Part shown: positions 1-64,000 of the stretch, piece by piece
How positions within the stretch are numbered: position 1 is the stretch's first letter
How the letters are laid out: each line of letters starts with the position of its first letter
DNA from: a virus
Taxonomy: Duplodnaviria; Caudoviricetes
DNA length: 64,000 bases
Virus record (IMG/VR): IMGVR_UViG_3300017700_000931
Location: 64,001-128,000 of that record
Reading direction: 5' to 3' (one strand)
Translations under genes and position numbers: made by a program
Notes under the pieces: model-generated
What the model was told of the DNA's origin: nothing
Database searches by the model: none
The model's input: only the letters and a program-made list of their open reading frames with translations

Positions 1-220
1 CTTCATGGGCACCTTTTCCCCATTTATACCATCCAAAAATGTTTGCAATGAAGAAAATTATCTGCAAAATTGCTTGTAAATAAATTTTTTCATTAAAATA
101 AATGACGAAAAAGAGAATTATTGCAACAATTCCGAAAAACCAACACCAAATATTTTGTTTTGCTGTCAAATAAACACAAATCAATGTGAAAATCATTGCA
201 GATATCTCCAAAAATTTCAT
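1..220 (-). CDS. pnuC: PnuC-family vitamin (nicotinamide riboside/thiamine) transporter, 5' part; runs off the window start
   Basis: Not in ORF track. ATG at 220 overlaps the TonB receptor stop. Translation MKFLEISAMIFTLICVYLTAKQNIWCWFFGIVAIILFFVIYFNEKIYLQAILQIIFFIANIFGWYKWG has the PnuC pattern (xNIWxW..G, Q...GWYxW). Confidence 0.85.
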   Translation of the reverse strand, partial: MKFLEISAMIFTLICVYLTAKQNIWCWFFGIVAIILFFVIYFNEKIYLQAILQIIFFIANIFGWYKWGKGAHE

Positions 221-2193
221 TATAAAGACATTTTGATTGTGATATAACCACTTAATGGTGCATTTACATAGAAATACCTAAGATTATCTACAACATACCC
301 ATTAGTATAGTACCGTACACTGGTAATATTGTTAACCCTACCACTAATAGTATAGTCTTTATAGGTATACCCTATACTACCCCCATATATGATAAAAGAG
401 GGGGTGGTGTAATTATTACTAAAATCTAAATACGAACTACTATGGTATTTGGCTGTAAAGGCTAAATTAAATGGTCCATACTTATAATTCAATTCAGCAT
501 TGCTAACTACCGGAGGTGTATACAATGGTTGGAATTTCATTCCATTATCGTTTATTCGATTATAAGATAGGTTCGTATTATTATTCAGGGTCAATCTACC
601 ATTTTCATTATCCAATAAAATAATTGATGTCTCGATTTCAATTCCACTTCTAAATGATTTATCAACATTCATCATTAATGGTAAACCGTTAGAGCCTAAA
701 GCACCTATCAGGGTTATTTCATTTTTGAAATCCATGAAGTATAGATTACTTTTAAATTTGAATCTTTCACTCAAATAACTAAAACCAACCTCATAATCCG
801 TAACCATTTCTGGATTTACTGCTGAATATGAAATTAGATTATCTTCGCCCATGAACATATCATTACGAGTAGGTTCTCGGTGAGATACTCCAACTGAAGC
901 ATATGCTCTAAAATGTCTACAATAATTAAATACTACACCAGCTTTAGGATTAAAGAATAACCAATTTAAGTCCGGCATGACTACATCACCATTATATTCA
1001 AATGTAACATATCTTAATTGGGCATCCCCGAACAATGTGTACTTTCCGATGTCATAACCACCTTTCATGAATCCACTCAATTCATTCTTAAAACCTTTAT
1101 TAGTGTATAACCTATTTTCAACGTGAGGTAAAAGAGCCATACCATGTTCTCTATTGTACATATTACCATGGATTCCAATATTAGCATTTAATTTATCACC
1201 AGAATATTTGTAGTTGGACATCAGGCCATAAAAATTAGAGGCTAATTGGTAATTCAAAACATCGGTACCAGCACCTAATGGATTTAAATCCAAATCCCAC
1301 TCACCATCAAGACGATTATAATAAATTGTTGTATTAATTAATGATTTATTACCCAATCTTTGAGTATGTTGTACTTGAATAAAATTTTGAATGAAATTAT
1401 CATCCTCAACTGGTGTGTTATAATTAGTTCTTGGGTCTGCATTAATATCCAATTCGGAAACTGCATTCCAAGACATTTGATTTAATGACCGACCAGTGAA
1501 TCCTGAAAATTTGATTACACTATTTTTTAAATGGTAACCACCGCTCATGAAGAACGAATAACCCTTACTTCCAGAATTATATTTGTAACCATCAGTATCA
1601 AATGTAGAAAAATTAGTATAGATTGCTAACCCTTTATCATTAATCCCAGTGCTGTGCGAAACATTAAATCGTTTTGTATTAAAAGAGCCATAACCTAATT
1701 CTACTTCGGTGAATTCTTTCACACCACTTGGACTCTCAAAATTGATTGAACCAGCATAAGAGGAAACACCATTCGTAGATGTTCCAACACCACGTTGAAT
1801 TTGCATTGATTGAATATTATTTGAAAATCCGGGGTAGTTAGAGAAATAAACACCTTGGTCTTCTGGTTCATTAAGGGGAACACCATTAAGTGTCATATTA
1901 ATTCTAGTTTGGTCAATCCCTCTAATTCTAAAATAAGTATAACCTTGTGGATGACCACCATCCGTTGATGATGTGATTGAAGGGGTTTTATCCAAAACTT
2001 GTGAAACTTCTTCACCTTGATATCCGGTTTTAATATCATCTCGACCAAGTGTTGTTTCAGTGACTGGAGTTTTGTTATCAGCTCTAACGCCAGTAACACT
2101 TACACCCTCAAGTGTAATCATCTTAGTTGTATCTTCCTGAGCATGAACAAAAACAAGACTCAACAGAGTAATACAAAATAATAATTGTTTCAT
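220..2193 (-). CDS. TonB-dependent outer-membrane receptor (thiamine/vitamin type)
   Basis: Signal peptide, plug motifs (IRGIDQTRINMTLNGVPLN, IQIQRG..S..G...AGSIN), beta-barrel pattern, C-terminal NNIT..RYY..GY; directly upstream of pnuC. Confidence 0.9.
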   Translation of the reverse strand: MKQLLFCITLLSLVFVHAQEDTTKMITLEGVSVTGVRADNKTPVTETTLGRDDIKTGYQGEEVSQVLDKTPSITSSTDGGHPQGYTYFRIRGIDQTRINMTLNGVPLNEPEDQGVYFSNYPGFSNNIQSMQIQRGVGTSTNGVSSYAGSINFESPSGVKEFTEVELGYGSFNTKRFNVSHSTGINDKGLAIYTNFSTFDTDGYKYNSGSKGYSFFMSGGYHLKNSVIKFSGFTGRSLNQMSWNAVSELDINADPRTNYNTPVEDDNFIQNFIQVQHTQRLGNKSLINTTIYYNRLDGEWDLDLNPLGAGTDVLNYQLASNFYGLMSNYKYSGDKLNANIGIHGNMYNREHGMALLPHVENRLYTNKGFKNELSGFMKGGYDIGKYTLFGDAQLRYVTFEYNGDVVMPDLNWLFFNPKAGVVFNYCRHFRAYASVGVSHREPTRNDMFMGEDNLISYSAVNPEMVTDYEVGFSYLSERFKFKSNLYFMDFKNEITLIGALGSNGLPLMMNVDKSFRSGIEIETSIILLDNENGRLTLNNNTNLSYNRINDNGMKFQPLYTPPVVSNAELNYKYGPFNLAFTAKYHSSSYLDFSNNYTTPSFIIYGGSIGYTYKDYTISGRVNNITSVRYYTNGYVVDNLRYFYVNAPLSGYITIKMSL

Positions 2194-2211
2194 AATGGTT
2201 TATTTAGTTGA

Positions 2212-2219
2212 CAAAGATA
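2212..2219 (-). promoter_or_regulatory. Bacteroidota-type sigma70 -7 element (TATCTTTG)
   Basis: TAnnTTTG about 20 nt upstream of the TonB ATG. The same motif is at 3729, 4987, 6734, 8356, 9469, 11252, 12323, 16270, 16905, 17649, 19130, 32808, 38085, 39520 (minus) and 12378, 23629 (plus). Confidence 0.8.
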
Positions 2220-2256
2220 ATAAATTTTTTTTGATTGACCAAATTTAATGAAAAAA

Positions 2257-2280
2257 AAATGGAACCCTAGGGTTCCATTT
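2257..2280. terminator. Intrinsic terminator hairpin
   Basis: Perfect palindrome AAATGGAACCCT/AGGGTTCCATTT flanked by an A tract, at the end of ORF 2284-2688. Confidence 0.7.
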
Positions 2281-2283
2281 GAT

Positions 2284-2688
2284 TTATTTCTTAGGTTCTA
2301 AACCAAGAAGGTGTATTACTATTTCACCAATTGTTTTTCCATCATTAAGGTCTTTATAAACCTTATCCATTCTTATTCGCATTTCTTTGAAATTAGGAAT
2401 AGATGTTGTTTTAACTTCTGATGAAAATAATTTATCAGATAAAACCTTTTTAGCATTATTCCCATGGTGTTCAACATAGTGATTGATATTACCTGAGAAT
2501 ACTGTTGTATCTTTACCATTAGATACAATACTAATAAAATAATCTTCACCATTTACATTATAGGTGAAAACCTTTTGAAAGTAATTGTTGTCAGTGATAA
2601 ATAAATGCTTAGCTGTTTGTTTAAGATAAGCAATAATATTTGATTTAATTTGTACCTTTTTTTCTTGTGCGTTTTCAATTGTTTCCAT
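2284..2688 (-). CDS. Hypothetical protein
   Basis: 134-aa ORF on the dominant coding strand; no recognised motif. Confidence 0.75.
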   Translation of the reverse strand: METIENAQEKKVQIKSNIIAYLKQTAKHLFITDNNYFQKVFTYNVNGEDYFISIVSNGKDTTVFSGNINHYVEHHGNNAKKVLSDKLFSSEVKTTSIPNFKEMRIRMDKVYKDLNDGKTIGEIVIHLLGLEPKK

Positions 2689-2770
2689 TTGTTTTGTTTT
2701 TTTAATTAAACTTTATTACTTTTGGGACAATCCGAACCATATTCGTTCATCCATTCTTACTCGAAGAATT

Positions 2771-2797
2771 TTAAGGTGGCTTTACTTTCTATTTCAT
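2771..2797 (-). other. Minigene ATG AAA TAG AAA GTA AAG CCA CCT TAA (MK*KVKPP*)
   Basis: Read directly from sequence, 20 nt downstream of tRNA-Cys with an A/T-rich leader (TATAAATT-ATG); translation is inferred only. Confidence 0.45.
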
Positions 2798-2817
2798 AAT
2801 TTATAACATTTATGTTG

Positions 2818-2888
2818 AGGTAGGGGGCAGAATCGAACTACCATATCACGACTTGCGGTCGTGCACTTAACCAATCAGTCACCCCACC
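2818..2888 (-). tRNA. tRNA-Cys(GCA)
   Basis: Acceptor GGTGGGG/CCCTACC, T-loop GTTCGATT, anticodon arm CACGA-CCGCAAG-TCGTG, discriminator U73 (Cys identity); CCA not encoded. Confidence 0.85.
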
Positions 2889-2893
2889 TTTTA

Positions 2894-3154
2894 TTACCAA
2901 ATATTGGCTATAATTTCAGTATTTATTATTTCAATTTTTAATTTGGCTCTAAATTTAATACTACCCTTGGTGTGTGGATTTTCTGGTGTTTCTTTAGTAG
3001 AGAATCCAACTCCGGGAGACACATCAATATGATTAACATAATGCGTCAGACCCATATGTTTAATCACCCACATTGGTATCGTATTATCTTCGAGATTTTT
3101 CTTATTAAAGTGAAAAATTATTTCTCGTCTTTTTGTGTCATCAATGATTAACAT
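2894..3154 (-). CDS. Hypothetical protein
   Basis: 86-aa ORF whose start overlaps the Pth2-like stop (coupled). Confidence 0.7.
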   Translation of the reverse strand: MLIIDDTKRREIIFHFNKKNLEDNTIPMWVIKHMGLTHYVNHIDVSPGVGFSTKETPENPHTKGSIKFRAKLKIEIINTEIIANIW

Positions 3155-3501
3155 GATAATACCCCTTTCCCCATTAATGGTAATGAACTAGTTAATTTAC
3201 GACTAGCCTCAGATGGGGCCAATGCAATTGCTGTTAATTCATTATTGATATCCGGTTCCCTAAATGGTGTTATCTTAATATAACGTTCAGCTGCTTTTAG
3301 AATGAATTGTTTTAACTCATCTTCATTAGCTACGGTTAGGAAAATTAAATAATTGGAATTTGTGTGCCAGTCTTTGGCCTCCGTTGGATGTCCATGTTGG
3401 AAATCGATTGCAGCATGAGCTGCTTGTACTGCTTGATAAGCAAGTGGTAAATCACGTCTAGTGATGACAATTAATTTGTTATTTTCAATCTAATTTTTCA
3501 T
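3148..3501 (-). CDS. Peptidyl-tRNA hydrolase PTH2-family protein with an in-frame TAG at codon 4
   Basis: Not in ORF track. MKN*IENNKLIVITRRDLPLAYQAVQAAHAAIDF...WHTNSNYLIFLTVANEDEL...FREPDINNELTAIALAP fits the PTH2 pattern (K.V.V.R.DL, Q.AHA, V..E.EL, T.LA..P). TAG at 3490-3492. Confidence 0.82.
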
Positions 3502-3522
3502 ACTTCTACTTTTTATTTTTAG

Positions 3523-3588
3523 TGCTCTTGGAGAGAATCGAACTCTCTGACACGGGTTTTAGAGGCCACCGTCACATCCTACAAGAAC
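3523..3588 (-). tRNA. Non-canonical 66-nt tRNA-like RNA with a putative CUA (amber) anticodon
   Basis: Acceptor GTTCTTG/CAAGAGC, perfect T arm GAGAG-TTCGATT-CTCTC, loop CTCTAAA; D arm reduced or absent and anticodon stem bulged. Confidence 0.65.
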
Positions 3589-3597
3589 AAATATGTT

Positions 3598-3720
3598 AGA
3601 CCTCTCACAATCCTTTACTCTTGGGTCTCAGGTCTTGCGGACCTGTGAGTTTATTTCTTTCGAAACAAAACGGCTACTGGGACAGGAATTTGGCATCACA
3701 GTAACTTGTACCTCTCTCAA
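3598..3720 (-). ncRNA. Structured leader RNA of the tRNA(CUA)-pth2 operon
   Basis: Follows promoter at 3729. Stems GTTACTG/CAGTAGC, a GAAA-tetraloop hairpin (3649-3671), CAGGTC-CGCAA-GACCTG, and CTCACA/TGTGAG crossing AGACC/GGTCT. Confidence 0.45.
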
Positions 3721-3776
3721 ACACATTACAAAGATAAGAACTTTATTTGAATTGTCCAAACATTTTTGCAATTATT

Positions 3777-4400
3777 TTAAAAAAAAGATAAAACTTTTTC
3801 TTGAGTCGCAATATCTACACTATCTAACATGTCTTCAATTTTATGTTTGACTGCCGGATTATTCTTTTTATAAATTGTTTCGTCTTTAATGTCTACCATC
3901 CATTTAACCCCATTGATTATTATGATTGGTTCATCTTTTACATTATGTGTTCTAGTTTTAGCTAATTGCTCAGCAAATTTATCAATATTTTTAATGGATA
4001 AATCAACATTTAACCTTTTTGCATTATACTCTGGGTTTTTGGTTTGATAATCCATAGCTAACATGAATGTATCGATTTTATTATCCCTAACAATTACCCA
4101 AAATTGATTACCAATAGAACCCTCAATTTTATAATATGGGTTACCCCTGAAAAGTTCAAAATATTGTGATTTGGGATTGGCTTTGAATTCACCTAAAAAT
4201 ATCACATATGATTTATTCTTGGGAAAATCAATATTTTCAATTTTTTTTAAGGTTGAAAAAATGGAACCCTTAATAGTATTGGGTAAGTCTTCGTCTGACA
4301 TCTTAGATATCCTATCCCCAACCCTATCAAGGGTATGAGCATCAACATCTGCTTCCGGCAACAAACTTTCTCTTAATATTTTTCTAATAAACCATTTCAT
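3777..4400 (-). CDS. Hypothetical late protein (N-terminal ILRESL motif)
   Basis: ORF track 3777-4418; ATG 4400 preferred because it follows the TATTTAT motif at 4406-4412. Confidence 0.75.
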   Translation of the reverse strand: MKWFIRKILRESLLPEADVDAHTLDRVGDRISKMSDEDLPNTIKGSIFSTLKKIENIDFPKNKSYVIFLGEFKANPKSQYFELFRGNPYYKIEGSIGNQFWVIVRDNKIDTFMLAMDYQTKNPEYNAKRLNVDLSIKNIDKFAEQLAKTRTHNVKDEPIIIINGVKWMVDIKDETIYKKNNPAVKHKIEDMLDSVDIATQEKVLSFF

Positions 4401-4420
4401 TGATAATAAATATATCAAAA

Positions 4421-4445
4421 AACCCTTAGCGACTAGCTAAGGGTT
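4421..4445. terminator. Hairpin terminator
   Basis: AACCCTTAGC-gacta-GCTAAGGGTT with adjacent A tract. Confidence 0.65.
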
Positions 4446-4469
4446 CTATCTTATTTATTAATTTTATGA

Positions 4470-4976
4470 TTACTTGACTAGTATTTCACCTAATCTTAAT
4501 ACTCTTTCTTTAAATTCTTCGTATGTCCCATTATTAGGTACAATGATATCAGCCATGCTGATATCGATATCGAATGAATCAGATGATTCTAGTGGTAATC
4601 TATCAGATGCATCGACCCAGATAATCAATTTAAATAAATTTTGTTTTTTACACTCCTTAATCTCTTCACCACTTCTCATACCAACATAACAATCAGCTTG
4701 TTTTAGAATACTCTTAGCTAATCTTGCTCTATCATCTTTATTGTAATCACAAATAAGATTATGCCATTCAGCTCTATGATTTACTCTATCTTCAAAACAC
4801 TCTTCTGGTGAGGTATAACCATATTGCTCCTTTAGTGTGTCATACAGAAATATTTCTGAAGCGGCAACTGAAGAAGATTTATATTTAAACCCATAATGTT
4901 CATTTAGAATTTCGGCAAATGTATCCTTTCCGTGTCTAGCGTGGCCCAATATTAAATATTTTTTATCCATTTTCAT
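4470..4976 (-). CDS. Deoxynucleoside monophosphate kinase-like P-loop protein
   Basis: GHARHGKDT P-loop after a hydrophobic strand, and a DIIVPNNGT tail. Start trimmed to after the promoter at 4987. Confidence 0.7.
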   Translation of the reverse strand: MKMDKKYLILGHARHGKDTFAEILNEHYGFKYKSSSVAASEIFLYDTLKEQYGYTSPEECFEDRVNHRAEWHNLICDYNKDDRARLAKSILKQADCYVGMRSGEEIKECKKQNLFKLIIWVDASDRLPLESSDSFDIDISMADIIVPNNGTYEEFKERVLRLGEILVK

Positions 4977-5027
4977 CAATTTTTTACAAAGATACGAGAA
5001 TTTATTTTCACTCACAAGTTTAAAACA

Positions 5028-5052
5028 GAAAAGGACCCATTGGGTCCTTTTC
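5028..5052. terminator. Hairpin terminator
   Basis: GAAAAGGACCCA-T-TGGGTCCTTTTC right after the RF1-like stop. Confidence 0.7.
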
Positions 5053-5054
5053 AA

Positions 5055-5733
5055 TTATTTTAAAAGCTGAATTTTTCCTCTTAGGATATCTTTCAATTTG
5101 GCAGTTTTATTAGTAATATGGTCAACTACGATATCATCCTTTACACGATATGTTCTACGTTTATCACCACGATTACCAACCCCAATCTGATTTCTACGTT
5201 CTTTAACCTCTTCTTGGTCATGTCCGGTTTTATAAAACGTATTAACACGTAGTGTTATTTCCTTAAAGGCTGCTTCTTTATTTTTATGTTGGTCTCGGCC
5301 ATCACGAACCACTCTGATACCTGTTGCATTATGTGTCATGATAACACACGAATCAGTAGTATTTTTATGTTGACCGCCACTTCCAGTTCCTCTAGTAAAT
5401 TCAATACGGACTTCATCGTGTCTGATTTCGACATCCTTATATTGTGGTTTATCTAAAATTGCTACTGTGATTGATGAAGTTTGAATACGACCCTTCTTTT
5501 CTGTTGGAGGGATACGTTGCCACCTATGGTTGCCTACTTCATTGTTAAATATTTTTTTTACACCAGACCCGCTAAAGGCATAGACAGACAAATCCTTCTC
5601 TGTCTTCAACTAACATTCAGTTAATGTTGTTAATCTTCGCTGTTTTGATGTAGATATCTCTCATATCTCCCACCAATAACTTAGCATCTTTGCCACCTTC
5701 GGCATCTCTGATTTCTAAATAAATCGTTTCCAT
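5055..5733 (-). CDS. prfA-like: RF1-like class I peptide release factor lacking domain 1; needs TGA readthrough (5617-5619) and a +1 frameshift at CTT TAG C (5577-5571); about 225 aa
   Basis: Frame 1 gives LEIRDAEGGKDAKLLVGDMRDIY (cf. RF1 LEVRAGTGGDEAALFAGDL). The +1 frame gives SGSGV...EVGNHRWQRIPPTEKKGRIQTSSITVA (PxT motif) and TGSGGQHKN (GGQ). Confidence 0.88.
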
Positions 5734-5765
5734 CGTTTCTTGGTTTTAGGAACTTGTTATAAAAA

Positions 5766-5789
5766 AAAATGGAACCGAAGTTCCATTTT
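5766..5789. terminator. Hairpin terminator closing the ncRNA/tRNA transcript
   Basis: AAAATGGAAC-cgaa-GTTCCATTTT with an A tract. Confidence 0.65.
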
Positions 5790-5856
5790 AATGTTTCAGA
5801 ATCGTTTTTTTTTCTTATCCATAGAAGTTTTTAACTGCTGTATCGATTCTTCTTGT

Positions 5857-6720
5857 GGGGATGTGAGGGCTTTCTCCTCAAACTACGTATTACACATAGC
5901 ATCCCCAGTTAAGTCGAGCCTTGTTCACAAATACATTCTGGTGGGAATGTATTTGAGTAGATGTGCTCACCCACCTCCTGACGAGGTCTGCATCGACTTA
6001 GTGGTTGTAATAGGACCTTCCCCTATAGAACACCATTAAAGATGTTTACAACCTTGTTTGAAAATGTGGGGGCTTTCTCCCCAAACCATACATCTCTAGT
6101 ATAGCATCTCCATTTGTAGCGGGGGGTGGAATTGAACCACCGACCTCAAGGTTATGAGCCTTGCGAGCTACCACTGCTCTACCCCGCAATATCTTGTTCT
6201 TCGTAATGGAGCTTCCACCATTAACCCAGCTCTTAAACTGGCGAAGAATTTTTACGCTGAAATTCAAACATTTCATTGTAATATCTGACAGGTTAGTTTT
6301 TTTAACGCTTTAGAATTTGAGTCTAATGTTTTAAATGTTTGCTGTATCTAACCATTTACGCTGTGGCCCGTCGAAGATTCAACTTCAATCTATATTGCTA
6401 TAGAACGGACCTTGTGTGGGGAAGAAGGGGCTCTAACCCTTTCTACCTTTCAGTGTGCTCAAATAATATTAGTTACCTAATGAGTACTTTCCTCGTTTAC
6501 ACTACTTCCCCGTATAATAATTTTGTCCAGAATGATGGTTTAAGCTTTTTTACATGTGCTTAGCACCATGGCAGTTATTCAATTCGGATTACCGTGGGGG
6601 AACCTATGTACTAAAACCCCTTTTCTTCTTAACTGTAGATTTGTTTTTGTTTTACGGTTTGCCGTAATCATTCTTCTGACAATTTTTTAATCTCAATAAA
6701 TAAAAGAACGCTTTCTTTGT
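5857..6720 (-). ncRNA. Large modular structured RNA with embedded tRNA-Met (GOLLD/ROOL-like architecture or new family)
   Basis: No credible ORF; GC-richer than flanks; eight or more closed helical domains joined by short A/C-rich linkers between promoter 6734 and terminator 5766. Confidence 0.7.
6117..6188 (-). tRNA. tRNA-Met(CAT), initiator-like
   Basis: TGCGGGG/CCCCGCT with a 1:72 mismatch, anticodon arm CAAGG-CTCATAA-CCTTG, T-loop GTTCAATT; only two G-C pairs next to the anticodon loop. Confidence 0.9.
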
Positions 6721-6797
6721 TTTAAATATAATACAAAGATACGAAAGTTATTTTAAATAGCAAGCTTTTTTTGAAATATTTTTAAAAAAAATTTATT

Positions 6798-7007
6798 TTA
6801 ATTCAAAAGTAGTTTATTTAAAACACACGCAAACCTATATGAATTAGGGCTTTCAGCCTTTAATATCGCTAATTCTCTTAATGTCCCCATTTCGATAAAT
6901 TTATAGTGCTCAATAATTTCCGGCTGAGTTTCTTGAATGATATTTCTATATCGAACATAAAATTTGTACCTATCAATTACCTCTCTAATCTTAAATGTTT
7001 TTTTCAT
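6798..7007 (-). CDS. Hypothetical protein
   Basis: 69-aa ORF coupled to the upstream gene. Confidence 0.6.
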   Translation of the reverse strand: MKKTFKIREVIDRYKFYVRYRNIIQETQPEIIEHYKFIEMGTLRELAILKAESPNSYRFACVLNKLLLN

Positions 7008-7296
7008 CCTTTAACGATTGTTCATATTCTTCTTTATCTTCTTTCATTTCCATGTGTTCTTTTATTGGATTTATAATCCAAGCAAATATCAATAAAATGA
7101 GTATAAATACTAACCAATAGGCAACGCCAATTAAATATAGCCAGAAAGCCCAACCGTTATATGAGCTGGTATATGATAATCTAGCATCTATGCGCCAAAA
7201 AATTAAAAACCAGACGAAAGCTAAGACCATCCTACCTATGTTAGTTAACACTAACCATTTAGGGATTAGCTTAATGATGTCAATCAATTTTTCCAT
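6991..7296 (-). CDS. Small membrane protein (2 predicted TM helices)
   Basis: Two hydrophobic stretches and a charged C-terminus; TATTTAT motif upstream. Confidence 0.7.
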   Translation of the reverse strand: MEKLIDIIKLIPKWLVLTNIGRMVLAFVWFLIFWRIDARLSYTSSYNGWAFWLYLIGVAYWLVFILILLIFAWIINPIKEHMEMKEDKEEYEQSLKDEKNI

Positions 7297-7333
7297 GTTT
7301 ATAAATATGGAAAAATTTAGGAAAAAACGTAAA

Positions 7334-7555
7334 TTACATTGATTTTTGTGGGTCTCCGTCTAAAACTTCAACAATAATAAAAATACCATGTTTTTTTAGT
7401 ATGTGATGAACAACAAAAACTACCTTATAATATTTTTTATCTTCCAAATAAATAAATTCTCCAGAACGGGGAATATGTTTGATTTTGATTAGTGGGATAA
7501 TCGTCTTCCAATCCTTATCTAAGATTGAAACACTATATCTATTGAATAGCCCCAT
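7334..7555 (-). CDS. Hypothetical protein
   Basis: 73-aa ORF overlapping the peptidase stop. Confidence 0.65.
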   Translation of the reverse strand: MGLFNRYSVSILDKDWKTIIPLIKIKHIPRSGEFIYLEDKKYYKVVFVVHHILKKHGIFIIVEVLDGDPQKSM

Positions 7556-8351
7556 AATTGTAGGTTTTATTACCCAATTCTATTATTGTGCTGGCACCAA
7601 GATTGATGGCTTTTTGAACATAACTTAATACTACGAATTCATGACTAGAATGCATATCCATGTATCCGGCAAAATAATTTATACAACAAACAGGATAGTT
7701 TTTTTTCAATTCTTTGACATCTGTGAATGGGTCTCTAATATTTGGTGCCGACATGTTATAAACGTCCCAAGTTGGTTTTAATATTTTAGCGAATGCATCA
7801 TCAAATAACTCAATACCACCACAAACTCTTGAAATCCAATTATCGGTTGGTGCATCGAACTGAATAAAGTAACCAACATCTAATAACCATTCTTCTTTTT
7901 TAGCAAAAGCAGAACCTCGACAACCGATTTCCTCTTCAACAAAAAAGGCACCCTTGATTGTTTTAAAATTAAGAATTAATGATAATGCAATGAATATTCC
8001 GGCTTTGTCATCACCACCACAACCTGTATTAACTTCCATTCCATTTGGTTTGAATTTAGTGGCATATAAAATATCACCATATTCACCATTAATTTCTTTT
8101 ATATTCAATTTGGAGCTCGACTTAACCATCAATACTTGGTCACTGTGTACTGTATCCATATGTGCAACCACACAAGGGTAAGATTCACCATCGAGTAATT
8201 CACCTTTTTTCATGAATATATTACCCTTTTCATCTTGTTTGACATCAATATTATTATCGATAGCCCAATTAATTAAAAATTCTCTAACTGATTCCTCTTT
8301 AGTAGAACAGCTTGGTATTGATAATATTTCTTTCAGTAATTCCTTATTCAT
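7539..8351 (-). CDS. M20/M28-family zinc peptidase
   Basis: AHMDTV, GGDDKAG, EEIGCRGS, QFD and C-terminal H metal ligands; ends in TAG. Confidence 0.85.
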   Translation of the reverse strand: MNKELLKEILSIPSCSTKEESVREFLINWAIDNNIDVKQDEKGNIFMKKGELLDGESYPCVVAHMDTVHSDQVLMVKSSSKLNIKEINGEYGDILYATKFKPNGMEVNTGCGGDDKAGIFIALSLILNFKTIKGAFFVEEEIGCRGSAFAKKEEWLLDVGYFIQFDAPTDNWISRVCGGIELFDDAFAKILKPTWDVYNMSAPNIRDPFTDVKELKKNYPVCCINYFAGYMDMHSSHEFVVLSYVQKAINLGASTIIELGNKTYNYGAIQ

Positions 8352-8466
8352 CTAGCAAAGATATGGGTTTTTTTATTAAAAACCAAATTTATCTGACTTT
8401 ACTATTTATTTTGGTTTGAAATGATATTTATTTAATAGATAACATATTACTAAAACTATAGAAATC

Positions 8467-8559
8467 ATGGGTTGTGGATGTAAAAAGAAAAAAACTGTCA
8501 TTGTAACTACTAACACTAATACAAGCACAGATACAAGTGGAACAAATGGTGGAAATTAA
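8467..8559 (+). CDS. 30-aa small protein MGCGCKKKK...
   Basis: Not in ORF track. TATTTAT motifs upstream (about 8402-8432); the stop lies inside a perfect hairpin at 8544-8571. Confidence 0.55.
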   Translation: MGCGCKKKKTVIVTTNTNTSTDTSGTNGGN

Positions 8560-8571
8560 TTTCCACCATTT
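8544..8571. terminator. Bidirectional terminator
   Basis: AAATGGTGGAAAT/ATTTCCACCATTT inverted repeat between convergent genes. Confidence 0.7.
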
Positions 8572-8578
8572 TTTTTAA

Positions 8579-8932
8579 TTAAACATTATCAGCGTCGCTT
8601 GGTTTATCAGTATTGAATGTCTCTGTTACTGATTTTGACGATTGGGTGGTTGTAGTTTGTTGTTTATTTGACTTCATGACTTTAATCAACTCAATGAATT
8701 TACCTCCGAATACATAACCCCCAAATAATGTCATAGCATATTCTAATGCATCAACAATCATTTTGAAATTTTCCATTTGAATATCGTTTTTTACGATTCC
8801 AGAATACGTTAAGATTCCTAATGTGATATAGTAAGCGATTACTGACCAAAATAAATAAACTCTACCTTGTGAGTATACTCCATTTTCTTTAAGGATATCC
8901 TTAAATAATTTTACATTCCATTTCTTTTCCAT
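8579..8932 (-). CDS. Two-TM membrane protein (possible holin-like)
   Basis: Two hydrophobic helices and a polar tail; start MEKKW follows a TATTTAT motif. Confidence 0.6.
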   Translation of the reverse strand: MEKKWNVKLFKDILKENGVYSQGRVYLFWSVIAYYITLGILTYSGIVKNDIQMENFKMIVDALEYAMTLFGGYVFGGKFIELIKVMKSNKQQTTTTQSSKSVTETFNTDKPSDADNV

Positions 8933-9054
8933 CCTTAATTTGTTTAAAGATAAATACTCTGGAAAACAAAAAAAGCCCACCGAGTGTGAGCTTTTATGTC
9001 CTAGTTAAAGGTCCAATTTCTGACTTAGCGAATTTAAGCCAGAAGCAGTTTGCG

Positions 9055-9434
9055 TGGAGCTGGAGGGAGTCGAACCCTCGTCCTAATCTATTCTTCAATC
9101 ATTTTCTACGTGCTTAGTTCATTTTTTCTTTTCGAACAAAATATCAAATTTATTTACAACCCCATTTGCAAAGTTGCCCAGCCTTTTTATTTACATCACA
9201 GGTTAGGTCCTAGTGATGGGTTTCGTGAGTTTCCTCAGTTTTCCTATTGCATCAATTAGGCTGCAACAGCCTCTCCAGCAACAACTTCTACAGAAGCGTT
9301 AGCAAGGAAGTTTTCGGAAATATTGAAAATATTGCCATTTGAACTTTTGTAAAATATTGTTTTAACTGCTTATTCACATCGCAGTGCATGCTTACAATTT
9401 ACGACCATAGACAGTCAAATCCAAGGTCAGCCCC
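9055..9434 (-). ncRNA. ssrA: tmRNA
   Basis: 5' GGGGCTGACCTTGGATTTGAC and 3' GGGTTCGACTCCCTCCAGCTCCA form an Ala acceptor with G3-U70. Tag ORF 9336-9256: GNIFNISENFLANASVEVVAGEAVAA*. Confidence 0.95.
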
Positions 9435-9507
9435 AATAAAAAAAGAACGTTAGTCTTAATAACTATCACAAAGATACTAAAAAAATTCTAAATGACAAGC
9501 TTTTTTG

Positions 9508-10236
9508 TTATTTTTTTCTTTCAATAACATTATCAACAATACCATATGATACCGCTTCTTCTCCAGTTAACCACATATCTCTAGTTGCGTCATTTAAAAC
9601 CTCTTTTGGGTCTTTATCGCAATAAGAACCAAGCAATCTAAACAATTCATCATTGTATTTTTCTGCTTGTTGTTGGTTAATTCTAGTATCTTGTACGTTA
9701 CCTTGACTACCATGTGAAACTTGATGTAACATTACCTTTGAATGTGGTAAAATTAATCGTTTACCTTTGGTTCCATTACCCAATAAAATTGAACCCATTG
9801 ATGCGGCCATACCAGTACAAATAGTTGATACATCGCAATGAATATAATTCATAGTATCAACAATTGATAATCCTGACTTAACAGAACCACCCGGAGTGTC
9901 AACATACACTGTAATATCATCTTTTTTACCTAGACTTTCCAAATATAATAATTGGGCTTGGACCACGGTGCTCATTTGGTCATTCACTGGACCAGCTAGC
10001 CAAAGTGTTCTATCCATCATCAATCTCGAAAAGATATCAATCATGGTAACCTCTAATTTATTTGGCTCCGGCACGTATGGTGTCATTGAGGCACCAACAT
10101 TCAATGTATTCACATTGTTATAAAGTGAGTCTTGTAATTTTTCCCAATAATGGAATTGAATACCGGATACACCCATATGATTTATTGCAAAATTTTTAAA
10201 ATCTGCATACCAATCGTAATTTCCTACTGCGTTCAT
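9508..10236 (-). CDS. clpP: ATP-dependent Clp protease proteolytic subunit
   Basis: IFSRLMMDR, TPGGSV, GMAASMG (Ser), MLHQ (His), RDMWL (Asp). Confidence 0.95.
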   Translation of the reverse strand: MNAVGNYDWYADFKNFAINHMGVSGIQFHYWEKLQDSLYNNVNTLNVGASMTPYVPEPNKLEVTMIDIFSRLMMDRTLWLAGPVNDQMSTVVQAQLLYLESLGKKDDITVYVDTPGGSVKSGLSIVDTMNYIHCDVSTICTGMAASMGSILLGNGTKGKRLILPHSKVMLHQVSHGSQGNVQDTRINQQQAEKYNDELFRLLGSYCDKDPKEVLNDATRDMWLTGEEAVSYGIVDNVIERKK

Positions 10237-10238
10237 AC

Positions 10239-10445
10239 TTATTTAGTCATTAATTTTTTCAATTCTACTAAGTCAGCATTTGCAGCCTCTTTTGTATTAT
10301 ATGGGTAATACCATGTTGTATTATCGTCTTCAGCGATAGCGATTTGTGGTTGGCCATCATGCTCGACTACTGAAATTCCATTCACATCTGAATTTAGTAT
10401 TTCATATAATGCTTCTTGAACGGCCCTATTAGTTAATTTTATCAT
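10239..10445 (-). CDS. Hypothetical protein
   Basis: 68-aa coupled ORF. Confidence 0.65.
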   Translation of the reverse strand: MIKLTNRAVQEALYEILNSDVNGISVVEHDGQPQIAIAEDDNTTWYYPYNTKEAANADLVELKKLMTK

Positions 10446-10768
10446 TCTATAGATTTTATTGTGTTAATAAAAATAGGAGTTGATTCTCCAACCCAACTTC
10501 CAATTACATTGTAATCGAAATATTCTTGAGCCATTTCATATTTTTTATCTTCTGCTGTTTGACCATCTTCTAATTCAGAATCATCAACAACCATATCTTT
10601 CATTAATATTTTGATACATTTGTTTAGGTCATAAGCAACAACCGGATTTAAATTTAATCGCTCAGCTGTTCCTATAATAGCATCGTCAAATCCGTCATAG
10701 AAGATGACTTCAGTGTCATCCCCTATAATTTCAATGATTTTTTCTCTATTATTCAGCGGCTTCGCCAT
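10442..10768 (-). CDS. Conserved phage hypothetical protein
   Basis: GFDDAIIG...VAYD...EYFDYNVIGSWVGE.TP pattern typical of a common phage family; start trimmed to MAKPL. Confidence 0.7.
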   Translation of the reverse strand: MAKPLNNREKIIEIIGDDTEVIFYDGFDDAIIGTAERLNLNPVVAYDLNKCIKILMKDMVVDDSELEDGQTAEDKKYEMAQEYFDYNVIGSWVGESTPIFINTIKSIE

Positions 10769-11222
10769 TTTCTTCGTCTTCTTGTTTTGCTTTATCGTAT
10801 AAAGATTTGATAGACTCTTGAAGAATTTGATAAGATGTTTGACCACCTTTTTTAGCCTCATCGTAACCATATTGGTTCAATAAACCTGAGTATGTGAATA
10901 CATCACCCTTTCTGTAATCCACTTTACTTCCTGACCAAGATATACCAGCCAATGCTTCTTCAACTTGAAGAATTTTTAATGGTTCAGTTAACCCTTCAAA
11001 AATTCGTTGATTAATGATGATATAGATATCAACATTTGTCTCGTGTTTCAATAAAGCATCCGACTTTTTAATCGTAAAGATTTTCTTTTGTGAATCTAAA
11101 GCCAAAACTTTAATAGTAATACCATACTTGTCAAGTTGTGTTCTCAATATTACATCTTCGAATACTGATTGAACATCTGGAAATACTTCCACATAACCTG
11201 CTACTTCTTTCTTTTTTGCCAT
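10749..11222 (-). CDS. Hypothetical protein
   Basis: Start MAKKK downstream of promoter 11252. Confidence 0.7.
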   Translation of the reverse strand: MAKKKEVAGYVEVFPDVQSVFEDVILRTQLDKYGITIKVLALDSQKKIFTIKKSDALLKHETNVDIYIIINQRIFEGLTEPLKILQVEEALAGISWSGSKVDYRKGDVFTYSGLLNQYGYDEAKKGGQTSYQILQESIKSLYDKAKQEDEENGEAAE

Positions 11223-11271
11223 CGTAATTAAATTTATTTTTCTTATTTGTACAAAGTTACTGGGTTTATAT

Positions 11272-12318
11272 TTATTCGACAACCCCTTCTTTGATTTTTT
11301 TTATTTTTTCTAGTAGTTCTTTTTCTTCATCAGAAATTTCGGTAGGATTATTAATATCAATTTCTAATAACATATCACCCCTAGACTCTGAATCGGGTAA
11401 TTTCATTCCCTTACCAACTATTCTAAGACTAGAACCCAATTTACTAAATTTAGGTACCGTCACCTTAATTAAACCACCCTCAATTGTATTCATATTAATT
11501 TTAGTACCCAAAATTACATCATAGTAATTCAATTTGATTTTACTTCTTAAATCATTTCCAACTCTAGTAAAATCTTTATGTGATGATTCACTGATAACAA
11601 TTATTAATTTCCCATAATCGCCATCCTTAATACCATGACCCATACCATTTAAAGTCAATCCATCACCATCTGCAATTCCATGTGGAATATCAACATCTAC
11701 CATAGCTTCTTGACTAGAAACACCATGACCATCACAATGATTACATTTTGTTTGATAAGAATTTCCGCTACCTAAACACTCAGGACAATCATTGATAGAT
11801 TGCATCATACCAAGTTGTGTTTGGACCACTTGGATTACTCTTCCTTGGCCCTGACATGTTTTACATTCGCCATGGCCGGAGCCACCTCTACCACCACAAG
11901 GTTCGCATTTAGTTAATCTACTGTATTTGAATTTTTTATTGACACCAGCATACATATCTTCCAATGTAAGTGATACATTTAATCTCAAATCATTACCACG
12001 TCTAACCTTCATTGAGTGTTTTCTACCACCAAATCGTTCTTGGAAGTGTCTCATGACATCTTCCATGGTATCAGACATACTAGGGCCAGCATTTTTAAAA
12101 TTATGACCTAATCTATCGTATTTTGATTTACTACTTGGGTCTGATAAGACTTCGTATGCTTCAGCAATTTCTTTAAATTTAGCCTCTGCTTCAACATCAT
12201 TAGGATTGGTATCTGGGTGATACTTTTTAGCCAATTTACGATATGATTTCTTGATATCATCAGCTGAAGCTGATTTATCTACACCTAGAATTTCATAATA
12301 GTCGTTTTTTTGAGCCAT
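11272..12318 (-). CDS. dnaJ: DnaJ chaperone
   Basis: J-domain with HPD, four CxxCxGxG repeats, C-terminal domain. Confidence 0.95.
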
Positions 12319-12388
12319 AATGCAAACTTATAGTTTTTTTAAGTAGTTTACAACCTTTATTATGAAATTTTGTTAATTATATTTGATT

Positions 12389-13051
12389 ATGGCTTACAGA
12401 GTTGTCTTAACAAAAAATGGTGAATATAAAAAAACCTTGTATAAATCAATAGGTAAAGAAGCGTCATTCATAAATTATCGTGTTTATAAAAAAATGAATG
12501 AAGCGGTATTATTTCCTCGTAAATACATTAATTATAATGGAATCAAAGATGTTCATTATCAAATTCTATTAGTTAAAGATATTGAGGAAGGTGATACCAA
12601 TAGATTTGTTAGGGATTACATGGGTAAAATATACCAAGAACAACCATTAGGTGGGATATGGACCATTTTAGATTCTAGTGAATACAACTTCGAAGAAACA
12701 TTTTGGGTGTTCGGACATGATGCAAAGAATAATAGACTTACAATCCATGATATCATTAAAAAATTGATGGTAGGTGTTAACAAACATAAAATGGTGAAAC
12801 AAATACTAGTTGTTCATAACAAATTAATTATTCACTCCGAAGAGGAATTCGAAATGATTATTTGTAAGAACAACATTGATGCAAAACGACTACATGATGC
12901 ACTATTTATGGCAGCTAGAAATGGTAGAATTAAAAGCCTCTTATTTTTAGGTAATGCGAGTCCGGCAACAATTAGTTCGATGTATGAAATCATACACGAA
13001 AAAACAAAATGGCCTTTAACCAAAATTAGACGAACATCTACACGCCCTTAA
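12389..13051 (+). CDS. Hypothetical protein
   Basis: 222-aa plus-strand ORF with its own TATATTTG promoter at 12378. Confidence 0.8.
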   Translation: MAYRVVLTKNGEYKKTLYKSIGKEASFINYRVYKKMNEAVLFPRKYINYNGIKDVHYQILLVKDIEEGDTNRFVRDYMGKIYQEQPLGGIWTILDSSEYNFEETFWVFGHDAKNNRLTIHDIIKKLMVGVNKHKMVKQILVVHNKLIIHSEEEFEMIICKNNIDAKRLHDALFMAARNGRIKSLLFLGNASPATISSMYEIIHEKTKWPLTKIRRTSTRP

Positions 13052-13280
13052 TCAATAATAATTTTTTCTTGCGTGATAATTTCTTTATTTGATATTCAAC
13101 TTTGGATGCTTCGGACCTATTGGGTTGTTCCCAATATGCCTTAAGGACAACCGGACATCTACTTCGTGTATATTTAGCTCCAGTACCATTATTGTGGGCC
13201 CCAATACGCTTTTTTAAATCATTGGTTATACCAGTGTATAGTGTTCCATCAGAGCATTCTACAATATAAACAAACCACAT
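13038..13280 (-). CDS. GIY-YIG nuclease (YhbQ/UPF0213-like)
   Basis: WFVYIVECSDGTLYTGITNDLKKRIGAHN.G.GAKYTR. Confidence 0.92.
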   Translation of the reverse strand: MWFVYIVECSDGTLYTGITNDLKKRIGAHNNGTGAKYTRSRCPVVLKAYWEQPNRSEASKVEYQIKKLSRKKKLLLIKGV

Positions 13281-13282
13281 AT

Positions 13283-13909
13283 TTATTCCTCCTCTAAGGT
13301 TGATTCAATTGTATCGATAATTTCTTTAGATACTCGATTATATTCTTCAACATCAGGATAATTTAAAATATTGATTACCCCAGTATATTTTCTTAATTTC
13401 TGATTAATATAATCAGCATTTTCAATCATATCATAAATTTTAATAACTACTTCATCCATCTGTCCTTCTATTTGTGTAAACTCTGGTAATAGAATTCTAT
13501 TACCATAAAATTCTCTAGATTCCATTTCATGTGTGACAATTATTTCACCAAGTTTTAGATAATCATCAAATTCTATTCTATATCTACCAGCTATAACTTG
13601 ATGGCCAGAACCATCAGTTTGTATGTATTCTAAAGTATCTATTAACGGACCCAATTTAGAATGCATAAATAATTTATTAGCACCACCTTTTAACGTATTT
13701 CTATGAATATATGCAGAAAGTTGGTTTATTTTAGTGATTAGAGTTTGATTCCAATCACTTTGAGAAATACTATGAGGGTCATATTTATCTCCACCATTAT
13801 AGTCCCAATCAAGAATTAAATTATCTTCAAATTGTGTTAAATCTTCTGGATAAACATATGTAATACAACCAGTATTATCTACAAGTCTTAATTTAGGCAT
13901 CTTTTTCAC
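13283..13909 (-). CDS. Protein containing a gp23-type major-capsid-like segment
   Basis: WDYNG...DWNQTLITKINQLSAYIHRNTLKGGAN...DTLEY...AGRY resembles my recollection of large-phage gp23-family capsid proteins; not searched. Confidence 0.55.
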   Translation of the reverse strand: MKKMPKLRLVDNTGCITYVYPEDLTQFEDNLILDWDYNGGDKYDPHSISQSDWNQTLITKINQLSAYIHRNTLKGGANKLFMHSKLGPLIDTLEYIQTDGSGHQVIAGRYRIEFDDYLKLGEIIVTHEMESREFYGNRILLPEFTQIEGQMDEVVIKIYDMIENADYINQKLRKYTGVINILNYPDVEEYNRVSKEIIDTIESTLEEE

Positions 13910-14225
13910 CTATTTCAATTTCGTTATCAGGATTATCCTTTCCTTCATCAGCACCTTGACCAATGTCTAAGAAATTTTCAGCAATATTATCAACCATTCT
14001 CATGATTTTAGCCATTTTAGTTGGTTCTATTTGAACCGGATTGATGCATTCGACTCTTTCTTCACCATCAGTAGGTAAGAAGAAAGCCATGGCGTTTGCT
14101 TCTCTCATTGCAATCATTCTATCAACATGCTCCGCAAAACCAGTTGCAATAGCTCTATTGGAGAGTAATTCTCTATCCAAATAAAAAACTAAAATTAGTG
14201 GATATGATTTATTAATTTCTGACAT
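13893..14225 (-). CDS. Hypothetical protein
   Basis: ORF track, start trimmed to MSEINK. Confidence 0.7.
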   Translation of the reverse strand: MSEINKSYPLILVFYLDRELLSNRAIATGFAEHVDRMIAMREANAMAFFLPTDGEERVECINPVQIEPTKMAKIMRMVDNIAENFLDIGQGADEGKDNPDNEIEIGEKDA

Positions 14226-14472
14226 AATTTTCTTCGATTTGTTTAATGTTATTTTGATGTTCCTCATAAGAAATTATGTGAACAGGTAAATCATTACCAT
14301 ATTTAGCTTGGGAGTCTTTGACTGCTGCATTCATGAAGATATCTCCACACGTATTTATACATGATACGGCAATATCATCATTGGTCATTACATAGACCAA
14401 ATATTCTGGAATGGTGTCTTTATTATTGATTGAGCTTCTAAGATTATCAATGTGCTTTATTACGATTTTCAT
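14212..14472 (-). CDS. Hypothetical protein
   Basis: 86-aa coupled ORF. Confidence 0.65.
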   Translation of the reverse strand: MKIVIKHIDNLRSSINNKDTIPEYLVYVMTNDDIAVSCINTCGDIFMNAAVKDSQAKYGNDLPVHIISYEEHQNNIKQIEENYVRN

Positions 14473-14543
14473 TCTGTTTTTTTATTTTAGAATTTGTTAT
14501 GATTCAAATCTATTTAAAACAAATGAAATAGTAAACAACAAAA

Positions 14544-14569
14544 AAGGTCTAACTTTAAAGTTAGACCTT
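14544..14569. terminator. Palindromic terminator
   Basis: AAGGTCTAACTTT/AAAGTTAGACCTT followed by a U tract on the minus strand. Confidence 0.7.
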
Positions 14570-14584
14570 ATATTGTTGCAATCT

Positions 14585-14731
14585 CAGAATACGGGGGCTT
14601 TTTAATTCCAAACCCAGTTAGGAACGATGGTTTTTTTGTTGAGCTAGATGCCCGATTTTGTAGGTACCAATCAAAACCTACTTTCTGTAGAATGTATCAA
14701 TTTGTTTTTTTACAGTTGCAGAAAGTATTCT
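14585..14731 (-). ncRNA. Candidate small RNA downstream of the DUF2828 gene
   Basis: Closing stem AGAATAC/GTATTCT, TTTCTGCAAC after the 5' strand, internal hairpins; bracketed by hairpins at 14751-14782 and 14544-14569. Confidence 0.4.
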
Positions 14732-14789
14732 TCTAGATAGCGTAAAAACCGAATGGGTATCAACCTAAATCAATACCCATTCATTATTT

Positions 14790-16220
14790 TTAAATTGAAA
14801 CTGCCGAGTAACGGTCAGCACCAATAATATTCATCATCATTGAATAAGGGTTTAAATCCTTACCAGACAATAGACTTGTCAATAATGCCGGACTGAATCC
14901 AGATACTAACGCAGTTCCATTTTTATCGTGTTGAACTGGTTTATTTTTATCACCATGTGATTTAATATTCCAGAATACGATTTTTGGTAAAACGTAACCA
15001 GCTTCAGTATACATGTTTTCAATCATTTTAATGGCTGTTGCATTATAACGAGTACATGAATCAAATTCCATATCACTAAGGATTAGAATCATTGTTGGCA
15101 TTTCTTCAGCCGGAACTGAATGTTTAACCGCTTGGGTTAGAACTGTCTTAAATGCAGCTTCCAAATTAGTATTCATATCCCATTGTGCTCTGGATAATTG
15201 ATTACATCTTTCGGACAATTTACCTTTAAGAATTTGCAATTCTGGACGAGCCGAGAATGTCAAGAACGCATCTTTGAACAAACCAACGTTTCTCTCAGAG
15301 ATATACAATCCAAGTGATAATGCAACATCCATTGCACTAACATTTGGGTTATTACCTGCCGCAGTACACATTGAACCAGATACATCCACCATTGGTAGAA
15401 CTCTTTCTTCATTTCCAGACATATAGTTTGGAAGTGCGTTCCATTGTGCATCAGCTCCCCTAGCATTACCATTTCTAAGGTTCTTAATAATATCATAAGG
15501 GTAGACAGCACCAGCATTAATCTTTGTTTCACCTTTTTCAAGTGAATTCAAATACTCAGTGAATCTAGCATGGTCATTCTTACCAAATGCTTTCATGTAA
15601 TCAGACATCGCTTTAGATGGAACGTGAGCATAATTAATAGCTTGCCATTCTTTAGCACACATTAATTGTTCTACGGTTTTTGACAACCCGACAATCAATT
15701 TTCTATAGTCCTTTGGAGCTAACTTAAGATAAGTTCTAATTGCATTAGCTTGTTTTTTGTTAGCACGATTTTTTCCATTACCTCTTGGGCACCATTTAGC
15801 GCACAATTGATTTCCGGCTGACAAACCTTTAGAGATTAATTCTAGTGCATCCTTTTCCAATTCTGTACCAATTAATTCTACAACATCTGACCATCTTCCA
15901 TATTCTGGAATTAGGTGAATGTTTTTTCTCATGACTTCAGTATGGTTATTAGCCAAGTGTGTCATGATATCAATTGCTGTTTGTCTTTCACCAGCACCAC
16001 CTCTAACATCTCTTACCCAGAATAAGATTTTCATTGCAGTCAATGCATCTTCTGAATAAGCTTTTATGAAGGCGTTAATTTTTCTTTGTTTTTCAGCACC
16101 CCTTACGGCACCAATCATTGAAAATAAATCCACACAGTGGTTAAGGGTTGAGGAATTTGTAGACATTCCATTTTGAGTCACTGAATCCTCAGTTCTCATA
16201 GCATTTAATAATTTGCTCAT
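14790..16220 (-). CDS. DUF2828 / TROVE(Ro60)-like protein with C-terminal vWA domain
   Basis: RDVRGGAGER, EYGRW.D, AKWCPR, vWA MIDAS DVSGSM, ILSDMEFD, FWN and SGFSP. Confidence 0.88.
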   Translation of the reverse strand: MSKLLNAMRTEDSVTQNGMSTNSSTLNHCVDLFSMIGAVRGAEKQRKINAFIKAYSEDALTAMKILFWVRDVRGGAGERQTAIDIMTHLANNHTEVMRKNIHLIPEYGRWSDVVELIGTELEKDALELISKGLSAGNQLCAKWCPRGNGKNRANKKQANAIRTYLKLAPKDYRKLIVGLSKTVEQLMCAKEWQAINYAHVPSKAMSDYMKAFGKNDHARFTEYLNSLEKGETKINAGAVYPYDIIKNLRNGNARGADAQWNALPNYMSGNEERVLPMVDVSGSMCTAAGNNPNVSAMDVALSLGLYISERNVGLFKDAFLTFSARPELQILKGKLSERCNQLSRAQWDMNTNLEAAFKTVLTQAVKHSVPAEEMPTMILILSDMEFDSCTRYNATAIKMIENMYTEAGYVLPKIVFWNIKSHGDKNKPVQHDKNGTALVSGFSPALLTSLLSGKDLNPYSMMMNIIGADRYSAVSI

Positions 16221-16319
16221 TGCGTTAAAGTTTTAAAATAAATTCGTTATATTGAATTTCAGCGTGGTACAAAATTACTATTTATTTTTTAAATGGCAAG
16301 TCTTTTTGAAAAAAAATTT

Positions 16320-16883
16320 TTAATATTCTTGACCTCCAAACATTTCACCATTAATGTCTGAATCATAAGTTGTTGTTGTAAATGTAAAATAGTGATTAAT
16401 GGCATCATAAGTTGTTGTTCCGAATTCAAATCTAAATAAAACACTCCCAATATTATAAGGTCCATATAATGTTTCTGGACATCCTTGTGAATCAGTAGTG
16501 TTTAAATGAATTATCATGGTATAATAACCATCTTCTTCCATATTATTACCATTTATTAAGTCATCACTAGTAAATTTCAATGTTGGTTCTGAAAAATTAA
16601 TATCATTAGGGTGTAAAACTAATGTATTAATTTTAATCCCACTAATATATTGGTCTATGACAATGCTATCTAAATCTTCAACAAACGCATTCGTTTTGAC
16701 AGCGAATTTAATTCCACCAGTTGTTTCAGTAGTATCAACTGGTGGCACAGTGGTTGTGTCAACCGGAGGTGGAGTATCAGTAGTATCAACCGGAGGTGGG
16801 GGTGGTGGAGGACCAGCATCTTTTTCACAAGAGGTAAATCCAAGACCAACAATCATCACAAACAAAAAGATTAAATTTTTCAT
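16320..16883 (-). CDS. Lipoprotein with Pro-rich PPVDTT repeats
   Basis: Signal peptide ending FTSC-EKD; three PPVDTT units. Confidence 0.8.
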   Translation of the reverse strand: MKNLIFLFVMIVGLGFTSCEKDAGPPPPPPPVDTTDTPPPVDTTTVPPVDTTETTGGIKFAVKTNAFVEDLDSIVIDQYISGIKINTLVLHPNDINFSEPTLKFTSDDLINGNNMEEDGYYTMIIHLNTTDSQGCPETLYGPYNIGSVLFRFEFGTTTYDAINHYFTFTTTTYDSDINGEMFGGQEY

Positions 16884-16941
16884 AATTTTTATTATTAATT
16901 TATACAAATATAAGTATTAATTTTCAATCCACCAAATTTTT

Positions 16942-17133
16942 TTAAGAATTTATTAGTTCAATCAATTTAACATTTAATAAATCAATCTTTCTTTGGTTCT
17001 CATCAATTTGTTTTTGAATGTTTGGTGGAATATTACCAGCATACTCACTTTTAAGTTTGGAGTTATTCTTTTCTAGTAAGCTACCTTGATTTACATAATC
17101 ATCGTATAATGCTGCTTTTTGGTCATTTTTCAT
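16942..17133 (-). CDS. Small coiled-coil protein
   Basis: 63-aa ORF coupled to the lipoprotein gene upstream. Confidence 0.65.
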   Translation of the reverse strand: MKNDQKAALYDDYVNQGSLLEKNNSKLKSEYAGNIPPNIQKQIDENQRKIDLLNVKLIELINS

Positions 17134-17625
17134 TTAATTAATTTTTATAAACCATGCATTTATGGTTGTCGCCGAGTTTTGTATATCTTCAAACTCAATG
17201 TTATTTATTACCTCATCCTCGAAAAAATACATTCCAAGTTGGCCAGAATAGTGACTACCACCAAATGGGGCAAAGAAGTATAGGCTCAAATCCTTATTAG
17301 TTGAACCAGTAATATTACTCAATTGGTAATTTCTAACACCCCCATTATTAAGTGTATAATGAGTATTGTCTACGAATTTTATTGTATCATTTGGGAACTC
17401 AATATTGAGTGGTGAAAAAACCACCTTTGTTAGAACCCATTCAGTACCAATTAATTCATTAACTGAACCACCGGACCCATTGGGTAACGTACCTCCGTTT
17501 GTATAGTCATCAGACCATAGTGTTGAGTCTATTTCCTCTTCAGGGACATCAATATATGGGGGTAATTCTTTTTCACACGAAATGAAAATAAGGCTTAAAA
17601 CTGTAAATAAAAGTAAATTTTTCAT
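17134..17625 (-). CDS. Lipoprotein (lipocalin-like beta domain possible)
   Basis: FISC-EKE lipobox; LIGTEWVLTKV beta-strand motif. Confidence 0.78.
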   Translation of the reverse strand: MKNLLLFTVLSLIFISCEKELPPYIDVPEEEIDSTLWSDDYTNGGTLPNGSGGSVNELIGTEWVLTKVVFSPLNIEFPNDTIKFVDNTHYTLNNGGVRNYQLSNITGSTNKDLSLYFFAPFGGSHYSGQLGMYFFEDEVINNIEFEDIQNSATTINAWFIKIN

Positions 17626-17697
17626 AATTAGTTGGTTTTAATGTACTACAAATATAATACAAATAAACCAATAATCCTAATTATTATAATAATATTT

Positions 17698-17922
17698 TTA
17701 CTGACCTTCTAAAATCTCCTCAATCATGCCGATGATTTCTTTAGACATTCTGTAGTATTCATCATCTTCTCTGGCCTCTATAAACATTTCTGCTGCTCGT
17801 TCACAATAACAACCCTCACACATGAAATGGTAAGACATCCTTGGTCCACCAATTATATGTGTTTCACAGAAATTGCAAAGTTCATCTTGGTCAATTTCTT
17901 CCTCGATTTCTTCATCCATCAA
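17698..17922 (-). CDS. Small Cys-rich protein
   Basis: CNFC and CEGCYC. Confidence 0.6.
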   Translation of the reverse strand: MMDEEIEEEIDQDELCNFCETHIIGGPRMSYHFMCEGCYCERAAEMFIEAREDDEYYRMSKEIIGMIEEILEGQ

Positions 17923-18320
17923 TTATTTTTATTTAAATTGGCTTGGATTATGAATTCCTTATGGACGGCATCTCGATACATATCTCGGTCTCCGGTGACA
18001 TTATTTCTTTCATAACATCTGGTACAAGTGAGTTCTCCTTTATTAATGACGAATGGCCAATCTGTTACAAATTCATTTTTACAACTCGGACATGTTTTCG
18101 TTTCTGGCTTTTCAGCTAGAACTTGAAATGGGAATTTGTTTGGGATTGCATCGATTCGTTCATCAACCCAAACAAAACCCTCTTTACAGGTTCTTACTTT
18201 GTGTATTGAACCATGGTTATATAAATCACAATGTTTATTGTGCTCACTGGATATCATTTGAATTAAAAATGGTGGACTCAATGTTCTACCAACACGTTTT
18301 TCGTTCTCTTCTTGATTCAT
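17919..18320 (-). CDS. Zn-finger-like hypothetical protein
   Basis: CPSC...CTRC. Confidence 0.65.
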   Translation of the reverse strand: MNQEENEKRVGRTLSPPFLIQMISSEHNKHCDLYNHGSIHKVRTCKEGFVWVDERIDAIPNKFPFQVLAEKPETKTCPSCKNEFVTDWPFVINKGELTCTRCYERNNVTGDRDMYRDAVHKEFIIQANLNKNN

Positions 18321-18925
18321 AATTTTTTCTTTTGATTTTCTAACCACGTTTTAACATACTGGGTTCGGTGGTATGAACAAATACCATGTTTTAAAATACC
18401 CTCACCATGTTTTTTGCAGTAATAACCCTTACTACCATTGAAATTATATTGTGGGTGTATCTTATGGACCTTAGTCATGTAATCATCACGACTAACCTTA
18501 GCTAAAATAGATGCGGCAGCGATTGATAAAAATGTATTATCACCCTTCACCACACAAGTATAAGGAACGTTGTTCCAATCAAGCCATTGGTCGCCATCAA
18601 TCAATAAATGTGTTGGTTTAACCGATAAGTTATCCAAACACTTATGCATTGTTAAAAAAGTAGTGGCATTAATACCCTCTGCATTAATAAGCTTAGCTGA
18701 ACCAGCCTGTATTGAATATGTAATGGCATTTTCAATGATAATTTCATATGCTTTTCTACGTTTAGTTTCTGTTAATTGTTTTGAATCAATTATTAATTTA
18801 TGTTCAAAGTCTGGCGGAAAAATCACAGCAGCAGTCACTACTGGTCCAGCAAAACAGCCTCTACCTACTTCATCCAAACCAGCAACATATCTGATGCCAC
18901 TTTCTCTGGAATAATTTCTAAGCAT
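18317..18925 (-). CDS. rnhB: Ribonuclease HII
   Basis: AGLDEVGRGCFAGPVV, DSKQL, LIDG, VKGD...SIAAASILAKV.RD. Confidence 0.95.
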   Translation of the reverse strand: MLRNYSRESGIRYVAGLDEVGRGCFAGPVVTAAVIFPPDFEHKLIIDSKQLTETKRRKAYEIIIENAITYSIQAGSAKLINAEGINATTFLTMHKCLDNLSVKPTHLLIDGDQWLDWNNVPYTCVVKGDNTFLSIAAASILAKVSRDDYMTKVHKIHPQYNFNGSKGYYCKKHGEGILKHGICSYHRTQYVKTWLENQKKKL

Positions 18926-19124
18926 AAAATTTTTTAAGTTTTGGTTTTATAGAATCATTACCCAATGACTCCAAATCCGGTTTCTCAACAATAGGTAATG
19001 TATTTCTGATAAATTCTCTAAAATCAGCATCAGATAGCTTATCATTGTCAACATTAGCCATTACAGTTCCAATAAAATTTTTTGCTGGAACTTTCCAATT
19101 ATTTGGTGTTTTATTATCACTCAT
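18918..19124 (-). CDS. Hypothetical protein
   Basis: 68-aa ORF behind promoter 19130; ends in TAG. Confidence 0.65.
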   Translation of the reverse strand: MSDNKTPNNWKVPAKNFIGTVMANVDNDKLSDADFREFIRNTLPIVEKPDLESLGNDSIKPKLKKFYA

Positions 19125-19148
19125 AATCGCAAAGATATGAATAATTAT

Positions 19149-19400
19149 TTAACTTTCCAAATCATATGTGAATTTGGCTCCCTTTTTAATAAATTTAACC
19201 AATATCCCACCTAGTTCTATTTCAAAGACTTCTTGATGCTCAAAACCTACTAAACCACCAGTTAATTTGATGCATAATTCTTCATCCAATTGTCTGTGTC
19301 TAATTTCATCTAATTCATAGATAAGTGTAAGACCAACTTTATCAATTTGGTCGTTATCCACGATATTGCTTATTGTTTGTATGATTTTTTCGTATGTCAT
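19149..19400 (-). CDS. Hypothetical protein
   Basis: 83-aa coupled ORF. Confidence 0.7.
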   Translation of the reverse strand: MTYEKIIQTISNIVDNDQIDKVGLTLIYELDEIRHRQLDEELCIKLTGGLVGFEHQEVFEIELGGILVKFIKKGAKFTYDLES

Positions 19401-19401
19401 T

Positions 19402-19728
19402 TTAAAATTTTGTAAATATGCTTTTAAACCAAGTAAAAAATCGTTTTATTAAGGATGGTTTAATGATTTTAACCCTATTTGGGTTTTCTTTGATTTTAGT
19501 CCCCAGACCAGTTTTTAATTCATTAATAAATCGCTCTTTGGCTAAATCAGTTTTTATTTTAGTGGATTTAATATCTGATTCAATCATATCATAACTTTCA
19601 CGACTAGCAATTTCTTCTTCTTTCTCAATTTCATTAATCAATTTTCGTTGTTTAACACCATTGACAGCTAATATCTCATGAATGCTCATATAACCATTTT
19701 CAATACTATAATCCTTTTTGTTCGCCAT
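19402..19728 (-). CDS. Hypothetical protein
   Basis: 108-aa coupled ORF. Confidence 0.7.
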   Translation of the reverse strand: MANKKDYSIENGYMSIHEILAVNGVKQRKLINEIEKEEEIASRESYDMIESDIKSTKIKTDLAKERFINELKTGLGTKIKENPNRVKIIKPSLIKRFFTWFKSIFTKF

Positions 19729-19729
19729 T

Positions 19730-20128
19730 TTATTTCAACAATTTATCAATCTTATCAATGATATTCGGATATAAAGGTTCTGGTAGATTGCTTAAATCAC
19801 ACCAGATATAATCCAAATTTTCATAGTCCAATGTAGGTATAAATTCATTATCAGTCAAGCCTTCATAATAATAAAACTTACCATTTCGCTCATTTTCGTC
19901 ATGAATTCTAGTAAATTCAATAATATTTGGGTCTATTTGACACTCTTCATAAATTTCTCGTTTAAGACCTTCTAAAACATCTTCACCATCATTTATTCCA
20001 CCACTAATTAATCCCCAAGTTAGTGGATGAATCGCATTTGGATTTCTTAACATCAAAAACACCCTATTAGTATCTTTAGCTTTCACTAAAACACCAGCAA
20101 ATTTATCTTCAGTCCTTTTTTCCATCAT
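19730..20128 (-). CDS. NUDIX hydrolase
   Basis: Nudix box-like SGGINDGEDVLEGLKREIYEECQI. Confidence 0.88.
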   Translation of the reverse strand: MMEKRTEDKFAGVLVKAKDTNRVFLMLRNPNAIHPLTWGLISGGINDGEDVLEGLKREIYEECQIDPNIIEFTRIHDENERNGKFYYYEGLTDNEFIPTLDYENLDYIWCDLSNLPEPLYPNIIDKIDKLLK

Positions 20129-20193
20129 TACTTTATCTATAAATATTTACTTATTATCACCAAATCTGTAAGTTTAAAATAAAACATTTACTT

Positions 20194-20538
20194 ATGGTAT
20201 CTTTATTAATTTTTATTCTAGTTGCTTACGGAGCAAGCAATATTATGGTTTTTAGTTCAATTTTCAGTAGATTTAGGGAACTAGTTGGGGTGAACCGAGA
20301 TAATCCACCGTTTTTTGGTAAATTATTTGGTTGTATGATGTGTCTACCTTTTTGGTGGGGAATCATTTTATCACTATTTTTATTTTCACCAACGCTTAGT
20401 ACAAATTTAATGAAAAATATCGATATTTTCGAACTATTTACCATTAATAAAATTATTTTAAGCACATTTTTTGATGGATGTTTAGCATCCGGGGCAGTAT
20501 GGTTAATTCATACAATTCAAGAGAAATTAGAAAAATAA
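20194..20538 (+). CDS. Membrane protein (DUF1360-like)
   Basis: Several TM helices with a CMMCLPFWWG motif. Confidence 0.7.
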   Translation: MVSLLIFILVAYGASNIMVFSSIFSRFRELVGVNRDNPPFFGKLFGCMMCLPFWWGIILSLFLFSPTLSTNLMKNIDIFELFTINKIILSTFFDGCLASGAVWLIHTIQEKLEK

Positions 20539-20566
20539 TAAAGGCCCCATTGGGGCCTTTATTATT
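20534..20566. terminator. Bidirectional terminator
   Basis: AATAATAAAGGCCCCA/TGGGGCCTTTATTATT between convergent genes. Confidence 0.75.
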
Positions 20567-21215
20567 AAATAGCTAGTTTTTCGTCAACACATACTGGGCA
20601 TACTTCATCACCAATACATTTACATACTAATTCTGGTTCCGTATAATCTTCCAATTCTATAGAGCCCTTTGGTGGTAATTCTATTTTTTGATTCCCTACC
20701 TTAGCTCTATTAGGAATTTTTTTTTGTGATACTTCTTCAGTTGGTTTTTTGACTTCAATTGGTTTGTCCTCAACAATATTTTCGATTGGGGCTGGGTCAA
20801 CATCAGAAATTGTTATTTCGTTATCAAAGTCATTCGGCATAATATCAGGAATTAATTTTTCCCCACCAAGGACAAACTTCATACCCAATAATTTGTTTAA
20901 TGAATTTTTTTTGAAAACTTCTTTCAATTCTTCGGTTTTAACCTTTAGTAATTCATACTTTTTTTCTCTTTCGATGTTGATATTAATTACTTGTTCGATA
21001 AAGTCTAATACATCGTCTAAACCTAGGTCTTCTTTTTCAGTATAAAACATATAATAATTTAAGTCCTTATCTTCGCCCTTTACTGCACTAACAAGTTTAG
21101 ATTGTGGAACCCCCCAACCATCCTTAAATACAACATCAACTACCGCTGTTCCATTTGCAAATCGCATTTGCAAAACATATGGTTGTAATGATTTTATTCT
21201 TTGTTCAAAATTCAT
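20565..21215 (-). CDS. Hypothetical protein with C-terminal Cys motif
   Basis: Start trimmed to MNFEQR; ends CKC..DEVCPVC. Confidence 0.75.
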   Translation of the reverse strand: MNFEQRIKSLQPYVLQMRFANGTAVVDVVFKDGWGVPQSKLVSAVKGEDKDLNYYMFYTEKEDLGLDDVLDFIEQVININIEREKKYELLKVKTEELKEVFKKNSLNKLLGMKFVLGGEKLIPDIMPNDFDNEITISDVDPAPIENIVEDKPIEVKKPTEEVSQKKIPNRAKVGNQKIELPPKGSIELEDYTEPELVCKCIGDEVCPVCVDEKLAI

Positions 21216-21225
21216 AATTAAATTT

Positions 21226-21396
21226 TTATTCGCCTGATTGTGGCTGAGTAGGTTTTTTTGGCTCAATAGCAATTCGTAAAGTTTGTAAAGCAACACTTAC
21301 GCTAGCAGCCTCATCAATAGATGTTAATATACCACCATTTGCGATGCAAAGATTTGATACATTTTTTAAAATCTGTAATGCTTGTTCTGGATTCAT
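21226..21396 (-). CDS. Small hypothetical protein (56 aa)
   Basis: Not in ORF track; MNPEQALQILKNVSNL... fills the gap on the coding strand. Confidence 0.6.
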   Translation of the reverse strand: MNPEQALQILKNVSNLCIANGGILTSIDEAASVSVALQTLRIAIEPKKPTQPQSGE

Positions 21397-21411
21397 TTTT
21401 TTTAGTAATTT

Positions 21412-21618
21412 TTATATTGTTATTCCTGTGAATATACTAGATATCATATAGGCTAAAGATAAGCCCAAAAATATTAAAGATGTTGTACCCATTCGATATT
21501 TAATTGGTGTTTCTTCATCCGATTTAACCCATGCTTGAATAAAATAATACGCATGTCTAATAACGTTAAGGGTACTTAACACAAATACCATCACTAATAT
21601 TTTGTTTATAATTTCCAT
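21412..21618 (-). CDS. Small two-TM membrane protein
   Basis: Two hydrophobic segments. Confidence 0.65.
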   Translation of the reverse strand: MEIINKILVMVFVLSTLNVIRHAYYFIQAWVKSDEETPIKYRMGTTSLIFLGLSLAYMISSIFTGITI

Positions 21619-21622
21619 AGTA

Positions 21623-21796
21623 TTAATTCTTATTCGCTTGTGAGATTTCGATTCTCATTTCTTGTGCTACTCGTTTAATTTCTTGTAAACCTTTTCTAAC
21701 TCGCACTCCGGCTATTTTAGTTCCTTTTTCAAAAAATTTTTCTGAATCTGCCTCAATTGAAGCAATTAATTGTTTTAATTCATTAAGCTTTTCCAT
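21623..21796 (-). CDS. Histone H1-like (Hc1-family) protein
   Basis: Not in ORF track; MEKLNELKQLIASIEADSEKFFEKGTKIAGVRVRKGLQEIKRVAQEMR matches the Bacteroidota Hc1-like KF..KG...AG.R.RK..QE pattern. Confidence 0.8.
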   Translation of the reverse strand: MEKLNELKQLIASIEADSEKFFEKGTKIAGVRVRKGLQEIKRVAQEMRIEISQANKN

Positions 21797-22016
21797 CTTG
21801 TTCTATGTTTTTTTCATTTGTTATAGGCAAATATGTTTTCCATTTATTCACCATTAGGTCATTTTTTACGAGATTATCTAAGGCAACCTTAATTTGATTA
21901 ACTTTATCTGGTATATTACCATTTAGATTGATTACTCGCTCTAACTCTTCTTCTAACTGTAATCTGTCATTGACTAAGTCAGTTAATACAATATTGAATA
22001 TGTTAAATGCATCCAT
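21783..22016 (-). CDS. Hypothetical coiled-coil protein
   Basis: 77-aa ORF. Confidence 0.65.
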   Translation of the reverse strand: MDAFNIFNIVLTDLVNDRLQLEEELERVINLNGNIPDKVNQIKVALDNLVKNDLMVNKWKTYLPITNEKNIEQDGKA

Positions 22017-22055
22017 GATAGGGTAATAATACTAGAAGTATTTTAAAAATAAAGT

Positions 22056-22547
22056 CTAAAAATCAAGTTTTTTACCATTTTTCATGGATTTTTCGAACAT
22101 TTGATAGACATCAATGAACGTATCGACATCAGAACGTGTCTTAACTATCTTGTAATTGAAGATGTATTTCCACAATTTAATTATATTGTGATTTATGTTT
22201 GTATCGGAATTTTTTTCATCAACAGAATAATATACTTCAACCATAAAGTTTGAGAAATAATCAAATAATTCTTGATTATTGCCAATATGTATTCCCTCCA
22301 GTTCAAAATTTTTAATAGTCCTATTCCAACACCACTTAAAATGATTCAATCTTTGTTCATCGTTAGTAATGGAATCACCCATATAGGTATCAAAAATTAA
22401 ATCAGATAATGACACCACAAAATCACAAAACAAATCACATTTTTCAAACATTATATAGTTAGAGCTATATAATAACTCAATGCTTGTTTTGCTTAATGGG
22501 TTGGTAATATAGCTCAAAAATTCCTTTGTATTTTTTAACTTACTCAT
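22056..22547 (-). CDS. Hypothetical protein
   Basis: 163-aa ORF; ends in TAG. Confidence 0.75.
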   Translation of the reverse strand: MSKLKNTKEFLSYITNPLSKTSIELLYSSNYIMFEKCDLFCDFVVSLSDLIFDTYMGDSITNDEQRLNHFKWCWNRTIKNFELEGIHIGNNQELFDYFSNFMVEVYYSVDEKNSDTNINHNIIKLWKYIFNYKIVKTRSDVDTFIDVYQMFEKSMKNGKKLDF

Positions 22548-22582
22548 ATCCTAATATATGATATGTTTAAAGAAATTAAATA

Positions 22583-23581
22583 TTATTTCAAGCTTTTTAT
22601 CATTTTTATCAAGTTCGGTTGTGGAGACATATCAAATTTGTCTTTTCTAACATTGGTGTGTGTCCATAAACCATATTTTTTTGCATTATAAGCATCGGTA
22701 TTGAATTCAAATGCTTCTGCTGGTGTCTTACTTTCTAATTCTTCTAATAACCCCTTAGTGATGTCAATAGTTGGGTAGATTTCTTTGATGTGTAGAATTA
22801 ACAATCTAAGACTTTCTATTTGTGCATCAGAATATTTATGCCAATATTGATAACCTCTGAATTTGTAACCCAAATCAATAACTTGGTCCAATGGTACCTC
22901 AGTATTTACGTAAGTAAAAAATTTATCATCCTTTTTAGTTACATAACCAAAGTTATTCACCTCAATACCTACTGATAATTTAGATGCATTAAAATTACCG
23001 ACTTCACCTAAATGCCAACCAATATAATTGTTAGGTATACATTCTACTACCACACCATCATATACCACTGTACCTTTAATACTTGGTCCACCAATAACAT
23101 ATTGTGTTCCAACACGACCTCTATCATCACCATTCCATGAATTAATACAATTATATGGGTTATCCCATCCGGCAGTATGGTGGATAAATAAATTCTTTGG
23201 CAATATCTTTCCGTAGTCCTTAACGTATTCATCAGTATCCAAGTATGCTTTATCAATCTTAAGACCTAATGTGGTATTATATGAACCCAAATATGCTAAT
23301 TTACCATCAGTATCATTAGCGGGTGGTGATTTCACAACATCATCCTTTGGTGCTACTGTGTCTTGTCTATCAGTATCGATACCTTCTAAAAGATATTTCA
23401 ATGTAGTTGGACCCACTTTACCATCATCCTTAATTTTTTTTGATAATTGGAAGGCTTTCACTGATGCCTCAGTCTTAGGACCAAAGTCCCCATCAATCTT
23501 CCCATCATAAAAACCTTTGTTTTTTAATAATTGTTGAATTTCCTTAACAGCTCTGCCGTTATCCCCTAATTTTACTACCAT
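22583..23581 (-). CDS. Endolysin: peptidoglycan-binding domain + N-acetylmuramoyl-L-alanine amidase
   Basis: G.G.AVKEIQQLL..DGDFGPKTEASVKAFQ..DGKVGPTT; IHHTAG, SVGIEVNN, HTNVRKDK.D. Confidence 0.9.
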   Translation of the reverse strand: MVVKLGDNGRAVKEIQQLLKNKGFYDGKIDGDFGPKTEASVKAFQLSKKIKDDGKVGPTTLKYLLEGIDTDRQDTVAPKDDVVKSPPANDTDGKLAYLGSYNTTLGLKIDKAYLDTDEYVKDYGKILPKNLFIHHTAGWDNPYNCINSWNGDDRGRVGTQYVIGGPSIKGTVVYDGVVVECIPNNYIGWHLGEVGNFNASKLSVGIEVNNFGYVTKKDDKFFTYVNTEVPLDQVIDLGYKFRGYQYWHKYSDAQIESLRLLILHIKEIYPTIDITKGLLEELESKTPAEAFEFNTDAYNAKKYGLWTHTNVRKDKFDMSPQPNLIKMIKSLK

Positions 23582-23654
23582 AATAACATTTTATTAATAA
23601 ATAGTTTGGTGGATTGGAAAATTCTACTTATCTTTGTGACAAGCATCTAACATT

Positions 23655-24035
23655 ATGAAGAAGATTTATAACATAGTTTGCATACCGAGTTTACTTTTAC
23701 ATGAGTTATTACACATAGTAATGACCATTGTGGTTTTCTCAAGCTGGATGGGCATTAAAATTAAAAAACATGCTGATTTCAATAAAACATTTGGATTCAC
23801 ATTCATTGTTTTTAGTGTTTCCAAATATCGGTTTCAAAACACCTTAATACATTTAGCTCCGTTTTTTGCATTTTCATTACCACTAGTATTTTTCTTTATG
23901 GACCCATACATAGGTATTCTTGTTTGGTTATACCAATTGATTACAATACCAGTCGCCATGCCTAGTAAAGAAGATTATTTGGCTATTGCGAACTATAAAA
24001 CTAATGCTGAATTAATTCACGAATTATACGAATAA
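23655..24035 (+). CDS. Membrane protein with HExxH (putative metalloprotease)
   Basis: LLHELLH in a TM segment, LAP motif, S..D; own promoter TATCTTTG at 23629. Confidence 0.65.
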   Translation: MKKIYNIVCIPSLLLHELLHIVMTIVVFSSWMGIKIKKHADFNKTFGFTFIVFSVSKYRFQNTLIHLAPFFAFSLPLVFFFMDPYIGILVWLYQLITIPVAMPSKEDYLAIANYKTNAELIHELYE

Positions 24036-24036
24036 A

Positions 24037-24060
24037 AAAAGCCACCCATGGGTGGCTTTT
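24037..24060. terminator. Bidirectional terminator
   Basis: AAAAGCCACCCATGGGTGGCTTTT perfect palindrome. Confidence 0.75.
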
Positions 24061-24080
24061 GTTTTTTTATATTTTTTTGG

Positions 24081-25340
24081 TTATGCACCAACTGTTCCAG
24101 AACTTGAACCAGCAGCCATTTTACCTAAACCGGATGCACCAGCTTTGTAAATCAACATACCTTTAATTGGCATCAATTTTCCTCTAAATTTATTTGCAGT
24201 ACCTTGTCTGATAAGTGATTCTTTATCAACTTTCATTCCTTTTTCAATTGCCTTATCGATAATTGCTAGAAATTCTTGTTCTCTTTGTTGAACAACATCA
24301 CCCTTTTCCATACCCAAGAAATCTCTCCAACCTTCATCGATTAATGATTCCATCACTTCTTCTCCTTCAGTTTCTTCAACTTCTGTCAATTCAGCTTCTT
24401 CTTCTGATTCAGTCAATAATGATTTAGTCTTATCCATGATTTGTCTGAATGTAGCATTTTCAGTCAATCTTTCATCACCTTTAAGTAAACCAAGAGTATC
24501 TTTTGATTTATACCCCATAAGGTGTTTCATTTTTTGAATGTCCTCGTTAACCATGTTAGCGTCGCAAGCTGTTTCAACAATAGCTCTACCTTCAGTAGCT
24601 GAACCTTCCCATCTAATGTTATAAGTTTCATTACCATCAGTCATTTCGAATTCTTTCAAATCTACTCTATATGTTTCAGGTATTAATCTCAATGCATTTC
24701 CTACGCCATCGAATGGTTTTTTAAACCTTAGTCTTTTTTTCATTTTTGTTTCGTTTAACTGTTTATTGTTATTTGCTTTATTTTCAACAGCGACTTTTCT
24801 AGCTTTACCTCTGGTTTTTTCATTACCAGAATTTTCAATATCATCACCGAATTGAATTAATTTATATTCAGCATCATTTCTTTTTTTAGTTGACGCTTTA
24901 ACTGCTTTTACTATTTCTTCACCAGTATGTTTACCACCAGATGAACCCCACACTTCTTCAGTGTTTCCGTTATCTTTACCAGTGTAGGTTTTATTCCCCA
25001 TTTTAGAATCACCTTTTAGAGCCATTTCAGCTCTTTCTTTGAAATTCTCAGTTGGTTCATTATCATATTTCAACATTTCTTGTCCATTAAGAATTTCCAT
25101 CTCATCATGGTATTCTTTTTCTTCTGAACTCAGTTCACGTTTTACTGGAACAATGGCATCTTTATCCTCTTGTTTTGCAGCTTTATCGTAATCTTTCATT
25201 TTTTTGTTAACATCAGTATAGTATTCACTATTTACCTTTTTTTCGGCTTTTTGAACCTTTTCAGCAGTAGCAAGACCATTAGGTTTATCTTCATTAATGA
25301 GATTACCGGATAAGTGTTTATTTATTAAATTTTTATACAT
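24081..25340 (-). CDS. Late, charged hypothetical protein (possible head-internal protein)
   Basis: 419 aa, Lys/Glu-rich with many (L/I)xE motifs. Confidence 0.75.
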   Translation of the reverse strand: MYKNLINKHLSGNLINEDKPNGLATAEKVQKAEKKVNSEYYTDVNKKMKDYDKAAKQEDKDAIVPVKRELSSEEKEYHDEMEILNGQEMLKYDNEPTENFKERAEMALKGDSKMGNKTYTGKDNGNTEEVWGSSGGKHTGEEIVKAVKASTKKRNDAEYKLIQFGDDIENSGNEKTRGKARKVAVENKANNNKQLNETKMKKRLRFKKPFDGVGNALRLIPETYRVDLKEFEMTDGNETYNIRWEGSATEGRAIVETACDANMVNEDIQKMKHLMGYKSKDTLGLLKGDERLTENATFRQIMDKTKSLLTESEEEAELTEVEETEGEEVMESLIDEGWRDFLGMEKGDVVQQREQEFLAIIDKAIEKGMKVDKESLIRQGTANKFRGKLMPIKGMLIYKAGASGLGKMAAGSSSGTVGA

Positions 25341-25341
25341 C

Positions 25342-25401
25342 TTAAAATAGTTTTATAGTCATACCTGTAATCCAAATCTAAACTTCAGAATGTTTTGACA
25401 T
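25342..25401 (-). other. Upstream ORF MSKHSEV*IWITGMTIKLF* with an internal TAG
   Basis: Begins right after the TATTTATA motif; TAG at 25378-25380; the final TAA is 1 nt before the ATG at 25340. Confidence 0.4.
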
Positions 25402-25432
25402 TTTATTATAAATATATGAAATAAGAGTAAAA

Positions 25433-27772
25433 TCACCCTTTTTTTCTTTGAATTATCTTTTTAACTTCATCAATGGTTCTACCAGTTTTTTTGGCTACCT
25501 CGTAATATACTGCATCATCAGAAATAACAGAATCTTTCGTTTGTTTCAATTTAACCACCTTATCAACGGCACCAGTACTGCAACCACCATTTTGGGCCTT
25601 TTTATTGTTGTTTAATTTAGTACAATCGTCCAATTTGACAAAACCACCTTCTGGATAAGCGGTTGATGTAGTATTCACCGATTCCTTTATAGTCTTATCA
25701 ACAATCTTTCCCTTTGGATACATCGTTTTTTTACCAAATCTCATATTTGCTTTATCTTTGGCCCAGATTTTTGGTTGAACAAAAGACCCACTTGAAGCAG
25801 CTGTTGTTGTTTCCTCCACTTCATTTGGTTTAAGAGCTTCTTTAAGACCATCAAATACAATTGAATATAATTCGTCAAATACAGAATAGGCATCACGAAT
25901 TTTTTCAGATTCTTGATTGAAAATCAATTTATCTTTTTTTGTTTCTTTATTAAAAATATACAATAATTCACTATTGGAAATTTTACCATCTTCTCTTAAT
26001 AATGAAATAGAATACTCTAGTGTTTTTTCATTATCATTTTTATTAATGACTTTATCAATAATAAAAACACCTAACGCCGGGTGTTGAAAATTTTTGTATT
26101 TTAAATTACTCAATTTTTCATTTTCAGAATCATTACCTTCAACCTCACCAACAATTTTTTTCATTTCAGACGCTGGGTCATTCTTATTGATTGTTGTTGA
26201 TGAACCCATCGGTGCAACAAATGCTCCACTGGATGATGCTGTTGTTTCACTCAAGGATAAATTACTAAGTGTTGATATCAATTCTTGTTTTTTTGCTGGG
26301 TCACTAATATGTTTAACTAACGCCATCAATTCATCAATCATTTCTTGGTCAATTTCAACTAATTGTTTACCATTTTCATAATCAGAATAGCCTTTACCTA
26401 GCGATAAATTAGCATAGTTATCATTAACATAGGAATCTATGATATTACTATCCATTTCCCAATCCCCATATTCAACATCCATCATACCGTCTTCATCTCG
26501 ACCTATTGGTGTTTCATCACGACTAGCATAATTAGCGAATTCATTTTTATCAACTGTTTCAACATTAAAAACATAGTACTTACCATCCTTTTCAAAGATT
26601 GCATTTTCTTGATGCCACCATAGTAAATCTAATGGTCTATTTTGTGGGGTTATTCCCGGATTAGGTTCTTTTTGATTCCAAGGCGCACTAGGGTCTTCAT
26701 TAGCACCCATTGGATAGTTATCCTCCTCAATTGGTTTATCAGTTTCTGATTTTCTTCTTTTTAGTTCTTCAGCTCTTTTTTGTTTAATTTTAGAAGCGAT
26801 TGATTCAGGTGATGGTTTTGGACCTTCCTTCCTTTTCAATTGTTGTTGAAGATTTGTTTTGATTTTATCAGATGATTCCGCAATTTCTGGAACATACTCT
26901 TTGTATAATGCTTTTACATTATCGTAGAAATTTGGTTTTAATATTTTAATCAATTTTTTACCATTAATTAAATTATGACCAATCATCCCAATTTCAAACA
27001 TTTTTTTGGTTAAATCGTTTTTACTAACACCACGGTCTCTCCAAAATTTATTTATATGCTCATCAGTTGGGTCCGTTAAAAGTTCTTTAAGGAATTTTAT
27101 TACCTGTTGACCAAATTCAATGATATCTACTTGCGAAGCCGGATTACCCTTATTTTCATTAAAGGATTTAGTTGTTTTAATATTTTCTTTTTCAGTTTGA
27201 GGCTTAAAATCACCCCTAAGTGTATCTTCAAATTTTATATTGGCTTTAGGTATTGACCTACCAGCAGATTTAAAATTATTAGTTACCTTTGTTGATGGCC
27301 TCATTGGTTTTGGTGGCATTTTAAATTCATGTTCGTTGGATTCACCGACTGAATTAGTTGGGCATAGTTCTTTTGGGTTACCAATTAATTGAACTCCCAA
27401 TCCTTCACCTTCTTCTTTTACAATTTCTTCTTGAAGTTCTTTATTATAGAATCCTTTCGCATAAGCGGCACACATTTCTTTACCATTATTAAAATCACTA
27501 CTATCCTTTGAATATGGTTGCCAAGTTTTAGCCCTATCACTATAGAAACTTCTACCTAGATAAAAACCTTTTGGTGTTTTATACATCATGATATCACTCA
27601 CTGGCTCATTATCACGGCTCTTAGCGACCACTTCGAATTTCTCATCAATTCTATTTTCAAACAATCGATTATATTGTTCACTAGTAATTTTTACCAACTT
27701 TTTTTTTGGTAATTGTTCTTCTAGACTTTGTAACATCACAATTTGTGATTCAGTTAATTTAATTTTTCCCAT
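25433..27772 (-). CDS. Large late hypothetical protein with repeated ETT(T)A(A)SS(S)GxFVxP motifs
   Basis: Start trimmed to MGKIKLTE; two similar motifs near 26212-26255 and 25772-25820. Confidence 0.78.
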   Translation of the reverse strand: MGKIKLTESQIVMLQSLEEQLPKKKLVKITSEQYNRLFENRIDEKFEVVAKSRDNEPVSDIMMYKTPKGFYLGRSFYSDRAKTWQPYSKDSSDFNNGKEMCAAYAKGFYNKELQEEIVKEEGEGLGVQLIGNPKELCPTNSVGESNEHEFKMPPKPMRPSTKVTNNFKSAGRSIPKANIKFEDTLRGDFKPQTEKENIKTTKSFNENKGNPASQVDIIEFGQQVIKFLKELLTDPTDEHINKFWRDRGVSKNDLTKKMFEIGMIGHNLINGKKLIKILKPNFYDNVKALYKEYVPEIAESSDKIKTNLQQQLKRKEGPKPSPESIASKIKQKRAEELKRRKSETDKPIEEDNYPMGANEDPSAPWNQKEPNPGITPQNRPLDLLWWHQENAIFEKDGKYYVFNVETVDKNEFANYASRDETPIGRDEDGMMDVEYGDWEMDSNIIDSYVNDNYANLSLGKGYSDYENGKQLVEIDQEMIDELMALVKHISDPAKKQELISTLSNLSLSETTASSSGAFVAPMGSSTTINKNDPASEMKKIVGEVEGNDSENEKLSNLKYKNFQHPALGVFIIDKVINKNDNEKTLEYSISLLREDGKISNSELLYIFNKETKKDKLIFNQESEKIRDAYSVFDELYSIVFDGLKEALKPNEVEETTTAASSGSFVQPKIWAKDKANMRFGKKTMYPKGKIVDKTIKESVNTTSTAYPEGGFVKLDDCTKLNNNKKAQNGGCSTGAVDKVVKLKQTKDSVISDDAVYYEVAKKTGRTIDEVKKIIQRKKG

Positions 27773-28026
27773 TACGATTCTTTGTTTTTCAAGCTGGACT
27801 GCCAAAAATTCCTTTTAGTCCACAATGTTTTATATAATTGAGCAAGCACATTTTTACTGATATCTACCATGAATTTCTCCAAATCTGGGTCATTCTTGAT
27901 TTTATCCTTAACAATTTTCGCCACTTTATCAGATAGTGCATTAGAATCTAATACCTTATCGATTTCACGATTTACATCTGATTTAGTCAATTCTTCGTTA
28001 AGCCTATTTTTGATGAACTCTTTCAT
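27772..28026 (-). CDS. Small late protein (MKEFIKNRLNEEL)
   Basis: ATG 28026 follows a TATTTAT motif. Confidence 0.7.
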   Translation of the reverse strand: MKEFIKNRLNEELTKSDVNREIDKVLDSNALSDKVAKIVKDKIKNDPDLEKFMVDISKNVLAQLYKTLWTKRNFWQSSLKNKES

Positions 28027-28060
28027 TTCATGTTTATTAATAAATATTGAGCTTAAAGCA

Positions 28061-28089
28061 AAAAAGCCCACCATTATGGTGGGCTTTTT
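28061..28089. terminator. Terminator hairpin
   Basis: AAAAAGCCCACCAT-T-ATGGTGGGCTTTTT. Confidence 0.75.
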
Positions 28090-28104
28090 ATTGTGAATGT
28101 GTCT

Positions 28105-28911
28105 TTAAAATCTAATCAGTGAGTATTGTATGGAGATACCGAAACTAAACCCGATACCAAGGTTTGCTGTTGGCATCGTATTAATGTTAACCCCAAAACC
28201 AGCATATGGTCCAATACCCCATCTTTTTGGTTCGGTGAATTTTTTCATTACTGGATGATTTTTTGGGTCAATAATAGCACCATCTAATTGTATGTTTTCA
28301 AATCCGGGGAAACCAGACCTCACAAATATTTCGATATTACCATCTTTCTCTCTTAATCCCGTAACTAAATCAAATTTAAAATAATCCTTAGTTATAATTG
28401 TTTCCAGCGGTATAATATTTCCACTGGAATCTATAGTAAATTTACTAATACCGGATAGGTGCCTCTCATTATTTTGATTATAGATAGTATCATTTGACCA
28501 AGATAAGCCATTTTCTCCATTTGGGTAGCTGATTAATGTATTGGTCAAGTATGTTGTATCTCTTTCAATCTTAGATACCAATTTGATGATTTCATTAACC
28601 TTACCTTTTTCTTTTTTGACTTCTTCAGCTAAATCTGCATTCAAATCTTCTAAATCTCGCTTCTCAGCAATTAAAATGTTTTTTGAATACTCAAGTTCGC
28701 CAACTTTATTTTCAGACACTCTGACTGAATCATTTAACGCTTTGATATTTTGCTCTGAGAACATCAATTTGGTTTTTAAATTAGAGTATCTATTGAATCC
28801 AATACCAAATGCTAATGTTAAAAGCAATAGAACTATAACTAAGATGTTTCTTTGTCTTTTGGTAGAAACAATACTAGTTAATTTTGTTGAAATATTTTCT
28901 TCTTCACTCAT
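28105..28911 (-). CDS. Membrane-anchored coiled-coil protein (spanin-like candidate)
   Basis: N-terminal TM, coiled coil, C-terminal KRWGIGPYAGFG beta hairpin typical of Bacteroidota phage lysis-region proteins. Confidence 0.55.
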   Translation of the reverse strand: MSEEENISTKLTSIVSTKRQRNILVIVLLLLTLAFGIGFNRYSNLKTKLMFSEQNIKALNDSVRVSENKVGELEYSKNILIAEKRDLEDLNADLAEEVKKEKGKVNEIIKLVSKIERDTTYLTNTLISYPNGENGLSWSNDTIYNQNNERHLSGISKFTIDSSGNIIPLETIITKDYFKFDLVTGLREKDGNIEIFVRSGFPGFENIQLDGAIIDPKNHPVMKKFTEPKRWGIGPYAGFGVNINTMPTANLGIGFSFGISIQYSLIRF

Positions 28912-28913
28912 AA

Positions 28914-29333
28914 TTATGATTTTTGTGATGGTTTATATTCGGAAGCTAGTTTTTGAAACCATTCTGACTTCCAATTGTCATAAAACCCCTTAAGTTTTTT
29001 GATTTTATCTGATACTTCATCAGTAATTTGTATATTACTACCAGTGATGTATAAACCATTAGAATCTTCTAGTGTCATTTGAAATTCGATACCACCCATA
29101 CCTTGGATTACACCACCAAAAACGACGTTATTAGCCTCTGGGTACACATTAAACACAGTAAATTGTGTGGAACCATCAATAATTTCTCTAAATTTTTGTT
29201 CTTCAGCTTTCCTCTCTTCACCACTCAATTGTATTACACCATTGTTTGGTGTTGAATTTTGATTAACACCGGAGTTTTCTCTAATAATATTCAACATCTT
29301 CATTGTGATGTCGTGTTCATTAAGGTTTTTCAT
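28914..29333 (-). CDS. Hypothetical late protein
   Basis: 139-aa ORF. Confidence 0.72.
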   Translation of the reverse strand: MKNLNEHDITMKMLNIIRENSGVNQNSTPNNGVIQLSGEERKAEEQKFREIIDGSTQFTVFNVYPEANNVVFGGVIQGMGGIEFQMTLEDSNGLYITGSNIQITDEVSDKIKKLKGFYDNWKSEWFQKLASEYKPSQKS

Positions 29334-29338
29334 TTCAA

Positions 29339-29959
29339 TTATTTTAATTCTAAATTATTTTTAAACTCATCAAATTTAAATGCCGGACTAATATCAGAAA
29401 AATACTTAGTAAAATTGGCTCTATAAAGAATCCCTTCGAAATCACCAGCACTTTCAATATTAGTGTTATGAGATAAAGCGACCAATGGTATATTAAATCT
29501 CTCACAAATATATTTACATAAATTAATCAAGGAATTCATTTGTTCTTCAGTGTATGGACACCAGTATGAATGGTTTCTCCATCTTTTTTCAACAACTTCA
29601 TCCTCTTGATTATAAATATCACCAAGCCAAGTAAGGTATCTGTTATTTTGTAAATCCTTATATAACCAACCTTGATTTTCAAGAATAATTGGGATTGCGT
29701 GTTTATCGATTTCTTCGATTCCAACAAAATCTGAATGATATTTTGGGTCGTAATGGATGTGTATAGTTCCATCTCTGAGGATTGTGAATGGGGCCGTAGC
29801 TTTATACTTACCATTCAATCGTGTTTGCCATTTATTCAAATGGTCCAAATTATTAGACATTGAATGACCAATAATGATTTGTGTTTTTTTATATTCAGTT
29901 TGATAAAATTGATTCGACCCTAATAAGTGGGTGTTTTTCATTAAAACATGATTAATCAT
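29339..29959 (-). CDS. Amidase_2-like protein
   Basis: IIIGHS, F.I.RDGTI, I.LENQG, YTEEQ.NSL..LC; metal ligands look partly degenerate. Confidence 0.7.
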   Translation of the reverse strand: MINHVLMKNTHLLGSNQFYQTEYKKTQIIIGHSMSNNLDHLNKWQTRLNGKYKATAPFTILRDGTIHIHYDPKYHSDFVGIEEIDKHAIPIILENQGWLYKDLQNNRYLTWLGDIYNQEDEVVEKRWRNHSYWCPYTEEQMNSLINLCKYICERFNIPLVALSHNTNIESAGDFEGILYRANFTKYFSDISPAFKFDEFKNNLELK

Positions 29960-29961
29960 AT

Positions 29962-31275
29962 TTAATCAATTCTTGGTCTTTTAAAATAAAACTTCTTTGG
30001 TTCATTAGTTCTAATTTCTTTGTTAGAACCAACTTTTTTAGGTTGGGGAACATTAACTGAATAACCCCTACTACCTTGTTTTATCTCCTTTATTTCTTCA
30101 CGTTTAACAGTACCAGTAGGTATAACAGGTTCTTGTTTGGCTTCTACAATATCTTCTGGTTTCAATACTTCTTCTTGTTCATCAATAATTTTGACTTCTT
30201 CCACTACATCAATAACCTCTGGAATATTGATTACCTCTGGCATAACGGTTTCCTCATTGATGCTATCCTCAATATTTTCATTAGTACTACCAGATGGTTC
30301 CGGCTCATCAATTATTTCATCCACCACTTCAGTATCTATAATATCAACTGTATTAATATTTTTCGGTGTAATTAAAATTGGTTTATCTGCATCAGGTAAT
30401 TTTACTGGGTCGTCACCATCTGGTTTTTTTTTGTTTAATTCAAAAACCTTATTAGCGGCTAATAATAATGAAATGGCCATTGGGTCGAAGATAAAGATGA
30501 TTAACAAAACTATCCAATTGATAATTGAATCCATAGGTCTACCAGTTAATGTTGAAATGTATTTTAACGGACCTATTTCAGCAGCTACATCTGATGTTGA
30601 TTTTAATTCTAAAATTTGAACCTGATATGAACTAACTGAATCTTGTAATGCTGAATTTGATTTAACTATGGTATCAATATCAGAAGTTAATTTTTGAATC
30701 TCGGTATTCGCAATATCAATTTCACCCCTAGTTCTTTTAGCGTTGGTGCTTTGCCCCTTTGAGACATATTCATCCAACCTAGCTTCTTGTTGTGCTCTTA
30801 AATTAGATAACATACCGACCCTATCACGTTTGGTGCCGATTACTTTATTATTATCATCAATTTTTATTTGAAAGATATCTCTTTTACCCTCAAGGATTAA
30901 AACTTCACCCTCATGAACTTCCATTTTATTGGCAGTATCTTGATAGGCATTTGTTAAAAAACCATAAATACCAACTGATGTTAAAAACATTGTTGCAATC
31001 ACACCAATACCCAAATATGTTCGTAATGAAACTAATCGTTTAAAAAAATAACTAATCTTAGTGTGCCCCTCACGAGACGGCATCGTTTTCTTACCATATC
31101 TATGAAGATATAATGTAGTAACAACCTTAGCTGATTCTATAATGGCCATAACAACCATAACAATCATAGCCTCACCAGCAAATAACTTTCCCCATCCAGC
31201 AACTGATATGTATGCGGCTGAACCTGCTAATGTGATAGCAAATAATCCTAAAATATATCCTAAGTGTAATTTCAT
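29962..31275 (-). CDS. Multi-TM coiled-coil membrane protein
   Basis: Three N-terminal TMs (ESAKVV, TSVGIYGFL), coiled coil, EIGPLKY..IFIFDPMA, acidic tail. Confidence 0.78.
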   Translation of the reverse strand: MKLHLGYILGLFAITLAGSAAYISVAGWGKLFAGEAMIVMVVMAIIESAKVVTTLYLHRYGKKTMPSREGHTKISYFFKRLVSLRTYLGIGVIATMFLTSVGIYGFLTNAYQDTANKMEVHEGEVLILEGKRDIFQIKIDDNNKVIGTKRDRVGMLSNLRAQQEARLDEYVSKGQSTNAKRTRGEIDIANTEIQKLTSDIDTIVKSNSALQDSVSSYQVQILELKSTSDVAAEIGPLKYISTLTGRPMDSIINWIVLLIIFIFDPMAISLLLAANKVFELNKKKPDGDDPVKLPDADKPILITPKNINTVDIIDTEVVDEIIDEPEPSGSTNENIEDSINEETVMPEVINIPEVIDVVEEVKIIDEQEEVLKPEDIVEAKQEPVIPTGTVKREEIKEIKQGSRGYSVNVPQPKKVGSNKEIRTNEPKKFYFKRPRID

Positions 31276-31307
31276 ATAATCCTTTTATTATAAATATTCA
31301 ATACCTA

Positions 31308-31329
31308 AAAAAGGGCTTAAGCCCTTTTT
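31308..31329. terminator. Terminator hairpin
   Basis: AAAAAGGGCTTAAGCCCTTTTT palindrome. Confidence 0.7.
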
Positions 31330-32224
31330 ATTCATTCATTAATTCATAAAGATTATGAACATTATGTCTGAGTTTTCTGATAGCCTTTTCTTTAATTTGA
31401 CGAATTCTTTCTTTAGTTAAATCATATCTATCACCAATAGCTTCTAGGGTCATTGGCTCACAATCCGTATTTAATCCAAAATAACATTCAATGATACTTC
31501 TTTCTCTTTCATCAAGAATATCAAGTGTTTTATACAATTCATTCTTAACCCTATCATTATCGGTATCAAAAATACTAATGTCTTCCTGTGTTTCATCTGG
31601 AATTACTTCCAATAATTCATCACCATCTTCATTTATTTTTTGATTCAAAGAACCACATGATGGAATATTAGTTACCTCTTCGAAAGATTCTTGTTCACCA
31701 TTTCTAGTTAAAACTTCGTCACCATCGATTGGGGTTCTACCGTTTTCGGTTTCAAATCTTTCGATTTGTTTTCTAATTTTATAAAGTTTGTTGATTACAT
31801 TAGCCGGAAGTCTAATTGACCTAGAATGGTCATTTAAACTTTGCATAATTGATTGTTTAATCCAATAAACAGCGTAAGAAATAAATCGAAACCCTCTTGT
31901 GTGGTCAAATCTCATTGCGGCTTTAATTAAGCCGTAATTACCTTCACTAATCAAGTCAGCCAGTGTTAATCCCTGACCTTGATATTCTTTTGCTATTGAA
32001 ATAACAAATTTTAAATTAGCCATGACTAATTCGTCAATAGCTTTTTCATCACCATTTTGAATTCTTATGGCTAATTCGATTTCCTTTTCAGGAGTAAGGA
32101 TTTCGCTGGTTCTAATTTCCTTAAAATATTTGGTTATGCTATCGTCTTCATTTGGACTGATATATTTTTTGTTCATTGGTTTTTCTTCTTTTCTACTATC
32201 GGTTATTTTAGTTCGAGTGAACAT
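31328..32224 (-). CDS. RpoD/SigA-type sigma-70 factor
   Basis: Region 1.2 YFKEI, region 2 ANLKFVISIAKEYQGQGL..DLISEGN.GL..A..RFD..RGFRFISYAVYWI, region 4 TLEAIG..LTKERIRQI. Confidence 0.93.
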   Translation of the reverse strand: MFTRTKITDSRKEEKPMNKKYISPNEDDSITKYFKEIRTSEILTPEKEIELAIRIQNGDEKAIDELVMANLKFVISIAKEYQGQGLTLADLISEGNYGLIKAAMRFDHTRGFRFISYAVYWIKQSIMQSLNDHSRSIRLPANVINKLYKIRKQIERFETENGRTPIDGDEVLTRNGEQESFEEVTNIPSCGSLNQKINEDGDELLEVIPDETQEDISIFDTDNDRVKNELYKTLDILDERERSIIECYFGLNTDCEPMTLEAIGDRYDLTKERIRQIKEKAIRKLRHNVHNLYELMNE

Positions 32225-32308
32225 ATTAATGTACTACACAAAACCACTAAAGTAAAGCCTTTTACGCATATTTACCTTCTTTTTTTTTAGTTTAAAAACG
32301 TTTAAATT

Positions 32309-32767
32309 CTATTTCTTTTGTTCACTTGAATTAATTTCATCCCTTAATTCAGCAGCTCTAATGTAATCTTCATTATTGATAGCTAATTGAAGTTGGTCCT
32401 CCAACGATAAACCATCAATTTTAGTTTCAGTGGTATCCGGCATTCCTTCATTACCAGTAAATATATTTTTAATTACCGACCCAAAGCCATCCTCAAGATA
32501 ACCGAATAATTGTTCATGGATGTCTTCTTTACCGATTTTATAAATACTTTTACCTTCCCCGACTTCAAACACAAAAAATGTTCGCTTATCTTTTTCAAAG
32601 ATATCTTTCAATTCACTAATAGTGAATGCTGATGAGAATGTGGCTATTAAAACACCTTGTTGTTCCAAACATCTAGGATTAGTTTCAGATATTTTCTTAA
32701 CCAAATCTTTGATTCCAGTAATATCCCCTAACCCAATAATGCAATAATTATTAAACTTCATAATCAT
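32309..32767 (-). CDS. Protein with C-terminal UVR (UvrB/C) coiled-coil motif
   Basis: LEDQLQLAINNEDYIRAAELRDEI. Confidence 0.75.
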   Translation of the reverse strand: MIMKFNNYCIIGLGDITGIKDLVKKISETNPRCLEQQGVLIATFSSAFTISELKDIFEKDKRTFFVFEVGEGKSIYKIGKEDIHEQLFGYLEDGFGSVIKNIFTGNEGMPDTTETKIDGLSLEDQLQLAINNEDYIRAAELRDEINSSEQKK

Positions 32768-32818
32768 AAATATTTCAAAATCTAAAAGTAATACAATCCA
32801 TTTTATACAAAAATACGA

Positions 32819-35188
32819 TTATTTTATGAGAATCTTCGATATATTGTTGGTTTTTTTAACCGTAATGATGTTATCACCCCAATCCTTCACATAATCAATG
32901 TGTGATATCAAAAACACAATGTCATACATGTCTTTTATCTTATCAAACAGTGGTTTTATCTTTTCTAAGTTCTCAGAAGCAACAGCCCCAAATGGTTCAT
33001 CAAATGTTATGAAATTGGGCATCGGTAAATGAGATATTTTACCTAAAACACAACGTAGTGCTATACTGGAGATAGTTTTTTCAACCCCACTACCGGATTT
33101 CAATTTTTTATCAACCCCATCCTTAGTTAAGGTAAATTCAACATCATTTTTAGCATTTATGTTCAATTCTATGTTGAAATCACAAACATCTTCCATAAGT
33201 CGGTATAGTTCAGAATTAATAATTGGTAATACTGACCTTAGAATCAATTTACTAATACCCTTTTTACCTATCATCTCAACATAGATTTTAAATAACCTAT
33301 CTACCTCTAATTCTTTCTTTATAACCTCAATTAATGATGTTTTTTCGGTAATATTTGCTTCATTAGTAGCAATATTACCTTCGGTTGTCTGTATTGAACG
33401 AATAAATGTTTCCTTCTCTCGTTCTTTTACAACGATGTTGGTTTTTACCACTTCAATTTCGGCATCAATCGCTCTATTATGGTTAATTGCACCTTCATTG
33501 TCCTTATATTTTTTTAAATCCAGCTTTTTTTCCTTTATTTTGTTCCTCAAAGCTCCAATTTCTACTTCGGCACGGTCTTTTTGTAACTCAAGTTTGTTTT
33601 TTTTGTCGACTTTTGATTTATTTTCAGTCATTAAATTAATTTTGGCTTGAATATCTAATAATTTTGTGTTTCCGGCAGCATATTCTAGGTCTAATTTTTC
33701 AATTTTAGCTTCTTCAAGCTTAATTTCAACACTATGGTCAACATCTTCAAGTGCTCTTTTACATGTTGGGCATATCTCACCATTTTTTAATTGGTCAACC
33801 ATCTTAACATGCCCATTTTTTTCAATCCTATTAGCATTTAATTGTGCATCCAGCGCATTATACTCCTTATTCAAATTAAAATACGACACCTCATCATAGG
33901 TAACGTTACCAATTTCAGCAATTTCTTTTACGTATTCTTTAATTGAATCAGAAAACTTTATACCAGTATCAGTTATGGTTTTAATTTCTTTTTCAATGTT
34001 AGTTGGGTTGAGCTGTGTTATTGTTACATCGATAACTTTCTTATCTGCTATGAATCCGTCTTTTTTAGTATTCAAATTATCAATTTCTACTTTATTTGCA
34101 TCCAATTGTTGTTTCTGTGTTATCAATAACGCTTTGTTCGTTTCAATTACATTACCATGTTCTTCAATTTCAATCTTTAATGTTGCAATGTTATATTGAT
34201 TCGATTTCATGGTTTTAATGTACTCGTTATGCATTTTACGAGCAATTTCTTCCTTCATTTCAATAACCTCGATACCAATAAATTTAGTTAATAATTTTCC
34301 ACTCTCAGTCGGTGTTGTATCGATAAGGTTTTCTAAATTTTTACCAGTGGTTAAAATCGTAATATCAAAATCTTCTTCATCACCAATGGTTTTTTTAATT
34401 TCCAAAGTAGTTGCAATTGCATCTTCTTCTTCCATTTCTTCTTCAGAACCATCCGGCATTAATTTATAATAATTTAATTTATTCTTAACGGTATAACCAC
34501 CAACTCTTTTTCCAGTTCTAGTTAATATTCTTTCGATGATAACATCTTTATCATCATAATTGAGCATACCCCTTACGACTGTTTTATTTTCATCAGTGAA
34601 TGTATTGAATACCTCATCATTTTTATCAGTTTTACTAGTTTTACCGAATAATAAGAATTTAATCGCATCCACACTAAAAGTAGTCTTACCGCCTTGATTG
34701 GCTGGTACAGAATTGATGGTTGTTAAACCTCTTAATTTACCAAAATTAACGTAATTTTCTTGACCATAACATAAAAAATTATTGACTGCTAACCATTTAA
34801 TCTCCCATTTTCTATGATTGATTTCTGTTAAATCTACATTCAATGACCCATTGACTTTTTCATCCAATCTAACTATTCGCTCAAAATCAACATCCTTACC
34901 TTCTCGTGCAATCCATTCTTTCATTAATTCTCGTTGATAATTAATGTCCATAATGTTATCAATACCAGCCCCAGTGATTTCAATAACATTACCGTTTTTA
35001 TCAATTTTAGTTGGCCGGAAGACTACATTAATATTGTTTTTTTGTACCCCGTATTTTCTGGCAAAATGTGATTGTACACGATTTCTAGCTTCTCTAGAGT
35101 AATTCTCTGGTCTATCATCCCAATAAACTTTAAGTTTTGCATATGTTGGGATTTGTAATTTTTTTGTTTGTGTTATATCATTCTCCAT
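32819..35188 (-). CDS. SbcC/Rad50/gp46-like ATPase
   Basis: Walker A NQGGKTT, coiled coil with CPTC zinc hook, signature KSGSGVEK, Walker B ITFDEPF, ISH. Confidence 0.92.
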   Translation of the reverse strand: MENDITQTKKLQIPTYAKLKVYWDDRPENYSREARNRVQSHFARKYGVQKNNINVVFRPTKIDKNGNVIEITGAGIDNIMDINYQRELMKEWIAREGKDVDFERIVRLDEKVNGSLNVDLTEINHRKWEIKWLAVNNFLCYGQENYVNFGKLRGLTTINSVPANQGGKTTFSVDAIKFLLFGKTSKTDKNDEVFNTFTDENKTVVRGMLNYDDKDVIIERILTRTGKRVGGYTVKNKLNYYKLMPDGSEEEMEEEDAIATTLEIKKTIGDEEDFDITILTTGKNLENLIDTTPTESGKLLTKFIGIEVIEMKEEIARKMHNEYIKTMKSNQYNIATLKIEIEEHGNVIETNKALLITQKQQLDANKVEIDNLNTKKDGFIADKKVIDVTITQLNPTNIEKEIKTITDTGIKFSDSIKEYVKEIAEIGNVTYDEVSYFNLNKEYNALDAQLNANRIEKNGHVKMVDQLKNGEICPTCKRALEDVDHSVEIKLEEAKIEKLDLEYAAGNTKLLDIQAKINLMTENKSKVDKKNKLELQKDRAEVEIGALRNKIKEKKLDLKKYKDNEGAINHNRAIDAEIEVVKTNIVVKEREKETFIRSIQTTEGNIATNEANITEKTSLIEVIKKELEVDRLFKIYVEMIGKKGISKLILRSVLPIINSELYRLMEDVCDFNIELNINAKNDVEFTLTKDGVDKKLKSGSGVEKTISSIALRCVLGKISHLPMPNFITFDEPFGAVASENLEKIKPLFDKIKDMYDIVFLISHIDYVKDWGDNIITVKKTNNISKILIK

Positions 35189-35648
35189 AAAAATCTTTTG
35201 TTGATTTTAATTTTATTATTTCCATATCCTTCTCCGCCAATTTTTTATCGCAGTCTATTTGCAATAATTCTTTCTCTTTGTTGAGACGCATAATCATCTG
35301 GGTCTGTATTTTCCTATTGTCTTTGAATAAATCAATATTTTCTTTATAGGATTTTTCATTTTCATCAATTTGATTTAGTAGTCTAGATATTTCTGAATTA
35401 TCCGAAACCTCAACAGTCTTAATCACTTCAACCTCTTTTATCACTTCAAAAGGAACCTCTTTAATTACTTCTACGATGACTTCTTTCTCAATTATTTTAG
35501 GGGTTTCTTGCTTATTTGATGGTGTTTCACCAAATTTTTCAATAGCAAATCCACGAGATAACATTTTATTAATTAATGCATCTACATCATCAATGTTGTT
35601 AGCCTCGGCGTAATTTTTTATATCTGACAATAAACTTGGTTTTATCAT
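35178..35648 (-). CDS. Hypothetical protein with (V/I)KEV repeats
   Basis: EKEVIVEVIKEVPFEVIKEVEVIK low-complexity run. Confidence 0.75.
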   Translation of the reverse strand: MIKPSLLSDIKNYAEANNIDDVDALINKMLSRGFAIEKFGETPSNKQETPKIIEKEVIVEVIKEVPFEVIKEVEVIKTVEVSDNSEISRLLNQIDENEKSYKENIDLFKDNRKIQTQMIMRLNKEKELLQIDCDKKLAEKDMEIIKLKSTKDFYGE

Positions 35649-36460
35649 GGGTTTGTGTGTTCTTCTAATCCATTATCTAAATCATCAAGAGATTTTATTT
35701 TAAATTGATAAAAACCATATCTGGTCGGTACATCAAATTCTTCAAATGTTTTAGAACTGACATCCCAAACTAAGAATCCATGTTTACTTACTGTTTCACC
35801 AAAACTTTGTTGAATCAAAGAAGAAGGGTATGCAATATTAATTCCATGGTGATTAAATGATTGCCTTTTATGGATATCACCTAATAAAACCATATCACAA
35901 CCTTCAAAATGTTCTAATGATGTATGATGTTCATCAAATTCATAGCCAATATCTGTAGTGGCTCCAACTAACGGAGCATGATATAATCCCACATACGTTT
36001 TTTCCTCACCAGAATTATTTCTAGCTGATTCGATATCCGGCCTTTTATTTTCTTCAAAGATAGAATAATTAGCCCAAATAATGTTGTTATCTTCATAACA
36101 AAGGCTTTCTTTAAAAAATGAAATATTAGGATTATCTAATAGTTGAATTAATGGACTAATTGAATCCATCCTATCCTTATTATTTTCTAATAAATCATGA
36201 TTTCCAGCGACAATTACAACCGGACATATTTTTGACAACTCAGACAAAAACCAACAACATAACATTAATTGTTCATTAGATATTGTTATTTTTTGATGCA
36301 CTAAGTCACCAACGATAACTATTCTAAGTTCATTATACTCAAATCCTTCAGCTAATGATTTTGACTTATCAATGAATGTTTGAAAAATTTCTTTATATTC
36401 TTCATGCATTCTAAATGTTCTAATGTGGATGTCAGCAATATGAATAATTTTTTTAACCAT
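35645..36460 (-). CDS. SbcD/Mre11/gp47-like metallophosphoesterase nuclease
   Basis: HIADIH, GDLVH, AGNHD, YHAP, LGDIH motifs; adjacent to the SbcC-like gene. Confidence 0.92.
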   Translation of the reverse strand: MVKKIIHIADIHIRTFRMHEEYKEIFQTFIDKSKSLAEGFEYNELRIVIVGDLVHQKITISNEQLMLCCWFLSELSKICPVVIVAGNHDLLENNKDRMDSISPLIQLLDNPNISFFKESLCYEDNNIIWANYSIFEENKRPDIESARNNSGEEKTYVGLYHAPLVGATTDIGYEFDEHHTSLEHFEGCDMVLLGDIHKRQSFNHHGINIAYPSSLIQQSFGETVSKHGFLVWDVSSKTFEEFDVPTRYGFYQFKIKSLDDLDNGLEEHTNP

Positions 36461-37397
36461 TGATAATTTCTTTTAATTTTTTGATTCGATTTTCCTCTCG
36501 AAGAGCATGATTCTTCTTATAGGAAAAAACCTCATTTATTCTTGGTAAAGGTGGTGAATTCAATACTGTGTTAATGAATGCATTTTCAACTCGATATTCA
36601 ACATATCTACCATCTCTCAATAAGTGAACAATTATACAACCTAAAAATTTAATATTAGCGTACTTGGTACCTTTTAACATGTCTAATATTAATCTACCAT
36701 ACAATGGTAATTGTATTTTGTAATGACTTAGTGCTGTATCTACAAATGCTTCAAATGGTGGTAACATTTGGGTGGTCCAATCTTGGATTTCAAAATTCTT
36801 TGGTTTATTTGTTTTCCAGTCAGTGATAATAAAACCTAGTTGACCATCTTTATCCATTATTAACCAAACCTTATCCGGTTGTCCAGTATAACCCAACTCA
36901 ATACTACCTAATACCATTTCCGTATCTAAGAGAACTGCTCCACGCCTATGCATTAATTGTATAAATTTATGCCCAGCATCTATCATTTGATTACCGATGA
37001 AAATCTGTTCTTCGTTACATTCAAATATGGGTTTTCTGACTTTTTTGTCAGATTTGTAGATTTTTAATAAATCAGTTTCTAATAAAAAGTGAACTCTTGA
37101 CCCAGTACTATTAGCATAATTTGCAGCCTCTCTCCATTCTTTTAATAAAGAATCTTGCTCTACCAAATTACCATTACACATTTCTAGTGATTTAGTTAAA
37201 TCATCAAATGGTGTGTAATATTGAGTAATCACTGTAGAAACCGATGGTAAATTGCTTACGATTTTACCATCTTTATTTTTTATAAAATAAGTGTGAGTTT
37301 CTTCAACAAACGACAAAGACATTTCTCGTTGTTTATCAGCTATTATACCCCTAATTTCTTCAGCTATTAACAATAATTCTTTATTATTCACTGGCAT
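36453..37397 (-). CDS. PD-(D/E)XK RecB-family exonuclease
   Basis: TGQPD, ITDWKT, HYKIQLPLY. Confidence 0.85.
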   Translation of the reverse strand: MPVNNKELLLIAEEIRGIIADKQREMSLSFVEETHTYFIKNKDGKIVSNLPSVSTVITQYYTPFDDLTKSLEMCNGNLVEQDSLLKEWREAANYANSTGSRVHFLLETDLLKIYKSDKKVRKPIFECNEEQIFIGNQMIDAGHKFIQLMHRRGAVLLDTEMVLGSIELGYTGQPDKVWLIMDKDGQLGFIITDWKTNKPKNFEIQDWTTQMLPPFEAFVDTALSHYKIQLPLYGRLILDMLKGTKYANIKFLGCIIVHLLRDGRYVEYRVENAFINTVLNSPPLPRINEVFSYKKNHALREENRIKKLKEIING

Positions 37398-38071
37398 TAT
37401 TGCTTACCCTCTTTATCCTTCTTTTCACGTAATATTTTTCTAATTCTTTCCTTTTCTTTTTCAAAATCCTCTTTGAATTTTCTGTTCTTAGCTTCAAGAA
37501 TGTATTTTTTACTCAATTCTTCTTTGTCCATTTTACCAAAATTATTTTGTGGATTAATTAAGGGTTGTTCAACCCTACCTATCATATCCATTATTCGTCT
37601 TGTAGCAAGACTATCGTTTCTTTGAAACCTTCGTGATTCAATACTCGGTATTTGTCTAGCACTATGGTCTAATTCACCCATATTTAAATAAGATTCCCCT
37701 ATAAAAGATTCTCCTCTGGCGGGTATAAAAATGTCCCTACGATTTGAAATAGGAGGAGTAATCGTGGTATTCGTCTTAATGGTGAATGTTTTCACTTGAT
37801 AATCAGCTAGATTTAATAATTCAATACACTTATGTTTGTGTAAAGCTAATTTATTAAATTGTCTTTTTTTAAAAAAAGACAATTTAATAAGCCTACCATC
37901 AACAACAAGCTTTAATTTCCTAAAACCCAAAAAGGTGTGGTGATAATCCTTGATTACAAAATTTAACCCCCTATCTGGGCTACTATAACTTAATTTACAG
38001 TCAAGTTGATTAACTGACCATCCAGTCAAACTAATATCCTTTAATTTGTCAATTATATTATCAATAACCAT
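37397..38071 (-). CDS. Hypothetical protein
   Basis: 224-aa ORF behind promoter 38085. Confidence 0.65.
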   Translation of the reverse strand: MVIDNIIDKLKDISLTGWSVNQLDCKLSYSSPDRGLNFVIKDYHHTFLGFRKLKLVVDGRLIKLSFFKKRQFNKLALHKHKCIELLNLADYQVKTFTIKTNTTITPPISNRRDIFIPARGESFIGESYLNMGELDHSARQIPSIESRRFQRNDSLATRRIMDMIGRVEQPLINPQNNFGKMDKEELSKKYILEAKNRKFKEDFEKEKERIRKILREKKDKEGKQ

Positions 38072-38144
38072 AATACTTTTTTAACAAAAATACGGGTTTT
38101 TTGCCAGAGGCACAAGTATTTATTATAAAGAATTTAGATACAAA

Positions 38145-38573
38145 ATGAAGGAATTTATTGCAAAATTACTAAGAGAATCATTAATGGGCCCGGATTTTAG
38201 ATTTAACGATGGTAAGTTAAATAAAATTGGTCCAAATGTGATTTATATGAATGATGAACCAATTGTTGATTTCGGAATCGGAAAAATTGGTAACTTTACT
38301 GTTGGAGATAAGGAAATTGAAAATGGTCTTTATCTACAAGGTGGTTATAATGCAGCAAGTCAAGGTAGGGGTTATGGGGCCATGGGTCTTAAAGTAATTT
38401 TTACTAAATTACCTAAAATCGAAAATATTGTCGTACAATGTTATGATACAGCATGTCCATTTTGGTCTAAAATGGGTGGTGAAGAAATAGAAGCAAAGGA
38501 TATTGCTAATTCTGGTAAACCATTAAGAACATTAGTTATTAGAAGAGATAAATTCATCTCACATTACAACTAA
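38145..38573 (+). CDS. GNAT-like acetyltransferase with N-terminal LLRESL motif
   Basis: QGRGYG acetyl-CoA motif A and FWSKMG; TATTTAT motif at about 38117-38123. Confidence 0.65.
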   Translation: MKEFIAKLLRESLMGPDFRFNDGKLNKIGPNVIYMNDEPIVDFGIGKIGNFTVGDKEIENGLYLQGGYNAASQGRGYGAMGLKVIFTKLPKIENIVVQCYDTACPFWSKMGGEEIEAKDIANSGKPLRTLVIRRDKFISHYN

Positions 38574-39514
38574 AGCTGACTCTCAGGTATTATTTTAGAT
38601 TTGGATAGTGTTTTCAAATATGTTTTCCTACCAAATTTTTGATTAATCAGTGAAGGGTCATATTTTTTATTCAATTGAACAAGCCTAACCCGATTCCTTA
38701 GATTGCCCACATTTAATTTAAGATAAATTTCCTTAGCATCTTCATATGCATCACCATCTAAGACAATTACAATATCAGCATTCGCTTTGGTTTGTAACAT
38801 ATGGAATAAATAATCTGATACATATTTACCTAATAATGGAATTGAATTAGGCGTTACTAGGTGGTCAAAAGGACCTTCAATCAAGTATATTGTTGCATCC
38901 CAATTTATTAAACCTTCATTGAATATTATCAATTCCTTTTCAGCTTCCTCATTTAATATTTTAGGCTTAACCCATTTGTAGAATGCTCTACCAACAAAAA
39001 AATTCAATTCGTTATCTGAATCATATGATGGAATAATAATCCTATTTGCGTATTTACCATCAGTACAATACCCTATTTTTTTATCTTTGATAATATCGTC
39101 AGTGATTCCTCTGGAATGTACATATTTTATAGCGTCTAAAAATTTCTTACTATTTTGATTTGGCCCGGATAGAAGTTTAAAACCTTCTGGCAATTTCATG
39201 AAATGTGTTTCGCCTGATTCAGTCTTTTCTTTAAATTCAGGTTTTACGAGTATGAAGTCTTTTAGTATTTTAGCATTACCGTATCGTTTAATCAGATACG
39301 GCAATCGTCCCTTCATATTATTTCGTTCTCCACATGACCAACAATGGAACCAACCCTTTTCGTAATTTACTTCAAGATTACCTCTACCATTACCTTGTGG
39401 CATATCTTGTTCTTCTGAACAAGCCGGACAGTCAAATTGCATTTGACCACTACTTGGATTGTGACCCCTTGTTGTGCCTAAAAATGATTCTAATATTTCG
39501 ACAACCATCGACAT
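38570..39514 (-). CDS. DNA primase (Zn finger + TOPRIM)
   Basis: CPAC...FHCWSC, RIIIPSYD, IEGPFD, VLDGDA. Confidence 0.9.
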   Translation of the reverse strand: MSMVVEILESFLGTTRGHNPSSGQMQFDCPACSEEQDMPQGNGRGNLEVNYEKGWFHCWSCGERNNMKGRLPYLIKRYGNAKILKDFILVKPEFKEKTESGETHFMKLPEGFKLLSGPNQNSKKFLDAIKYVHSRGITDDIIKDKKIGYCTDGKYANRIIIPSYDSDNELNFFVGRAFYKWVKPKILNEEAEKELIIFNEGLINWDATIYLIEGPFDHLVTPNSIPLLGKYVSDYLFHMLQTKANADIVIVLDGDAYEDAKEIYLKLNVGNLRNRVRLVQLNKKYDPSLINQKFGRKTYLKTLSKSKIIPESQL

Positions 39515-39544
39515 AGTTGCAAAGATATGATTAATTTATGATTA

Positions 39545-40198
39545 TCACAAGACTTTCCAGAATCCCTCTCTGTTCATATGACCACGAACAGCAGCATAGG
39601 CATCAGTCATATCAAAATTCTCACTCATTAGTGTATTTTTTTTACTATATAACCAATTGATTTGTGGTTCTAAGTCACAAACCTTATCATAAACAATCAT
39701 TTTTTTATCGGTAGTTTCTAAATTATAAGCACCAAATAAAACTGGGTCCTTACCTGATAATACTTTCGCTGAATAAGCTTTACCTGACTTATCGTGAGTT
39801 CTTACAGCCATTAATTCTGGGAAACCATACTTTCTAGCATCATATGAAGAAATAAATTCTGGTACAATACCTAATGTATCATAAACCGACCTTGATATCA
39901 TTCCATTAAATCGTAAAAGGGTTGCAACGGTATTAACGTTGTTCGAACGTAATAATGGTTCCTCGATAACTACTTTTGTAATACCTATATCAGCATACTT
40001 ATTCAAAAATTCTTCTTCGAAAATTCTAGCTTTCTCAAACAATTGTTGCATTTTATTATCTGGATTCGGTTTAACCTTTGGGGTAACGTGGTGTAGCAAT
40101 TTTAATGCACCTTTGGTGCCTAAATCTTCAAATAGTGCGATACCAATAGTTTTGGTGGATACGTCTAAACCTAAAATGTAATTTGTTTCTTGAGCCAT
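39545..40198 (-). CDS. RuvC-like Holliday junction resolvase
   Basis: ILGLDVSTKTIGIA, VVIEE, DMTDAYA catalytic triad pattern. Confidence 0.8.
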   Translation of the reverse strand: MAQETNYILGLDVSTKTIGIALFEDLGTKGALKLLHHVTPKVKPNPDNKMQQLFEKARIFEEEFLNKYADIGITKVVIEEPLLRSNNVNTVATLLRFNGMISRSVYDTLGIVPEFISSYDARKYGFPELMAVRTHDKSGKAYSAKVLSGKDPVLFGAYNLETTDKKMIVYDKVCDLEPQINWLYSKKNTLMSENFDMTDAYAAVRGHMNREGFWKVL

Positions 40199-40246
40199 AA
40201 AAATTTATTTCTCAAAAGATAAGCATGTATTTAACAAAATAAAGTA

Positions 40247-41449
40247 TTATACAGTAATTTTGATACCTAATGCCATAAATTGTTGTGCCGTTTTTAAAAT
40301 GTGTCTATCAGTCTTAGCCACAGCGATAATATTTTTACTAGAATCTAATAACAAAACTTCACTGATTCTAACGGTGTCACCTTTACTGTAAGTAGTGTTA
40401 TTGGATGTTGCGAATTCGCCTCTATCCAGTAAACATGTTACTTCTTGTACAACCTGTGTAGATACACTATCAAATGCTACTGTCGTTCCGGTGTCACCAG
40501 ATACAGACATTGCATTAACAATGGTTGGGTGAGTGACCACGATAAAACCTTTATCTAGAAAAGCAACCCCAACAACTTCATCTGCAACCGTTGAAGTTAT
40601 TGTATCATTTTTCATGTTAAATAATGATTTATTACTTACACTATATGGTTTTGTTGCGAAGTGTCCGGTCGCCCAACTTTTAGTTGCATCAGCATTTGGT
40701 TTTTGTATTGTATCGGAAAATAAAAATACTATGTTAGAACCAAAAATTGCTGAGTTAAATGAAGTTTCTTTGAAATTTGCATCTTGTTTCTTAGTAGTTG
40801 TTAACGTCTTTTCGTATGTACCATATAAAGTATAAGTTGTTGCACCAGTATCAGTCACTTCAACTTTAAGTGTTTTACCATCTAATAATTCACCATATTG
40901 AGAATTATCTATTCCAATAACAAATATTTTATCAGTGGCAATACCACTTAATGCGGTATCAGCATATCCACCACGACTAGCTGTCGTTGCGGTAAATAAT
41001 GCTTCATCAGCAGCATTTATCGGTAATCTGAACGAATAAAATAAATTAACTAATGAATCAGTTTCATAATCATTTTTATCAATAACGTTTTGAGTTAATG
41101 TTGTGGCACTAACAGTTTTTTGACCCAACAACGATGTTGAGTTGATAATATTGCTGGAACCTTCCTTAACCAATTTAGCTGTTTGACCTAAAGAATTATA
41201 ATAAACCAAAGACCTTGGTGAATAACCAATCGCAACACTATTACTAGTATTGTTATTTAAACCCAAATTACCTGCTGAGCTAATTACTTCACCTGTTTCA
41301 AGTGGTAATGCGGCATTATAATTTGCGTCACTGTCACTAACAGAAAAATGAGTTATAATACTAGAACTTTTACCTAGTAATTGTTGTCTACCAAAAGCTG
41401 TTAATTTAGCTGTTAAAGATATAGTCGATGCTGTGCTATTAAATCCCAT
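40247..41449 (-). CDS. Virion structural (baseplate/tail) protein
   Basis: N-terminal LTAFGRQQL..FSVSDSD and C-terminal ISEVLLLD..NIIAVAK, shared with the next gene. Confidence 0.7.
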   Translation of the reverse strand: MGFNSTASTISLTAKLTAFGRQQLLGKSSSIITHFSVSDSDANYNAALPLETGEVISSAGNLGLNNNTSNSVAIGYSPRSLVYYNSLGQTAKLVKEGSSNIINSTSLLGQKTVSATTLTQNVIDKNDYETDSLVNLFYSFRLPINAADEALFTATTASRGGYADTALSGIATDKIFVIGIDNSQYGELLDGKTLKVEVTDTGATTYTLYGTYEKTLTTTKKQDANFKETSFNSAIFGSNIVFLFSDTIQKPNADATKSWATGHFATKPYSVSNKSLFNMKNDTITSTVADEVVGVAFLDKGFIVVTHPTIVNAMSVSGDTGTTVAFDSVSTQVVQEVTCLLDRGEFATSNNTTYSKGDTVRISEVLLLDSSKNIIAVAKTDRHILKTAQQFMALGIKITV

Positions 41450-41451
41450 GA

Positions 41452-43578
41452 TTAAAAATCCATACTTAATTCAATCATTACTGTATTACCCGCTTCTAAT
41501 TTAATAGGTTTGCTAAGTTTTCCAATAACAACCAAGTCGTTATCACTATCATAAATACCAACTTCACTAATCCTAATATCCGGTGGATTTGTTGTTATGT
41601 CAGTACTTCTAGTTTCGTTTGTTGTTGCAATGAATTGACCAGAATTAATTCTAATATCAAAAATCGTTTTAAATATTGTTGCACCAATATATGTTTCTAA
41701 ATTACCATAGAAAAATCTCTCATCACCAAATTGTAATACTTGTGGGTCTGCTAATGCAGCCATAGATAATGATTGAGTAATATCGTAAGTTGTGGTACCA
41801 GAATCTTTAATCATATCGATTACGAAACCATTTGTTACTGGGCTTTGATTTTCTAATTGTAAAGGATTGATAGTTTCACCAACTGAGGTTGTTAAACCAC
41901 TTGTTGTGTAATCATAAACCTTCCAAGCTGTTGGGTCTGGTCTATCGTCTTCATTTGCTACAATTTGATACAATACTTTAAGTTCATATGCATGGAATCC
42001 TCTTCCGTCATAACCCATCTTTTCGATTTTTCTCATGTATGGGAATAATCCAGTTCCTTCAATTCTAAATTGAACATCCTTAGCCACTGATGTTTGATTT
42101 GTAATCTTAGCATACTTTTGGCAAGCTAATGATGTTGTTAAACCAGTTCCGGTGCTATTTTCTAATGCATATGTTACATACATTGTTTCATTTTGTATCA
42201 ACAATCCTGTCGATGTACCACCACTAGGATTTGCTAGTGTAGCAGCCAATGGAGGTAATGTCCAATTTCGGTTTGATTTGTAAGATAATGCAGCAACAAT
42301 TTCTTCATCATCAATAACAACAACTTTCAATTGTGGGAAAACCTTTCCTACGACGATTGGTGTTGTTACCATGGTTGGGTCCTCAATCAAATCAATGTAT
42401 TCTAAATTTGATGTACCTATAAATTGTGTTTCACCACTAGCTATAAATGACATACCCATAATATCACCAGTTTCTGTTCCACCAGTAAATGCCCTTCTAT
42501 GGTACATTAAATCAGGTAAATGAAGCTTCAAGGTTTTATTATTTGCATTATCAATATGGAAAAATTCACCATAGAAATTCGATATCGAATTATTTGTGTA
42601 ATGAATAATAGCTATTGATTTGTTAGCACCGTCTAACTCACTAAGTCCGGCACATCTTAAAGATGTGTCTGGGTCAGCTAAAGTAGCACATGGGTATTCA
42701 AAGAATGGATTTTTTTGTCCTAAATATGGATATGAACCAAAATACTCATGACCTTCGTAGGTTGTTGCAGTTATACCAGCAAGTGTTTCACACCACACAT
42801 TATTCATGTTCCAGACTGGAACATCACCACATGAAATATCACAAGCACTATCAAATGATAATGTTCCTGAATCCCAATAAGATGTTGTACATCCTGAACC
42901 AATTGTATTATAGACTTCACCACCAGTGTAAATTATGTATTGAATAGATGTACCACCAGTACCACCTAAATTAGGTAATTCTCTATCTACAGTAATTGTT
43001 GCTGCTGATGTTGCTTGAACCTTATACCATAAATGTGGTACTGGTTCTATATTTGAATTGTTAGCTATCGCACCAAGTGTGCTATTCGACATTTTAATAA
43101 GGATTAAATCACCAACACTTCTTGTTGCTCCGGTACCGATAACTAATGTGGTTCCACCACTAATAGTTGCATCAGTAATAAATCCAGTATAAATTGTGTA
43201 TGGACTACCAGTATATGTTGTAAAACCACTTATTGAATCACCACTAAAAAATCCTCTTTCAGTTGCTTCGTTATTAACCACTACTTTAAGTGTTTTAATG
43301 TTAGATGCAGTCATAACTTGAAGTGGATTGGTTCCACCAGTAGTTATCCATGATTTTATATCCGGTTGTCTATCTTTTGGTCTTAATATTTTAGTTTGTG
43401 CTGACAAAGTGATATCAGTTGGGTTAGCATCCAATATAATTTCTCTATCGTAATTAATTTCAGAATCGCCGATTGCCCAAAAAGAAAAATTAAGTGTTCC
43501 TTTTGCTAGTTTTTGTCTACCAAGTTCGGTTAATTTTGAATTGATGTACGCATCTGTATTGTTAATAATGTAACTCAT
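41452..43578 (-). CDS. Virion structural (baseplate/tail) protein
   Basis: LTELGRQKLAKG..WAIGDSEI and RISEVGIYD..LVVIGKL; Thr/Gly-rich; two TATTTAT motifs upstream. Confidence 0.72.
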   Translation of the reverse strand: MSYIINNTDAYINSKLTELGRQKLAKGTLNFSFWAIGDSEINYDREIILDANPTDITLSAQTKILRPKDRQPDIKSWITTGGTNPLQVMTASNIKTLKVVVNNEATERGFFSGDSISGFTTYTGSPYTIYTGFITDATISGGTTLVIGTGATRSVGDLILIKMSNSTLGAIANNSNIEPVPHLWYKVQATSAATITVDRELPNLGGTGGTSIQYIIYTGGEVYNTIGSGCTTSYWDSGTLSFDSACDISCGDVPVWNMNNVWCETLAGITATTYEGHEYFGSYPYLGQKNPFFEYPCATLADPDTSLRCAGLSELDGANKSIAIIHYTNNSISNFYGEFFHIDNANNKTLKLHLPDLMYHRRAFTGGTETGDIMGMSFIASGETQFIGTSNLEYIDLIEDPTMVTTPIVVGKVFPQLKVVVIDDEEIVAALSYKSNRNWTLPPLAATLANPSGGTSTGLLIQNETMYVTYALENSTGTGLTTSLACQKYAKITNQTSVAKDVQFRIEGTGLFPYMRKIEKMGYDGRGFHAYELKVLYQIVANEDDRPDPTAWKVYDYTTSGLTTSVGETINPLQLENQSPVTNGFVIDMIKDSGTTTYDITQSLSMAALADPQVLQFGDERFFYGNLETYIGATIFKTIFDIRINSGQFIATTNETRSTDITTNPPDIRISEVGIYDSDNDLVVIGKLSKPIKLEAGNTVMIELSMDF

Positions 43579-43636
43579 ATCTTATAAATATCTTTTATCC
43601 CTTATGTTAATTATAAATACTCCTAAGTCAATAAAA

Positions 43637-45067
43637 TTAATAGGAATTTATGGCATTTGACATAATTGTTATTGGAACTACCTCACTATAGGCTGTTGTT
43701 GTTATAACATCACCATTTACTGTAACATAATTCTTTTCATTAATGACCCTATAAACCAAATTTGTGCCTACGGCTCCGGTTAATACGACTTCAGATGAAT
43801 ATGATACCTCATTTGCAACATATTCTGTTGTAGCTGTGGCCACAATACTCACAAACGAGTCATTTGTCGCAACCTCAACAGTGAATTCACCATTATTTAA
43901 CTCTGGAGCATCAATAGTCCAATAAATTCTAGGGTTATTTGTATATATTTCACCAACATAATTAGGGTAAGCATTATAGATGATGTTAATAACATCATCA
44001 TTTAACAAATCACCCTCAAGTATCACCCTATTTGGGTTGGTTATCGACTGATAATAATCTATATTGGGTGCTAATGTGATACCGTTGAGTGTAACAATAA
44101 TATTATTACCTGATATTGGGGTTAGAATTGTGTAAATCTCGTATTTATTTTGTGTTGTATTATAATAATATAAATTGTTACCTTCACCATCAGTTGCACC
44201 ACTAACTAGTGGTGTTCTGATTAATAAATTATCAACAACTACACCATTCGACTCAGAATTAGCTACAGACACATATGTTAATACATCACCGGATATCGTT
44301 GCTGCACTCAATGTTACGATATCATTTGAATAGGTATAATCTAGATTTTCTGCTAACATCAATCCATTCAAATAAATAAGTAAATCACCTTCTACGTTAG
44401 TTGTTATTGGGAATACTGTTTCACCGCTTATTGGTAAAATAGAAAATGCCACTAATGAACCTAATGGTCTAGTACTCGCAACTGAGCTATGAGCGAATTG
44501 TGGTTTTTTTGCTTTTTCACAAACCACAAAATAGTAATCACTTGACGAATTATATAGGCCATATTGTGAACCATTTTTAAATAATGAAGTATCATTTCTC
44601 AAGCCAAGTCTACCAAGTATATCAGTACAAACTTCATGAGTATAATAACCCTTAATTAAATAATCCCCATCGATTCTTAATGTGTTAAGTGGTATAGTAA
44701 TGGTTATTGCTGATGTTGCACTAAAAGCACTAAAAGAAATATCCTCTGATTTATATATTGCTGGTTGTTCAAACACCAAATTCGTATGATGGTATTTGTA
44801 TATTTCATATTTAAAATCAACTTCAGTATTAAATGAAGAAACATTACCAGTGAATGAAAAACCTAATGTTAAATCACCAGAATCAGAATCAACTAAGTAC
44901 ACTCCTGTTGTTGCAGAAGTTGTACCACTCATGATTTTTGTTGTTCCAGTAACATCAAATGTTGGTGCATAAAAAATACATACATCAGAACTCAGATTAA
45001 CATTTAGTAAATCACGATTTCTAACATGGTTGCCATTTTGATTATATATGTTTTGTTGATGCCTCAT
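43637..45067 (-). CDS. Virion structural protein with Ig/beta-rich domains
   Basis: Repeated YLNGL..L..N.DY modules typical of tail/baseplate proteins. Confidence 0.7.
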   Translation of the reverse strand: MRHQQNIYNQNGNHVRNRDLLNVNLSSDVCIFYAPTFDVTGTTKIMSGTTSATTGVYLVDSDSGDLTLGFSFTGNVSSFNTEVDFKYEIYKYHHTNLVFEQPAIYKSEDISFSAFSATSAITITIPLNTLRIDGDYLIKGYYTHEVCTDILGRLGLRNDTSLFKNGSQYGLYNSSSDYYFVVCEKAKKPQFAHSSVASTRPLGSLVAFSILPISGETVFPITTNVEGDLLIYLNGLMLAENLDYTYSNDIVTLSAATISGDVLTYVSVANSESNGVVVDNLLIRTPLVSGATDGEGNNLYYYNTTQNKYEIYTILTPISGNNIIVTLNGITLAPNIDYYQSITNPNRVILEGDLLNDDVINIIYNAYPNYVGEIYTNNPRIYWTIDAPELNNGEFTVEVATNDSFVSIVATATTEYVANEVSYSSEVVLTGAVGTNLVYRVINEKNYVTVNGDVITTTAYSEVVPITIMSNAINSY

Positions 45068-45306
45068 TAATATGATATTTCTAATTCAATAAATTCTTCT
45101 TTTTTATTTCTCAATAACCCAAATTGTCTAGGGGTTTCATAGACTTCAGTTTCACTAACATTCGTAAAATTTTGTAAGAATGCTTCAAATGAATATAATT
45201 TGATATAATCTTCCACACCAATTTCTCCACTAGTGGATAAAATTGTAACACTAGTGGAGAAATTATCTAGTACATTTGCTTGTATGTTTCTTATTAAGGC
45301 TGGCAT
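45067..45306 (-). CDS. Small late protein
   Basis: TATTTAT motif just upstream; coupled to the next gene. Confidence 0.6.
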   Translation of the reverse strand: MPALIRNIQANVLDNFSTSVTILSTSGEIGVEDYIKLYSFEAFLQNFTNVSETEVYETPRQFGLLRNKKEEFIELEISY

Positions 45307-45317
45307 ATCAATAAATA

Positions 45318-47828
45318 TTATTTAAGTAATAGAATGTTAAAATTAGCAGTATCTGAACAACCATTAGTATCAGTTACAGTTACTGAATAAGCTCCGGCAG
45401 TTAATCCAGTTATTGTTGGGGTGGTTTGACCATTTGACCAAGTATACGTAATTGGTCCTTGTGCTCCGATAACATTAACACTAGCAGTACCAGAACTCAA
45501 GGCATATGCTGGTACATCAGTAGTACTAACACTTGTGATATTTATCATACACTCATTGATAACGAAAACACCACTCGTAGTTAAACCAGTTGGTGCTGGT
45601 AATGTGATTATTCCACCAATCACCCTTACTGCACCAATAAATTCTGAACCATCATTTATTTGTTGAATCATCACACCATTACAGATTGTTGTTTCACCAC
45701 TTGGAGCTAAGCAATCTGGTCCAACGTATTCTGGAACGCTTAAATCTGTAATTATAGCCTCAACATTTGATTGTCCACCATATATTGGACTTGGGTATTG
45801 AATTCCGTCTGGAGTTGTTGTACAAGTTGTTAATGTGTATTTTTTGTATTTAAATTTATCTTGGTCGTAAACCGTATTACCGTATTTGTATGTTGAACCC
45901 CATATTGTTGTGGATGGTATAACTTGTTCGATTAAATCTACCCAATAGTTACCAACTAATGAAACGAAATCACCCATTTTAGTGTAATCAAAAGCAGAGC
46001 TATTTGGATTGTTTTGGAATCCGTATTTATATCTGTTGTAAAGTGCTTTTAGTGTTGGGTACGCTGAAATAGTTTTTCTATTTTTTGCATCAATTAATTC
46101 TGTTGAAATTGCATTATTGAATTCTTTAACAGTAGTAATAGCACTAAGTTCTGTGGTTAATAATTTCTGTAAATCCAATCCATAATCACCACAACCATTA
46201 ACGGTTGTTGCAGTTGATAAATCAAGCATTGATTCATTGTCTTTAACATAACACCAAACATCTGTTTCAATACCATTAGCCGGACTAATATCCAAATCAA
46301 CTTCTTTTGTATTTATTGCTAACTTATGGTGATTAATATTATAATCCGTTTCTCTCATTGATAAGAAGAAATCTCTTTCTTGATTTTCCTCCGTAGCAAC
46401 CCAAGATTTTTTATTATCGCACACCCTTTCAAGTTCAAAGTTTGGACATTTTGATACATAAATGTTTTCTTTGTCAATAGAAGTACAAACTTTATTGATT
46501 TCAATTCTATCAATTAGTATTGAAAAATCGCACACAGTATTTTCTATTACGAAACCTAATTTAACTTTCTCGTTCGTAATTGCTGATAGAGTAGCTTCAT
46601 CAGATATTACAAATTTATGATGTAACCAATCTGAATTTAATGTACAAGCACTAAAAACACCACAATTACCACTTAAATTATATATAATACATTGTGATAA
46701 TTGTTGCATGCAAGTTGAGTCACCAGTAACTAATAATCCAGTATTACAATTACCATCAAAATAATCCACAATATCAGTGATTTTATATAATTGACCACTA
46801 TAAACGGTAGTTAGTGTTGTGTTATCAACAAATGATGATTGACCACTTAAAATTTCATTATCCGGCCTCACATCTACTTTATCTAAAGTAACCGACACCG
46901 ATAAACCAGAAAAAATATCCAGACAGTTTGCAACACCACTTAAATTTGGTGTTGCATCACCTAATTGTGTTTGTAATAAAGTTAATTGAGCGTTTGATTC
47001 ATTAATTAATGTTTGATAAGTGGTAATGGTATTATTTATTGCTGAAATTTCATTATCACAATTTGATTGCGCCAATAAATAATCACTATTTAATTGCGCT
47101 AATACTGTGTTACTTTGTACTAATAAAGTTTCGTAAATTTGTTGTTGGGCGGTAAATGCTGCTATCTCCTCTGGTACTGAGGAACCATCAATCAAAGTTT
47201 GATATTGTGCAATTAAGATAACTAAATTATCTGATTCACTTTGTTGAAATTGAATGTCGTTAGTGAATGTAGTATCTATTGCATTACAAGCATTGGTTTG
47301 TTCACTTAATTGTGTTGTTAAGATACCAATGGTTTCTGTGTATTGTGTGATTGTATTTTGAACATCAATAATTTGATTTTGTAAATCAATTATTTCATTA
47401 CTATCATTCACATCTTCAACCAAACAATCTGAAAGTGTACTACAATCAAATTGAAATAAATAATTGAATTCAACCTCTAAATGACATGTTTCATTCTCAT
47501 CAATTTGAAACCATGCACCATCATTTCCTTGTGCACCCAATACGATTTTAAAATCCGGGCCTTGTGCACATGTTTCAGACCAATAACATGTATTAGTTGA
47601 TGATTCCCAAATAAAGTTCAATGCGTTACAGCAATTTTGACTAATTGGGGATAACATCGTTCCAGCTTGAAGTGTATATGGGTTTGATACCTCACCTTGG
47701 TATGTTGATATCATTGGGTCTAAATTTGTGGACCCAGATGGAACCACACCTGATACGGTTCCATCTTCGTTAAATACGAATTGTGAAACGTCTAAACCAT
47801 TAATATCTTTACAAGTAAAATCTGCCAT
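45318..47828 (-). CDS. Virion protein with coiled coil and a C-terminal SprB repeat
   Basis: Gln/Leu heptads; GPITYTWSNGQTTPTITGLTAGAYSVTVTDTNGC. Confidence 0.75.
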   Translation of the reverse strand: MADFTCKDINGLDVSQFVFNEDGTVSGVVPSGSTNLDPMISTYQGEVSNPYTLQAGTMLSPISQNCCNALNFIWESSTNTCYWSETCAQGPDFKIVLGAQGNDGAWFQIDENETCHLEVEFNYLFQFDCSTLSDCLVEDVNDSNEIIDLQNQIIDVQNTITQYTETIGILTTQLSEQTNACNAIDTTFTNDIQFQQSESDNLVILIAQYQTLIDGSSVPEEIAAFTAQQQIYETLLVQSNTVLAQLNSDYLLAQSNCDNEISAINNTITTYQTLINESNAQLTLLQTQLGDATPNLSGVANCLDIFSGLSVSVTLDKVDVRPDNEILSGQSSFVDNTTLTTVYSGQLYKITDIVDYFDGNCNTGLLVTGDSTCMQQLSQCIIYNLSGNCGVFSACTLNSDWLHHKFVISDEATLSAITNEKVKLGFVIENTVCDFSILIDRIEINKVCTSIDKENIYVSKCPNFELERVCDNKKSWVATEENQERDFFLSMRETDYNINHHKLAINTKEVDLDISPANGIETDVWCYVKDNESMLDLSTATTVNGCGDYGLDLQKLLTTELSAITTVKEFNNAISTELIDAKNRKTISAYPTLKALYNRYKYGFQNNPNSSAFDYTKMGDFVSLVGNYWVDLIEQVIPSTTIWGSTYKYGNTVYDQDKFKYKKYTLTTCTTTPDGIQYPSPIYGGQSNVEAIITDLSVPEYVGPDCLAPSGETTICNGVMIQQINDGSEFIGAVRVIGGIITLPAPTGLTTSGVFVINECMINITSVSTTDVPAYALSSGTASVNVIGAQGPITYTWSNGQTTPTITGLTAGAYSVTVTDTNGCSDTANFNILLLK

Positions 47829-47845
47829 TTATTATAATTATTCAA

Positions 47846-50467
47846 TTATCTAATTTTTGTTCCACCAAGTGGTTGTTTAGCATCAATAAGACCTTCATCT
47901 AATGCTGCCGTTTCAATACATTGACCACGACTATTTGGTTCGTAACCTTGTGCAATACAACATTCAGGTGGTATATTAGTCGTTAACTCACCAAATGGTG
48001 ATTGCCAATTAACTATTCCACTTTCCGATTGAATTGAGACTGCTACCCAATCATTACAATCTGTTTCTGGATTATAACACTGATATCCACCTTCAACAGC
48101 TATTGGTATGAATCCAAATGCTGAACAACATGAACTACTAACTACTGTGGTCCCAACTTGTAATTCATTATTAGTCCATATGATAACACCACTACTTAAT
48201 TCACCGTCCGGTACATAACCTCTACATGGTGTAGCATCTACTGTTGTGACGTTAGTCCACATACATGATATGTTACCTTGTGTATAAGTAAAGCCCAATG
48301 CTTCACAACACTCTTGTGATATTGTTGGTGTTTCTGAACCATTTGGTAATTGAAACATAACAAAACCTTCTCCGTTAAGAGTAAATCCAGTGTATCCACA
48401 ATCAACTGGTGTCGGTGTTGTAGAAACACTACCATTTAATTTTTTTATCGATATTTTAATCGCATCATCACCTTCACCAGTTTCACAACCACAATCTGTC
48501 ATTTCAGTCGTTGGTTTTGGGTCCTCAATAATTTCAGCAGTTATTTCATAACAAGCACTTAGTGAAATATTGTCCAAATTTACAATATCTGCCCAAACTT
48601 CTGTTTCTAACGCATTATTAACTAAACCGCTGTTGTAATTTGTGAAAATATTAGTACTTCCAGTGTTTATAGTTTGGTTATAAATTGTCACAGCAGAAAA
48701 ATCTGGTATTAAACAACCAAATTGGTCAATATATTCTTGACCACCATCATATGGACCAATATGTGGGTTATTTCCAGTCAAAACATCAATATTTGAGTCC
48801 GGCCCAGCAGTTTGTCTGTACCATAACCCACCTTTTTGGAAATACATTTCTGGTGTGTCAGGAAGTGTTCTTGGGAACCCGTCAGAATCAATATTTAACC
48901 CCTCTAATGAGGTACTACCATTCAATTCTACCAAAATATCGTTAAAAAGCCTCATATTTAAAGGTTTTTTAGCTTTATAAATGTATTCATTGAAAGAAAC
49001 TAAACCTTTCGGTGTGCCAATGAAATTAAAAAAGAATTCAACAACTTTTCTAGTACCTTTTGACTTCCAAATCCATGGTGTATTCAAAATTAAACGTCTC
49101 CACAACTCAATTTCAGCTTCGACTGGTGTTAAACCTCTTGAATGACCACTATATGATGTGTTTGCTGGTGTTAAATACGCTTTTAATAAATCATTTTCTA
49201 CCACTGATGATACTAAATCCCATCCAAGCACTCTTGCAAGGTTTTTTAGATATACATCCGGCGTATTATCCTTCTTATCATATGTAACTCTGTTAGAAAA
49301 GGCAATACCATCAATGTATTTTTTGATTTCATCATACTCCCTACCATAAATTTTAAGTGTTTTATTCATTTTTTGACCTGCGGTCTCTTGAATTTCACCA
49401 TCACAATTAGGTAGTGTATCGAAATCAGATATTGATTCAGATGTTAAGAATCTTGTCATCAAATCTGTCTTAGTTTTATCTGATGATTCACCAATTTGAA
49501 CTAATTTTGTCGCAAAACTTAGATAATCTGTTGTATCGAAATCGATATTGTATCCATCACTTACTGGCCAGATAACTTCTTTAGAAGTTCTATAGATTGC
49601 ACCAGAATCATTTTCAATGTTAAAACTATATTCTGATTTATATTTTGGTAGAGTAAATCTATTTAATAAATTTGATTCAAAATCTGGTAATTTATTAAAA
49701 AATTCTTCAATTTTATTATTGTTTGGTCTAATATGGTATTTTTCTATGCTTGGGGTGGAGCCGGAGAATGGATTACCAAGACAAGTTATCCAAAGATAAT
49801 CATTAGTGTCATTAGTATTCCCTGTGAAATCGATAATATCATAATCACCAGTTTGATTAGACACAACATAATTAGCATAATTGACACTAAGATTTCTAGT
49901 GTCATTTGTTTCATTATATGTGTTGATAATAGTTCCTGTAGTTTTATGATTTATATTAAATTTATTGGTAATTCTACCAACTCCAACTTTAAATGTTGAT
50001 TTATTTTTTACTGAATCAAATAAATAATCTTCAACTGTATAACCAGTTACGTTTGTTTGTTCCTCGATATCCCTTATGTATAAGGATGCTGGCCAATTAA
50101 TAATGATATTCTCTAATGAAACCCTAATGAATTCAGTCAATGACCCAAAATAAGCGTAATAATTCAAATTAGCTTTATCTAAATTAAGCTTAACAGTTTT
50201 ATTTTCTAATAAAATACTGATTGTACCACTATCTACCTTAAGGTCCGTTAAGCTCATAAATGAACTAAACTTATTAGTAATAAATAACTTACTTGGTTTA
50301 GTATCAATCGATGTGGTGATATTAAAATTAGCTGAAGTAAATAGCGTAGCTCCTCCATTACTAGTGAATTGATTACCCACTAAGTCATCAGAGAAATTTC
50401 TATATTCTATACCGTTGTTGTAAAATACTTTTTGTGCATATCCAACTACTTTTATTTTATCAGCCAT
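47846..50467 (-). CDS. Baseplate/tail protein with C-terminal Cys-Cys repeats
   Basis: Central YLKNLARVLGW..LWRRLILNTPWIWKSKGT (gp7/tail-I-like) and three CC..GF modules. Confidence 0.7.
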   Translation of the reverse strand: MADKIKVVGYAQKVFYNNGIEYRNFSDDLVGNQFTSNGGATLFTSANFNITTSIDTKPSKLFITNKFSSFMSLTDLKVDSGTISILLENKTVKLNLDKANLNYYAYFGSLTEFIRVSLENIIINWPASLYIRDIEEQTNVTGYTVEDYLFDSVKNKSTFKVGVGRITNKFNINHKTTGTIINTYNETNDTRNLSVNYANYVVSNQTGDYDIIDFTGNTNDTNDYLWITCLGNPFSGSTPSIEKYHIRPNNNKIEEFFNKLPDFESNLLNRFTLPKYKSEYSFNIENDSGAIYRTSKEVIWPVSDGYNIDFDTTDYLSFATKLVQIGESSDKTKTDLMTRFLTSESISDFDTLPNCDGEIQETAGQKMNKTLKIYGREYDEIKKYIDGIAFSNRVTYDKKDNTPDVYLKNLARVLGWDLVSSVVENDLLKAYLTPANTSYSGHSRGLTPVEAEIELWRRLILNTPWIWKSKGTRKVVEFFFNFIGTPKGLVSFNEYIYKAKKPLNMRLFNDILVELNGSTSLEGLNIDSDGFPRTLPDTPEMYFQKGGLWYRQTAGPDSNIDVLTGNNPHIGPYDGGQEYIDQFGCLIPDFSAVTIYNQTINTGSTNIFTNYNSGLVNNALETEVWADIVNLDNISLSACYEITAEIIEDPKPTTEMTDCGCETGEGDDAIKISIKKLNGSVSTTPTPVDCGYTGFTLNGEGFVMFQLPNGSETPTISQECCEALGFTYTQGNISCMWTNVTTVDATPCRGYVPDGELSSGVIIWTNNELQVGTTVVSSSCCSAFGFIPIAVEGGYQCYNPETDCNDWVAVSIQSESGIVNWQSPFGELTTNIPPECCIAQGYEPNSRGQCIETAALDEGLIDAKQPLGGTKIR

Positions 50468-50477
50468 TTATAATTTT

Positions 50478-51380
50478 TTAAATGTTTGTAATAGTATTAA
50501 ATGACTTCAAGAAATCAATACCAGTTCTTGGTTCCCTAACTTCAAATAATGGTTTACCAGTAAATTGGTCTTTAATTTCAAATAGATTAAACTGTTTGTA
50601 AATTTGATTTTCAAAGTTATATATTGTATAAATACCATCTTCAAGACTTTTAGTTTGTGGACCAAATAATCCATACGCAATTGTTTCAAAGTCATGTTCT
50701 ACTATTTCTATTTCAACCATAACCGGATTGAAAAATGTGTTAGTAATAATAACATTTTGATTAGGTTCACCAATAAATGGTAAAACATTTGGTTTCACAT
50801 TAGATACTGAGTTTGGTGTAACAGTGGCAAAGCTTAATGATGAATTATCATTGAATCTATATCTAATAGCTTTTTGACTAGTATTAGTCAAATTTTGATT
50901 TACTGGTTCAGCTTTATTGTTTGATGTAATTACAGTAAAAAAATTATTAATTTTTTCATTATTAATTGGGCTCAAATATTCAACTCTATAACCGATTAAA
51001 TTATTGTTTTGAAATTTACTAACAAATGTTGCATCAACTTCTGATAAATCAAATACTAATCCCTTAACATTTGGGAATGCTGATAGTACACCACAATCTA
51101 CTATTCTAGTTCTGATTTCGATAGGTTTAATCATCAACGTATAAAATCCTTTTGCTGAAAATATTGTTGCTGGTAAATTTAATGTATACATACCACCAAA
51201 CACTTCATTTGTATTGGTACTATTCGGATTTGAAACTCTTTGTAAAATTTCAAATGAATCTAATTTCGTTAATGTTGTATCACCAACTCTAGACCTAGAT
51301 GGTGTATAATGCATAAATATTTCTACATCACTTGGTGATACATCCGCTGGTCTTAGTGTCCCATATGTTCCATTTGCCAT
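50478..51380 (-). CDS. Virion structural protein
   Basis: 300-aa ORF within the baseplate block. Confidence 0.7.
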   Translation of the reverse strand: MANGTYGTLRPADVSPSDVEIFMHYTPSRSRVGDTTLTKLDSFEILQRVSNPNSTNTNEVFGGMYTLNLPATIFSAKGFYTLMIKPIEIRTRIVDCGVLSAFPNVKGLVFDLSEVDATFVSKFQNNNLIGYRVEYLSPINNEKINNFFTVITSNNKAEPVNQNLTNTSQKAIRYRFNDNSSLSFATVTPNSVSNVKPNVLPFIGEPNQNVIITNTFFNPVMVEIEIVEHDFETIAYGLFGPQTKSLEDGIYTIYNFENQIYKQFNLFEIKDQFTGKPLFEVREPRTGIDFLKSFNTITNI

Positions 51381-51398
51381 ATTCTATTCTTTTATTTT

Positions 51399-51545
51399 TT
51401 AATGTGATTCTTCACCACTTTTTATGTATTTTTCAATCTCCTCTAAGTAATAATTTCTTTCATATTCTTCTAAGGAATTTATTTGAGAAATTGTCATTTG
51501 GTAATGTTTAACCAATAAGTAATTCTCATATAAAATTTTTTTCAT
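51399..51545 (-). CDS. Small protein, possibly gp51-like baseplate hub assembly factor
   Basis: Not in ORF track; MKKILYENYLLVKHYQMTISQINSLEEYERNYYLEEIEK resembles the L..H..S..E..M...ER.YY pattern. Confidence 0.5.
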   Translation of the reverse strand: MKKILYENYLLVKHYQMTISQINSLEEYERNYYLEEIEKYIKSGEESH

Positions 51546-51549
51546 TCAA

Positions 51550-52413
51550 TTAACTTTTTACAATATTATAAAACCCATTACCAAATCGTTCCAAGTGTTC
51601 AAGACTTTCAACTTCAGATAATTTCAAATGTTTTTCCATAACAGTTGTCGCACCCCTATCTATAAATACATCGCTAAAGACTTCTGGGTCATTAATTATT
51701 CCCATTAAATATTCTTCCTTCGTAATAGCTGATAATGAGGAGTTTGTTGTGTTCCAACCCTCAGCTTTAAATTGTAATGTGGCTATTGATTTTGTTGCCT
51801 TAATTAAACCATTGGCCACACCAACACCAACATCTAAAATATTCTTATTGTCTTTATATAATAAACCAGTTGTTTGTCCGGTGGTACCCAAAAATGCATC
51901 ATTATTAGCATCAAATGTATATTTCTTCGCTAAATCAGCATCACTCATCAAAACTCTACTTACACCACTAATTGTTTGGTTATCATAATTAGTGTATACG
52001 TTTGCCTCAATATCAAATCCAACAATGTATGGATTTAATTTATTATAACTCTTCAATTCATTAATTCTAGGTTCCGTAGTAGCGGTTAAAACACTCCCAT
52101 AACTGTACCACTCACTTACATTCGCATTATCATGTCTGGTACATGCTGTAAAACCACTTAATATTACTGATGGTGGTAATGTACCCGACATAAATGGAAA
52201 AGTAAAACCACTTGTATTCAATTTATCAATCAAAATTGTGTAATCCGGTGTGATATTATTGAAATCAATATCAGTAAAAACACCCATATTATCAATTGTT
52301 TGAGTTAACATAATATTGACATAAAAAGTACTAGCAGTCATCAACCCATAAGTGGTATCTGAATTTCTACTAATTCCATTTTCTAATAATATAGTTCTTT
52401 TTATTACTTCCAT
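51550..52413 (-). CDS. Virion structural protein
   Basis: 287-aa ORF in the baseplate block. Confidence 0.7.
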   Translation of the reverse strand: MEVIKRTILLENGISRNSDTTYGLMTASTFYVNIMLTQTIDNMGVFTDIDFNNITPDYTILIDKLNTSGFTFPFMSGTLPPSVILSGFTACTRHDNANVSEWYSYGSVLTATTEPRINELKSYNKLNPYIVGFDIEANVYTNYDNQTISGVSRVLMSDADLAKKYTFDANNDAFLGTTGQTTGLLYKDNKNILDVGVGVANGLIKATKSIATLQFKAEGWNTTNSSLSAITKEEYLMGIINDPEVFSDVFIDRGATTVMEKHLKLSEVESLEHLERFGNGFYNIVKS

Positions 52414-53300
52414 TAAATCGCTTGTACTTGATATAATTCTAATGTTTGTATTCCACCAACTAGTGAAATATTGGTGGAATATGTTTCATCAATTTCATAC
52501 CACCATCCGGTATTATCTCTTTTTAATATATACTTCATATGAAGTTTACTGACTAAATTATCAATTGTTTGTGGTGTACCATCGGTTATTAATGCAATTG
52601 ATTCACCAGTTTTAGCATTATTCCAACTAGCTCTCATAAACAATTCCTTTGGTAGTGTATCACTAACATCATCTTTAAAATGATAAATGTTATAACCTTC
52701 AGATATTCCATCAGGAAATTTAATTGGGTCCTCAACAATAAATCTTATTGGAATGGATGTAATAGGGTTTGGTAAACCACCATTTGGAACTGGTGCTGGT
52801 AACGTTACTGGACCAAACGGTGTTGATGTAGTAATATTTTGAGTTAATGGTATAATGTCATTAACCGTTAATCTACAAAACAATGTCATAAATGACATTA
52901 AATTTTGATTGGTAGGAATATCTGAATCATAAAAACTTAATCTAAGAAATGACCTTTTAAATGAATTTTTACCAAATCTAACATCATTATATTCAAAATC
53001 TGCATGTGAATACATAGTTGTGCTCGGAAATGTTGGTCCGTCCAATAAATTTATTTTATAAATTAAACTATCAATTTGTACATTATTAGAATCTACTGGA
53101 ATAAATCTTACTTTTTCAAAATCAGTAATAGGATTAATCGAATTTTCAAGTTCTTTTTCAACAAAATCTCTTTCAACCACTTCAGCTTGGTCAATAGGTT
53201 GAAATGTCATAACAATTGGTATGTTAATAGTTGTAGCACTTCCACTACCTATTTTTATCTTATAACTATTAGCAGACATCTTGTGATTTTTTAACAACAA
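52413..53300 (-). CDS. Virion structural protein
   Basis: 295-aa ORF in the baseplate block. Confidence 0.7.
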   Translation of the reverse strand: MLLKNHKMSANSYKIKIGSGSATTINIPIVMTFQPIDQAEVVERDFVEKELENSINPITDFEKVRFIPVDSNNVQIDSLIYKINLLDGPTFPSTTMYSHADFEYNDVRFGKNSFKRSFLRLSFYDSDIPTNQNLMSFMTLFCRLTVNDIIPLTQNITTSTPFGPVTLPAPVPNGGLPNPITSIPIRFIVEDPIKFPDGISEGYNIYHFKDDVSDTLPKELFMRASWNNAKTGESIALITDGTPQTIDNLVSKLHMKYILKRDNTGWWYEIDETYSTNISLVGGIQTLELYQVQAI

Positions 53301-55014
53301 ATTTATCTAACATTCTATATCCGAAAGCATCCCTTGGGAAAGTTCCGTAATACAAACCATATTGTGCAAATGGGTCTTGTCTTCTTAATGGGATGCAATA
53401 ATTTTGATGAATATAATGACAACCATTTAAAAATGGATAGTCAATTGGTGTGGTACTTACATCTGAAAAACCAATATCCAATAAATCTCTCCAAAGCCAT
53501 CTTCCATCACCTAAGTTTTCAGCATAATCTGGAATACCTTCAGTTGAAGAATCACCCTGTTCAATATAATTAGAAAACTCTCTTAATCTGATTTGATAAT
53601 GTGGTTTATAAAAATTACTTTCGAATCTTTGACCCATATCAAAAGAACCTTCGTTTGAGCCACCTATTGCTGGGTCAATAACCACACCACCTATTTCTCT
53701 ATTCAATGTATTGAATTTGTGTCTAACTTCTCCTAGAATAATTTCTTTAACCTCAAATCTATTATATGAAGCAACATCCCCATAAAAATCTGCATCAGTA
53801 ATTAATACCGATGTATCTAGTGGTGTGTGTGATGTCGGTAGTGGTGATGAACCATTATGTATTCTTCTAATATCTGGAACACTAGTTTCAAATGAATTGG
53901 TGTTTCCAATAAATGGTAATTCAATACCGGATTGTGTTGGAGTGAATATTGGCCCCGAACCTTGATTACTATCAGTTTTTATTATTGTTAAATAAATTTC
54001 ACTTAATGGCCTACCCAAGTTATCGGTTAATCCGGCAATATCAATATCTTCATTAATAACAAATTGATAATTTACATCATTATATAAACCCTTACTGAAA
54101 TTTAGTGGGTAAATATCATAATCATCATCAACCATTTCAGTAGTATTTACTGTAGCAATTTTTTTAAATTTCCTATAATAATATCTGGTTGGTTCTTGAC
54201 CAACCATCCTAGACATTCTACTATTATTACTCAATGATACACCAGTTGCTGGGTCGATATCAATTACAAAATAATAATCTTTTAAGTCACCATTGTCTAA
54301 ACCTACTCTAATTACTGAATAATCATTATCATAAATTGGTGATGAAAGGCCAGTTATTCTAACAGTACCACCTTGTGTCAAACCATGTTTCACTGGGGTA
54401 GCTATAGCAATCATTGGTCTATTTCCAATCATAACTGGAAGAATTTCAATACACAATAATCCTCCTTGAGTCATGTAAGTATCCGCACTTAATGCCGGAT
54501 ATGTTATTGTTAAATCCCAATTTTTTATTTTATTTGATGGAGCGAAAGCAAATAATTCTCTACGTGGTTCCATATCATACCATAAACACAATGAATTACT
54601 ACCAAGATTTGGGTCTTTAAAACCATACCAACCATTTATTTCTTTTAGTTGGGTCTTGATTGCTTCTCTATAAGTTAAATCTTCATTTTCGTCAAAATCG
54701 ACAGTATTAGATGGGTAAGATTTATCCCTAAATAATGTGTTCGTTAACATATAACCAAAACTATTTGGTCCTGTTGTATTAAATAACACATTACTGAAGA
54801 TAGTTGAAATTGTTCCATTAATCCTATAACAAGTACTATCTTGTCGTTCTTTATTGAAACGGTCCCCAACATTCAGTACTCGATTTAGTTCACCCACTGG
54901 TAACAATCTTTGGTCTGAAGTTAATTGTAAATTTGTTTGTGCATTCACATTAACCTCTCTCTGAGATTGTGTTTGATTTAATCTATGTGTTATTTTTTTA
55001 TCCATTATTAACAA
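53269..55014 (-). CDS. Virion structural protein
   Basis: 581-aa ORF in the baseplate block. Confidence 0.72.
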   Translation of the reverse strand: MLIMDKKITHRLNQTQSQREVNVNAQTNLQLTSDQRLLPVGELNRVLNVGDRFNKERQDSTCYRINGTISTIFSNVLFNTTGPNSFGYMLTNTLFRDKSYPSNTVDFDENEDLTYREAIKTQLKEINGWYGFKDPNLGSNSLCLWYDMEPRRELFAFAPSNKIKNWDLTITYPALSADTYMTQGGLLCIEILPVMIGNRPMIAIATPVKHGLTQGGTVRITGLSSPIYDNDYSVIRVGLDNGDLKDYYFVIDIDPATGVSLSNNSRMSRMVGQEPTRYYYRKFKKIATVNTTEMVDDDYDIYPLNFSKGLYNDVNYQFVINEDIDIAGLTDNLGRPLSEIYLTIIKTDSNQGSGPIFTPTQSGIELPFIGNTNSFETSVPDIRRIHNGSSPLPTSHTPLDTSVLITDADFYGDVASYNRFEVKEIILGEVRHKFNTLNREIGGVVIDPAIGGSNEGSFDMGQRFESNFYKPHYQIRLREFSNYIEQGDSSTEGIPDYAENLGDGRWLWRDLLDIGFSDVSTTPIDYPFLNGCHYIHQNYCIPLRRQDPFAQYGLYYGTFPRDAFGYRMLDKFVVKKSQDVC

Positions 55015-58000
55015 GCATTAGTACTTATAATTAGTGATGCTGATGTACAGTTTTGTGCATCTCTAGCTTGGAACGAATATCCCGTACCACAAGCTAAACC
55101 TGTGAATACCGGACTGGCTTGCCATGTTCCAGCTCCTATTCTAAATTGATATGGTCCACCATTACCACCAGAACCACTCACAGTAACAGATGTTTGTGAA
55201 GTACTACTAGGTGCTACCGTAACAACTGTTGGTTGTGTTAATGAAACAATCAAGTTTGGAGCAGTACAAAGGTGTTGTGTATCTCTCGCTGCAATAGTAT
55301 GTGAACCAGAAGCTAAACCAGTAAATATATGAGATGTTGATATACCAATCCATGGTCCACCATCAATCCTAACTTGATATGTACCAAAACCAATAGCTGG
55401 ATTACCACCACTAACACTAACAGTAATTTGTCCATTTGAACCACCATTACATGTAACATTGGTTTTAGATACAAGAGTAATTAATAATACTGGTGGTTCA
55501 AGAACTTCAACAGTAAAATCTTTAATACAACCATTCGAATCGGTTACGGTTGCAGTATATATTCCAGCCGGATATGCGAGTGTACCAATTGGTTGTAATG
55601 TTGGCCCCGTATAAACAATTGGACTTGGTGTTGGTCCGTCCCAAGAATAAACAGAATTATAAGGTGGTGTACCACCTGCAAGACCTGTTACTGATATTAC
55701 ACCATTCGCAGCACCATTACATGTTATATGTTGTGGTGTAATATTTCCAGTTATAGCTGTCGGTTGGGTAATCGTAAATACTTGTGACGCTGTTTGACCA
55801 ATATTATCAGTCATAGTTACTGTGTAGGTACCAGAATCTAATCCGGTTTGTAATGTTTGATTATTTAATGGATAACCAGCCAGTGGTGGTACTACTGTTG
55901 TAACTGAAGTTACTGGTGCAACACCTGTTATGTAATTAAATTGTATCGAACCATTTGATGCCCCATTACATGTGATATTTGATGATGTACCACTCATAGT
56001 TAATGCTGGTGGACTAGTTATAATAACACCGCTAGTTGAACACGTTGATGATTGTGATGCACTATCTGTTGTAGTTACAACATATGTTCCAGTTGGTAAT
56101 CCAGCAAACATATCTGTTGGACCAACAATACCTGAATGTGTCACTGTTACTGGTCCAACAATTTCAGTTGTGTATGGACCTATTCCACCACCTATACCAA
56201 CAATTTGAATTGTACCGTCAGATGCACCATTTGATGAAACTGGTGTTGCCGATGCAAAACAATTGACTGCGAATGGTTGGCCAACATTAAATGTTGTTGT
56301 TGCTTGTAAACCTTCAGCATCAGTAACAGTTACCGTATATGTTCCAGCTGGAACACCTGTTATATCTTCACTAGTGGCACCATTAGACCAAACATAAGTG
56401 TATGGACCTGTTCCACCAACAATTGTAACATCAACACTACCATCTGACCCACCATATGTTGTCACATCGGTAATGACTCCAGTAATTAAAAAATCATCTT
56501 CTTCTATGATTGAACAATTTTCAAAATACTTAGTATTCATTTTATCTAAACCTGTTTTATTTGGTGTTAAACCAAAATAAAAATAATACGAGCCACCCCA
56601 AGGTTGTTTAATTAATTTATTTTGTATATCTCTAAACAATTCATATGAACTAATAGCACCACTATCAAAGAGTGCATGTCTTGATGCTGTAACAGTATCA
56701 CTTAAATCTATACCAACGTATGGATTATTTAATTGGGTAAATGCATCTCTGATGAATAAATTATCAATATCACAATTATTTATTTTAACATCTGCTTCAC
56801 CCGCTCCACCACCAACTGGAACACAACCTAATGGTGTTGATTCATCAGTTCTTAATTCATCAAGACCGACACCAATCTCACATTGTCTTTTAATGTTTGT
56901 ACAATTTAATGCAGTTGTGGTCAACCCTAAACAACTAATATCAAAAAATAATGATGGTGTATTACTTGCTAATCCCGGAGAGTCATACCCACTCGTTACA
57001 AGCTCACCAGTTGTATCATCATATTCATTTAATAATTCTGGTGCCTTATAAGATGTTGGTACTAAGAATGGTTGAATTTTTGGTTTTCCTTGCCAATCAC
57101 ATTCAAACATTGCACCTAAATCAATAATGTCGGTCGCAAATAATTTATATCCGGCTTCATGAGTAAATGCTGCATAATATAATTCATCTTGGTATGATTT
57201 AACCAAACCATCTCTAATCAATGCTGACTCACCAGTTTTAACACCATCAGCAGTACAACTATCGACTAACCAATTATTTTGACATTTATTATCAGGATTT
57301 CCATTATTATCTCCATCAACACCACCACTAAAATCATCACAATCGAACTCACAGAATTTCTCTTTATCTTTTCTCTTCTTTTTGTATTTTAACAGGAATG
57401 AATATAATGAACCATTTACCCAATCATTATAAAAATCAAATTCCCAAACATTTAATGCTTCAGCAAGAGTAAGTGATATACAAAAAGACCACCCAGCATC
57501 TCCAATTGGTACTGTTTCTAGTGTTCCATGTCCAGTATGCCCATCATTAGGCCAATGTTTCATTGGTGGTTTATCTGTTGCCGCCCAAGGTAATGGTTTA
57601 CCACCTTGAAAACAACCCGGACCATATTCTTCATCTTGACATGATAATGTGATACATGGAATGTATGGGATAATATCTTTACAATCACAATCATCACACT
57701 CATCTTCACAATCACCAATACAAGCATTTTTTCTACATTCTTTTCTACTATCAGCATCTAACGGATACTTCAACGCACAGGCTATCTTACCGACAAAAAA
57801 TACGACCTCACAAATAACAATTAGAACAGCATTTAATATAAAAATAATCGCATTTATGAGAGTAATAATAATCGTATTAATTAATATAACGATAAATGAA
57901 ATTATTTTTATGATAATACAAAGTATTGAAAATAGTGGGTTGATATCTGAATCCATTCTATTGAATGGAAATGGATTATGTAAACCAGTACAGTCATCAA

Positions 58001-59345
58001 CATCTTTTATCCCCAACATTGCTCTAATACTAACATCTGGGCTCAAAGTACCAACTTTTTCAAGACCACCCATGGTTTGAAATCTTGGTATGAAATTTTT
58101 AACTGAATAAATTTTATTCCAATACATATCCTTAAAGTGTTTGTCACCATTAAGTCCATGACCAGTAGATTCATCAAATGAATAATCAGTTTCATTATAA
58201 TTATTTGGATTATGCGGTACTAAGTATTTGGCTCTGGTTCTTATTTTCCCTTCACCACCAGTAACATCCATACCAATTTTAAATCTAACACTAGCTCTAG
58301 TTGGTATTCCTCTAGTTGAATCCTCTGTTGGTACCAAATCACCATATTCGTTAGTAATCATATAATCAAGATTCATGGGTACTTGATAAGCCCACGCACC
58401 ATTATCATCGATTACCCTACCACCATCTACATCAAACCTTTGATTTTTTCCATCAAGGTCTTTTCTGAGCATTTCAATCGTTCCAGCTCCAGCAACAGTT
58501 TCGCAAAGGCTACCTAATTTTTTTCTAGGTTTACATCTTTTATTTATCGAGTTTTTTTCATTGTCACCAAAGATTCCACCCATAAAAATAGCAGATGGTT
58601 TTAATTCATGTTTTAAATCAACATCCAATCTTGTAATACCAATAGAACATTGGTCCTCATCTCCCCAAAAAGGTCTTATGTTTACACTTGTTTGTTGATT
58701 TTTAATTTGATTTAATTTATTCAAATCTTCACCACCCTTGAATTTATTTGATGTTTCAAAAGAACTTCTTGGTTGGCCAACTGCCATAAAATCATATGGT
58801 CTTTGTGAATAAATTCCTATATCGGATAAATCACAATCAATGTTTATAAAATGTGTTCCGGTTGGGACTCCGAAAATCATATAATCACCAGCTGCATTTG
58901 TAATTGCAGAATACTTGTAATATTTACAATGAATATCTAACTTAAGGTCGTTATCTAATATCTCTCTTTTAGTGGCTAATGTACCAACTGGTGTGTGACA
59001 ATCAAATTGAGATGAATTTGGTAATAAATTGTATCTTTTACCATCTGGGTCTTTATCATTTATTGTTTCGAATGGATATAAATCTCTAATTTCTTCATCT
59101 TGTAAATCTTCTTCATCGATTGGGACGAAAATCGATACTTTTGCATTAGGAACACCAACACCATTGTTCATGATAACTCTACCAACAACAACACCATAAT
59201 CAGAACAAAAACGCCTATAAACCTCCTCTTGCGAAATACTCAATGAAAGTATTTCAAGAAAATCAAAACTTTGTTCTAACTTAACTTTTAAATGTTTCCC
59301 ACCAAATTCTTGTGGGTTGGTTCTAATCCTAACTCTATTTGACAT
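55008..59345 (-). CDS. 1445-aa virion protein: N-terminal carboxypeptidase-regulatory-like domain, hydrophobic segment, Cys-rich region, C-terminal SprB repeats
   Basis: GRVIMNNGVGVPNAKVSIF; repeated GGT.PYTY.WSNG..TGL.AGTYTVTVTD.GC units from about 56490 to the end. Confidence 0.82.
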   Translation of the reverse strand: MSNRVRIRTNPQEFGGKHLKVKLEQSFDFLEILSLSISQEEVYRRFCSDYGVVVGRVIMNNGVGVPNAKVSIFVPIDEEDLQDEEIRDLYPFETINDKDPDGKRYNLLPNSSQFDCHTPVGTLATKREILDNDLKLDIHCKYYKYSAITNAAGDYMIFGVPTGTHFINIDCDLSDIGIYSQRPYDFMAVGQPRSSFETSNKFKGGEDLNKLNQIKNQQTSVNIRPFWGDEDQCSIGITRLDVDLKHELKPSAIFMGGIFGDNEKNSINKRCKPRKKLGSLCETVAGAGTIEMLRKDLDGKNQRFDVDGGRVIDDNGAWAYQVPMNLDYMITNEYGDLVPTEDSTRGIPTRASVRFKIGMDVTGGEGKIRTRAKYLVPHNPNNYNETDYSFDESTGHGLNGDKHFKDMYWNKIYSVKNFIPRFQTMGGLEKVGTLSPDVSIRAMLGIKDVDDCTGLHNPFPFNRMDSDINPLFSILCIIIKIISFIVILINTIIITLINAIIFILNAVLIVICEVVFFVGKIACALKYPLDADSRKECRKNACIGDCEDECDDCDCKDIIPYIPCITLSCQDEEYGPGCFQGGKPLPWAATDKPPMKHWPNDGHTGHGTLETVPIGDAGWSFCISLTLAEALNVWEFDFYNDWVNGSLYSFLLKYKKKRKDKEKFCEFDCDDFSGGVDGDNNGNPDNKCQNNWLVDSCTADGVKTGESALIRDGLVKSYQDELYYAAFTHEAGYKLFATDIIDLGAMFECDWQGKPKIQPFLVPTSYKAPELLNEYDDTTGELVTSGYDSPGLASNTPSLFFDISCLGLTTTALNCTNIKRQCEIGVGLDELRTDESTPLGCVPVGGGAGEADVKINNCDIDNLFIRDAFTQLNNPYVGIDLSDTVTASRHALFDSGAISSYELFRDIQNKLIKQPWGGSYYFYFGLTPNKTGLDKMNTKYFENCSIIEEDDFLITGVITDVTTYGGSDGSVDVTIVGGTGPYTYVWSNGATSEDITGVPAGTYTVTVTDAEGLQATTTFNVGQPFAVNCFASATPVSSNGASDGTIQIVGIGGGIGPYTTEIVGPVTVTHSGIVGPTDMFAGLPTGTYVVTTTDSASQSSTCSTSGVIITSPPALTMSGTSSNITCNGASNGSIQFNYITGVAPVTSVTTVVPPLAGYPLNNQTLQTGLDSGTYTVTMTDNIGQTASQVFTITQPTAITGNITPQHITCNGAANGVISVTGLAGGTPPYNSVYSWDGPTPSPIVYTGPTLQPIGTLAYPAGIYTATVTDSNGCIKDFTVEVLEPPVLLITLVSKTNVTCNGGSNGQITVSVSGGNPAIGFGTYQVRIDGGPWIGISTSHIFTGLASGSHTIAARDTQHLCTAPNLIVSLTQPTVVTVAPSSTSQTSVTVSGSGGNGGPYQFRIGAGTWQASPVFTGLACGTGYSFQARDAQNCTSASLIISTNAC

Positions 59346-59347
59346 AA

Positions 59348-59686
59348 TTATTTTATAACATCCACATTCGTCAATTCATAGTCGTCTGGGTTGATTTCAT
59401 TATCGTCGTCATCTTCATAATTGTCGAAAACTTCTTCTTTTTTTCTTTTAAATAACTTACCAATACCCAATAAGGTTCCTTGAACATTAGTTGTTTTTTT
59501 ACGCACGATTTGATTAAATAACATAATCAAAATTAATGGTAAAATTACTGGTATAAGCGTTATACCTACAATTGCAACACTTATTAAGAATAAAAATATT
59601 CTCATCCCAAGTGAATCACTAAATGCTGCTTTATCTAGATTTTTTTGGCTTATTTTTTTGTCGTTTTTACATCCACAATCACTCAT
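59348..59686 (-). CDS. Small membrane protein (N-terminal CGCK)
   Basis: MSDCGCKND, long hydrophobic stretch, acidic tail. Confidence 0.72.
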   Translation of the reverse strand: MSDCGCKNDKKISQKNLDKAAFSDSLGMRIFLFLISVAIVGITLIPVILPLILIMLFNQIVRKKTTNVQGTLLGIGKLFKRKKEEVFDNYEDDDDNEINPDDYELTNVDVIK

Positions 59687-59731
59687 AATTTTTATTTTAA
59701 ACGTAACATTTTTTAATCAAAAGGAAATGAT

Positions 59732-61543
59732 TTATTTAACCCTAACAGTTATATCTTTTTCTGGTAACTTAATTTCAAACATTGAAGTAGGCTCACCAAA
59801 TAGTCTAAATTCACCCAATAAATCAATTTGTCTTGTTTCGTCATCAATATATGGTTGAGCTATTTCATTTGTGGAATAATTACCAGCAACCTTATTGAAA
59901 ACCCTAATATCTATTACGTTAAGAACACCATTCACATTATTTATAGCCTCTAATAAAGGTGCCATATAAATGTTTTCACCCATATGGTGTTTGTTGATAT
60001 CCATATAAGTTGAAACTTGATTAATAACTTCTGCAATAATAGCTGATTGTGGATATTGTTTATCGATAAATAAATCAATCTCAAAACCTAAATTAATTAC
60101 ACGACCATTGTTAACCTCAATATAATCGTTTAACATTCTATATTCACTAAGGTAATCAGCAACATTTTGTTTTAAAACGTTCGTTGCTGAACTAGTTAAT
60201 TTACCATTCGGGTCTAAACCTAAAACTGATACTGAAATTTTATTTTGGTGCTCGTATACTCCGCATCTAAATGGAACTCCAAATTCACCATTCATTAAGG
60301 CAATTCTAGCTTCATAATCTTTTAAAGTAACAGCTCTATTTTGTGATGCGAAATTATACCTAACTAAATTTCTTAATTCTTCAATTGATGGCTCATCTCT
60401 ACCACCCATAGCAGGTACTGGATTATTAACGGTTAAAGATGTTCTAACGCTAGTATTTTTGGTGTTATTTGGGCCATTCACAAACATTTGAATAGTATTC
60501 ACCGATTTAATTGTATTACTACCTATATTTGATGATGCACCACCACCAACTCTATATCTAACGAACATTGTTTGGTTAGCAGTTGGTGTGGTCCCAAGTG
60601 ACATGTTATTGATGAAATCACCAATTCTATTAACCATAGCCGGATTTACATCAAAATCACATAATTGACTCACGTCTTGTGTTCCGGCACCAAAAATTAG
60701 TTTAGTAAAACCTAAGTCTGTATATTCGGTAATAAATCTTTTGTTTATTTCAAGCCATTTACCCGGAGTGATACCACTATTATCTGAAACTGTATTATAA
60801 TCCTTAACAAATACTTTGTTCTCGACCAACGCATCGACTTCATACCATCTATCTTCAACAAAGAATTTATCAGGTGATGGGTCATTTGCTATATTAGTCC
60901 CCTCTTGGGTGATGATTGAATCAACTGATAATACATCATTATCTGGTAATATTAATTCAAAAAATGGTACCACATCTTGGGTGGTAATAATTTTCTTAAA
61001 TATTTTACTACTTCCATTCAATACAATTTCTCTTTTTACTAAATTATAACTGGTAATATTATTATTAGCATCAATATTTGGTAAAATTAATCGATTAGGT
61101 AGGCCACCTGTAGTAAATGGAGAGGCGAAATCAATATCGTCAACAGTTTCAAATACTTTACCACCACCAGCAACTTGTGCACCTCTTCTAATTAATGGAG
61201 CATAAGCAATATCAAATGTGTCACCATCAACTGGTACTGTTACTGTAAAGTCAACAAGTGTGATTGATGGTCGCTTCCCCGGAACCTTCAAACCAAATGT
61301 TCTAGCCATAGATAAAATCGATTTACGTTCTTGAGCATAATCGATTTGTGTTTCTTGAAACATACGGTCGGTATGGAAACTTAAAACATCCCCAATGGCC
61401 GCATTTAATTCAATCAACATCATACCCACAGATGAATCATTGAAATCATTCAAAATATCTGGATAGTATTGTCTAACAAAGTTGATTAACTCCGTCCTTG
61501 CATCAACGAAATTTCTTGCATAATAATTTATTTTACGTGCCAT
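59732..61543 (-). CDS. Baseplate wedge protein (gp6/J-like)
   Basis: DFNDSSVGMMLIELNAAIGD.LSF, AQERKSI..MARTFG, GGRDEPSIEE.R, QNRAVT.KDY. Confidence 0.88.
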   Translation of the reverse strand: MARKINYYARNFVDARTELINFVRQYYPDILNDFNDSSVGMMLIELNAAIGDVLSFHTDRMFQETQIDYAQERKSILSMARTFGLKVPGKRPSITLVDFTVTVPVDGDTFDIAYAPLIRRGAQVAGGGKVFETVDDIDFASPFTTGGLPNRLILPNIDANNNITSYNLVKREIVLNGSSKIFKKIITTQDVVPFFELILPDNDVLSVDSIITQEGTNIANDPSPDKFFVEDRWYEVDALVENKVFVKDYNTVSDNSGITPGKWLEINKRFITEYTDLGFTKLIFGAGTQDVSQLCDFDVNPAMVNRIGDFINNMSLGTTPTANQTMFVRYRVGGGASSNIGSNTIKSVNTIQMFVNGPNNTKNTSVRTSLTVNNPVPAMGGRDEPSIEELRNLVRYNFASQNRAVTLKDYEARIALMNGEFGVPFRCGVYEHQNKISVSVLGLDPNGKLTSSATNVLKQNVADYLSEYRMLNDYIEVNNGRVINLGFEIDLFIDKQYPQSAIIAEVINQVSTYMDINKHHMGENIYMAPLLEAINNVNGVLNVIDIRVFNKVAGNYSTNEIAQPYIDDETRQIDLLGEFRLFGEPTSMFEIKLPEKDITVRVK

Positions 61544-61549
61544 ATTCTA

Positions 61550-61933
61550 TTATATTTGTATTTCAACAAAGTCTTTGGTTTCAAAAACATCCTGACTTAT
61601 TGTGTAATCTATTCTTATTTTAGCTGCATATTCAGACATTGCTGATTGTTCGATATCAACACTATTCACTTTTAAATTAGGTAGATATTTCTTAACAGCT
61701 TCTTTTATTTCTTCTGATATTTCAGCATAAGTAAATCCATCATTTGGTTGGAAAATAAACCTTCTTAAGTTAGTCCCAAATTCTGGATTGTAAAACCTTT
61801 CACCTTTATTGGTTAATATTAAATGCATTAAATCAGATTTTATAGCCGCTGAATCCGTTTTTGTTAGGTCAAGGAAAAACCCCTTTACACTATCTTTAAA
61901 TGGAAAATTGATATTTATGAATTTTTCTGCCAT
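61550..61933 (-). CDS. gp25-like baseplate protein
   Basis: IKSDLMHLILTNKGERFYNPEFGTNLRRFIF.P. Confidence 0.9.
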   Translation of the reverse strand: MAEKFININFPFKDSVKGFFLDLTKTDSAAIKSDLMHLILTNKGERFYNPEFGTNLRRFIFQPNDGFTYAEISEEIKEAVKKYLPNLKVNSVDIEQSAMSEYAAKIRIDYTISQDVFETKDFVEIQI

Positions 61934-61997
61934 AACACTGTTCTTTTATGATAAATATTGTAATACATAATTTTGAGAATTAAATAGTGAAATAAAA

Positions 61998-62024
61998 AAA
62001 GCCCACCTGATTCAGGTGGGCTTT
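61998..62024. terminator. Terminator hairpin
   Basis: AAAGCCCACCTGA-T-TCAGGTGGGCTTT after the RNR gene. Confidence 0.75.
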
Positions 62025-62046
62025 ATAAAAAATTATTTAATTATAT

Positions 62047-64000
62047 TTATGCTTTTATAGATGACAAGTCAATATCAATCTCACAAGAGCCTCCGGCACA
62101 TGCTGCCTCTCCTGATAAATTAGTGTTATCCTCAATTTCAATGACTTTAGTTAAATCAACATCCACTAAGGTTTTCATTAATTCATTGTATTTTTCTTTA
62201 GTACAGTCCTCAAATGGAGCTTGAATATAACTTCCACCATCATATGGTAATACTGATATACCATTAAAAGTTTCACGATTATCCCACATCCATTCACCAA
62301 CTACACCCCATTCATTGATTCGGTAAATAACATTACCTTTTTCATCTTTTTTGGGCTCGTAAACCACTTTTCCGTCAGTTCCCTTAATCGGAGTACCTTT
62401 TTCATCTTTGATTGAAACAACTTCAGCTTCTTTCTTAATCGAAACAGTAACAGATACATTATGTGTATTTTGTCCGTCAGTGTGTCCAGCTCTAACCCAT
62501 TCTAGGTTGAATTTTTTCACCCTTTCAAGTAGTTGCATAGGTGATTCATGTCTAAATATTGAACCATCTGGAGCCTTTTGTGGTATAGATATTACTGCTT
62601 GTTCATTTGGTCTAAAGTATTCATCTTCCACTAATTGTGGGTGGTGAATAGCTAAATAACTATAAATTGCTTCATTCTTACCGACTCTAATCCTTCTAAG
62701 ATAATAATCATTATGCCAAGCATGTACACCGGATGCGGTACCTAAAACTAGTGATGAGGTTCCTGATGGTTTAACTGTTGTTGTCCTTGCCGCTGGATTA
62801 ATGTTAATCAAATCAGCAATTCTTTTATTTTCTTTTAAAACTTCAGCCGCTGCTTCTTCTAAATCAAATCCTAACACAACACCAGAACCAATTCCTGTCA
62901 TTCCAACACCAACTAACGCATCTTTTTCTGTGGTTCTTTTCCATACATCTCTCAAGTAATGAAAATCAGTATATCCAGCTTGTAATGTACCAATAAAGGC
63001 GGCAGCTCTTACTCTTTCATTTAAATCTTCTTGGGAAGTGATATTTGAAGCGTTGATTTCAGTTAAATTACAAAATTGATAAGGTCTTAATGCAATTTCG
63101 CAACATGGATTAGTTCCCCAATCTTTATCATTTGAAAAATACACACCCGGCTCTCCACTACCACTTTCTTCAATTTTTTTCCATAAATCAAAAAACGTTG
63201 ATTCAGTTATTTTATGTCTCAACATAACAGCAGAGTTATTCGCTCTACCTCTTTGCGGATTTAATTCATACCATGCTCCAAATTTACATGTTCTCATATT
63301 ATCATCATCCATTGAGAATAATGAAATTAATGCCGCTCTCCTTATTCCACCAGCTAATACTGCATCAGCAATATAGCAAACAATATCATGTACTTCAAGA
63401 GTTGTTAATTTACTTCCATCCTCTTTGTTACTTAAAATTTTAGTAATATTATGGATACAATCTTTTAATGGTTGTGGTCCCGGAGCTTTACCACCACTAG
63501 TTACTAATAATGCACCTTTTTTTCTAATATCAGAATAATCAAATATTGGTTCTGAGGTATTTTTGTTTGTAACATCAAGATAAGATTTCATCAAAATCTT
63601 AATTGTGTCAGCCCAACCTTCAATGTTATCACTAACAACATATCTACGTGTTCTACCAGCTTTAGGTTTTCTAATTTCTGGTAATTGCTCCACATGATGT
63701 CTTTGTACCGAATATCCAACACCAGTACCACCTAACAACAAAAACATTATTTCACTAAATGAATTGTAATGGTCTATTGGTAGATACGCACAGTTGTATA
63801 TTCTATTTGGAGAGATTTCAATTGGTTTACCACCAAATTGAAGACTTCTCATTGAAGGTAACACCTTCTTATCATACACCATTTTAAAAACATCTTCAAT
63901 CTCACCCTTAATGTGTGGATATCTTTTTTGGTGCATTTCTTTATTTCTTGTAACCAATTCTTCCCATGTTTCTCTTCTTTTTAACTTGGGTAAGTATTTG
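62047..64000 (-). CDS. nrdJ: Class II (adenosylcobalamin) ribonucleotide reductase, 5' end outside the window
   Basis: Frame open to the window edge (KYLPKLKRRETWEELV); LPSMRSL, NCAY, GGIRRAA, TNPCCEI, TTVKPSGT, C-terminal CAGGSC. Confidence 0.92.
   Translation of the reverse strand, partial: KYLPKLKRRETWEELVTRNKEMHQKRYPHIKGEIEDVFKMVYDKKVLPSMRSLQFGGKPIEISPNRIYNCAYLPIDHYNSFSEIMFLLLGGTGVGYSVQRHHVEQLPEIRKPKAGRTRRYVVSDNIEGWADTIKILMKSYLDVTNKNTSEPIFDYSDIRKKGALLVTSGGKAPGPQPLKDCIHNITKILSNKEDGSKLTTLEVHDIVCYIADAVLAGGIRRAALISLFSMDDDNMRTCKFGAWYELNPQRGRANNSAVMLRHKITESTFFDLWKKIEESGSGEPGVYFSNDKDWGTNPCCEIALRPYQFCNLTEINASNITSQEDLNERVRAAAFIGTLQAGYTDFHYLRDVWKRTTEKDALVGVGMTGIGSGVVLGFDLEEAAAEVLKENKRIADLININPAARTTTVKPSGTSSLVLGTASGVHAWHNDYYLRRIRVGKNEAIYSYLAIHHPQLVEDEYFRPNEQAVISIPQKAPDGSIFRHESPMQLLERVKKFNLEWVRAGHTDGQNTHNVSVTVSIKKEAEVVSIKDEKGTPIKGTDGKVVYEPKKDEKGNVIYRINEWGVVGEWMWDNRETFNGISVLPYDGGSYIQAPFEDCTKEKYNELMKTLVDVDLTKVIEIEDNTNLSGEAACAGGSCEIDIDLSSIKA

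Follow-up and report, generated by a model that had tools for sequence, protein, structure and literature searches.

The prfB gene, which encodes RF2, is regulated by its own product through a +1 frameshift at CUU UGA C. PrfH (RF-H), a release factor paralogue without domain 1, rescues damaged ribosomes together with RtcB2. Among viruses, the class-I release factor gene of Mimivirus and Megavirus contains one frameshift and one read-through (PMC3521657), and Jeudy et al. proposed that the recoding in Mimivirus buffers the release factor level (PMC3521657). Stop-codon-recoded phages carry 'code-change modules' that combine a suppressor tRNA, a release factor and an aaRS (Borges et al., 10.1101/2021.08.26.457843), and PTH2 genes of jumbo phages have been surveyed (Iyer et al. 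2021, PMC7824862).

The window analysed here is a stretch of 64,000 nucleotides of phage DNA. We consider it probable that it holds two separate, conserved sets of stop-codon gates amid ordinary translation and proteostasis genes, one in a gene for an RF1-type release factor and the other around a gene for a Pth2-family peptidyl-tRNA hydrolase. No paper describing either phage gate was found in the literature.

Gene content of the locus

The phage genome measures 362 kb. All elements named in the original prediction were recovered with Pfam, NCBIfam, PHROG, Rfam, ARAGORN and ORF reading; like all features given below, they lie on the minus strand. A gene for a ClpP protease subunit (9508–10236; Pfam CLP_protease 199 bits, NCBIfam ClpP 227 bits) is situated upstream of a tmRNA gene (9052–9434; Rfam RF00023, 89.7 bits versus a gathering score of 47), as it is in nine relatives. 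The tmRNA, which the ARAGORN run missed, has a tag that when read by eye appears to end in ...AVAA, and a promoter-like TATCTTTG is found ahead of it (9469–9476). At least six separate promoter-like TATCTTTG boxes occur across the region, and each unit has its own putative promoter. An M20/M42-like peptidase is encoded at 7539–8351 (Pfam Peptidase_M42 25 bits; PHROG 4191 'peptidase' 129 bits). Positions 5795–6725 form an ORF-free, highly structured, transcript-like stretch of about 0.93 kb (fold z = -4.2), flanked by a promoter-like box and a terminator-like hairpin. Its predicted fold contains several Y-shaped two-hairpin modules, and its conservation in relatives is limited to the part with tRNA-Met (6116–6188; ARAGORN and Rfam, 66.9 bits). 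A gene for a P-loop dNMP-kinase-like protein (4470–4976; PHROG 38514, 114 bits) is syntenic, being kept between the release factor gene and the tRNA(CUA) gene in relatives. DnaJ, with a J domain, zinc-finger and C-terminal domain (11272–12318; Pfam DnaJ 97.6, DnaJ_C 113.9 and CXXCXGXG 45.8 bits), is encoded just beyond the range 2771–10236. TAG is, as had been stated, uncommon as a stop, terminating 36 of 330 long minus-strand ORFs of this genome. Outside the gated genes the genome uses the standard code, and no recoding was seen elsewhere in this genome or its relatives.

A release factor gene with two internal stops

Read by homology across two internal stops, the gene at 5055–5733 has a conceptual product of 225 amino acids, an RF1-type release factor without domain 1. 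The first stop, identified by ORF reading and from homologues, is an in-frame UGA at codon 39 (5617–5619), followed by A. The second lies in CTT TAG C (5571–5577), where the frame changes; this is indeed the UAG version of the prfB-type +1 frameshift site that had been predicted. Translation through the UGA and then into the +1 frame gives a product that matches residues 111–340 of E. coli RF1 with 135 bits and is collinear with RF1 over both sites. It scores 187 bits with the NCBIfam profile of RF1, versus 94 bits with RF2 and 75 bits with PrfH. The PPT (PxT) and GGQ motifs were found, and in alignment the factor keeps the residues predicted to read UAA and UAG.

The shift to +1 yields a gapless alignment through the gate region with 19 homologues, and the position of the first stop is also TGA in seven related loci. 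The 37 codons upstream of it have a pN/pS of 0.33, compared with 1.0 and 1.26 when the frame is shifted. For the family, pN/pS is 0.23 before and 0.19 after the gates, and about 1 in shifted frames. These ratios indicate purifying selection on the segment that precedes the gates.

Our survey of this family covered 68 distinct IMG/VR loci, 66 of them with a recognisable N-terminus. All 66 genes are gated: in-frame stops interrupt 36 of them, the other 30 need a +1 shift, and none is ungated, but these counts overstate independence because many loci are related by descent. The 36 homologues with in-frame stops contain 50 TGA and 5 TAG, followed by A or C with one exception; in bacteria, strong terminators are marked by U at this position (PMC5289835). 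At the shift sites, CTT precedes the stop in 30 of 30 genes, the stop being TGA in 17, TAG in 12 and TAA in 1, and a site identical to CTT TAG C occurs in 11 distinct relatives. CUU-UGA shifting in Flavobacterium functions without a Shine-Dalgarno sequence (PMC10798248). No in-frame TGA was found in 42 alignments of the relatives' neighbouring genes, where TGA is the stop of 23 of 155 long ORFs.

A Pth2 gene with an early amber codon

The gene at 3148–3501 (Pfam PTH2 29.9 bits, cut-off 23) encodes a Pth2-family peptidyl-tRNA hydrolase and has UAG as codon 4 (3490–3492). The family profile matches PDB 2zv3 (E 4e-9), the AlphaFold2 model has a pLDDT of 93.8, and the top 14 Foldseek matches are Pth2 structures. 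No other gene of this genome combines an early TAG with the lack of an alternative start. Its end is overlapped by the start of orf86 (2894–3154), which had no match in family searches (Pfam and PHROG among them) and is kept after Pth2 in three relatives.

The 65 homologous Pth2 loci surveyed form 22 clusters at 70% identity, of which 20 have ATG and 1–7 variable codons followed by TAG, and one has TAA. The predicted link of tRNA(CUA) to Pth2 was borne out in nearly all relatives, with 56 tRNA genes (38 distinct sequences) in 58 flanks of +/-2.5 kb. The single locus with TAA pairs with tRNA(UUA), a covariation weakened by a later frameshift inside the same Pth2 gene. Both the gate and tRNA(CUA) are present in the cultured Tenacibaculum phage pT24, whose GenBank CDS begins past the Pth2 domain, so that the gate was missed. 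Across many phages the gate positions are conserved amid variable flanking codons; the three early in-frame stops of the locus are not due to chance.

Most Pth2 leaders have 2–4 codons and are comparable in length to the bar minigenes of phage lambda. The short ATG-x-TAG leaders might then shed peptidyl-tRNA, sensing or provoking a need for Pth, with Pth2 made by re-initiation after the stop and not by suppression. The gated gene itself encodes a peptidyl-tRNA hydrolase, and the codon after the stop is ATT in 42 of 62 cases. We nevertheless give this explanation only the slimmest chance: in 16 of the 62 the stop is followed by a codon that is not a start (GTA, GTT, CTT, GGC or GGT), the leader is seven codons long in eight loci, and both the linkage of tRNA(CUA) and the TAA/tRNA(UUA) case would be left unexplained. 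The early stop is followed by A in 45 cases, by G in 15 and by C in 2, and never by T.

Linked tRNA genes and the mini-ORF

The predicted CUA tRNA (3523–3588) does have the anticodon CUA, in a CUCUAAA loop and at the orthologous position, but it is a degenerate tRNA-like gene with an Rfam tRNA score of 23.7 bits where the gathering score is 29. ARAGORN needs lowered thresholds (-ps90) or its mitochondrial mode to detect the gene; its D arm is reduced and its anticodon stem weak. The orthologues in relatives are canonical (47–65 bits). As the gene is a degenerate copy, the amber module of the window may not work, and as this genome has no other CUA or UCA tRNA, its Pth2 may never be made. Ahead of the gene (3589–3736) are a promoter-like box (3729–3736) and a hairpin-containing leader of some 140 nt, found in this genome only among the loci seen; one of the hairpins has a CCGCAAG loop.

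The tRNA(CUA) looks like a deletion derivative, the module has an extra ORF as well as the long leader, both absent from relatives, and the encoded Pth2 lacks one near-invariant residue, a Glu. Such features would suit decaying relics, whether pseudogenes or leftovers of a recoded ancestor, that have no present function in this phage. We judge this very improbable, given that gates of the family stay at a small number of fixed sites amid drifting codons, that pN/pS is 0.2–0.3 on either side of the release factor gates, that no further disruptions were seen in 66 release factor genes or in about 60 of 65 Pth2 loci, and that the Pth2 of the window retains 12 of 12 invariant residues.

Next in the module is a tRNA-Cys(GCA) (2817–2888; ARAGORN and Rfam, 48.2 bits) with C33 in place of U33 in the loop CCGCAAG, a feature common to the module-linked tRNA-Cys of most relatives. 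The supposed MK-amber minigene is present at 2771–2797 (ATG AAA TAG ... TAA, M-K-UAG-K-V-K-P-P-stop), and proved to be a conserved mini-ORF with a proline-rich end. It follows tRNA-Cys by 19–37 nt in eight distinct relatives and is conserved as a peptide, Arg and Pro being kept via synonymous codons. Downstream lies orf134 (2284–2688), without a match in profile family searches (Pfam among them), whose homologues come after the mini-ORF in three relatives.

That an unusual tRNA-Cys accompanies the amber module could point to constitutive decoding by phage machinery, for example by the C33 tRNA-Cys reading opal together with the amber suppressor, as a local code change and first step to a recoded genome. 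In shift-type release factor homologues Cys codons stand at the positions of TGA, and some Pth2 homologues have further internal TAGs and may come from TAG-recoded phages. Standard-code phages with suppressor tRNAs have been proposed as precursors of recoded phages (10.1101/2021.08.26.457843). Such decoding is still improbable, since phage genome G005 (318 kb, 96% complete) combines TGA and TAG gates with an ordinary U33 tRNA-Cys only and encodes neither a CUA nor a UCA tRNA, the present genome lacks a UCA tRNA, recoding is absent elsewhere as noted above, and 30 members of the release factor family frameshift instead, at sites that a suppressor cannot serve.

Distribution of the two modules

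According to the original prediction, a single ribosome-rescue feedback circuit unites the RF1-like gene, tRNA(CUA), Pth2, the minigene, tRNAs, tmRNA, ClpP, peptidase and DnaJ; amber suppression or release factor shortage would switch it on, and it would serve as a timer or counter-defence. The order ClpP, tmRNA, tRNA-Met, RF1-like, kinase-like, tRNA(CUA), Pth2, orf86 and tRNA-Cys is kept in at least seven relatives, three UAG-based signals lie within 2.8 kb, and at least five contigs have a UAG-shift RF1-like gene and the amber module in the same genome. However, this synteny, which is the link of tmRNA and ClpP to the proposed circuit, is confined to one clade and may be simple inheritance; in distant huge phages no tmRNA lies within 3 kb of the release factor gene. 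Co-occurrence across phage genomes spoke against a single circuit, each module being found without the other: the Pth2 module occurs without an RF1-like gene in two genomes, one of 360 kb (100% complete) and one of 429 kb, G005 has a gated RF1-like gene without Pth2 or a suppressor tRNA, and the modules are 11 and 40 kb apart in two further genomes. Given this separate occurrence in near-complete genomes, and with six separate promoter-like boxes in the region and a putative promoter for each unit, a single regulon is not supported, and we regard it as unlikely.

Proposed function of the gates

The alignments show that the gates are conserved, that the coding sequence continues through them and that Pth2 is linked to a putative suppressor tRNA, and they support the view that the stops are programmed gates; actual read-through, frameshifting and the direction of regulation are what we infer from this comparison. 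In our preferred reading of two separate gate sets, the RF1-type factor would be made only after read-through of UGA at codon 39 and a subsequent +1 slip at CUU UAG C. Its yield would rise with slow termination, be it at UGA through a shortage of RF2 or at UAG through a shortage of RF1, and fall at high RF1 activity, its own included, so this set would act as a sensor and buffer of termination capacity. The earlier idea that RF1 closes its own gate would hold for the UAG/UAA minority, including the shift site of the window. Because the family's gates are mostly UGA, a stop that an RF1-type factor is not expected to recognise, simple self-regulation fails to explain the family, and, judging from the stops at the shift sites, many members would sense RF2 and not themselves. 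Two serial gates would give a very low yield unless read-through were boosted by a further factor.

The second set would consist, in order, of a promoter, tRNA(CUA), Pth2 with UAG at codon 3–8, orf86, tRNA-Cys(C33), the mini-ORF (8–9 codons, UAG at codon 3, Pro-rich end) and orf134. Pth2 and the long mini-ORF peptide would be made only if the linked suppressor tRNA outcompetes RF1, and the output would therefore be a readout of the suppressor/RF1 ratio. In this genome the set may be closed or decaying, its tRNA(CUA) being damaged. Recurring in dozens of large phages, the gates would represent an undescribed way to sense and tune translation termination.

Comparison with known systems

The phage shift site matches that of prfB in slippery codon, A-site stop, following C and +1 direction, and in both cases the gated gene encodes a class-I release factor. 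As UAG should be readable by the encoded RF1-type factor, the feedback logic of prfB would carry over to the window. Unlike prfB, which encodes RF2, the phage gene encodes an RF1-type factor without domain 1, has its shift site inside domain 2 (codon 54, versus near codon 26 in prfB) and no evident Shine-Dalgarno stimulator, and contains a second gate (UGA) upstream. The absence of domain 1 and the retained GGQ are shared with PrfH, whereas the PxT codon-reading motif is kept only in the phage factor, its PrfH score is far below the cut-off of 167 bits, and no RtcB partner was seen near the gene. The survey of Iyer et al. (PMC7824862) is silent on an early amber codon and a linked suppressor tRNA.

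Mimivirus likewise has a viral release factor ORF with two internal stops and the same pair of events, read-through and a shift (+1 here). Its factor is of the eukaryotic/archaeal eRF1 type and belongs to an amoebal virus, whereas the phage factor is of the bacterial RF1 type and its family has many alternative gate layouts; the bypass was demonstrated by experiment in Mimivirus and is predicted for the phage gates. With the modules of Borges et al. the locus shares a phage suppressor tRNA close to a release factor gene, and in-frame stops that would silence genes until suppression. Unlike those phages, this genome is not recoded, and the evident suppressor clients are the adjacent Pth2 and mini-ORF only. 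Whereas their modules are written in standard code, the release factor gene of this locus carries gates of its own.

Genome setting and genetic code

The virus record comprises 362,532 bp, of which the window spans bases 64,001-128,000, with a G+C content of 32.7% and 57 tRNAs (ARAGORN), and its minus strand carries nearly all genes. Long minus-strand ORFs end at TAA (249), TGA (45) or TAG (36), and under the standard code long ORFs on one strand cover 55.4 kb of the 64-kb window. Genome-wide recoding, with TAG or TGA read as sense (code 4 or 15), was rejected: alternative codes gained no more than spurious frames would account for, ORFs joined across TAG or TGA were not in excess, and neighbouring genes in relatives lacked in-frame TGA. 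As none of 42 alignments of these conserved neighbours held an in-frame TGA, yet TGA ends 23 of 155 long ORFs, TGA is a normal stop in these phages. In a gene scan of the genome, an early TAG without another start was found in Pth2 only.

The box TATCTTTG, which matches the Bacteroidota -7 promoter consensus TAnnTTTG, occurs in 14 copies (4.9 expected). Six intergenic copies fall within 2.2-9.5 kb, preceding orf134, the tRNA-like leader, a kinase-like gene, a large RNA, a peptidase gene and the tmRNA, so that this region consists of several separately transcribed units and is not a single operon. In the window the phage also encodes a TonB-dependent receptor, with a Plug domain and a beta-barrel (220-2193, minus strand), and a protein of 476 aa that contains DUF2828 and DUF7788 (14790-16220, minus strand).

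A gated RF1-like gene

The RF1-like gene (5055-5733, minus strand) contains two gates, that is, internal stop codons that need read-through or a +1 shift for a full-length product. From ATG 5733, 38 codons corresponding to PCRF positions 101-132 lead to TGA 5617-5619; 14 further codons in this frame end at CTT TAG C (5571-5577), past which the +1 frame holds the remaining PCRF and then the RF-1 domain with GGQ. Pfam matched RF-1 (78 bits) and PCRF positions 101-132 and 156-194. Assuming read-through of the UGA and the +1 shift, the conceptual product of 225 aa aligns end-to-end with residues 111-340 of E. coli RF1 (135 bits), and NCBIfam gave 187 bits (RF1), 94 bits (RF2) and 75 bits (PrfH). 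The RF1 score is below the equivalog cut-off (187 vs 400) and the match begins at model position 105; domain 1 is missing, and in most homologues only 6-37 open codons stand ahead of the first motif. Identity as PrfH was rejected, with TIGR03072 at 74.8 bits (cut-off 166.65) and the PxT motif retained. PPT at the PxT site is invariant across the family and the adjacent Gln and Thr are kept, from which reading of UAA and UAG is the best inference for this predicted factor. In a 362-kb relative, some 3 kb separate the gated gene from a second RF-like match (IMGVR_UViG_3300042502_001233, 51266-52870), which is partial and covers query residues 43-170.

The gates are conserved in the family. In a first sample of 19 IMG/VR relatives (48-72% identity) and four huge-phage records, all were interrupted within the same short region. 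Layouts included TGA at codon 39/40, TGA at codon 44/46, and TGA or, at three loci, TAG at codon 52; in the +1 shift layout, CTT TAG C stands two codons past codon 52 in the window and in loci L005, L006 and L088 from other phages, and L021 has CTT TGA C at this position. The homologues align without gaps across the gates. In close pairs, pN/pS was 0.23 ahead of the first gate, 0.49 between the gates and 0.19 after them, compared with 1.00 and 1.26 for the same N-terminal codons in shifted frames, so the separate pieces form one protein under selection. A profile search of IMG/VR returned 167 loci, 80 of which were fetched; these gave 68 distinct loci, 66 with a recognisable N-terminus. In-frame stops gate 36 of the 66 (50 TGA, 5 TAG). 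The +1 shift gates 30, always at a CTT-stop (TGA 17, TAG 12, TAA 1) that at some loci occupies a second, earlier position. No ungated gene was found among these 66 distinct loci. The one huge-phage copy that looks intact, in the 595-kb phage LR756511.1, seems by eye to carry a short leader with two CTT-stop sites in tandem. There, at about 2792-2875, a seeming Shine-Dalgarno sequence and ATG start are followed by TGT CTT TAA C and then CGT CTT TGA C, before domain 2. The nucleotide 3' of in-frame stops in the family is A or C with one exception, and U, which strengthens bacterial termination when it follows a stop (PMC5289835), is almost absent.

Proposed mechanism of gate bypass

The shift site has the elements of a prfB-type signal, namely CUU, an in-frame stop and an ORF continuing in the +1 frame. 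A clear Shine-Dalgarno sequence at canonical spacing is lacking at the CUU, and a hairpin ends 4 nt upstream. The Shine-Dalgarno sequence is dispensable for prfB-type shifting in Flavobacteriales, and in Flavobacterium CUU-UGA shifting without it reaches ~7% (PMC10798248).

Several other routes past the gates were considered. Selenocysteine insertion at the UGA was rejected on seven sequences, which had no conserved or unusually stable fold 3' of the codon. Re-initiation at the ATG that follows the UGA in the window was rejected as well, relatives having ATA, CTG or AGA there. The tRNA-Cys with C33 (described below) was rejected as the reader of UGA gates: the 318-kb relative G005 (96% complete), whose RF gene is gated by TGA as well as TAG, carries only a normal tRNA-Cys. 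None of the 22 tRNAs of G005 has a CUA or UCA anticodon, and ARAGORN at lowered thresholds and a pattern search found neither a second CUA tRNA nor a UCA tRNA in the window's genome. Because G005 has neither suppressor and the window's genome has no UCA tRNA, the RF gates are independent of a phage suppressor.

The simplest reading of this analysis is that gate bypass would compete with termination, as in prfB. The original prediction had RF1 closing its own frameshift. In principle this stands for UAG and UAA gates, the only ones that the RF1-like factor itself could close, but not for the majority UGA gates, which would sense RF2.

An amber-gated Pth2 and its candidate suppressor tRNA

The Pth2 gene (3148-3501) scores 29.9 bits with Pfam PTH2 (cut-off 23). 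A profile of its family matches archaeal and human Pth2 structures (PDB 2zv3, E 4e-9), and an AlphaFold2 model (pLDDT 93.8) has TM scores of 0.72-0.81 to Pth2 folds. The predicted hydrolase family has an invariant set of its own (R11, D13, Q19, H25, E78, D80, N83 and T86); in the window 12 of 12 family-invariant residues are kept, and one near-invariant Glu is absent. The ORF opens with ATG AAA AAT TAG ATT, and the first canonical in-frame start past the TAG lies 90 codons on, near the ORF end. Homologues were found at 65 loci in 22 clusters (70% identity), 20 of which have ATG, 1-7 variable codons and TAG, and one TAA. The leader peptides vary (MK, MT, MTH, MKDT, MKKPFYY and others) and the stop is fixed; of 62 loci, 60 have a purine right after it. 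Re-initiation directly 3' of the TAG was rejected, as the codon there is no start codon in 16 of 62 loci.

The gate is nearly always accompanied by a matching tRNA. Within 58 flanks of +/-2.5 kb, ARAGORN detected 56 tRNA(CUA) genes (38 distinct sequences), many of which follow a promoter box and precede Pth2 by 45-200 nt. The TAA-gated locus has tRNA(UUA) in place of tRNA(CUA), and its Pth2 is also frameshifted later. In Tenacibaculum phage pT24 a Pth2 fusion ORF opens with ATG AAA TAG, with tRNA(CUA) 2.5 kb upstream, and in mycobacteriophage Myrna tRNA(CUA) lies 130 nt after the Pth2 gene. PTH2 in jumbo phages has already been described (PMC7824862); in our literature search, neither the gate nor its association with a suppressor tRNA turned up in any paper. 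Comparisons with the phage's other tRNAs did not agree on the amino acid that the suppressor would carry.

In pT24 (LC168164.1, 2462-3409) the GenBank CDS BPT24_235 begins at a later ATG and omits the Pth2 domain, which is fused to a C-terminal domain of ~200 aa that also occurs in locus L077. The Pth2 homologues L074, L079, L080 and L095, the last from the 735-kb phage LR756501, have more in-frame TAGs inside the ORF and may come from TAG-recoded phages.

The putative tRNA(CUA) of the window (3523-3588) scores 23.7 bits in Rfam, under the gathering score of 29, compared with 47-65 bits for canonical orthologues. Its D arm is reduced and its anticodon stem bulged, and by eye it resembles a deletion between two ACGG repeats. 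A leader of ~140 nt precedes it, and an extra ORF lies between it and the kinase-like gene; neither was found in relatives.

Downstream elements of the amber module

The tRNA-Cys linked to the module (2817-2888, minus strand) carries C33 where U33 is near-universal, as it does in most related phages. Its loop, CCGCAAG, recurs on a G+C-rich stem in the tRNA(CUA) leader (3640-3660, minus strand). A second tRNA-Cys (genome positions 33330-33416) has a normal loop and a long variable arm.

A mini-ORF (2771-2797), conserved in eight distinct relatives 19-37 nt after the tRNA-Cys, encodes MK*KVKPP in the window and MM*ILRAPP, MK*ILNKPP, MR*IARAPT, MM*IARPPN or MK*IIRAPP in relatives. Since Arg (AGA or CGA) and Pro (CCA, CCG or CCT) are kept through synonymous codons, selection acts on the peptide. 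RAPP, a candidate arrest sequence, resembles a known arrest motif. Hairpins and then orf134 (2284-2688) follow, which makes a role of the mini-ORF as a putative leader plausible. Neither orf86 nor orf134 had a family or Atlas match.

Proteostasis genes, tmRNA and a large structured RNA

All elements that the original prediction had listed within 7.5 kb were found, among them ClpP, an M20/M42-like peptidase, tRNA-Met, tRNA-Cys and tmRNA, with DnaJ directly outside that range, as stated. The tmRNA matches the full-length Rfam model RF00023 at 89.7 bits (gathering score 47). ClpP homologues, compared for host assignment, were uninformative.

An ORF-free stretch of 0.93 kb (5795-6725, minus strand), with a promoter-like box at one side and a terminator-like hairpin at the other, folds far better than shuffled sequences (z = -4.2). 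In this fold tRNA-Met is surrounded by a chain of Y-shaped modules of two hairpins each, two of which have a common GATGCTAT...GGAGAAAGCCC core. Conservation was sought in 19 relatives, where only tRNA-Met is kept, and neither this RNA nor the tRNA(CUA) leader matched a family in Rfam. Some relatives have a GIY-YIG-like ORF near tRNA-Met in place of the RNA. In loci L008 (4908-5631), L009 and L010 this homing-endonuclease-like ORF lies upstream of the RF1-like gene, between two tRNA-Met genes, the second being 87-89 nt long.

Two modules and their proposed roles

The elements had been proposed to form a single stop-codon-gated ribosome-rescue regulon. A check of co-occurrence found them independently of each other: the near-complete genomes G003 (360 kb) and G004 (429 kb) have the Pth2 module and lack the RF1-like gene, G005 has the RF1-like gene and lacks Pth2 and suppressor, and in two other genomes 11 and 40 kb lie between the modules. 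Independent occurrence of the components across genomes is what the original prediction had named as refuting a single regulon, and it is the pattern found; each module is much stronger alone than was proposed.

A tentative idea, which we consider rather unlikely, is that large phages carry two portable devices by which they would monitor translation termination in the infected cell. The first would be an RF1-type factor, gated throughout its family and made only if host RF2 and/or RF1 leave one or two internal stops open, and its output would allow the phage to take charge of termination at its own stops, most of which are UAA. The second would be a self-contained amber switch, in which a suppressor tRNA licenses Pth2 and, via a Pro-rich arrest-type mini-ORF, a downstream gene; the U33-less tRNA-Cys may be a further part of it. 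Jointly, the two devices would serve as a sensor, a timer or a defence against hosts that attack tRNAs, release factors or ribosomes.

The amber-gated Pth2 provides a concrete client for a suppressor tRNA in a standard-code phage and may be a first step toward stop-codon reassignment. For annotation, gene callers cut or split both the RF1-like gene and Pth2. The gates can be tested in cultured phages, namely pT24 (gate and tRNA) and Myrna (Pth2-tRNA(CUA) pair), and genetics are available for Flavobacterium johnsoniae.

Comparison with known systems

Autoregulation of release factors by recoding is known from bacterial RF2 and the Mimivirus factor. Here a whole phage family of RF1-type genes is gated without exception, as examined in at least 66 distinct loci out of 167 IMG/VR matches, and its interchangeable UGA, UAG and UAA read-through or +1 sites are a natural experiment on the sensing of termination capacity. 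The nearest precedents for the gated RF1-like gene are the autoregulation of prfB, which encodes bacterial RF2, and the release factor of Mimivirus and Megavirus. For the Mimivirus factor, called unique at the time, the need for both a frameshift and read-through was shown experimentally (PMC3521657). The code-change modules of phages have parts in common with the window, but serve recoded genomes (10.1101/2021.08.26.457843).

Follow-up and report, generated by a model that had tools for sequence, protein, structure and literature searches.

What is the role of a nine-codon frame, interrupted by an amber stop at its third codon, that stands between a tRNA gene and a small gene of a large phage? 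The frame lies in a window of 64,000 nucleotides that covers bases 64001-128000 of one contig of 362,532 bp (an IMG/VR virus record). This contig has 32.7% G+C and 57 tRNA genes, none of them called as a suppressor tRNA by ARAGORN.

The micro-ORF and its surroundings

The nine codons described in the initial annotation are present exactly, on the minus strand at 2797..2771. They consist of ATG (2797-2795), AAA (2794-2792), the inner stop TAG (2791-2789), which we call the gate, AAA GTA AAG (2788-2780), CCA CCT (2779-2774) and the final stop TAA (2773-2771), and read Met-Lys-UAG-Lys-Val-Lys-Pro-Pro-UAA. We assign this frame as a leader micro-ORF from its sequence, its alignment with relatives and the statistics of the family described below. 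The ATG stands 19 nt behind the end of a tRNA-Cys (GCA) gene (2817..2888, minus strand; found by ARAGORN, Rfam 48.2 bits), and in relatives a tRNA precedes the leader often, not always. A second tiny frame, ATG TTA TAA (2801-2809, minus strand), ends 3 nt ahead of the leader ATG. Relatives lack this frame, which probably arose by chance in AT-rich DNA.

Behind the micro-ORF stop, a gap of 82 nt (2689..2770, minus strand) containing two local hairpins and then an open A-rich stretch leads up to the start of a 134-aa gene (2284..2688, minus strand). By alignment this gene belongs to a family, here called family A, that is the usual one behind the leader. A terminator-like hairpin of 10 bp, GC-containing and flanked by T and A runs on both sides (2257..2280), closes the unit 3′ of the 134-aa gene. 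Directly downstream of the unit we observed a phage-encoded TonB-dependent receptor with Plug and beta-barrel domains (220-2193, minus strand).

Upstream of the leader lies a Pth2-like gene (3148..3501, minus strand; Pfam PF01981, E 7.9e-7, a match obtained with TAG translated as a residue). As previously reported for this DNA, it opens with ATG AAA AAT TAG (3501..3490), which places a TAG at codon 4 (3492-3490) and makes it the second early-amber frame of the module. It is preceded by a 66-nt tRNA-like gene (3523..3588, minus strand) with the loop CUCUAAA, and hence the anticodon CUA, that combines a good acceptor stem and T arm with a shrunken D arm and scores 23.7 bits, below the Rfam tRNA threshold of 29 bits. 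Relatives carry ordinary tRNA-CUA genes in the equivalent position, and we presume that the window's tRNA-like gene is the reader of both UAG gates, in the leader and in pth2. An RF1-like gene, a tmRNA and ClpP are also found upstream on the same strand, within 7 kb. Shine-Dalgarno (SD) sequences are nearly absent from the genes of this genome, as in Bacteroidota phages; the missing SD before the micro-ORF ATG is therefore uninformative.

Chance level and genetic code

The frame could in principle be a chance run in an AT-rich spacer, or a non-coding motif such as a promoter or a tRNA trailer that happens to resemble an ORF. Counted over the 362,532-bp genome, ATG-AAA-stop is found 64 times where about 54 would be expected; for ATGAAATAG the count is 12 and the expectation about 10. 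The bare ATG-AAA-stop pattern is at chance frequency, and a weak sigma-70-like match overlaps the micro-ORF, both of which would suit such an origin. The whole frame in its setting is above chance, with exactly one copy of the complete leader design in the window's genome. Moreover, the in-frame conservation, the length changes in threes, the third-position variation and the SD of SD-using relatives, all described below, leave a chance or non-coding origin with next to no credibility. The reading of the conserved block as a two-box promoter was ruled out by the variable spacing between gate and final stop.

We also asked whether the amber codon is reassigned throughout this genome. Early TAG codons ahead of long open frames are in no excess over early TAA or TGA, and the long ORFs are the same whether TAG is taken as a stop or as Gln. 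Both results indicate that the window's genome uses the standard code, and they rule out genome-wide recoding of TAG. The stops of 248 long minus-strand ORFs are TAA in 193, TGA in 30 and TAG in 25.

A conserved family of stop-gated leaders

A search of IMG/VR based on pth2 found 59 related loci, and the leader frame is present in 45 of them, at an identity to the window's pth2 of at most 69%. Searching with the downstream gene recovered the leader in 13 of 15 loci, bringing the count to 19 of 21 among all distinct family-A loci. A pattern search for the leader only, across 2.9 million viral contigs, returned 15 places, every one of them (15/15) in an equivalent setting. Finally, a metagenome search for leaders ending in Lys-Pro-Pro-stop (the KPP type) gave 32 matches, 8 of which are clearly of the leader kind with an SD before the ATG; a tRNA-CUA is nearby in 6 of these 8. 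The initial annotation had named a lack of conservation as the sign of a chance triplet, and the recurrence of the frame in related phages removes that objection. For neither the leader nor the 134-aa protein of the window did our searches return a close relative.

In total the family comprises 34 distinct DNA versions encoding 28 peptides of the form M-X-stop-[I/V/T]...[R/K]-x-P-[P/T]-stop. With the inner stop written as a slash and a final stop closing each frame, they include MM/ILRAPP, MK/IIRGPT, MR/IARAPT, MM/IARPPN and MN/IKAPP, as well as MK/IRKKPP, MK/IIKVPP, MS/VKPP and ML/VKKPP. The KPP-stop subclass is represented by loci L007, L015, L023, L034, L051 and L056 in addition to the metagenome loci.

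The window frame aligns codon for codon with the other members. Family gates open with ATG, one to three codons, a stop and then a purine, as does the window's ATG AAA TAG A; the [R/K]-x-P-[P/T] core lies within 4-13 codons past the gate, next to the final stop or close to it, as does the window's K-V-K-P-P-TAA. The position also conforms, since family leaders follow tRNA-CUA and pth2 and stand 40-130 nt ahead of a small gene. The order tRNA-CUA, pth2, (small ORF, tRNA-Cys), micro-ORF, family-A gene is shared by the window, L003, L018, L019 and others. On these sequence comparisons we consider the membership of the window frame in the stop-gated leader family secure. A literature search returned no paper on natural stop-gated leaders.

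The codons past the gate evolve as coding sequence

All 34 DNA versions share the ATG and an inner stop, and a purine follows the gate in each (A in 29, G in 5); codon 2, in contrast, is free to vary, with AAA, ATG, AGA, AAT, AAG, ACT, TCG, CTG and ACG found in relatives. The distance from gate to final stop ranges from 4 to 13 codons and is a multiple of three nucleotides in every case; the leaders of L055 and L023, for example, differ by one codon. Among the 21 ten-codon versions the Pro codon has a fixed CC and takes all four bases at its third position, and RGPT is written as AGA/AGG GGA/GGT CCN ACN. Over the family, synonymous and non-synonymous codon differences number 367 and 536 in the leader frame, compared with 63 and 776, and 24 and 765, in the other two frames. 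This corresponds to a synonymous share of differing codon pairs of 41% in the leader frame versus 8% and 3% in the others. Relatives that use SD sequences place AGGAGG or GAGG 6-8 nt ahead of the leader ATG.

Judged by this pattern of substitution, the leader frame is translated. Because the codons past the UAG appear to be under selection at the amino-acid level, the UAG would be read through and is not the end of the gene. The codon after the gate is ATT, ATA, GTA, GTT, ACT, ACA or AAA, most of which are not start codons, and a restart at that codon was accordingly ruled out. With the only start of the frame ahead of the inner stop and a codon behind it that is usually no start, the inner stop must be decoded. 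Read-through of the UAG is likely for the window's leader too.

The gate follows the anticodon of the suppressor tRNA

Of the gates in the family, 33 are TAG accompanied by a tRNA-CUA and one is TAA accompanied by a tRNA-UUA. A suppressor tRNA lies within about 5 kb in 43 of the 45 leader loci found through pth2, the remaining two being truncated loci. The ochre module, at L058, has changed as a whole: its tRNA carries the anticodon UUA (L058:4297-4371), its pth2 opens with ATG ACG TAA GTA (L058:2489-2500), with a TAA gate as codon 3, and its leader runs from ATG ACG TAA to CCA CCG TAG (L058:3683-3709), so that the gate is TAA and the end TAG. This match between anticodon and gate is the strongest single result of our study. 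The way the inner stop tracks the suppressor anticodon points to a leader that senses read-through by the suppressor tRNA, and not Pth2 or tmRNA.

An early gate in pth2 was also observed in a cultured phage of the Bacteroidota. In the Tenacibaculum phage pT24 (L090; NC_049383.1, 191128-197436), pth2 starts ATG AAA TAG ATA and an annotated tRNA-Sup (CUA) lies 2.6 kb upstream of it; the record annotates a different, later-starting CDS across the pth2 match. No PP-type leader was seen in the 6.3 kb of pT24 examined. This phage offers a tractable system for the amber gate.

These data bear directly on the initial annotation, which had proposed that an AUG-AAA-stop minigene traps tRNA-Lys. In that scheme, drop-off of dipeptidyl-tRNA from a two-codon minigene would feed or sense Pth2 while Pro-Pro-stop would draw tmRNA, making the frame a substrate of the rescue machinery. 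Formally the frame is indeed a two-codon ORF if no read-through takes place, a Pth2-like gene adjoins it in 45 of the 59 loci, and tmRNA, ClpP and the RF1-like gene are within 7 kb. Drop-off itself is established (PMC2490762), as is the tagging of proteins with C-terminal proline (Hayes et al. 2002, as reported in PMC12856214). However, with a variable codon 2 the frame does not single out any one tRNA, selection on the amino acids encoded past the UAG would serve no purpose in a two-codon minigene, the gate codon tracks the suppressor anticodon, and most relatives link the leader end to the start region of the next gene. The trapping of tRNA-Lys is contradicted by the first three of these observations, and we consider a rescue-machinery substrate unlikely. 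What survives of the earlier sensor idea is a conserved element within the Pth2 and suppressor-tRNA cluster; the evidence favours read-through as the quantity sensed. The Pro-Pro-stop end singled out earlier is a conserved feature as well, in line with the known slow termination after proline.

The leader end pairs with the next start region in most relatives

We folded the duplex at each locus against shuffled sequences, counting a stem at -7 kcal/mol or better. Of 35 distinct leaders, 28 are predicted to form a duplex between the stop codon with the following 10-17 nt and a segment ending 0-13 nt ahead of the ATG of the next gene. These duplexes span -7 to -17 kcal/mol with shuffle z-scores of -3 to -7, and most stem positions show several pair types, indicating covariation. 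RNAalifold, given whole leaders aligned with MAFFT, found no structure, the 3′ strands being misaligned in that input. In SD-using relatives the stem partner is the SD of the next gene, and in the metagenome KPP-stop leaders an anti-SD pairs with the SD of the next gene.

We then modelled a ribosome footprint at two positions, the UAG gate and the leader end. A ribosome at the UAG is predicted to leave the next start region closed as in free RNA. A ribosome at the leader end is predicted to raise the mean unpaired probability of the start region from 0.16-0.6 to 0.6-0.97. Thus, in relatives, opening of the start region is predicted solely for a ribosome that has arrived at the leader end.

The spacers of some relatives show additional features. 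A 7-8-nt motif occurs twice in direct orientation, 12 nt apart, in L003 (3227-3276), L019 (3238-3266), L088 (12331-12359) and the spacer of L076, and it recurs as an inverted copy 10 nt further on (TTGGACA/TGTCCAA or ATAGACA/TGTCTAT) inside the loop of the long stem. Such motifs are clustered in the leader only, and the window has none. They might serve as a binding site for a protein, or fold into a hairpin with a decoy copy. In L064 an HNH-type ORF is located within the leader spacer (L064:27-654), between the micro-ORF and the family-A gene, and the 3′ stem strand is still found ahead of the family-A gene.

The conservation of the amino acids would also be expected if the nine-residue read-through peptide were itself the product, a small effector or signal instead of a leader acting in cis, and the window copy indeed has no cis stem. 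Nevertheless, in most relatives the stop region is part of a stem that also takes in the start of the next gene, the conserved residues coincide with known ribosome-stalling cores, and the peptide has no export signal. We therefore hold a peptide product to be very improbable.

What the window copy keeps and what it lacks

Retained in the window copy are the start codon ATG, the second codon that is commonest in the family, the TAG with its following purine, Lys-Pro-Pro and the TAA. Its Lys directly after the gate is found in no other family member, and the Arg is missing from its core (KVKPP). Arg loss alone does not amount to decay, since many KPP-stop leaders have good anti-SD stems.

In the window the stop region does not pair with the start region, the best duplexes between them reaching -2.5 and -0.5 kcal/mol (z +1.2). 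The fold of the whole leader is no better than that of shuffled sequences (z-score +0.40), and the accessibility of the start region is flat across the three modelled states (0.67/0.70/0.67). One nucleotide past the stop begins a local 6-bp hairpin at 2769..2753 (AUUCUU-CGAGU-AAGAAU); a second hairpin follows at 2752..2725, and the last 36 nt ahead of the 134-aa ATG are open. No hairpin with a U-run was found in the window spacer (2770..2689), the only terminator-like site being the one at 2280..2257.

These features would fit a vestigial copy, that is, a homologue of the family that has lost the Arg core and the stem, is now functionless and is kept by chance or recent descent. The absent pairing, the unchanged accessibility, the missing Arg and the unmatched Lys after the gate all agree with decay, and the other VKPP copy, that of L051 (MS/VKPP), is also stemless. 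On the other hand, nine codons have stayed intact while their neighbours diverged (21-32% identity for family A, at most 69% for pth2), and the ATG, the TAG, the following purine, Lys-Pro-Pro and the TAA all fit the family. Furthermore, KPP-stop leaders form a widespread, working-looking subclass, and VKPP recurs in L051, a distant phage. Decay strikes us as possible and rather doubtful.

The window copy is either a weak version of the leader or one that is differently wired. The earlier suggestion that the frame regulates the 134-aa gene consequently stands in part: the leader does precede that gene family and, going by the modelled structures, control is plausible in relatives, but for the stemless window copy it is at most a conjecture.

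The gene behind the leader

Among 1.8 billion proteins, family A accounts for 240 cluster representatives, and its members have diverged to 21-32% identity between the window and relatives. The AlphaFold2 model of the 134-aa protein is confident (pLDDT 87). The protein matched no Pfam or PHROG family and, by Foldseek, no structure in the PDB; BFVD gave one match, an uncharacterised marine-phage protein, the best VIA-align Z was 4.8, and Atlas returned hypothetical proteins only.

Some leaders stand ahead of other small genes. A second small family of about 100 aa, whose members start MKxNPTTxIKxKFSNEVHK, replaces family A behind RGPT-type leaders (L075:5685-5999, L086, L017:4080-4391 and L014:3422-3715). 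A third, basic family is found behind KPP-type leaders in the metagenome loci L101, L117 and L123.

A proposed read-through switch

We propose, with a probability of roughly 0.55, that the frame is the window phage's copy of a conserved stop-gated leader micro-ORF that works as a read-through switch. Under this hypothesis, ribosomes would initiate at the AUG and meet the UAG as codon 3. Where the release factor wins, the ribosome would leave after a dipeptide. Where the phage CUA tRNA (3588..3523) decodes the UAG, the ribosome would translate five more codons up to Lys-Pro-Pro-UAA, and slow formation of the Pro-Pro bond, or slow release after proline, would hold it at the leader end. In relatives, a ribosome parked there would open the pairing between stop region and start region and so turn the next gene on. 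The next gene, like pth2, would then be made only during active read-through.

Homology, in-frame translation, the match of gate and anticodon and the covarying stem of relatives lend this proposal their support at the sequence level; from them we infer read-through itself, pausing and gene activation. Several points weigh against a switch. The window copy has no stem and no Arg, a residue irreplaceable in the RAPP peptides tested (PMC12992588), and the Lys behind its gate is unmatched in the family. The window's CUA tRNA scores below the Rfam threshold, and the window copy has no close relative on which constraint could be tested. Nascent chains of 8-9 residues are also far shorter than the arrest peptides studied.

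More speculatively, we suggest that in large phages with the standard code the competition between suppressor tRNA and release factor at leader codon 3 gates the 134-aa family, in parallel to the amber-gated Pth2, and that the stemless VKPP form works in another way and has not decayed. This wider proposal is tentative and on balance improbable. The stemless form could act by loading ribosome-rescue factors or through the hairpin directly behind the stop.

Many large phages with the standard code carry a suppressor tRNA whose use is unexplained. If the switch is real, the leader would give the suppressor tRNA a defined job, as the input of a gene switch, and engineered amber-leader switches would gain their first counterpart in nature. 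RAPP-type arrest would also be extended to chains of 8-10 residues and to a new trigger, read-through instead of protein export. The product of the 134-aa family would then be wanted only under altered reading of stop codons, making this family a good target for the discovery of function. The window copy has a lower value in this respect, being stripped-down and mainly of use as a natural variant with no stem.

Comparison with known systems

The genome resembles those of stop-codon-recoded phages (bioRxiv 10.1101/2021.08.26.457843) in its phage suppressor tRNA, low GC and preference for TAA stops. It differs in that the window's genome reads the standard code, with UAG limited to a handful of gates, each as codon 3 or 4. 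Leaders or uORFs are not mentioned in that study.

Lambda bar minigenes and C-terminal proline pausing with SsrA tagging share with the leader a two-codon ORF, unless it is read through, and a Pro-Pro abutting the stop. Unlike the bar minigenes, the leader has an unconserved codon 2, and its sequence past the inner stop appears to be selected as protein. It differs from attenuators of the trpL/tnaC type, which carry alternative terminator and antiterminator hairpins or a rut site directly behind the leader, in that the window spacer holds no hairpin with a U-run.

The closest likeness is to the RAPP-like arrest peptides ApdA, ApdP, ApcA, SecM and the RQH family (PMC7897499, PMC10987492, PMC10951233, PMC12992588). 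These carry a short C-terminal R-[A/G]-P-[P/G/T] core near the stop, and the relatives' leaders end in RAPP, RGPT, RAPT or IIRAPP; RAPT and RGPT variants are listed among ApcA-like uORFs (PMC10987492, PMC12992588, PMC10951233). Both are encoded just ahead of the gene that is regulated, or presumably regulated, where a stalled ribosome opens, or in the phages is predicted to open, a helix hiding the next start. Arg at the first core position is irreplaceable in ApcA, ApdA, ApdP and SecM, and the second position takes a small residue, Ala or Gly, and partly Ser, Asp or Pro (PMC12992588). The window's KVKPP has no Arg, has Lys in place of Ala/Gly and has no masking helix. It does present Pro for the P site with Pro as the incoming residue, CCA CCT standing directly before the TAA; in the arrest peptides the incoming residue is Pro, Gly or Thr. 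In contrast to the known peptides, the phage leaders have 8-15 codons and no signal or membrane segment, leaving nothing by which to pull them out of arrest, and their core is reachable only past an in-frame stop codon. The predicted geometry in relatives is that of the SecM, MifM and ErmC-type switches, with the added condition that the ribosome must pass a stop codon first.

Such a condition has been built by design. In engineered leader switches, a UAG inserted into a tna or trp leader makes expression of the downstream gene dependent on a suppressor tRNA (Liu et al. 2011, as described in PMC6412442). As proposed for the phage leaders, translation of the leader past the UAG turns on the downstream gene. 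The engineered switches are man-made and act on Rho-dependent transcription termination, whereas the phage leaders are natural and phage-borne and, in relatives, would act on the start region of the next gene.

Follow-up and report, generated by a model that had tools for sequence, protein, structure and literature searches.

A phage gene for a protein with the fold of peptidyl-tRNA hydrolase 2 (PTH2) begins with a few codons and an in-frame TAG, after which the whole conserved domain follows, and nearly all homologues in one large clade share this arrangement. We consider it probable that synthesis of the protein is gated by a phage suppressor tRNA with anticodon CUA, which competes with RF1 for the early UAG. 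The gene lies in a stretch of 64,000 nucleotides, called the window below, that comprises bases 64001-128000 of a genome of 362.5 kb with 32.7% G+C. This genome has many phage-like features and 57 tRNA genes called by ARAGORN; its nearest relatives are the uncultured huge phages LR756500-504 and LR745206 together with Tenacibaculum phage pT24. The features discussed are collected in Table 1.

Read on the minus strand from position 3501, the gene starts ATG AAA AAT TAG ATT GAA AAT AAC AAA TTA... The ATG occupies 3501-3499, the TAG 3492-3490 and the subsequent ATT 3489-3487; sense codons continue from 3489 to 3151 and end at a TAA (3150-3148). The observation of an early in-frame TAG in this gene is thereby confirmed, and the original prediction was right in placing the TAG at codon 4 and a tRNA-like element 21 nt upstream of the ATG. 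The frame of 114 codons that it described is indeed intact and open, its sense codons numbering 113 and the figure of 114 including the stop. The ORF listing holds no ATG, GTG or TTG ORF of at least 40 aa ending at 3148, and the first canonical in-frame start downstream of the TAG is codon 90 of the PTH2 frame. No slippery CUU-stop-C arrangement is present at the TAG, across which the frame is continuous. The start of the next gene, an 86-aa ORF, lies inside ...TC ATG T TAA and overlaps the PTH2 gene by 7 nt, and the two are probably translationally coupled. This ORF directly follows PTH2 in 33 loci and is itself followed by tRNA-Cys in many relatives. It has no Pfam or PHROG match; its structure model is confident and all-beta (pLDDT 89), with no PDB match below E 0.25 and with unnamed clusters as the only AFDB matches.

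Table 1. Features of the PTH2 unit and other features of the window (positions count from the first base of the window).
Feature	Position	Strand	Remarks
TonB-dependent receptor gene	220-2193	-	Plug + beta-barrel; same position after the cassette in L191
tRNA-Cys(GCA)	2817-2888	-	ARAGORN and Rfam; conserved last member of the unit
86-aa all-beta ORF	2894-3154	-	ATG at 3154 overlaps the PTH2 stop
PTH2-fold (peptidyl-tRNA hydrolase 2-like) coding frame	3148-3489	-	113 codons + TAA; no canonical start
Mini-ORF ATG AAA AAT TAG	3490-3501	-	Met-Lys-Asn-stop, in frame with the PTH2 frame
tRNA-like gene, 66 nt, without D arm	3523-3588	-	CUCUAAA loop, anticodon CUA
Conserved non-coding leader RNA, about 130 nt	3590-3722	-	between promoter motif and tRNA
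Bacteroidota-type promoter motif (TTTG, 20 nt, TAnnTTTG)	3729-3760	-	likely start of the transcription unit
Shortened RF1-type release-factor gene	5055-5733	-	Pfam RF-1 + PCRF; 1.5 kb upstream of PTH2
Phage tmRNA	9052-9434	-	Rfam RF00023, 89.7 bits
Phage sigma-70-family factor	31328-32224	-	regions 1.2, 2 and 4

Residues 5-105 of the PTH2-like protein match Pfam family PF01981 over profile positions 2-114 of 115, with an E-value of 7e-7 and a score of 29.9 bits, above the gathering cut-off of 23. A profile of 29 phage homologues (A1) matches archaeal Pth2 2zv3 over the full length (E 9e-10). The AlphaFold2 model (pLDDT 93.7) shows the alpha/beta PTH2 fold, and its top 13 PDB matches in Foldseek all belong to the Pth2/Bit1 family, among them an entry whose function is given as unknown. 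With archaeal and eukaryotic Pth2 (PF01981; PDB 2zv3, 3erj, 1q7s (Bit1) and 1xty) the phage protein has in common the fold (TM 0.72-0.79), the R-x-D-L and Q..H motifs and a Thr, at 18-26% identity to the solved structures. Eight residues are invariant in the family and all are present in the window: R11, D13, H25, L59, F76, E78, P79 and T86. In Sulfolobus Pth2 the catalytic residues are reportedly the Asp of a D-A-G motif and the Lys of a G-K-G-K loop, according to Fromant et al. The phage-borne version appears to differ at both places. In the profile alignment the position of the catalytic Asp of archaeal Pth2 is taken by the invariant Glu78, which is part of F-R-E-P-D, and where archaeal Pth2 has the lysine loop GKGK the phage proteins have a deletion or Gln; R11, D13, H25 and T86 are conserved. 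Because of the Asp to Glu change and the missing loop, the activity may differ from that of classical Pth2. From the modelled fold the protein is predicted to hydrolyse peptidyl- or aminoacyl-tRNA; the PHROGs label for the family is unknown function or 'hydrolase'.

Homologous loci taken from GenBank phages, IMG/VR and MAG contigs gave 137 distinct domain sequences, and a midpoint-rooted FastTree tree of these falls into two clades (support of the split 99). Clade A contains 88 sequences, among them the window, Tenacibaculum phage pT24 and the cluster C mycobacteriophages, and its members are approximately 35-91% identical to the window PTH2. An ATG, zero to six codons and a TAG stand directly before the PTH2 domain in 85 of the 88, which is the outcome of the alignment of phage PTH2 5' ends that had been proposed earlier. 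The leader is variable, with lengths of 1-7 codons and at least 20 different peptides (MK, MT, MTH, MKN, MKDT and MKKPFYY are examples), whereas the TAG is constant. In mycobacteriophage Catera the start region reads ATG TAG GTG and in Phabba GTG TAG GTG. Clade B comprises 49 sequences, mostly with a plain ATG start and without TAG (38); 9 have a TAG inside the domain and 2 an early one.

A TAG is also found inside the conserved domain in loci L002, L057, L062, L063, L088 and L093 and in several clade B genes, and the conserved sequence continues past it. Four of the clade A genes (L002, L057, L088 and L093) carry two TAGs. These internal TAGs are explained by readthrough alone. As a control we used the 476 ORFs of the window's own genome: a TAG at most 8 codons upstream of the start, with an ATG at most 8 codons before it, occurs in 2 cases, and for 12.6% the closest in-frame stop on the upstream side is a TAG. 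Judged from the sequences, the early TAG is a conserved feature of the PTH2 gene and not damage. That the enzyme needs amber readthrough, as the original prediction held, is supported by the conserved early TAG and by the internal ones alike.

Other genes with an ATG..TAG start were sought in the window, the genome and the flanks of relatives; none was convincing, with a PTH2 fragment in L023 as the sole exception. Here a second ATG ACA CAC TAG start (669-1460) opens a frame that begins PTH2-like and then diverges, and a second tRNA(CUA) (342-414) lies ahead of it. This second tRNA and start look like a duplicated and remodelled copy of the cassette. XacN1, Xoo-sp13 and RAS14 were rejected as examples of the cassette, as the domain is fused into a longer ORF (280 aa in XacN1) without a TAG and without an adjoining tRNA.

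The layout could also be read as termination and reinitiation, or as a non-AUG start: the mini-ORF would load ribosomes, these would restart at AUU 3489, and the TAG would never be decoded. In line with such a restart, the codon next to the TAG is ATT, ATA, ATC or GTG in 56 of 87 sequences (ATT in 48), and the annotated starts of Catera and Phabba are the GTG right after it. Moreover, Bacteroidota mRNAs are reported to lack Shine-Dalgarno sites, and a leader ORF could aid ribosome loading in this phylum. However, in 31 of the 87 the next codon is GTA, GTT, CTT, GGC, GGT, AGC, ACT, ACG, ACA, AAC, AGA or AAG, none of them start-like, and the TAGs inside the domain could not be bypassed by a restart. 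Reinitiation would also give no reason for a TAG in nearly all of clade A, TAA being by far the commonest stop, and would leave the linked CUA tRNA without explanation. We therefore regard it as very unlikely; a start at ATT 3489, which the original prediction had itself named among the findings that would refute it, is unlikely as a general mechanism in view of the next codons and the internal TAGs. Directly behind the early TAG stands a purine in 86 of 87 cases (A in 64, G in 22). A purine after UAG is said to favour amber suppression in E. coli, as Bossi and also Miller and Albertini are credited with finding in 1983. The purine context, the internal TAGs and the tRNA linkage together favour decoding of the UAG over reinitiation.

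ARAGORN finds a tRNA(CUA) within 1.5 kb of PTH2 in 101 of the 137 distinct loci, on the PTH2 strand in all but one of those tabulated; these counts are lower bounds, since some contigs are short and some tRNAs odd. The linkage bears out the expectation that phage PTH2 homologues have a CUA tRNA as their neighbour, and this tRNA is the likely decoder, as had been proposed. In clade A the tRNA is upstream of PTH2 in 32 cases and downstream in 28. Of the upstream ones, 26 are no more than 120 nt away, in most cases at a distance of 20-60 nt to the ATG. For clade B we counted 28 within 120 nt after the PTH2 stop (4-120 nt). Since this clade keeps the tRNA beside a mostly TAG-free PTH2, the gate is not the sole reason for the linkage. 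In Catera (L066, 1805-1878) and Phabba (L067, 1665-1735) a tRNA with a UUCUAAC loop and a 4-bp stem is located just downstream of PTH2, which ARAGORN assigns to CUA and GenBank to Arg(tct).

The tRNA of the window is non-canonical. It combines a 7-bp acceptor stem, a canonical T arm and discriminator A with a 7-pair extended helix and an internal loop in place of the D arm of a cloverleaf. Its anticodon loop has seven nucleotides (CUCUAAA, with U33, C34-U35-A36 and a purine at 37) and equals that of most canonical relatives. ARAGORN makes no call at 3523-3588 and the Rfam tRNA score is 23.7 bits against a gathering score of 29, both of which are due to the absent D arm. The same 66-nt form occurs in L195, L196 and L199, close relatives found via the protein collection (the PTH2 of L195 is 91% identical). 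An alignment of the four sequences gives a 19-pair structure, made up of the acceptor stem, the extended anticodon helix and a 5-bp T stem, in which all 76 cells are paired (100%). Five pairs change on both sides, the covariation score is reached in none of 500 shuffles, and slid controls pair at no more than 54%. This argues that the tRNA-like RNA is under structural selection. Across the four copies U33, CUA and A37/A38 are invariant and position 32 alone varies (C, U or A). Relatives outside this D-arm-less subclade have canonical cloverleaf CUA tRNAs at the same position.

No other CUA tRNA candidate was found in the 362-kb genome by ARAGORN, with and without introns, or by a stem/loop scan. 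We infer that the tRNA is made and charged and decodes the UAG at codon 4, and we know of no D-arm-less elongator tRNA shown to work on bacterial ribosomes. Similarity to the 57 tRNAs of the genome gives no clear identity for the amino acid, the best matches being spread over Arg, Phe, Lys and Met, and none can be assigned from the internal TAGs because the aligned columns are variable polar positions. Further non-canonical CUA tRNAs of the window's subclade are seen in L191 (1390-1480), L097 (1340-1440) and L197 (300-400). ARAGORN misses all of these, which show either 6-8 additional nt ahead of the D stem or a D region that is enlarged; D-stem pairs covary between those of L097 and L191. Outside the window, at C1:25456-25530, ARAGORN calls a tRNA whose anticodon it leaves undetermined, giving the two bases '(ga)'.

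In many relatives the gene order is an RF-type gene, a 194-aa kinase-like gene, tRNA(CUA), PTH2, the 86-aa ORF and tRNA-Cys. The RF1-type gene of the window has an in-frame TGA that ends the N-terminal part, followed by CTT TAG C, where the +1 frame leads into the ORF bearing GGQ (...CTA TGC CTT TAG C GGG TCT...; the P-x-T-type motif is PPT). The RF2 gene prfB is known for autoregulation by means of an early in-frame UGA and a +1 frameshift, and the site in the RF1-type gene reads as an amber version of it. This would mean that the phage uses UAG recognition twice in one island. The PTH2 gene shares with prfB an early in-frame stop that ties expression of a termination or recycling gene to stop recognition. 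In contrast to prfB, its frame is continuous without a frameshift, the release factor would have a dedicated tRNA to compete with, and the product does not itself read a stop; the RF1-type gene is the closer analogue. In L199 (1172-1411) and L196 (1292-1527) the neighbours of the cassette include a weak match to an Acb2/Tad1-hairpin (anti-defence sponge) and an RNA ligase.

These parallels bring up a sensor of RF1 that needs no phage tRNA: near-cognate host tRNAs would read the UAG when RF1 is low, and the enzyme would report termination stress, which was the second option of the original prediction. An in-frame stop near the beginning of a translation-factor-type gene is reminiscent of prfB, the CTT TAG C site in the same island suggests that the phage monitors UAG termination, and the tRNA in the window is non-canonical. 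In addition, 26 of the 87 early-TAG loci have no CUA tRNA found within 1.5 kb, some of them with short flanks or odd tRNAs. Nonetheless, we think such a sensor unlikely. A CUA tRNA on the same strand adjoins the gene in most loci, often a few tens of nucleotides upstream, and that of the window is structurally conserved. Furthermore, near-cognate readthrough would yield almost no product from the genes with two TAGs. That a dedicated tRNA is encoded alongside speaks more for a gate dependent on this tRNA than for a sensor of stress.

The use of TAG elsewhere in the genome is that of a normal stop. A greedy ORF set under code 11 gives a coding fraction of 87%, and the 476 ORFs end in TAA (373), TGA (61) or TAG (42). 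Reading through the TAG stops gives short extensions only, and PTH2 alone shows an ATG..TAG layout followed by a long frame without its own start. Two pairs of ORFs in the window could be joined across TAGs, but neither pair yields evidence of readthrough. In the first, whose downstream member is the sigma-70 factor, no Pfam domain crosses the TAGs, each lying wholly to one side; the other pair is without a Pfam match. A UVR motif is present in the ORF upstream of the sigma-70 factor, in the same frame. In the flanks of relatives from both clades, ORFs are lengthened less by TAG as a sense codon than by TGA, taken as the control. Genome-wide reassignment of TAG (code 15) was rejected on the coding density under code 11, the 42 TAG stops and the lack of a Pfam domain across the TAGs of either ORF pair: the phage uses the standard code. 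Strong suppression would be costly to a phage with this many TAG stops of its own, and it has to be weak or limited to a certain period.

Decay of the gene, a faulty assembly or recoding of the whole genome might be suspected as well, given that public gene calls truncate PTH2 genes or translate them with TAG as Gln and that recoded Lak megaphages carry clade B homologues. We consider all of this extremely unlikely: the frame is intact with every invariant residue kept, the TAG is seen again in separate assemblies made from many samples, and it is a working stop in the genome, where no other gene needs it as sense. The habit of pipelines to truncate these genes or to switch to TAG as Gln has left the family under-reported. 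In pT24 (L006, LC168164), for instance, the PTH2 domain is part of a 314-codon frame at 1456-2409 that opens with ATG AAA TAG ATA; the annotated CDS BPT24_235 starts at 1591, inside this frame, and so leaves the domain out.

The motif at 3729-3760, which we take to be a promoter on the strength of the published Bacteroides consensus, is conserved in L097 and L195. The window contains 12 copies of TTTG-N18-21-TAnnTTTG against 3.6 expected, a number reached in none of 100 shuffles. Sites include 2212-2243, 8356-8387, 16905-16936, 19130-19161 and 23605-23636, and many copies have in common TTTGG...TATCTTTG. In view of this shared sequence, the phage probably uses host Bacteroidota-type promoters. 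No terminator-like site was found on the minus strand from the promoter motif down to tRNA-Cys. The leader RNA is, by eye, about 85-90% identical to those of L097 and L195 (82% over the whole A2 alignment), whose PTH2 proteins are 51% and 91% identical to that of the window, respectively. Its hairpin CAGGTC-CGCAA-GACCTG shows a compensatory change from C-G to U-A in L097. The leader is absent from L191, and Rfam gives no ribozyme or other family in 2700-3900.

Our preferred reading of the unit, the amber gate, can then be pictured as follows. Transcription from 3760-3729 would produce a single transcript with the leader, the 66-nt tRNA(CUA), the PTH2-like gene, the 86-aa gene and tRNA-Cys. Ribosomes would start at AUG 3501 and meet the UAG after Met-Lys-Asn. 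Where RF1 wins, this tripeptide alone would be released; where tRNA(CUA) decodes the UAG, the 113-codon PTH2-fold protein would be made and, through coupling, the 86-aa protein. As RF1 and tRNA(CUA) compete at the UAG, PTH2 output would track how much charged suppressor tRNA there is relative to RF1 activity. We can guess at the use of such a gate: an enzyme that recycles abortive translation products may be supplied in proportion to suppressor activity, and may clear abortive peptidyl-tRNAs to a matching extent.

A somewhat different role is conceivable, albeit doubtful. The PTH2-like enzyme could be the dedicated partner of the suppressor tRNA, deacylating or recycling it or its abortive products, and would form a negative-feedback homeostat together with the UAG. 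More charged suppressor would give more enzyme, and more enzyme less charged suppressor. On this feedback view the pairing of enzyme and tRNA would be older than the gate, since in clade B the tRNA lies shortly downstream of mostly TAG-free PTH2 genes. If true, the homeostat would keep amber suppression low enough to be tolerated by a phage with the standard code.

The mini-ORF has a further parallel in the bar minigenes of lambda. As known from work with pth(ts), these ORFs of 2-3 codons provoke peptidyl-tRNA drop-off. An ORF of 1-7 codons plus stop in the setting of a peptidyl-tRNA hydrolase is common to both systems, but in the present case the mini-ORF is in frame and continuous with the coding frame of the enzyme. 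That the Met-Lys-Asn mini-ORF might likewise promote drop-off and that the arrangement might sense termination or recycling stress, as the original prediction held, is neither favoured nor contradicted by the sequences. Phages with recoded stop codons are said to have been described by Ivanova in 2014. Code 15 phages (crAss-like, Lak and others) read TAG as Gln with a phage suppressor tRNA (Borges et al., bioRxiv 10.1101/2021.08.26.457843; Peters 2022, PMC9523058), and their authors proposed that in-frame TAG serves the timing of expression (bioRxiv 10.1101/2021.08.26.457843; PMC9523058). A phage tRNA(CUA) for in-frame TAG and a host with the standard code are features that the present phage shares with them. 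Unlike in those phages, TAG stays a stop here, with one small gene that has an in-frame TAG and the RF1-type frameshift site; the TAG is at codons 2-8, and the target is tRNA-hydrolase-like and not a lysis or structural gene. Peptidyl-tRNA hydrolase is not mentioned in bioRxiv 10.1101/2021.08.26.457843.

CUA tRNAs in standard-code phages are also known as 'orphan' amber suppressors; for those of XacN1, its authors could not find targets by reading past ORF ends (PMC5852040). In our case a target is apparent because the TAG is at the start of the gene and not at its end. Full-text searches of the literature turned up no account of an amber-gated Pth2 gene in phages, nor of this cassette.

Summarizing, the cassette would represent a conserved natural target for the suppressor tRNAs of standard-code phages, and a compact translational switch in which one tRNA and one stop codon control one tRNA-recycling enzyme. 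Its cultured carriers, Tenacibaculum phage pT24 and the cluster C mycobacteriophages, make the gate directly testable. More generally, it would mean that in-frame stops can serve individual genes while the genome as a whole keeps its code, which may be a first or last step toward code 15.

What the first reader, a model, noticed from the sequence alone, without database searches (positions are those of the whole stretch)
3523..3588. Shrunken tRNA-like gene with a CUCUAAA amber anticodon loop
Seen: 66 nt with a 7-bp acceptor, a perfect T arm and discriminator A, but only 34 nt between acceptor and T arm (about 41 in standard tRNAs), so the D arm is essentially missing. The only U33-compatible loop is CTCTAAA (anticodon CUA), on a bulged stem (ACGG/CCGT plus G-C and a C-A closing mismatch). 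Known: tRNA-Pyl has the same loop and a small body but uses G73, and no pyl genes are in the window. Inference: an amber suppressor or amber-decoding mimic in a genome that otherwise uses TAG as stop, positioned to control specific TAG-containing genes.
Basis: partly seen in the sequence, partly recalled or inferred. Interest (0 to 1): 0.82.

Follow-up and report, generated by a model that had tools for sequence, protein, structure and literature searches.

The report
D-arm-less amber suppressor tRNA, phage
A giant phage of Bacteroidota carries a conserved 66-base tRNA that has lost its D arm but keeps a UAG-reading anticodon, and it sits directly in front of a peptidyl-tRNA-hydrolase-like gene whose fourth codon is UAG, so it most likely reads that stop codon and switches the gene on.

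Summary
Window 3523-3588 (minus strand) has a 7-bp acceptor stem, a perfect T arm, discriminator A and a CUCUAAA loop. Only 34 nt lie between the acceptor stem and the T arm, and the 3' half of the D arm is absent.

It is not a decaying pseudogene. Five other phage contigs carry the same 66-nt form. Between them the acceptor and T stems change by compensatory substitutions. The 34-nt core is 31-34/34 identical, while third codon positions of the adjacent gene are only 49-72% identical.

It occupies the position held by ordinary 72-76-nt tRNA(CUA) genes in more than 100 related phage loci, directly upstream of a PTH2-like gene. That gene starts ATG, then 1-9 codons, then an in-frame TAG. In three distant relatives a TAG lies inside the domain.

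The 362-kb phage uses the standard code and has no other CUA tRNA. It encodes its own GlnRS.

Best reading: a working, structurally reduced amber suppressor that gates pth2. Nothing here is experimental.

This scan has already reported the tRNA(CUA) plus TAG-gated PTH2 cassette on other DNA, in at least 29 genomes. New here is the conserved form that lacks a D arm; I found such tRNAs described only for mitochondria.

The parts
3523..3588 (-). 66-nt tRNA(CUA)-like gene without a D arm: acceptor stem 1-7/59-65, core 8-41 holding the CUCUAAA loop at 25-31, T arm 42-58, discriminator A66. No CCA is encoded.
   Evidence: Conserved in L148, L157, L158, L159 and L160 with compensatory changes.
3502..3522 (-). 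[quoted passage not shown]
   Evidence: The spacer differs in length and sequence among relatives while the tRNA-like core does not.
3490..3501 (-). pth2 leader ATG AAA AAT TAG. The in-frame amber codon is at 3490-3492 and is followed by ATT.
   Evidence: 102 of 106 distinct homologous contexts have ATG, 1-9 codons, then TAG, all in frame. The base after TAG is A in 85, G in 16, C in 1 and T in 0.
3148..3489 (-). Body of the PTH2-like gene: 113 codons plus the stop codon. There is no canonical start codon before the conserved domain.
   Evidence: Pfam PF01981, 29.9 bits against a cut-off of 23. A profile of the family matches solved archaeal Pth2 structures (1rzw, 2zv3) at E 5e-9.
3731..3760 (-). 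Promoter-like site (TTTG, about 20 nt, TAtcTTTG) that would drive one transcript carrying the tRNA-like gene and pth2.
   Evidence: TGGACA-16-TATCTT. The same motif is kept in L148, L157, L158 and L159 just upstream of the element. Reading it as a Bacteroidota -33/-7 promoter rests on my own knowledge.
3589..3725 (-). Transcribed leader between the promoter and the tRNA-like gene. It holds a conserved hairpin, CAGGUCCGCAAGACCUG. Its function is unknown, and it is absent from L148, L158 and L159.
2894..3154 (-). 86-aa ORF whose ATG overlaps the pth2 stop codon (ATGTTAA). It is present after pth2 in every close relative. No family match.
5055..5733 (-). RF1-like release-factor gene of the same module. 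It has PPT and GGQ motifs, an in-frame TGA, and a CTT TAG C site that needs a +1 shift.
   Evidence: The gene is syntenic upstream of the CUA tRNA in 19 related loci. The CTT TAG C site is also present in L004 and L025.

Best explanation
The element is the local form of the amber-suppressor tRNA(CUA) that many large phages keep next to a PTH2-like gene. In this clade it has been remodelled into a 66-nt tRNA without a D arm and is held in that form by selection.

Likely mechanism:
1. It is transcribed with pth2 from one promoter.
2. RNase P and a 3' processing enzyme cut it out, using its intact acceptor/T-arm half.
3. It receives CCA and is aminoacylated. The amino acid may be glutamine, loaded by the phage's own GlnRS or by the host's.
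4. It reads the UAG at codon 4 of pth2 in competition with RF1.
5. The hydrolase-like protein is therefore made only while this tRNA is active.

Shown:
- homology to the family and shared gene order;
- conservation with compensatory changes;
- that this is the only CUA element in the genome;
- that TAG in pth2 must be read through across the family.

Inferred:
- processing, charging and the identity of the amino acid;
- decoding by a tRNA that lacks a D arm;
- the purpose of the gate.
For: 1. Six distinct 66-nt sequences come from different metagenomes (window, L148, L157, L158, L159, L160).
- Four of 7 acceptor pairs and 1 of 5 T-stem pairs change on both sides.
- All 114 pair cells form standard pairs; 0 of 500 shuffles reach the observed covariation score.

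2. The core (positions 8-41) is 31-34/34 identical in every pairwise comparison. Third codon positions of the adjacent pth2 are 49-72% identical. The binomial P for each pair is 2e-4 to 8e-10.

3. CUA is invariant in 76 aligned family members, and in the reduced clade as well.

4. Position: the element lies upstream of pth2 and downstream of the RF1-like gene, where relatives have full-length tRNA(CUA) genes.

5. Read-through is required.
- In 104 of the 106 contexts the nearest ATG upstream of that stop codon is in frame; the other two have no ATG within 30 nt. One third in frame would be expected by chance.
- 98 of 102 TAG contexts have no canonical start codon after the TAG.
- The codon after TAG is often GTA, GTT, AAT or GGC, which cannot initiate.
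- L052, L057 and L058 carry a TAG inside the conserved domain.

6. No other CUA tRNA was found in the complete 362-kb genome, by ARAGORN, Rfam, the family model or a regular-expression scan.

7. Relatives that lack the upstream element carry a canonical CUA tRNA elsewhere in the locus (L161, L162).

8. The D region has been altered independently in other CUA elements linked to pth2: L122, L036/L147, L051 and L028.

9. The phage encodes GlnRS (TIGR00440, 637 bits).
Against: - There is no expression, processing, charging or suppression data.
- I found tRNAs without a D arm described only for mitochondria, which have adapted translation factors (PMC7609411). Whether bacterial EF-Tu, ribosomes and a synthetase accept this one is unknown.
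- The central stem is irregular: a C.A (or A.A) closing mismatch, and either a 2-nt bulge or a 2x2 internal loop. It shows no covariation, only one G-C to G.U change.
- The fold energy of the whole molecule is unremarkable, z = -1.0.
- Conservation shows that the RNA has a function, not that the function is decoding.
- The only case where stop codon and anticodon change together (TAA with UUA, L059) sits beside a frameshifted pth2.
- The genome holds many other odd tRNA-like elements.
Confidence: 0.62

Rival explanations
1. It is a conserved tRNA-like handle rather than a decoder. The acceptor/T-arm half serves only as an RNase P / RNase Z cutting or stabilising signal at the 5' end of the pth2 mRNA, like t-elements or tRNA punctuation. 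In this clade Pth2 would then be made by leaky termination at UAG-A or by some other route.
For: - The element lies 21 nt before the ATG, on the same transcript.
- Covariation supports only the acceptor and T helices.
- The genome has other tRNA-like pieces that lack an anticodon arm.
- This scan has read tRNA look-alikes in front of phage genes as cutting handles before (e1-3752156; not checked here).
Against: - The 34-nt core, including YUCUAAAA, is the most conserved part: 31-34/34 identical. A cutting handle does not need it.
- The anticodon loop equals the consensus of the decoding family.
- pth2 keeps its TAG and an intact ORF in all six phages, although the one complete genome has no other CUA tRNA.
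Confidence: 0.22
2. It is a tRNA mimic with a role other than decoding that still depends on the CUA loop. Examples would be a substrate or regulator of the PTH2-like hydrolase, a decoy for a host anticodon nuclease, or an uncharged A-site competitor of RF1.
For: - tRNA(CUA) and PTH2-like genes stay linked even where pth2 has a normal ATG start (L057, L058, Myrna).
- The phage PTH2-like family replaces the lysine of the archaeal GK motif, so its substrate may differ.
- The core sequence is invariant, as expected for a protein-binding site.
Against: - There is no direct evidence for any of these roles.
- A TAG inside the domain in L052, L057 and L058 needs a real decoder.
- Canonical members of the family look like ordinary elongator tRNAs.
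Confidence: 0.1
3. It is a recently broken suppressor tRNA pseudogene: a 6-nt deletion that is decaying together with a dead pth2.
For: - ARAGORN misses it and it scores below the Rfam threshold.
- The D arm is incomplete and two anticodon-stem pairs are lost in the ancestral register.
- The genome contains other degenerate tRNA-like sequences.
Against: - The same deleted form is kept in six lineages that differ at 28-51% of pth2 third codon positions, with compensatory stem changes and no lesion in the loop, T arm or acceptor stem.
- pth2 is intact in all of them.
Confidence: 0.03
4. It is a tRNA-Pyl-like molecule that inserts pyrrolysine at UAG.
For: It has a CUCUAAA loop and a compact body.
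Against: - The discriminator is A73, not G73.
- The genome has no PylS.
- A D arm is absent rather than small.
- It descends from ordinary class-I CUA tRNAs.
Confidence: 0.01

Closest known systems
Phage-encoded suppressor tRNAs of stop-codon-recoded phages (TAG read as Gln, 'code 15': crAss-like, Lak and others; bioRxiv 10.1101/2021.08.26.457843, PMC9523058)
   Same: A phage-borne tRNA with anticodon CUA, in a low-GC phage of Bacteroidota, that overrides UAG during infection. It travels with release-factor and GlnRS genes.
   Different: - This genome is not recoded. TAG ends about 10% of long ORFs, and only one gene carries an in-frame TAG.
- The tRNA lacks a D arm.
- The one target is conserved and lies next to the tRNA.
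Suppressor tRNA(CUA) plus TAG-gated PTH2 cassette, as already reported by this scan in other genomes (e1-3634854, e1-3288186, e1-933198 and others)
   Same: The same cassette: a tRNA(CUA) on the same strand as a PTH2-like gene with an early in-frame TAG. I re-derived it independently here on 106 distinct contexts.
   Different: In those reports the tRNA is a normal cloverleaf. Here the partner is a conserved 66-nt form without a D arm, and it is the only CUA element in a complete genome. I found no published description of the cassette itself.
Mitochondrial tRNAs without a D arm (mammalian tRNA-Ser(AGY), nematode tRNA-Ser; review PMC7609411)
   Same: The D arm is replaced by a short connector, while the acceptor stem, the T arm and an anticodon arm are kept. 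The segment from the anticodon to the T arm keeps its canonical length (12 nt).
   Different: Those tRNAs work with co-evolved mitochondrial EF-Tu, ribosomes and synthetases. This one would have to work on a bacterial ribosome. It is unrelated by descent, and its T loop is fully canonical.
tRNA-Pyl
   Same: CUA anticodon, a CUCUAAA-type loop and a compacted core.
   Different: tRNA-Pyl has a D arm (a small one), G73 and a dedicated PylRS. None of these is present here.
prfB (RF2) autoregulation through an in-frame UGA
   Same: Synthesis of a translation factor is made to depend on how efficiently one stop codon near the start of its own gene is read.
   Different: prfB uses a +1 frameshift sensed by RF2, with no dedicated tRNA. 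Here a tRNA reads through the stop codon. A prfB-like CTT TAG C site does occur in the neighbouring RF1-like gene.

Membership tests
Canonical elongator tRNA (Rfam RF00005) | 7-bp acceptor stem with a discriminator base | tested here: met
   GUUCUUG/CAAGAGC followed by A. Four of the 7 pairs covary among six sequences.
Canonical elongator tRNA (Rfam RF00005) | 5-bp T stem with a 7-nt UUCRAUU loop | tested here: met
   GAGAG-UUCGAUU-CUCUC. Pair 45-55 switches between A-U and G-C.
Canonical elongator tRNA (Rfam RF00005) | D arm: a 3-4 bp stem closing a loop that holds G18 G19 | tested here: not met
   Only a 5' remnant (UAGGAUGUGACGG) is left. The 3' strand, position 26 and position 27 are absent compared with L019 and L097.
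Canonical elongator tRNA (Rfam RF00005) | 5-bp anticodon stem closing a 7-nt loop with U33 | tested here: inconclusive
   The loop CUCUAAA with U33 is present. In the ancestral register the stem keeps only 2 Watson-Crick pairs. Two alternative pairings exist, neither supported by covariation.
Canonical elongator tRNA (Rfam RF00005) | Score at or above the family's gathering threshold, and a call by a tRNA finder | tested here: not met
   23.7 bits against 29. ARAGORN makes no call.
Phage amber-suppressor tRNA of the pth2 cassette | CUA anticodon in a YU-CUA-AA loop | tested here: met
   The CUCUAAA loop equals the family consensus. CTA is invariant in 76 aligned members and in all six reduced forms.
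Phage amber-suppressor tRNA of the pth2 cassette | Same strand as, and close to, a PTH2-like gene with an in-frame TAG | tested here: met
   The element ends 21 nt before the ATG of pth2, which has TAG at codon 4. The gene order RF1-like gene, then tRNA, then pth2 is shared with the relatives that carry the RF1-like gene, such as L002, L004 and L019.
Phage amber-suppressor tRNA of the pth2 cassette | Aminoacylation and decoding of UAG | not testable with these tools
   No expression or biochemical data could be reached.
tRNA-Pyl | G73, a small but present D arm, and a PylRS partner | tested here: not met
   The discriminator is A73 and there is no D stem. No PylS match in the 362-kb genome.
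tRNAs without a D arm (mitochondrial type) | The D arm replaced by a connector loop, with the acceptor stem, anticodon arm and T arm kept | tested here: met
   A 7-9-nt connector follows position 7. The segment from the anticodon to the T arm keeps its canonical length. This is a likeness of architecture only: the element is unrelated by descent and non-organellar.
tRNA-like processing handles (t-elements) | An acceptor/T-arm mimic placed at a gene boundary, with no conserved anticodon function | tested here: inconclusive
   The position fits (21 nt before the ATG). The anticodon region, however, is the most conserved part of the element, which argues against a bare handle.

The most novel reading that the evidence does not exclude
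A tRNA that lacks a D arm is charged and decodes UAG on an ordinary bacterial ribosome. It forms a self-contained loop with the PTH2-like hydrolase it gates: the enzyme is made only when suppression is active, and it in turn acts on the suppressor's acylated or peptidyl form, setting the level of amber read-through during infection.
Probability: 0.2. Interest if true: 0.92.

Novelty: new variant of a known kind. Interest (0 to 1): 0.8.

Why it matters
If this RNA decodes, it would be the first natural tRNA without a D arm, outside the mitochondria where I found them described, to work with bacterial EF-Tu, ribosomes and a synthetase. That bears on how much of the tRNA body translation really needs. 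It would also offer a compact, possibly orthogonal, amber suppressor.

It shows as well that standard tRNA finders miss real phage suppressor tRNAs. The authors of the stop-codon recoding survey suspected this when they found suppressors in only 35-40% of recoded phages (10.1101/2021.08.26.457843).

Together with the cassette, it gives a concrete target for the suppressor tRNAs of standard-code jumbo phages. The XacN1 study could not find one (PMC5852040).

Tried and rejected
- **Exact-pattern scans for the reduced form.** IMG/VR and GTDB genomes gave nothing. The five relatives came only through protein look-ups of neighbouring genes.
- **Scan for the leader ATGAAAAATTAGATTGAA.** It gave four chance matches with no pth2.
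- **The genome search 'relatives'.** It is not available for a virus record.
- **Other TAG-interrupted genes in the genome.** All candidates turned out to be adjacent genes or non-coding upstream frames: L168, L169 and window 7362.
- **Paralogue of origin.** No phage tRNA is clearly the source. The anticodon arm of tRNA-Trp(CCA) differs by one base, and tRNA-Lys(CUU) is closest for L019. The amino acid therefore stays unknown.
- **Choosing between the two central-stem models.** There is no covariation to decide.
- **phmmer of Pth2 against PDB.** It found nothing; only a profile did.
- **Last contig look-up (P0017).** The gene sits at the end of its contig, so there is no upstream sequence.
- **TAA/UUA covariation in L059.** I do not count it as strong evidence, because that pth2 is frameshifted.

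Full report
**Setting.** The window is bases 64001-128000 of a single 362,532-bp virus record with direct terminal repeats and 32.7% G+C.
- ARAGORN finds 57 tRNA genes, and there is also a tmRNA gene. Rfam finds 69 tRNA-like matches, several of them odd or truncated.
- The genome uses the standard code. ORFs of at least 100 aa under table 11 cover 82% of it, and TAG ends 43 of 439 such ORFs.
- TAG is not over-represented between two long open frames, compared with TAA and TGA.

**The observation.**
- a 7-bp acceptor stem, with one U.G pair;
- a perfect T arm;
- discriminator A;
- 34 nt in place of about 41 between the acceptor stem and the T arm;
- a CUCUAAA loop.

ARAGORN misses it. Rfam tRNA aligns it end to end at 23.7 bits, below the threshold of 29. 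The fold energy is unremarkable, z = -1.0.

**What lies next to it.** Twenty-one bases downstream starts ATG AAA AAT TAG ATT..., followed by 113 open codons. These match Pfam PTH2 above its threshold. As a family profile they match solved archaeal Pth2 structures at E 5e-9. No canonical start codon follows the TAG before the conserved domain.

**The family context.** Searching viral and metagenome contigs with this protein gave 139 loci.
- Among 106 distinct sequence contexts, 102 have an in-frame TAG preceded by an in-frame ATG 1-9 codons upstream. Of these, 98 have no canonical start codon after the TAG.
- In 104 of the 106 contexts the nearest upstream ATG is in frame with that stop codon; the other two have no ATG within 30 nt.
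- The base after TAG is A in 85, G in 16, C in 1 and T in 0. Genuine TAG stops in this genome are followed by T 14 times, A 13, G 5 and C 1.
- The codon after TAG is usually ATT. It is also GTA, GTT, AAT, AAC, CTT, GGC or GGT, which cannot initiate.
- L052, L057 and L058 carry a TAG inside the conserved domain, and the frame continues into FREPDINN.

So the TAG is read through rather than bypassed by re-initiation. The flanks of these loci use the standard code.

tRNA(CUA) is the commonest tRNA in these loci, with 83 distinct sequences. It is present in 38 of 41 loci of at least 6 kb. The three exceptions are:
- L150, a near-identical copy of this window;
- L028, which has a non-canonical CUA element that only the covariance model finds;
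- L059, which has a TAA leader and a tRNA(UUA). Its pth2 is frameshifted, so I give it little weight.

CTA is invariant across 76 aligned members. In 19 related loci an RF1-like gene lies upstream of the CUA tRNA, as it does in the window.

**Is the window's element a wreck or a working variant?**
- Against its nearest full-length relatives (L019, L097) it lacks six bases: the 3' D-stem strand, position 26 and position 27. In the ancestral register it has also lost two anticodon-stem pairs.
- The family model scores it 48.2 bits, at the bottom of the family range of 57-87. Other D-region variants score alike: L036/L147 at 49.8, L051 at 50.0 and L122 at 47.2.
- Protein look-ups of the neighbouring 213-aa gene, and of Pth2 itself, then recovered closer relatives. 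L148, L157, L158, L159 and L160, from different samples, carry the same 66-nt architecture.
- On the six-sequence alignment, 4 of 7 acceptor pairs and 1 of 5 T-stem pairs change on both sides, and every cell forms a standard pair.
- The 34-nt core differs at only four positions: 13, 24, 25 and 40. It is 31-34/34 identical in every pair, although third codon positions of the adjoining pth2 are 49-72% identical and the spacers have diverged by insertions and deletions.

That pattern is purifying selection on the reduced form. The leader TAG is kept while its neighbouring codons vary (MKN*, MNN*, MKNM*).

The complete genome has no other CUA tRNA by ARAGORN, Rfam, the family model or a regular-expression scan. 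Clade members without the upstream element (L161, L162) have a canonical CUA tRNA after tRNA-Cys. Sister phages L151-L156 carry yet another unusual CUA element: 80-81 nt, with an 8-bp acceptor stem, a 4-bp T stem and a 6-bp D stem, itself supported by compensatory changes. The D region of this suppressor is therefore evolutionarily plastic, while its acceptor stem, T arm and anticodon loop are not.

**Mechanism.** A promoter-like TTTG-N20-TAtcTTTG motif upstream is kept in the relatives. The RNA and pth2 are therefore probably one transcript, from which the RNA is cut. I infer the following steps; none is shown:
- CCA addition;
- charging, with glutamine as the first guess, because the phage encodes a bona fide GlnRS and TAG-to-Gln is the known phage reassignment;
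- decoding of UAG at codon 4.

The core fold is unresolved. The minimum-free-energy helix is 15-19/37-41 plus 22-23/33-34, which would give about ten stacked layers, the length of a normal anticodon-plus-D stack. Both pair in 100% of cells and neither shows covariation, apart from one G-C to G.U change at 16-40 that fits the second. Why the hydrolase is gated is also unknown. It may be scaling of rescue capacity to the level of read-through, or feedback on the suppressor itself.

**What is known.**
- Phage suppressor tRNAs and stop-codon recoding are established (10.1101/2021.08.26.457843, PMC9523058).
- PTH2 has been noted in jumbo phages, without mention of the amber gate (PMC7824862).
- The XacN1 study could find no target for that phage's CUA tRNAs (PMC5852040).
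- A 2020 review of non-canonical tRNAs describes loss of the D arm only in mitochondria and does not mention phages (PMC7609411).
- I found no paper that describes the cassette.
- This scan has already reported the cassette in at least 29 other genomes. A word search found no note of a form without a D arm.

**Verdict.** The cassette is a repeat finding for this scan. The conserved tRNA(CUA) without a D arm is the new element.

Noticed in passing
window 5055-5733 (-): RF1-like release-factor gene with PPT and GGQ motifs; its best NCBIfam match is prfA. The reading frame needs a +1 shift at CTT TAG C and also passes an in-frame TGA. The CTT TAG C site recurs in L004 and L025. Other relatives show an in-frame TGA at the matching place.
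   Followed up: partly
L151:3317-3397, L152:3202-3282, L155:3305-3385 (also L153, L154, L156): Sister phages replace the 66-nt element with an 80-81-nt CUA tRNA-like gene that ARAGORN also misses. It has an 8-bp acceptor stem, a 6-nt connector, a 6-bp D stem, a 9-nt anticodon loop and a 4-bp T stem (an 8/4 layout), with compensatory changes among the three types.
   Followed up: partly
L122:1205-1270; L036:4109-4177 (= L129, L147); L051:5554-5623; L028:2532-2603: Other CUA elements linked to pth2 have independently altered D regions. L122 is 66 nt, has lost the 5' D-stem strand and has a CUCGAUU T loop. L036 and L051 (69-70 nt) have no 8-9 linker and only a tiny D arm. In L028 (72 nt) the D stem is unpaired.
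   Followed up: partly
window 3589-3725 (-): A leader of about 107-137 nt lies between the promoter and the tRNA-like gene, with a conserved hairpin CAGGUCCGCAAGACCUG and the motif AGAGUAAAGGAUUGUGA. It is shared with L157, L151 and L155, and absent from L148, L158 and L159. No Rfam match at E<=10.
   Followed up: partly
G000:C1:10843-12459 (-), outside the window: The phage encodes a glutamine-tRNA ligase of 538 aa (TIGR00440, 637 bits), a candidate enzyme for charging the CUA RNA.
   Followed up: partly
G000:C1 311813-311870 (+), 15044-15110 (-), 13142-13198 (-), 25354-25409 (-), 56622-56789 (-): Many other non-canonical tRNA-like elements occur in the same genome. Examples are a 58-nt one without an anticodon arm and a 67-nt one with a GUA loop and a reduced D region.
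   Followed up: no
LC168164.1 (Tenacibaculum phage pT24) 194083-195036 and 191520-191594: A cultured phage has the canonical cassette. Its pth2 starts ATG AAA TAG ATA, but CDS BPT24_235 is annotated from a later start and named hypothetical protein. A normal tRNA(CUA) lies 2.6 kb upstream.
   Followed up: partly
window 2894-3154 (-): An 86-aa ORF whose start overlaps the pth2 stop codon (ATGTTAA). It follows pth2 in every close relative and is itself followed by tRNA-Cys(GCA). No Pfam or PHROG match.
   Followed up: no
window 220-2193 (-) and L150:5951-6394: The phage genome carries a TonB-dependent receptor gene (Plug plus beta-barrel, 657 aa), followed by an NMN-transporter-like gene. This is unusual cargo for a virus.
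   Followed up: no
L160:546-752: In one relative a structured insert of about 190 nt, with a T-arm-like CUGGGUUUGACUCCCAG, separates the 66-nt element from pth2. In L154 a GIY-YIG endonuclease gene lies upstream of the CUA tRNA-like gene.
   Followed up: no
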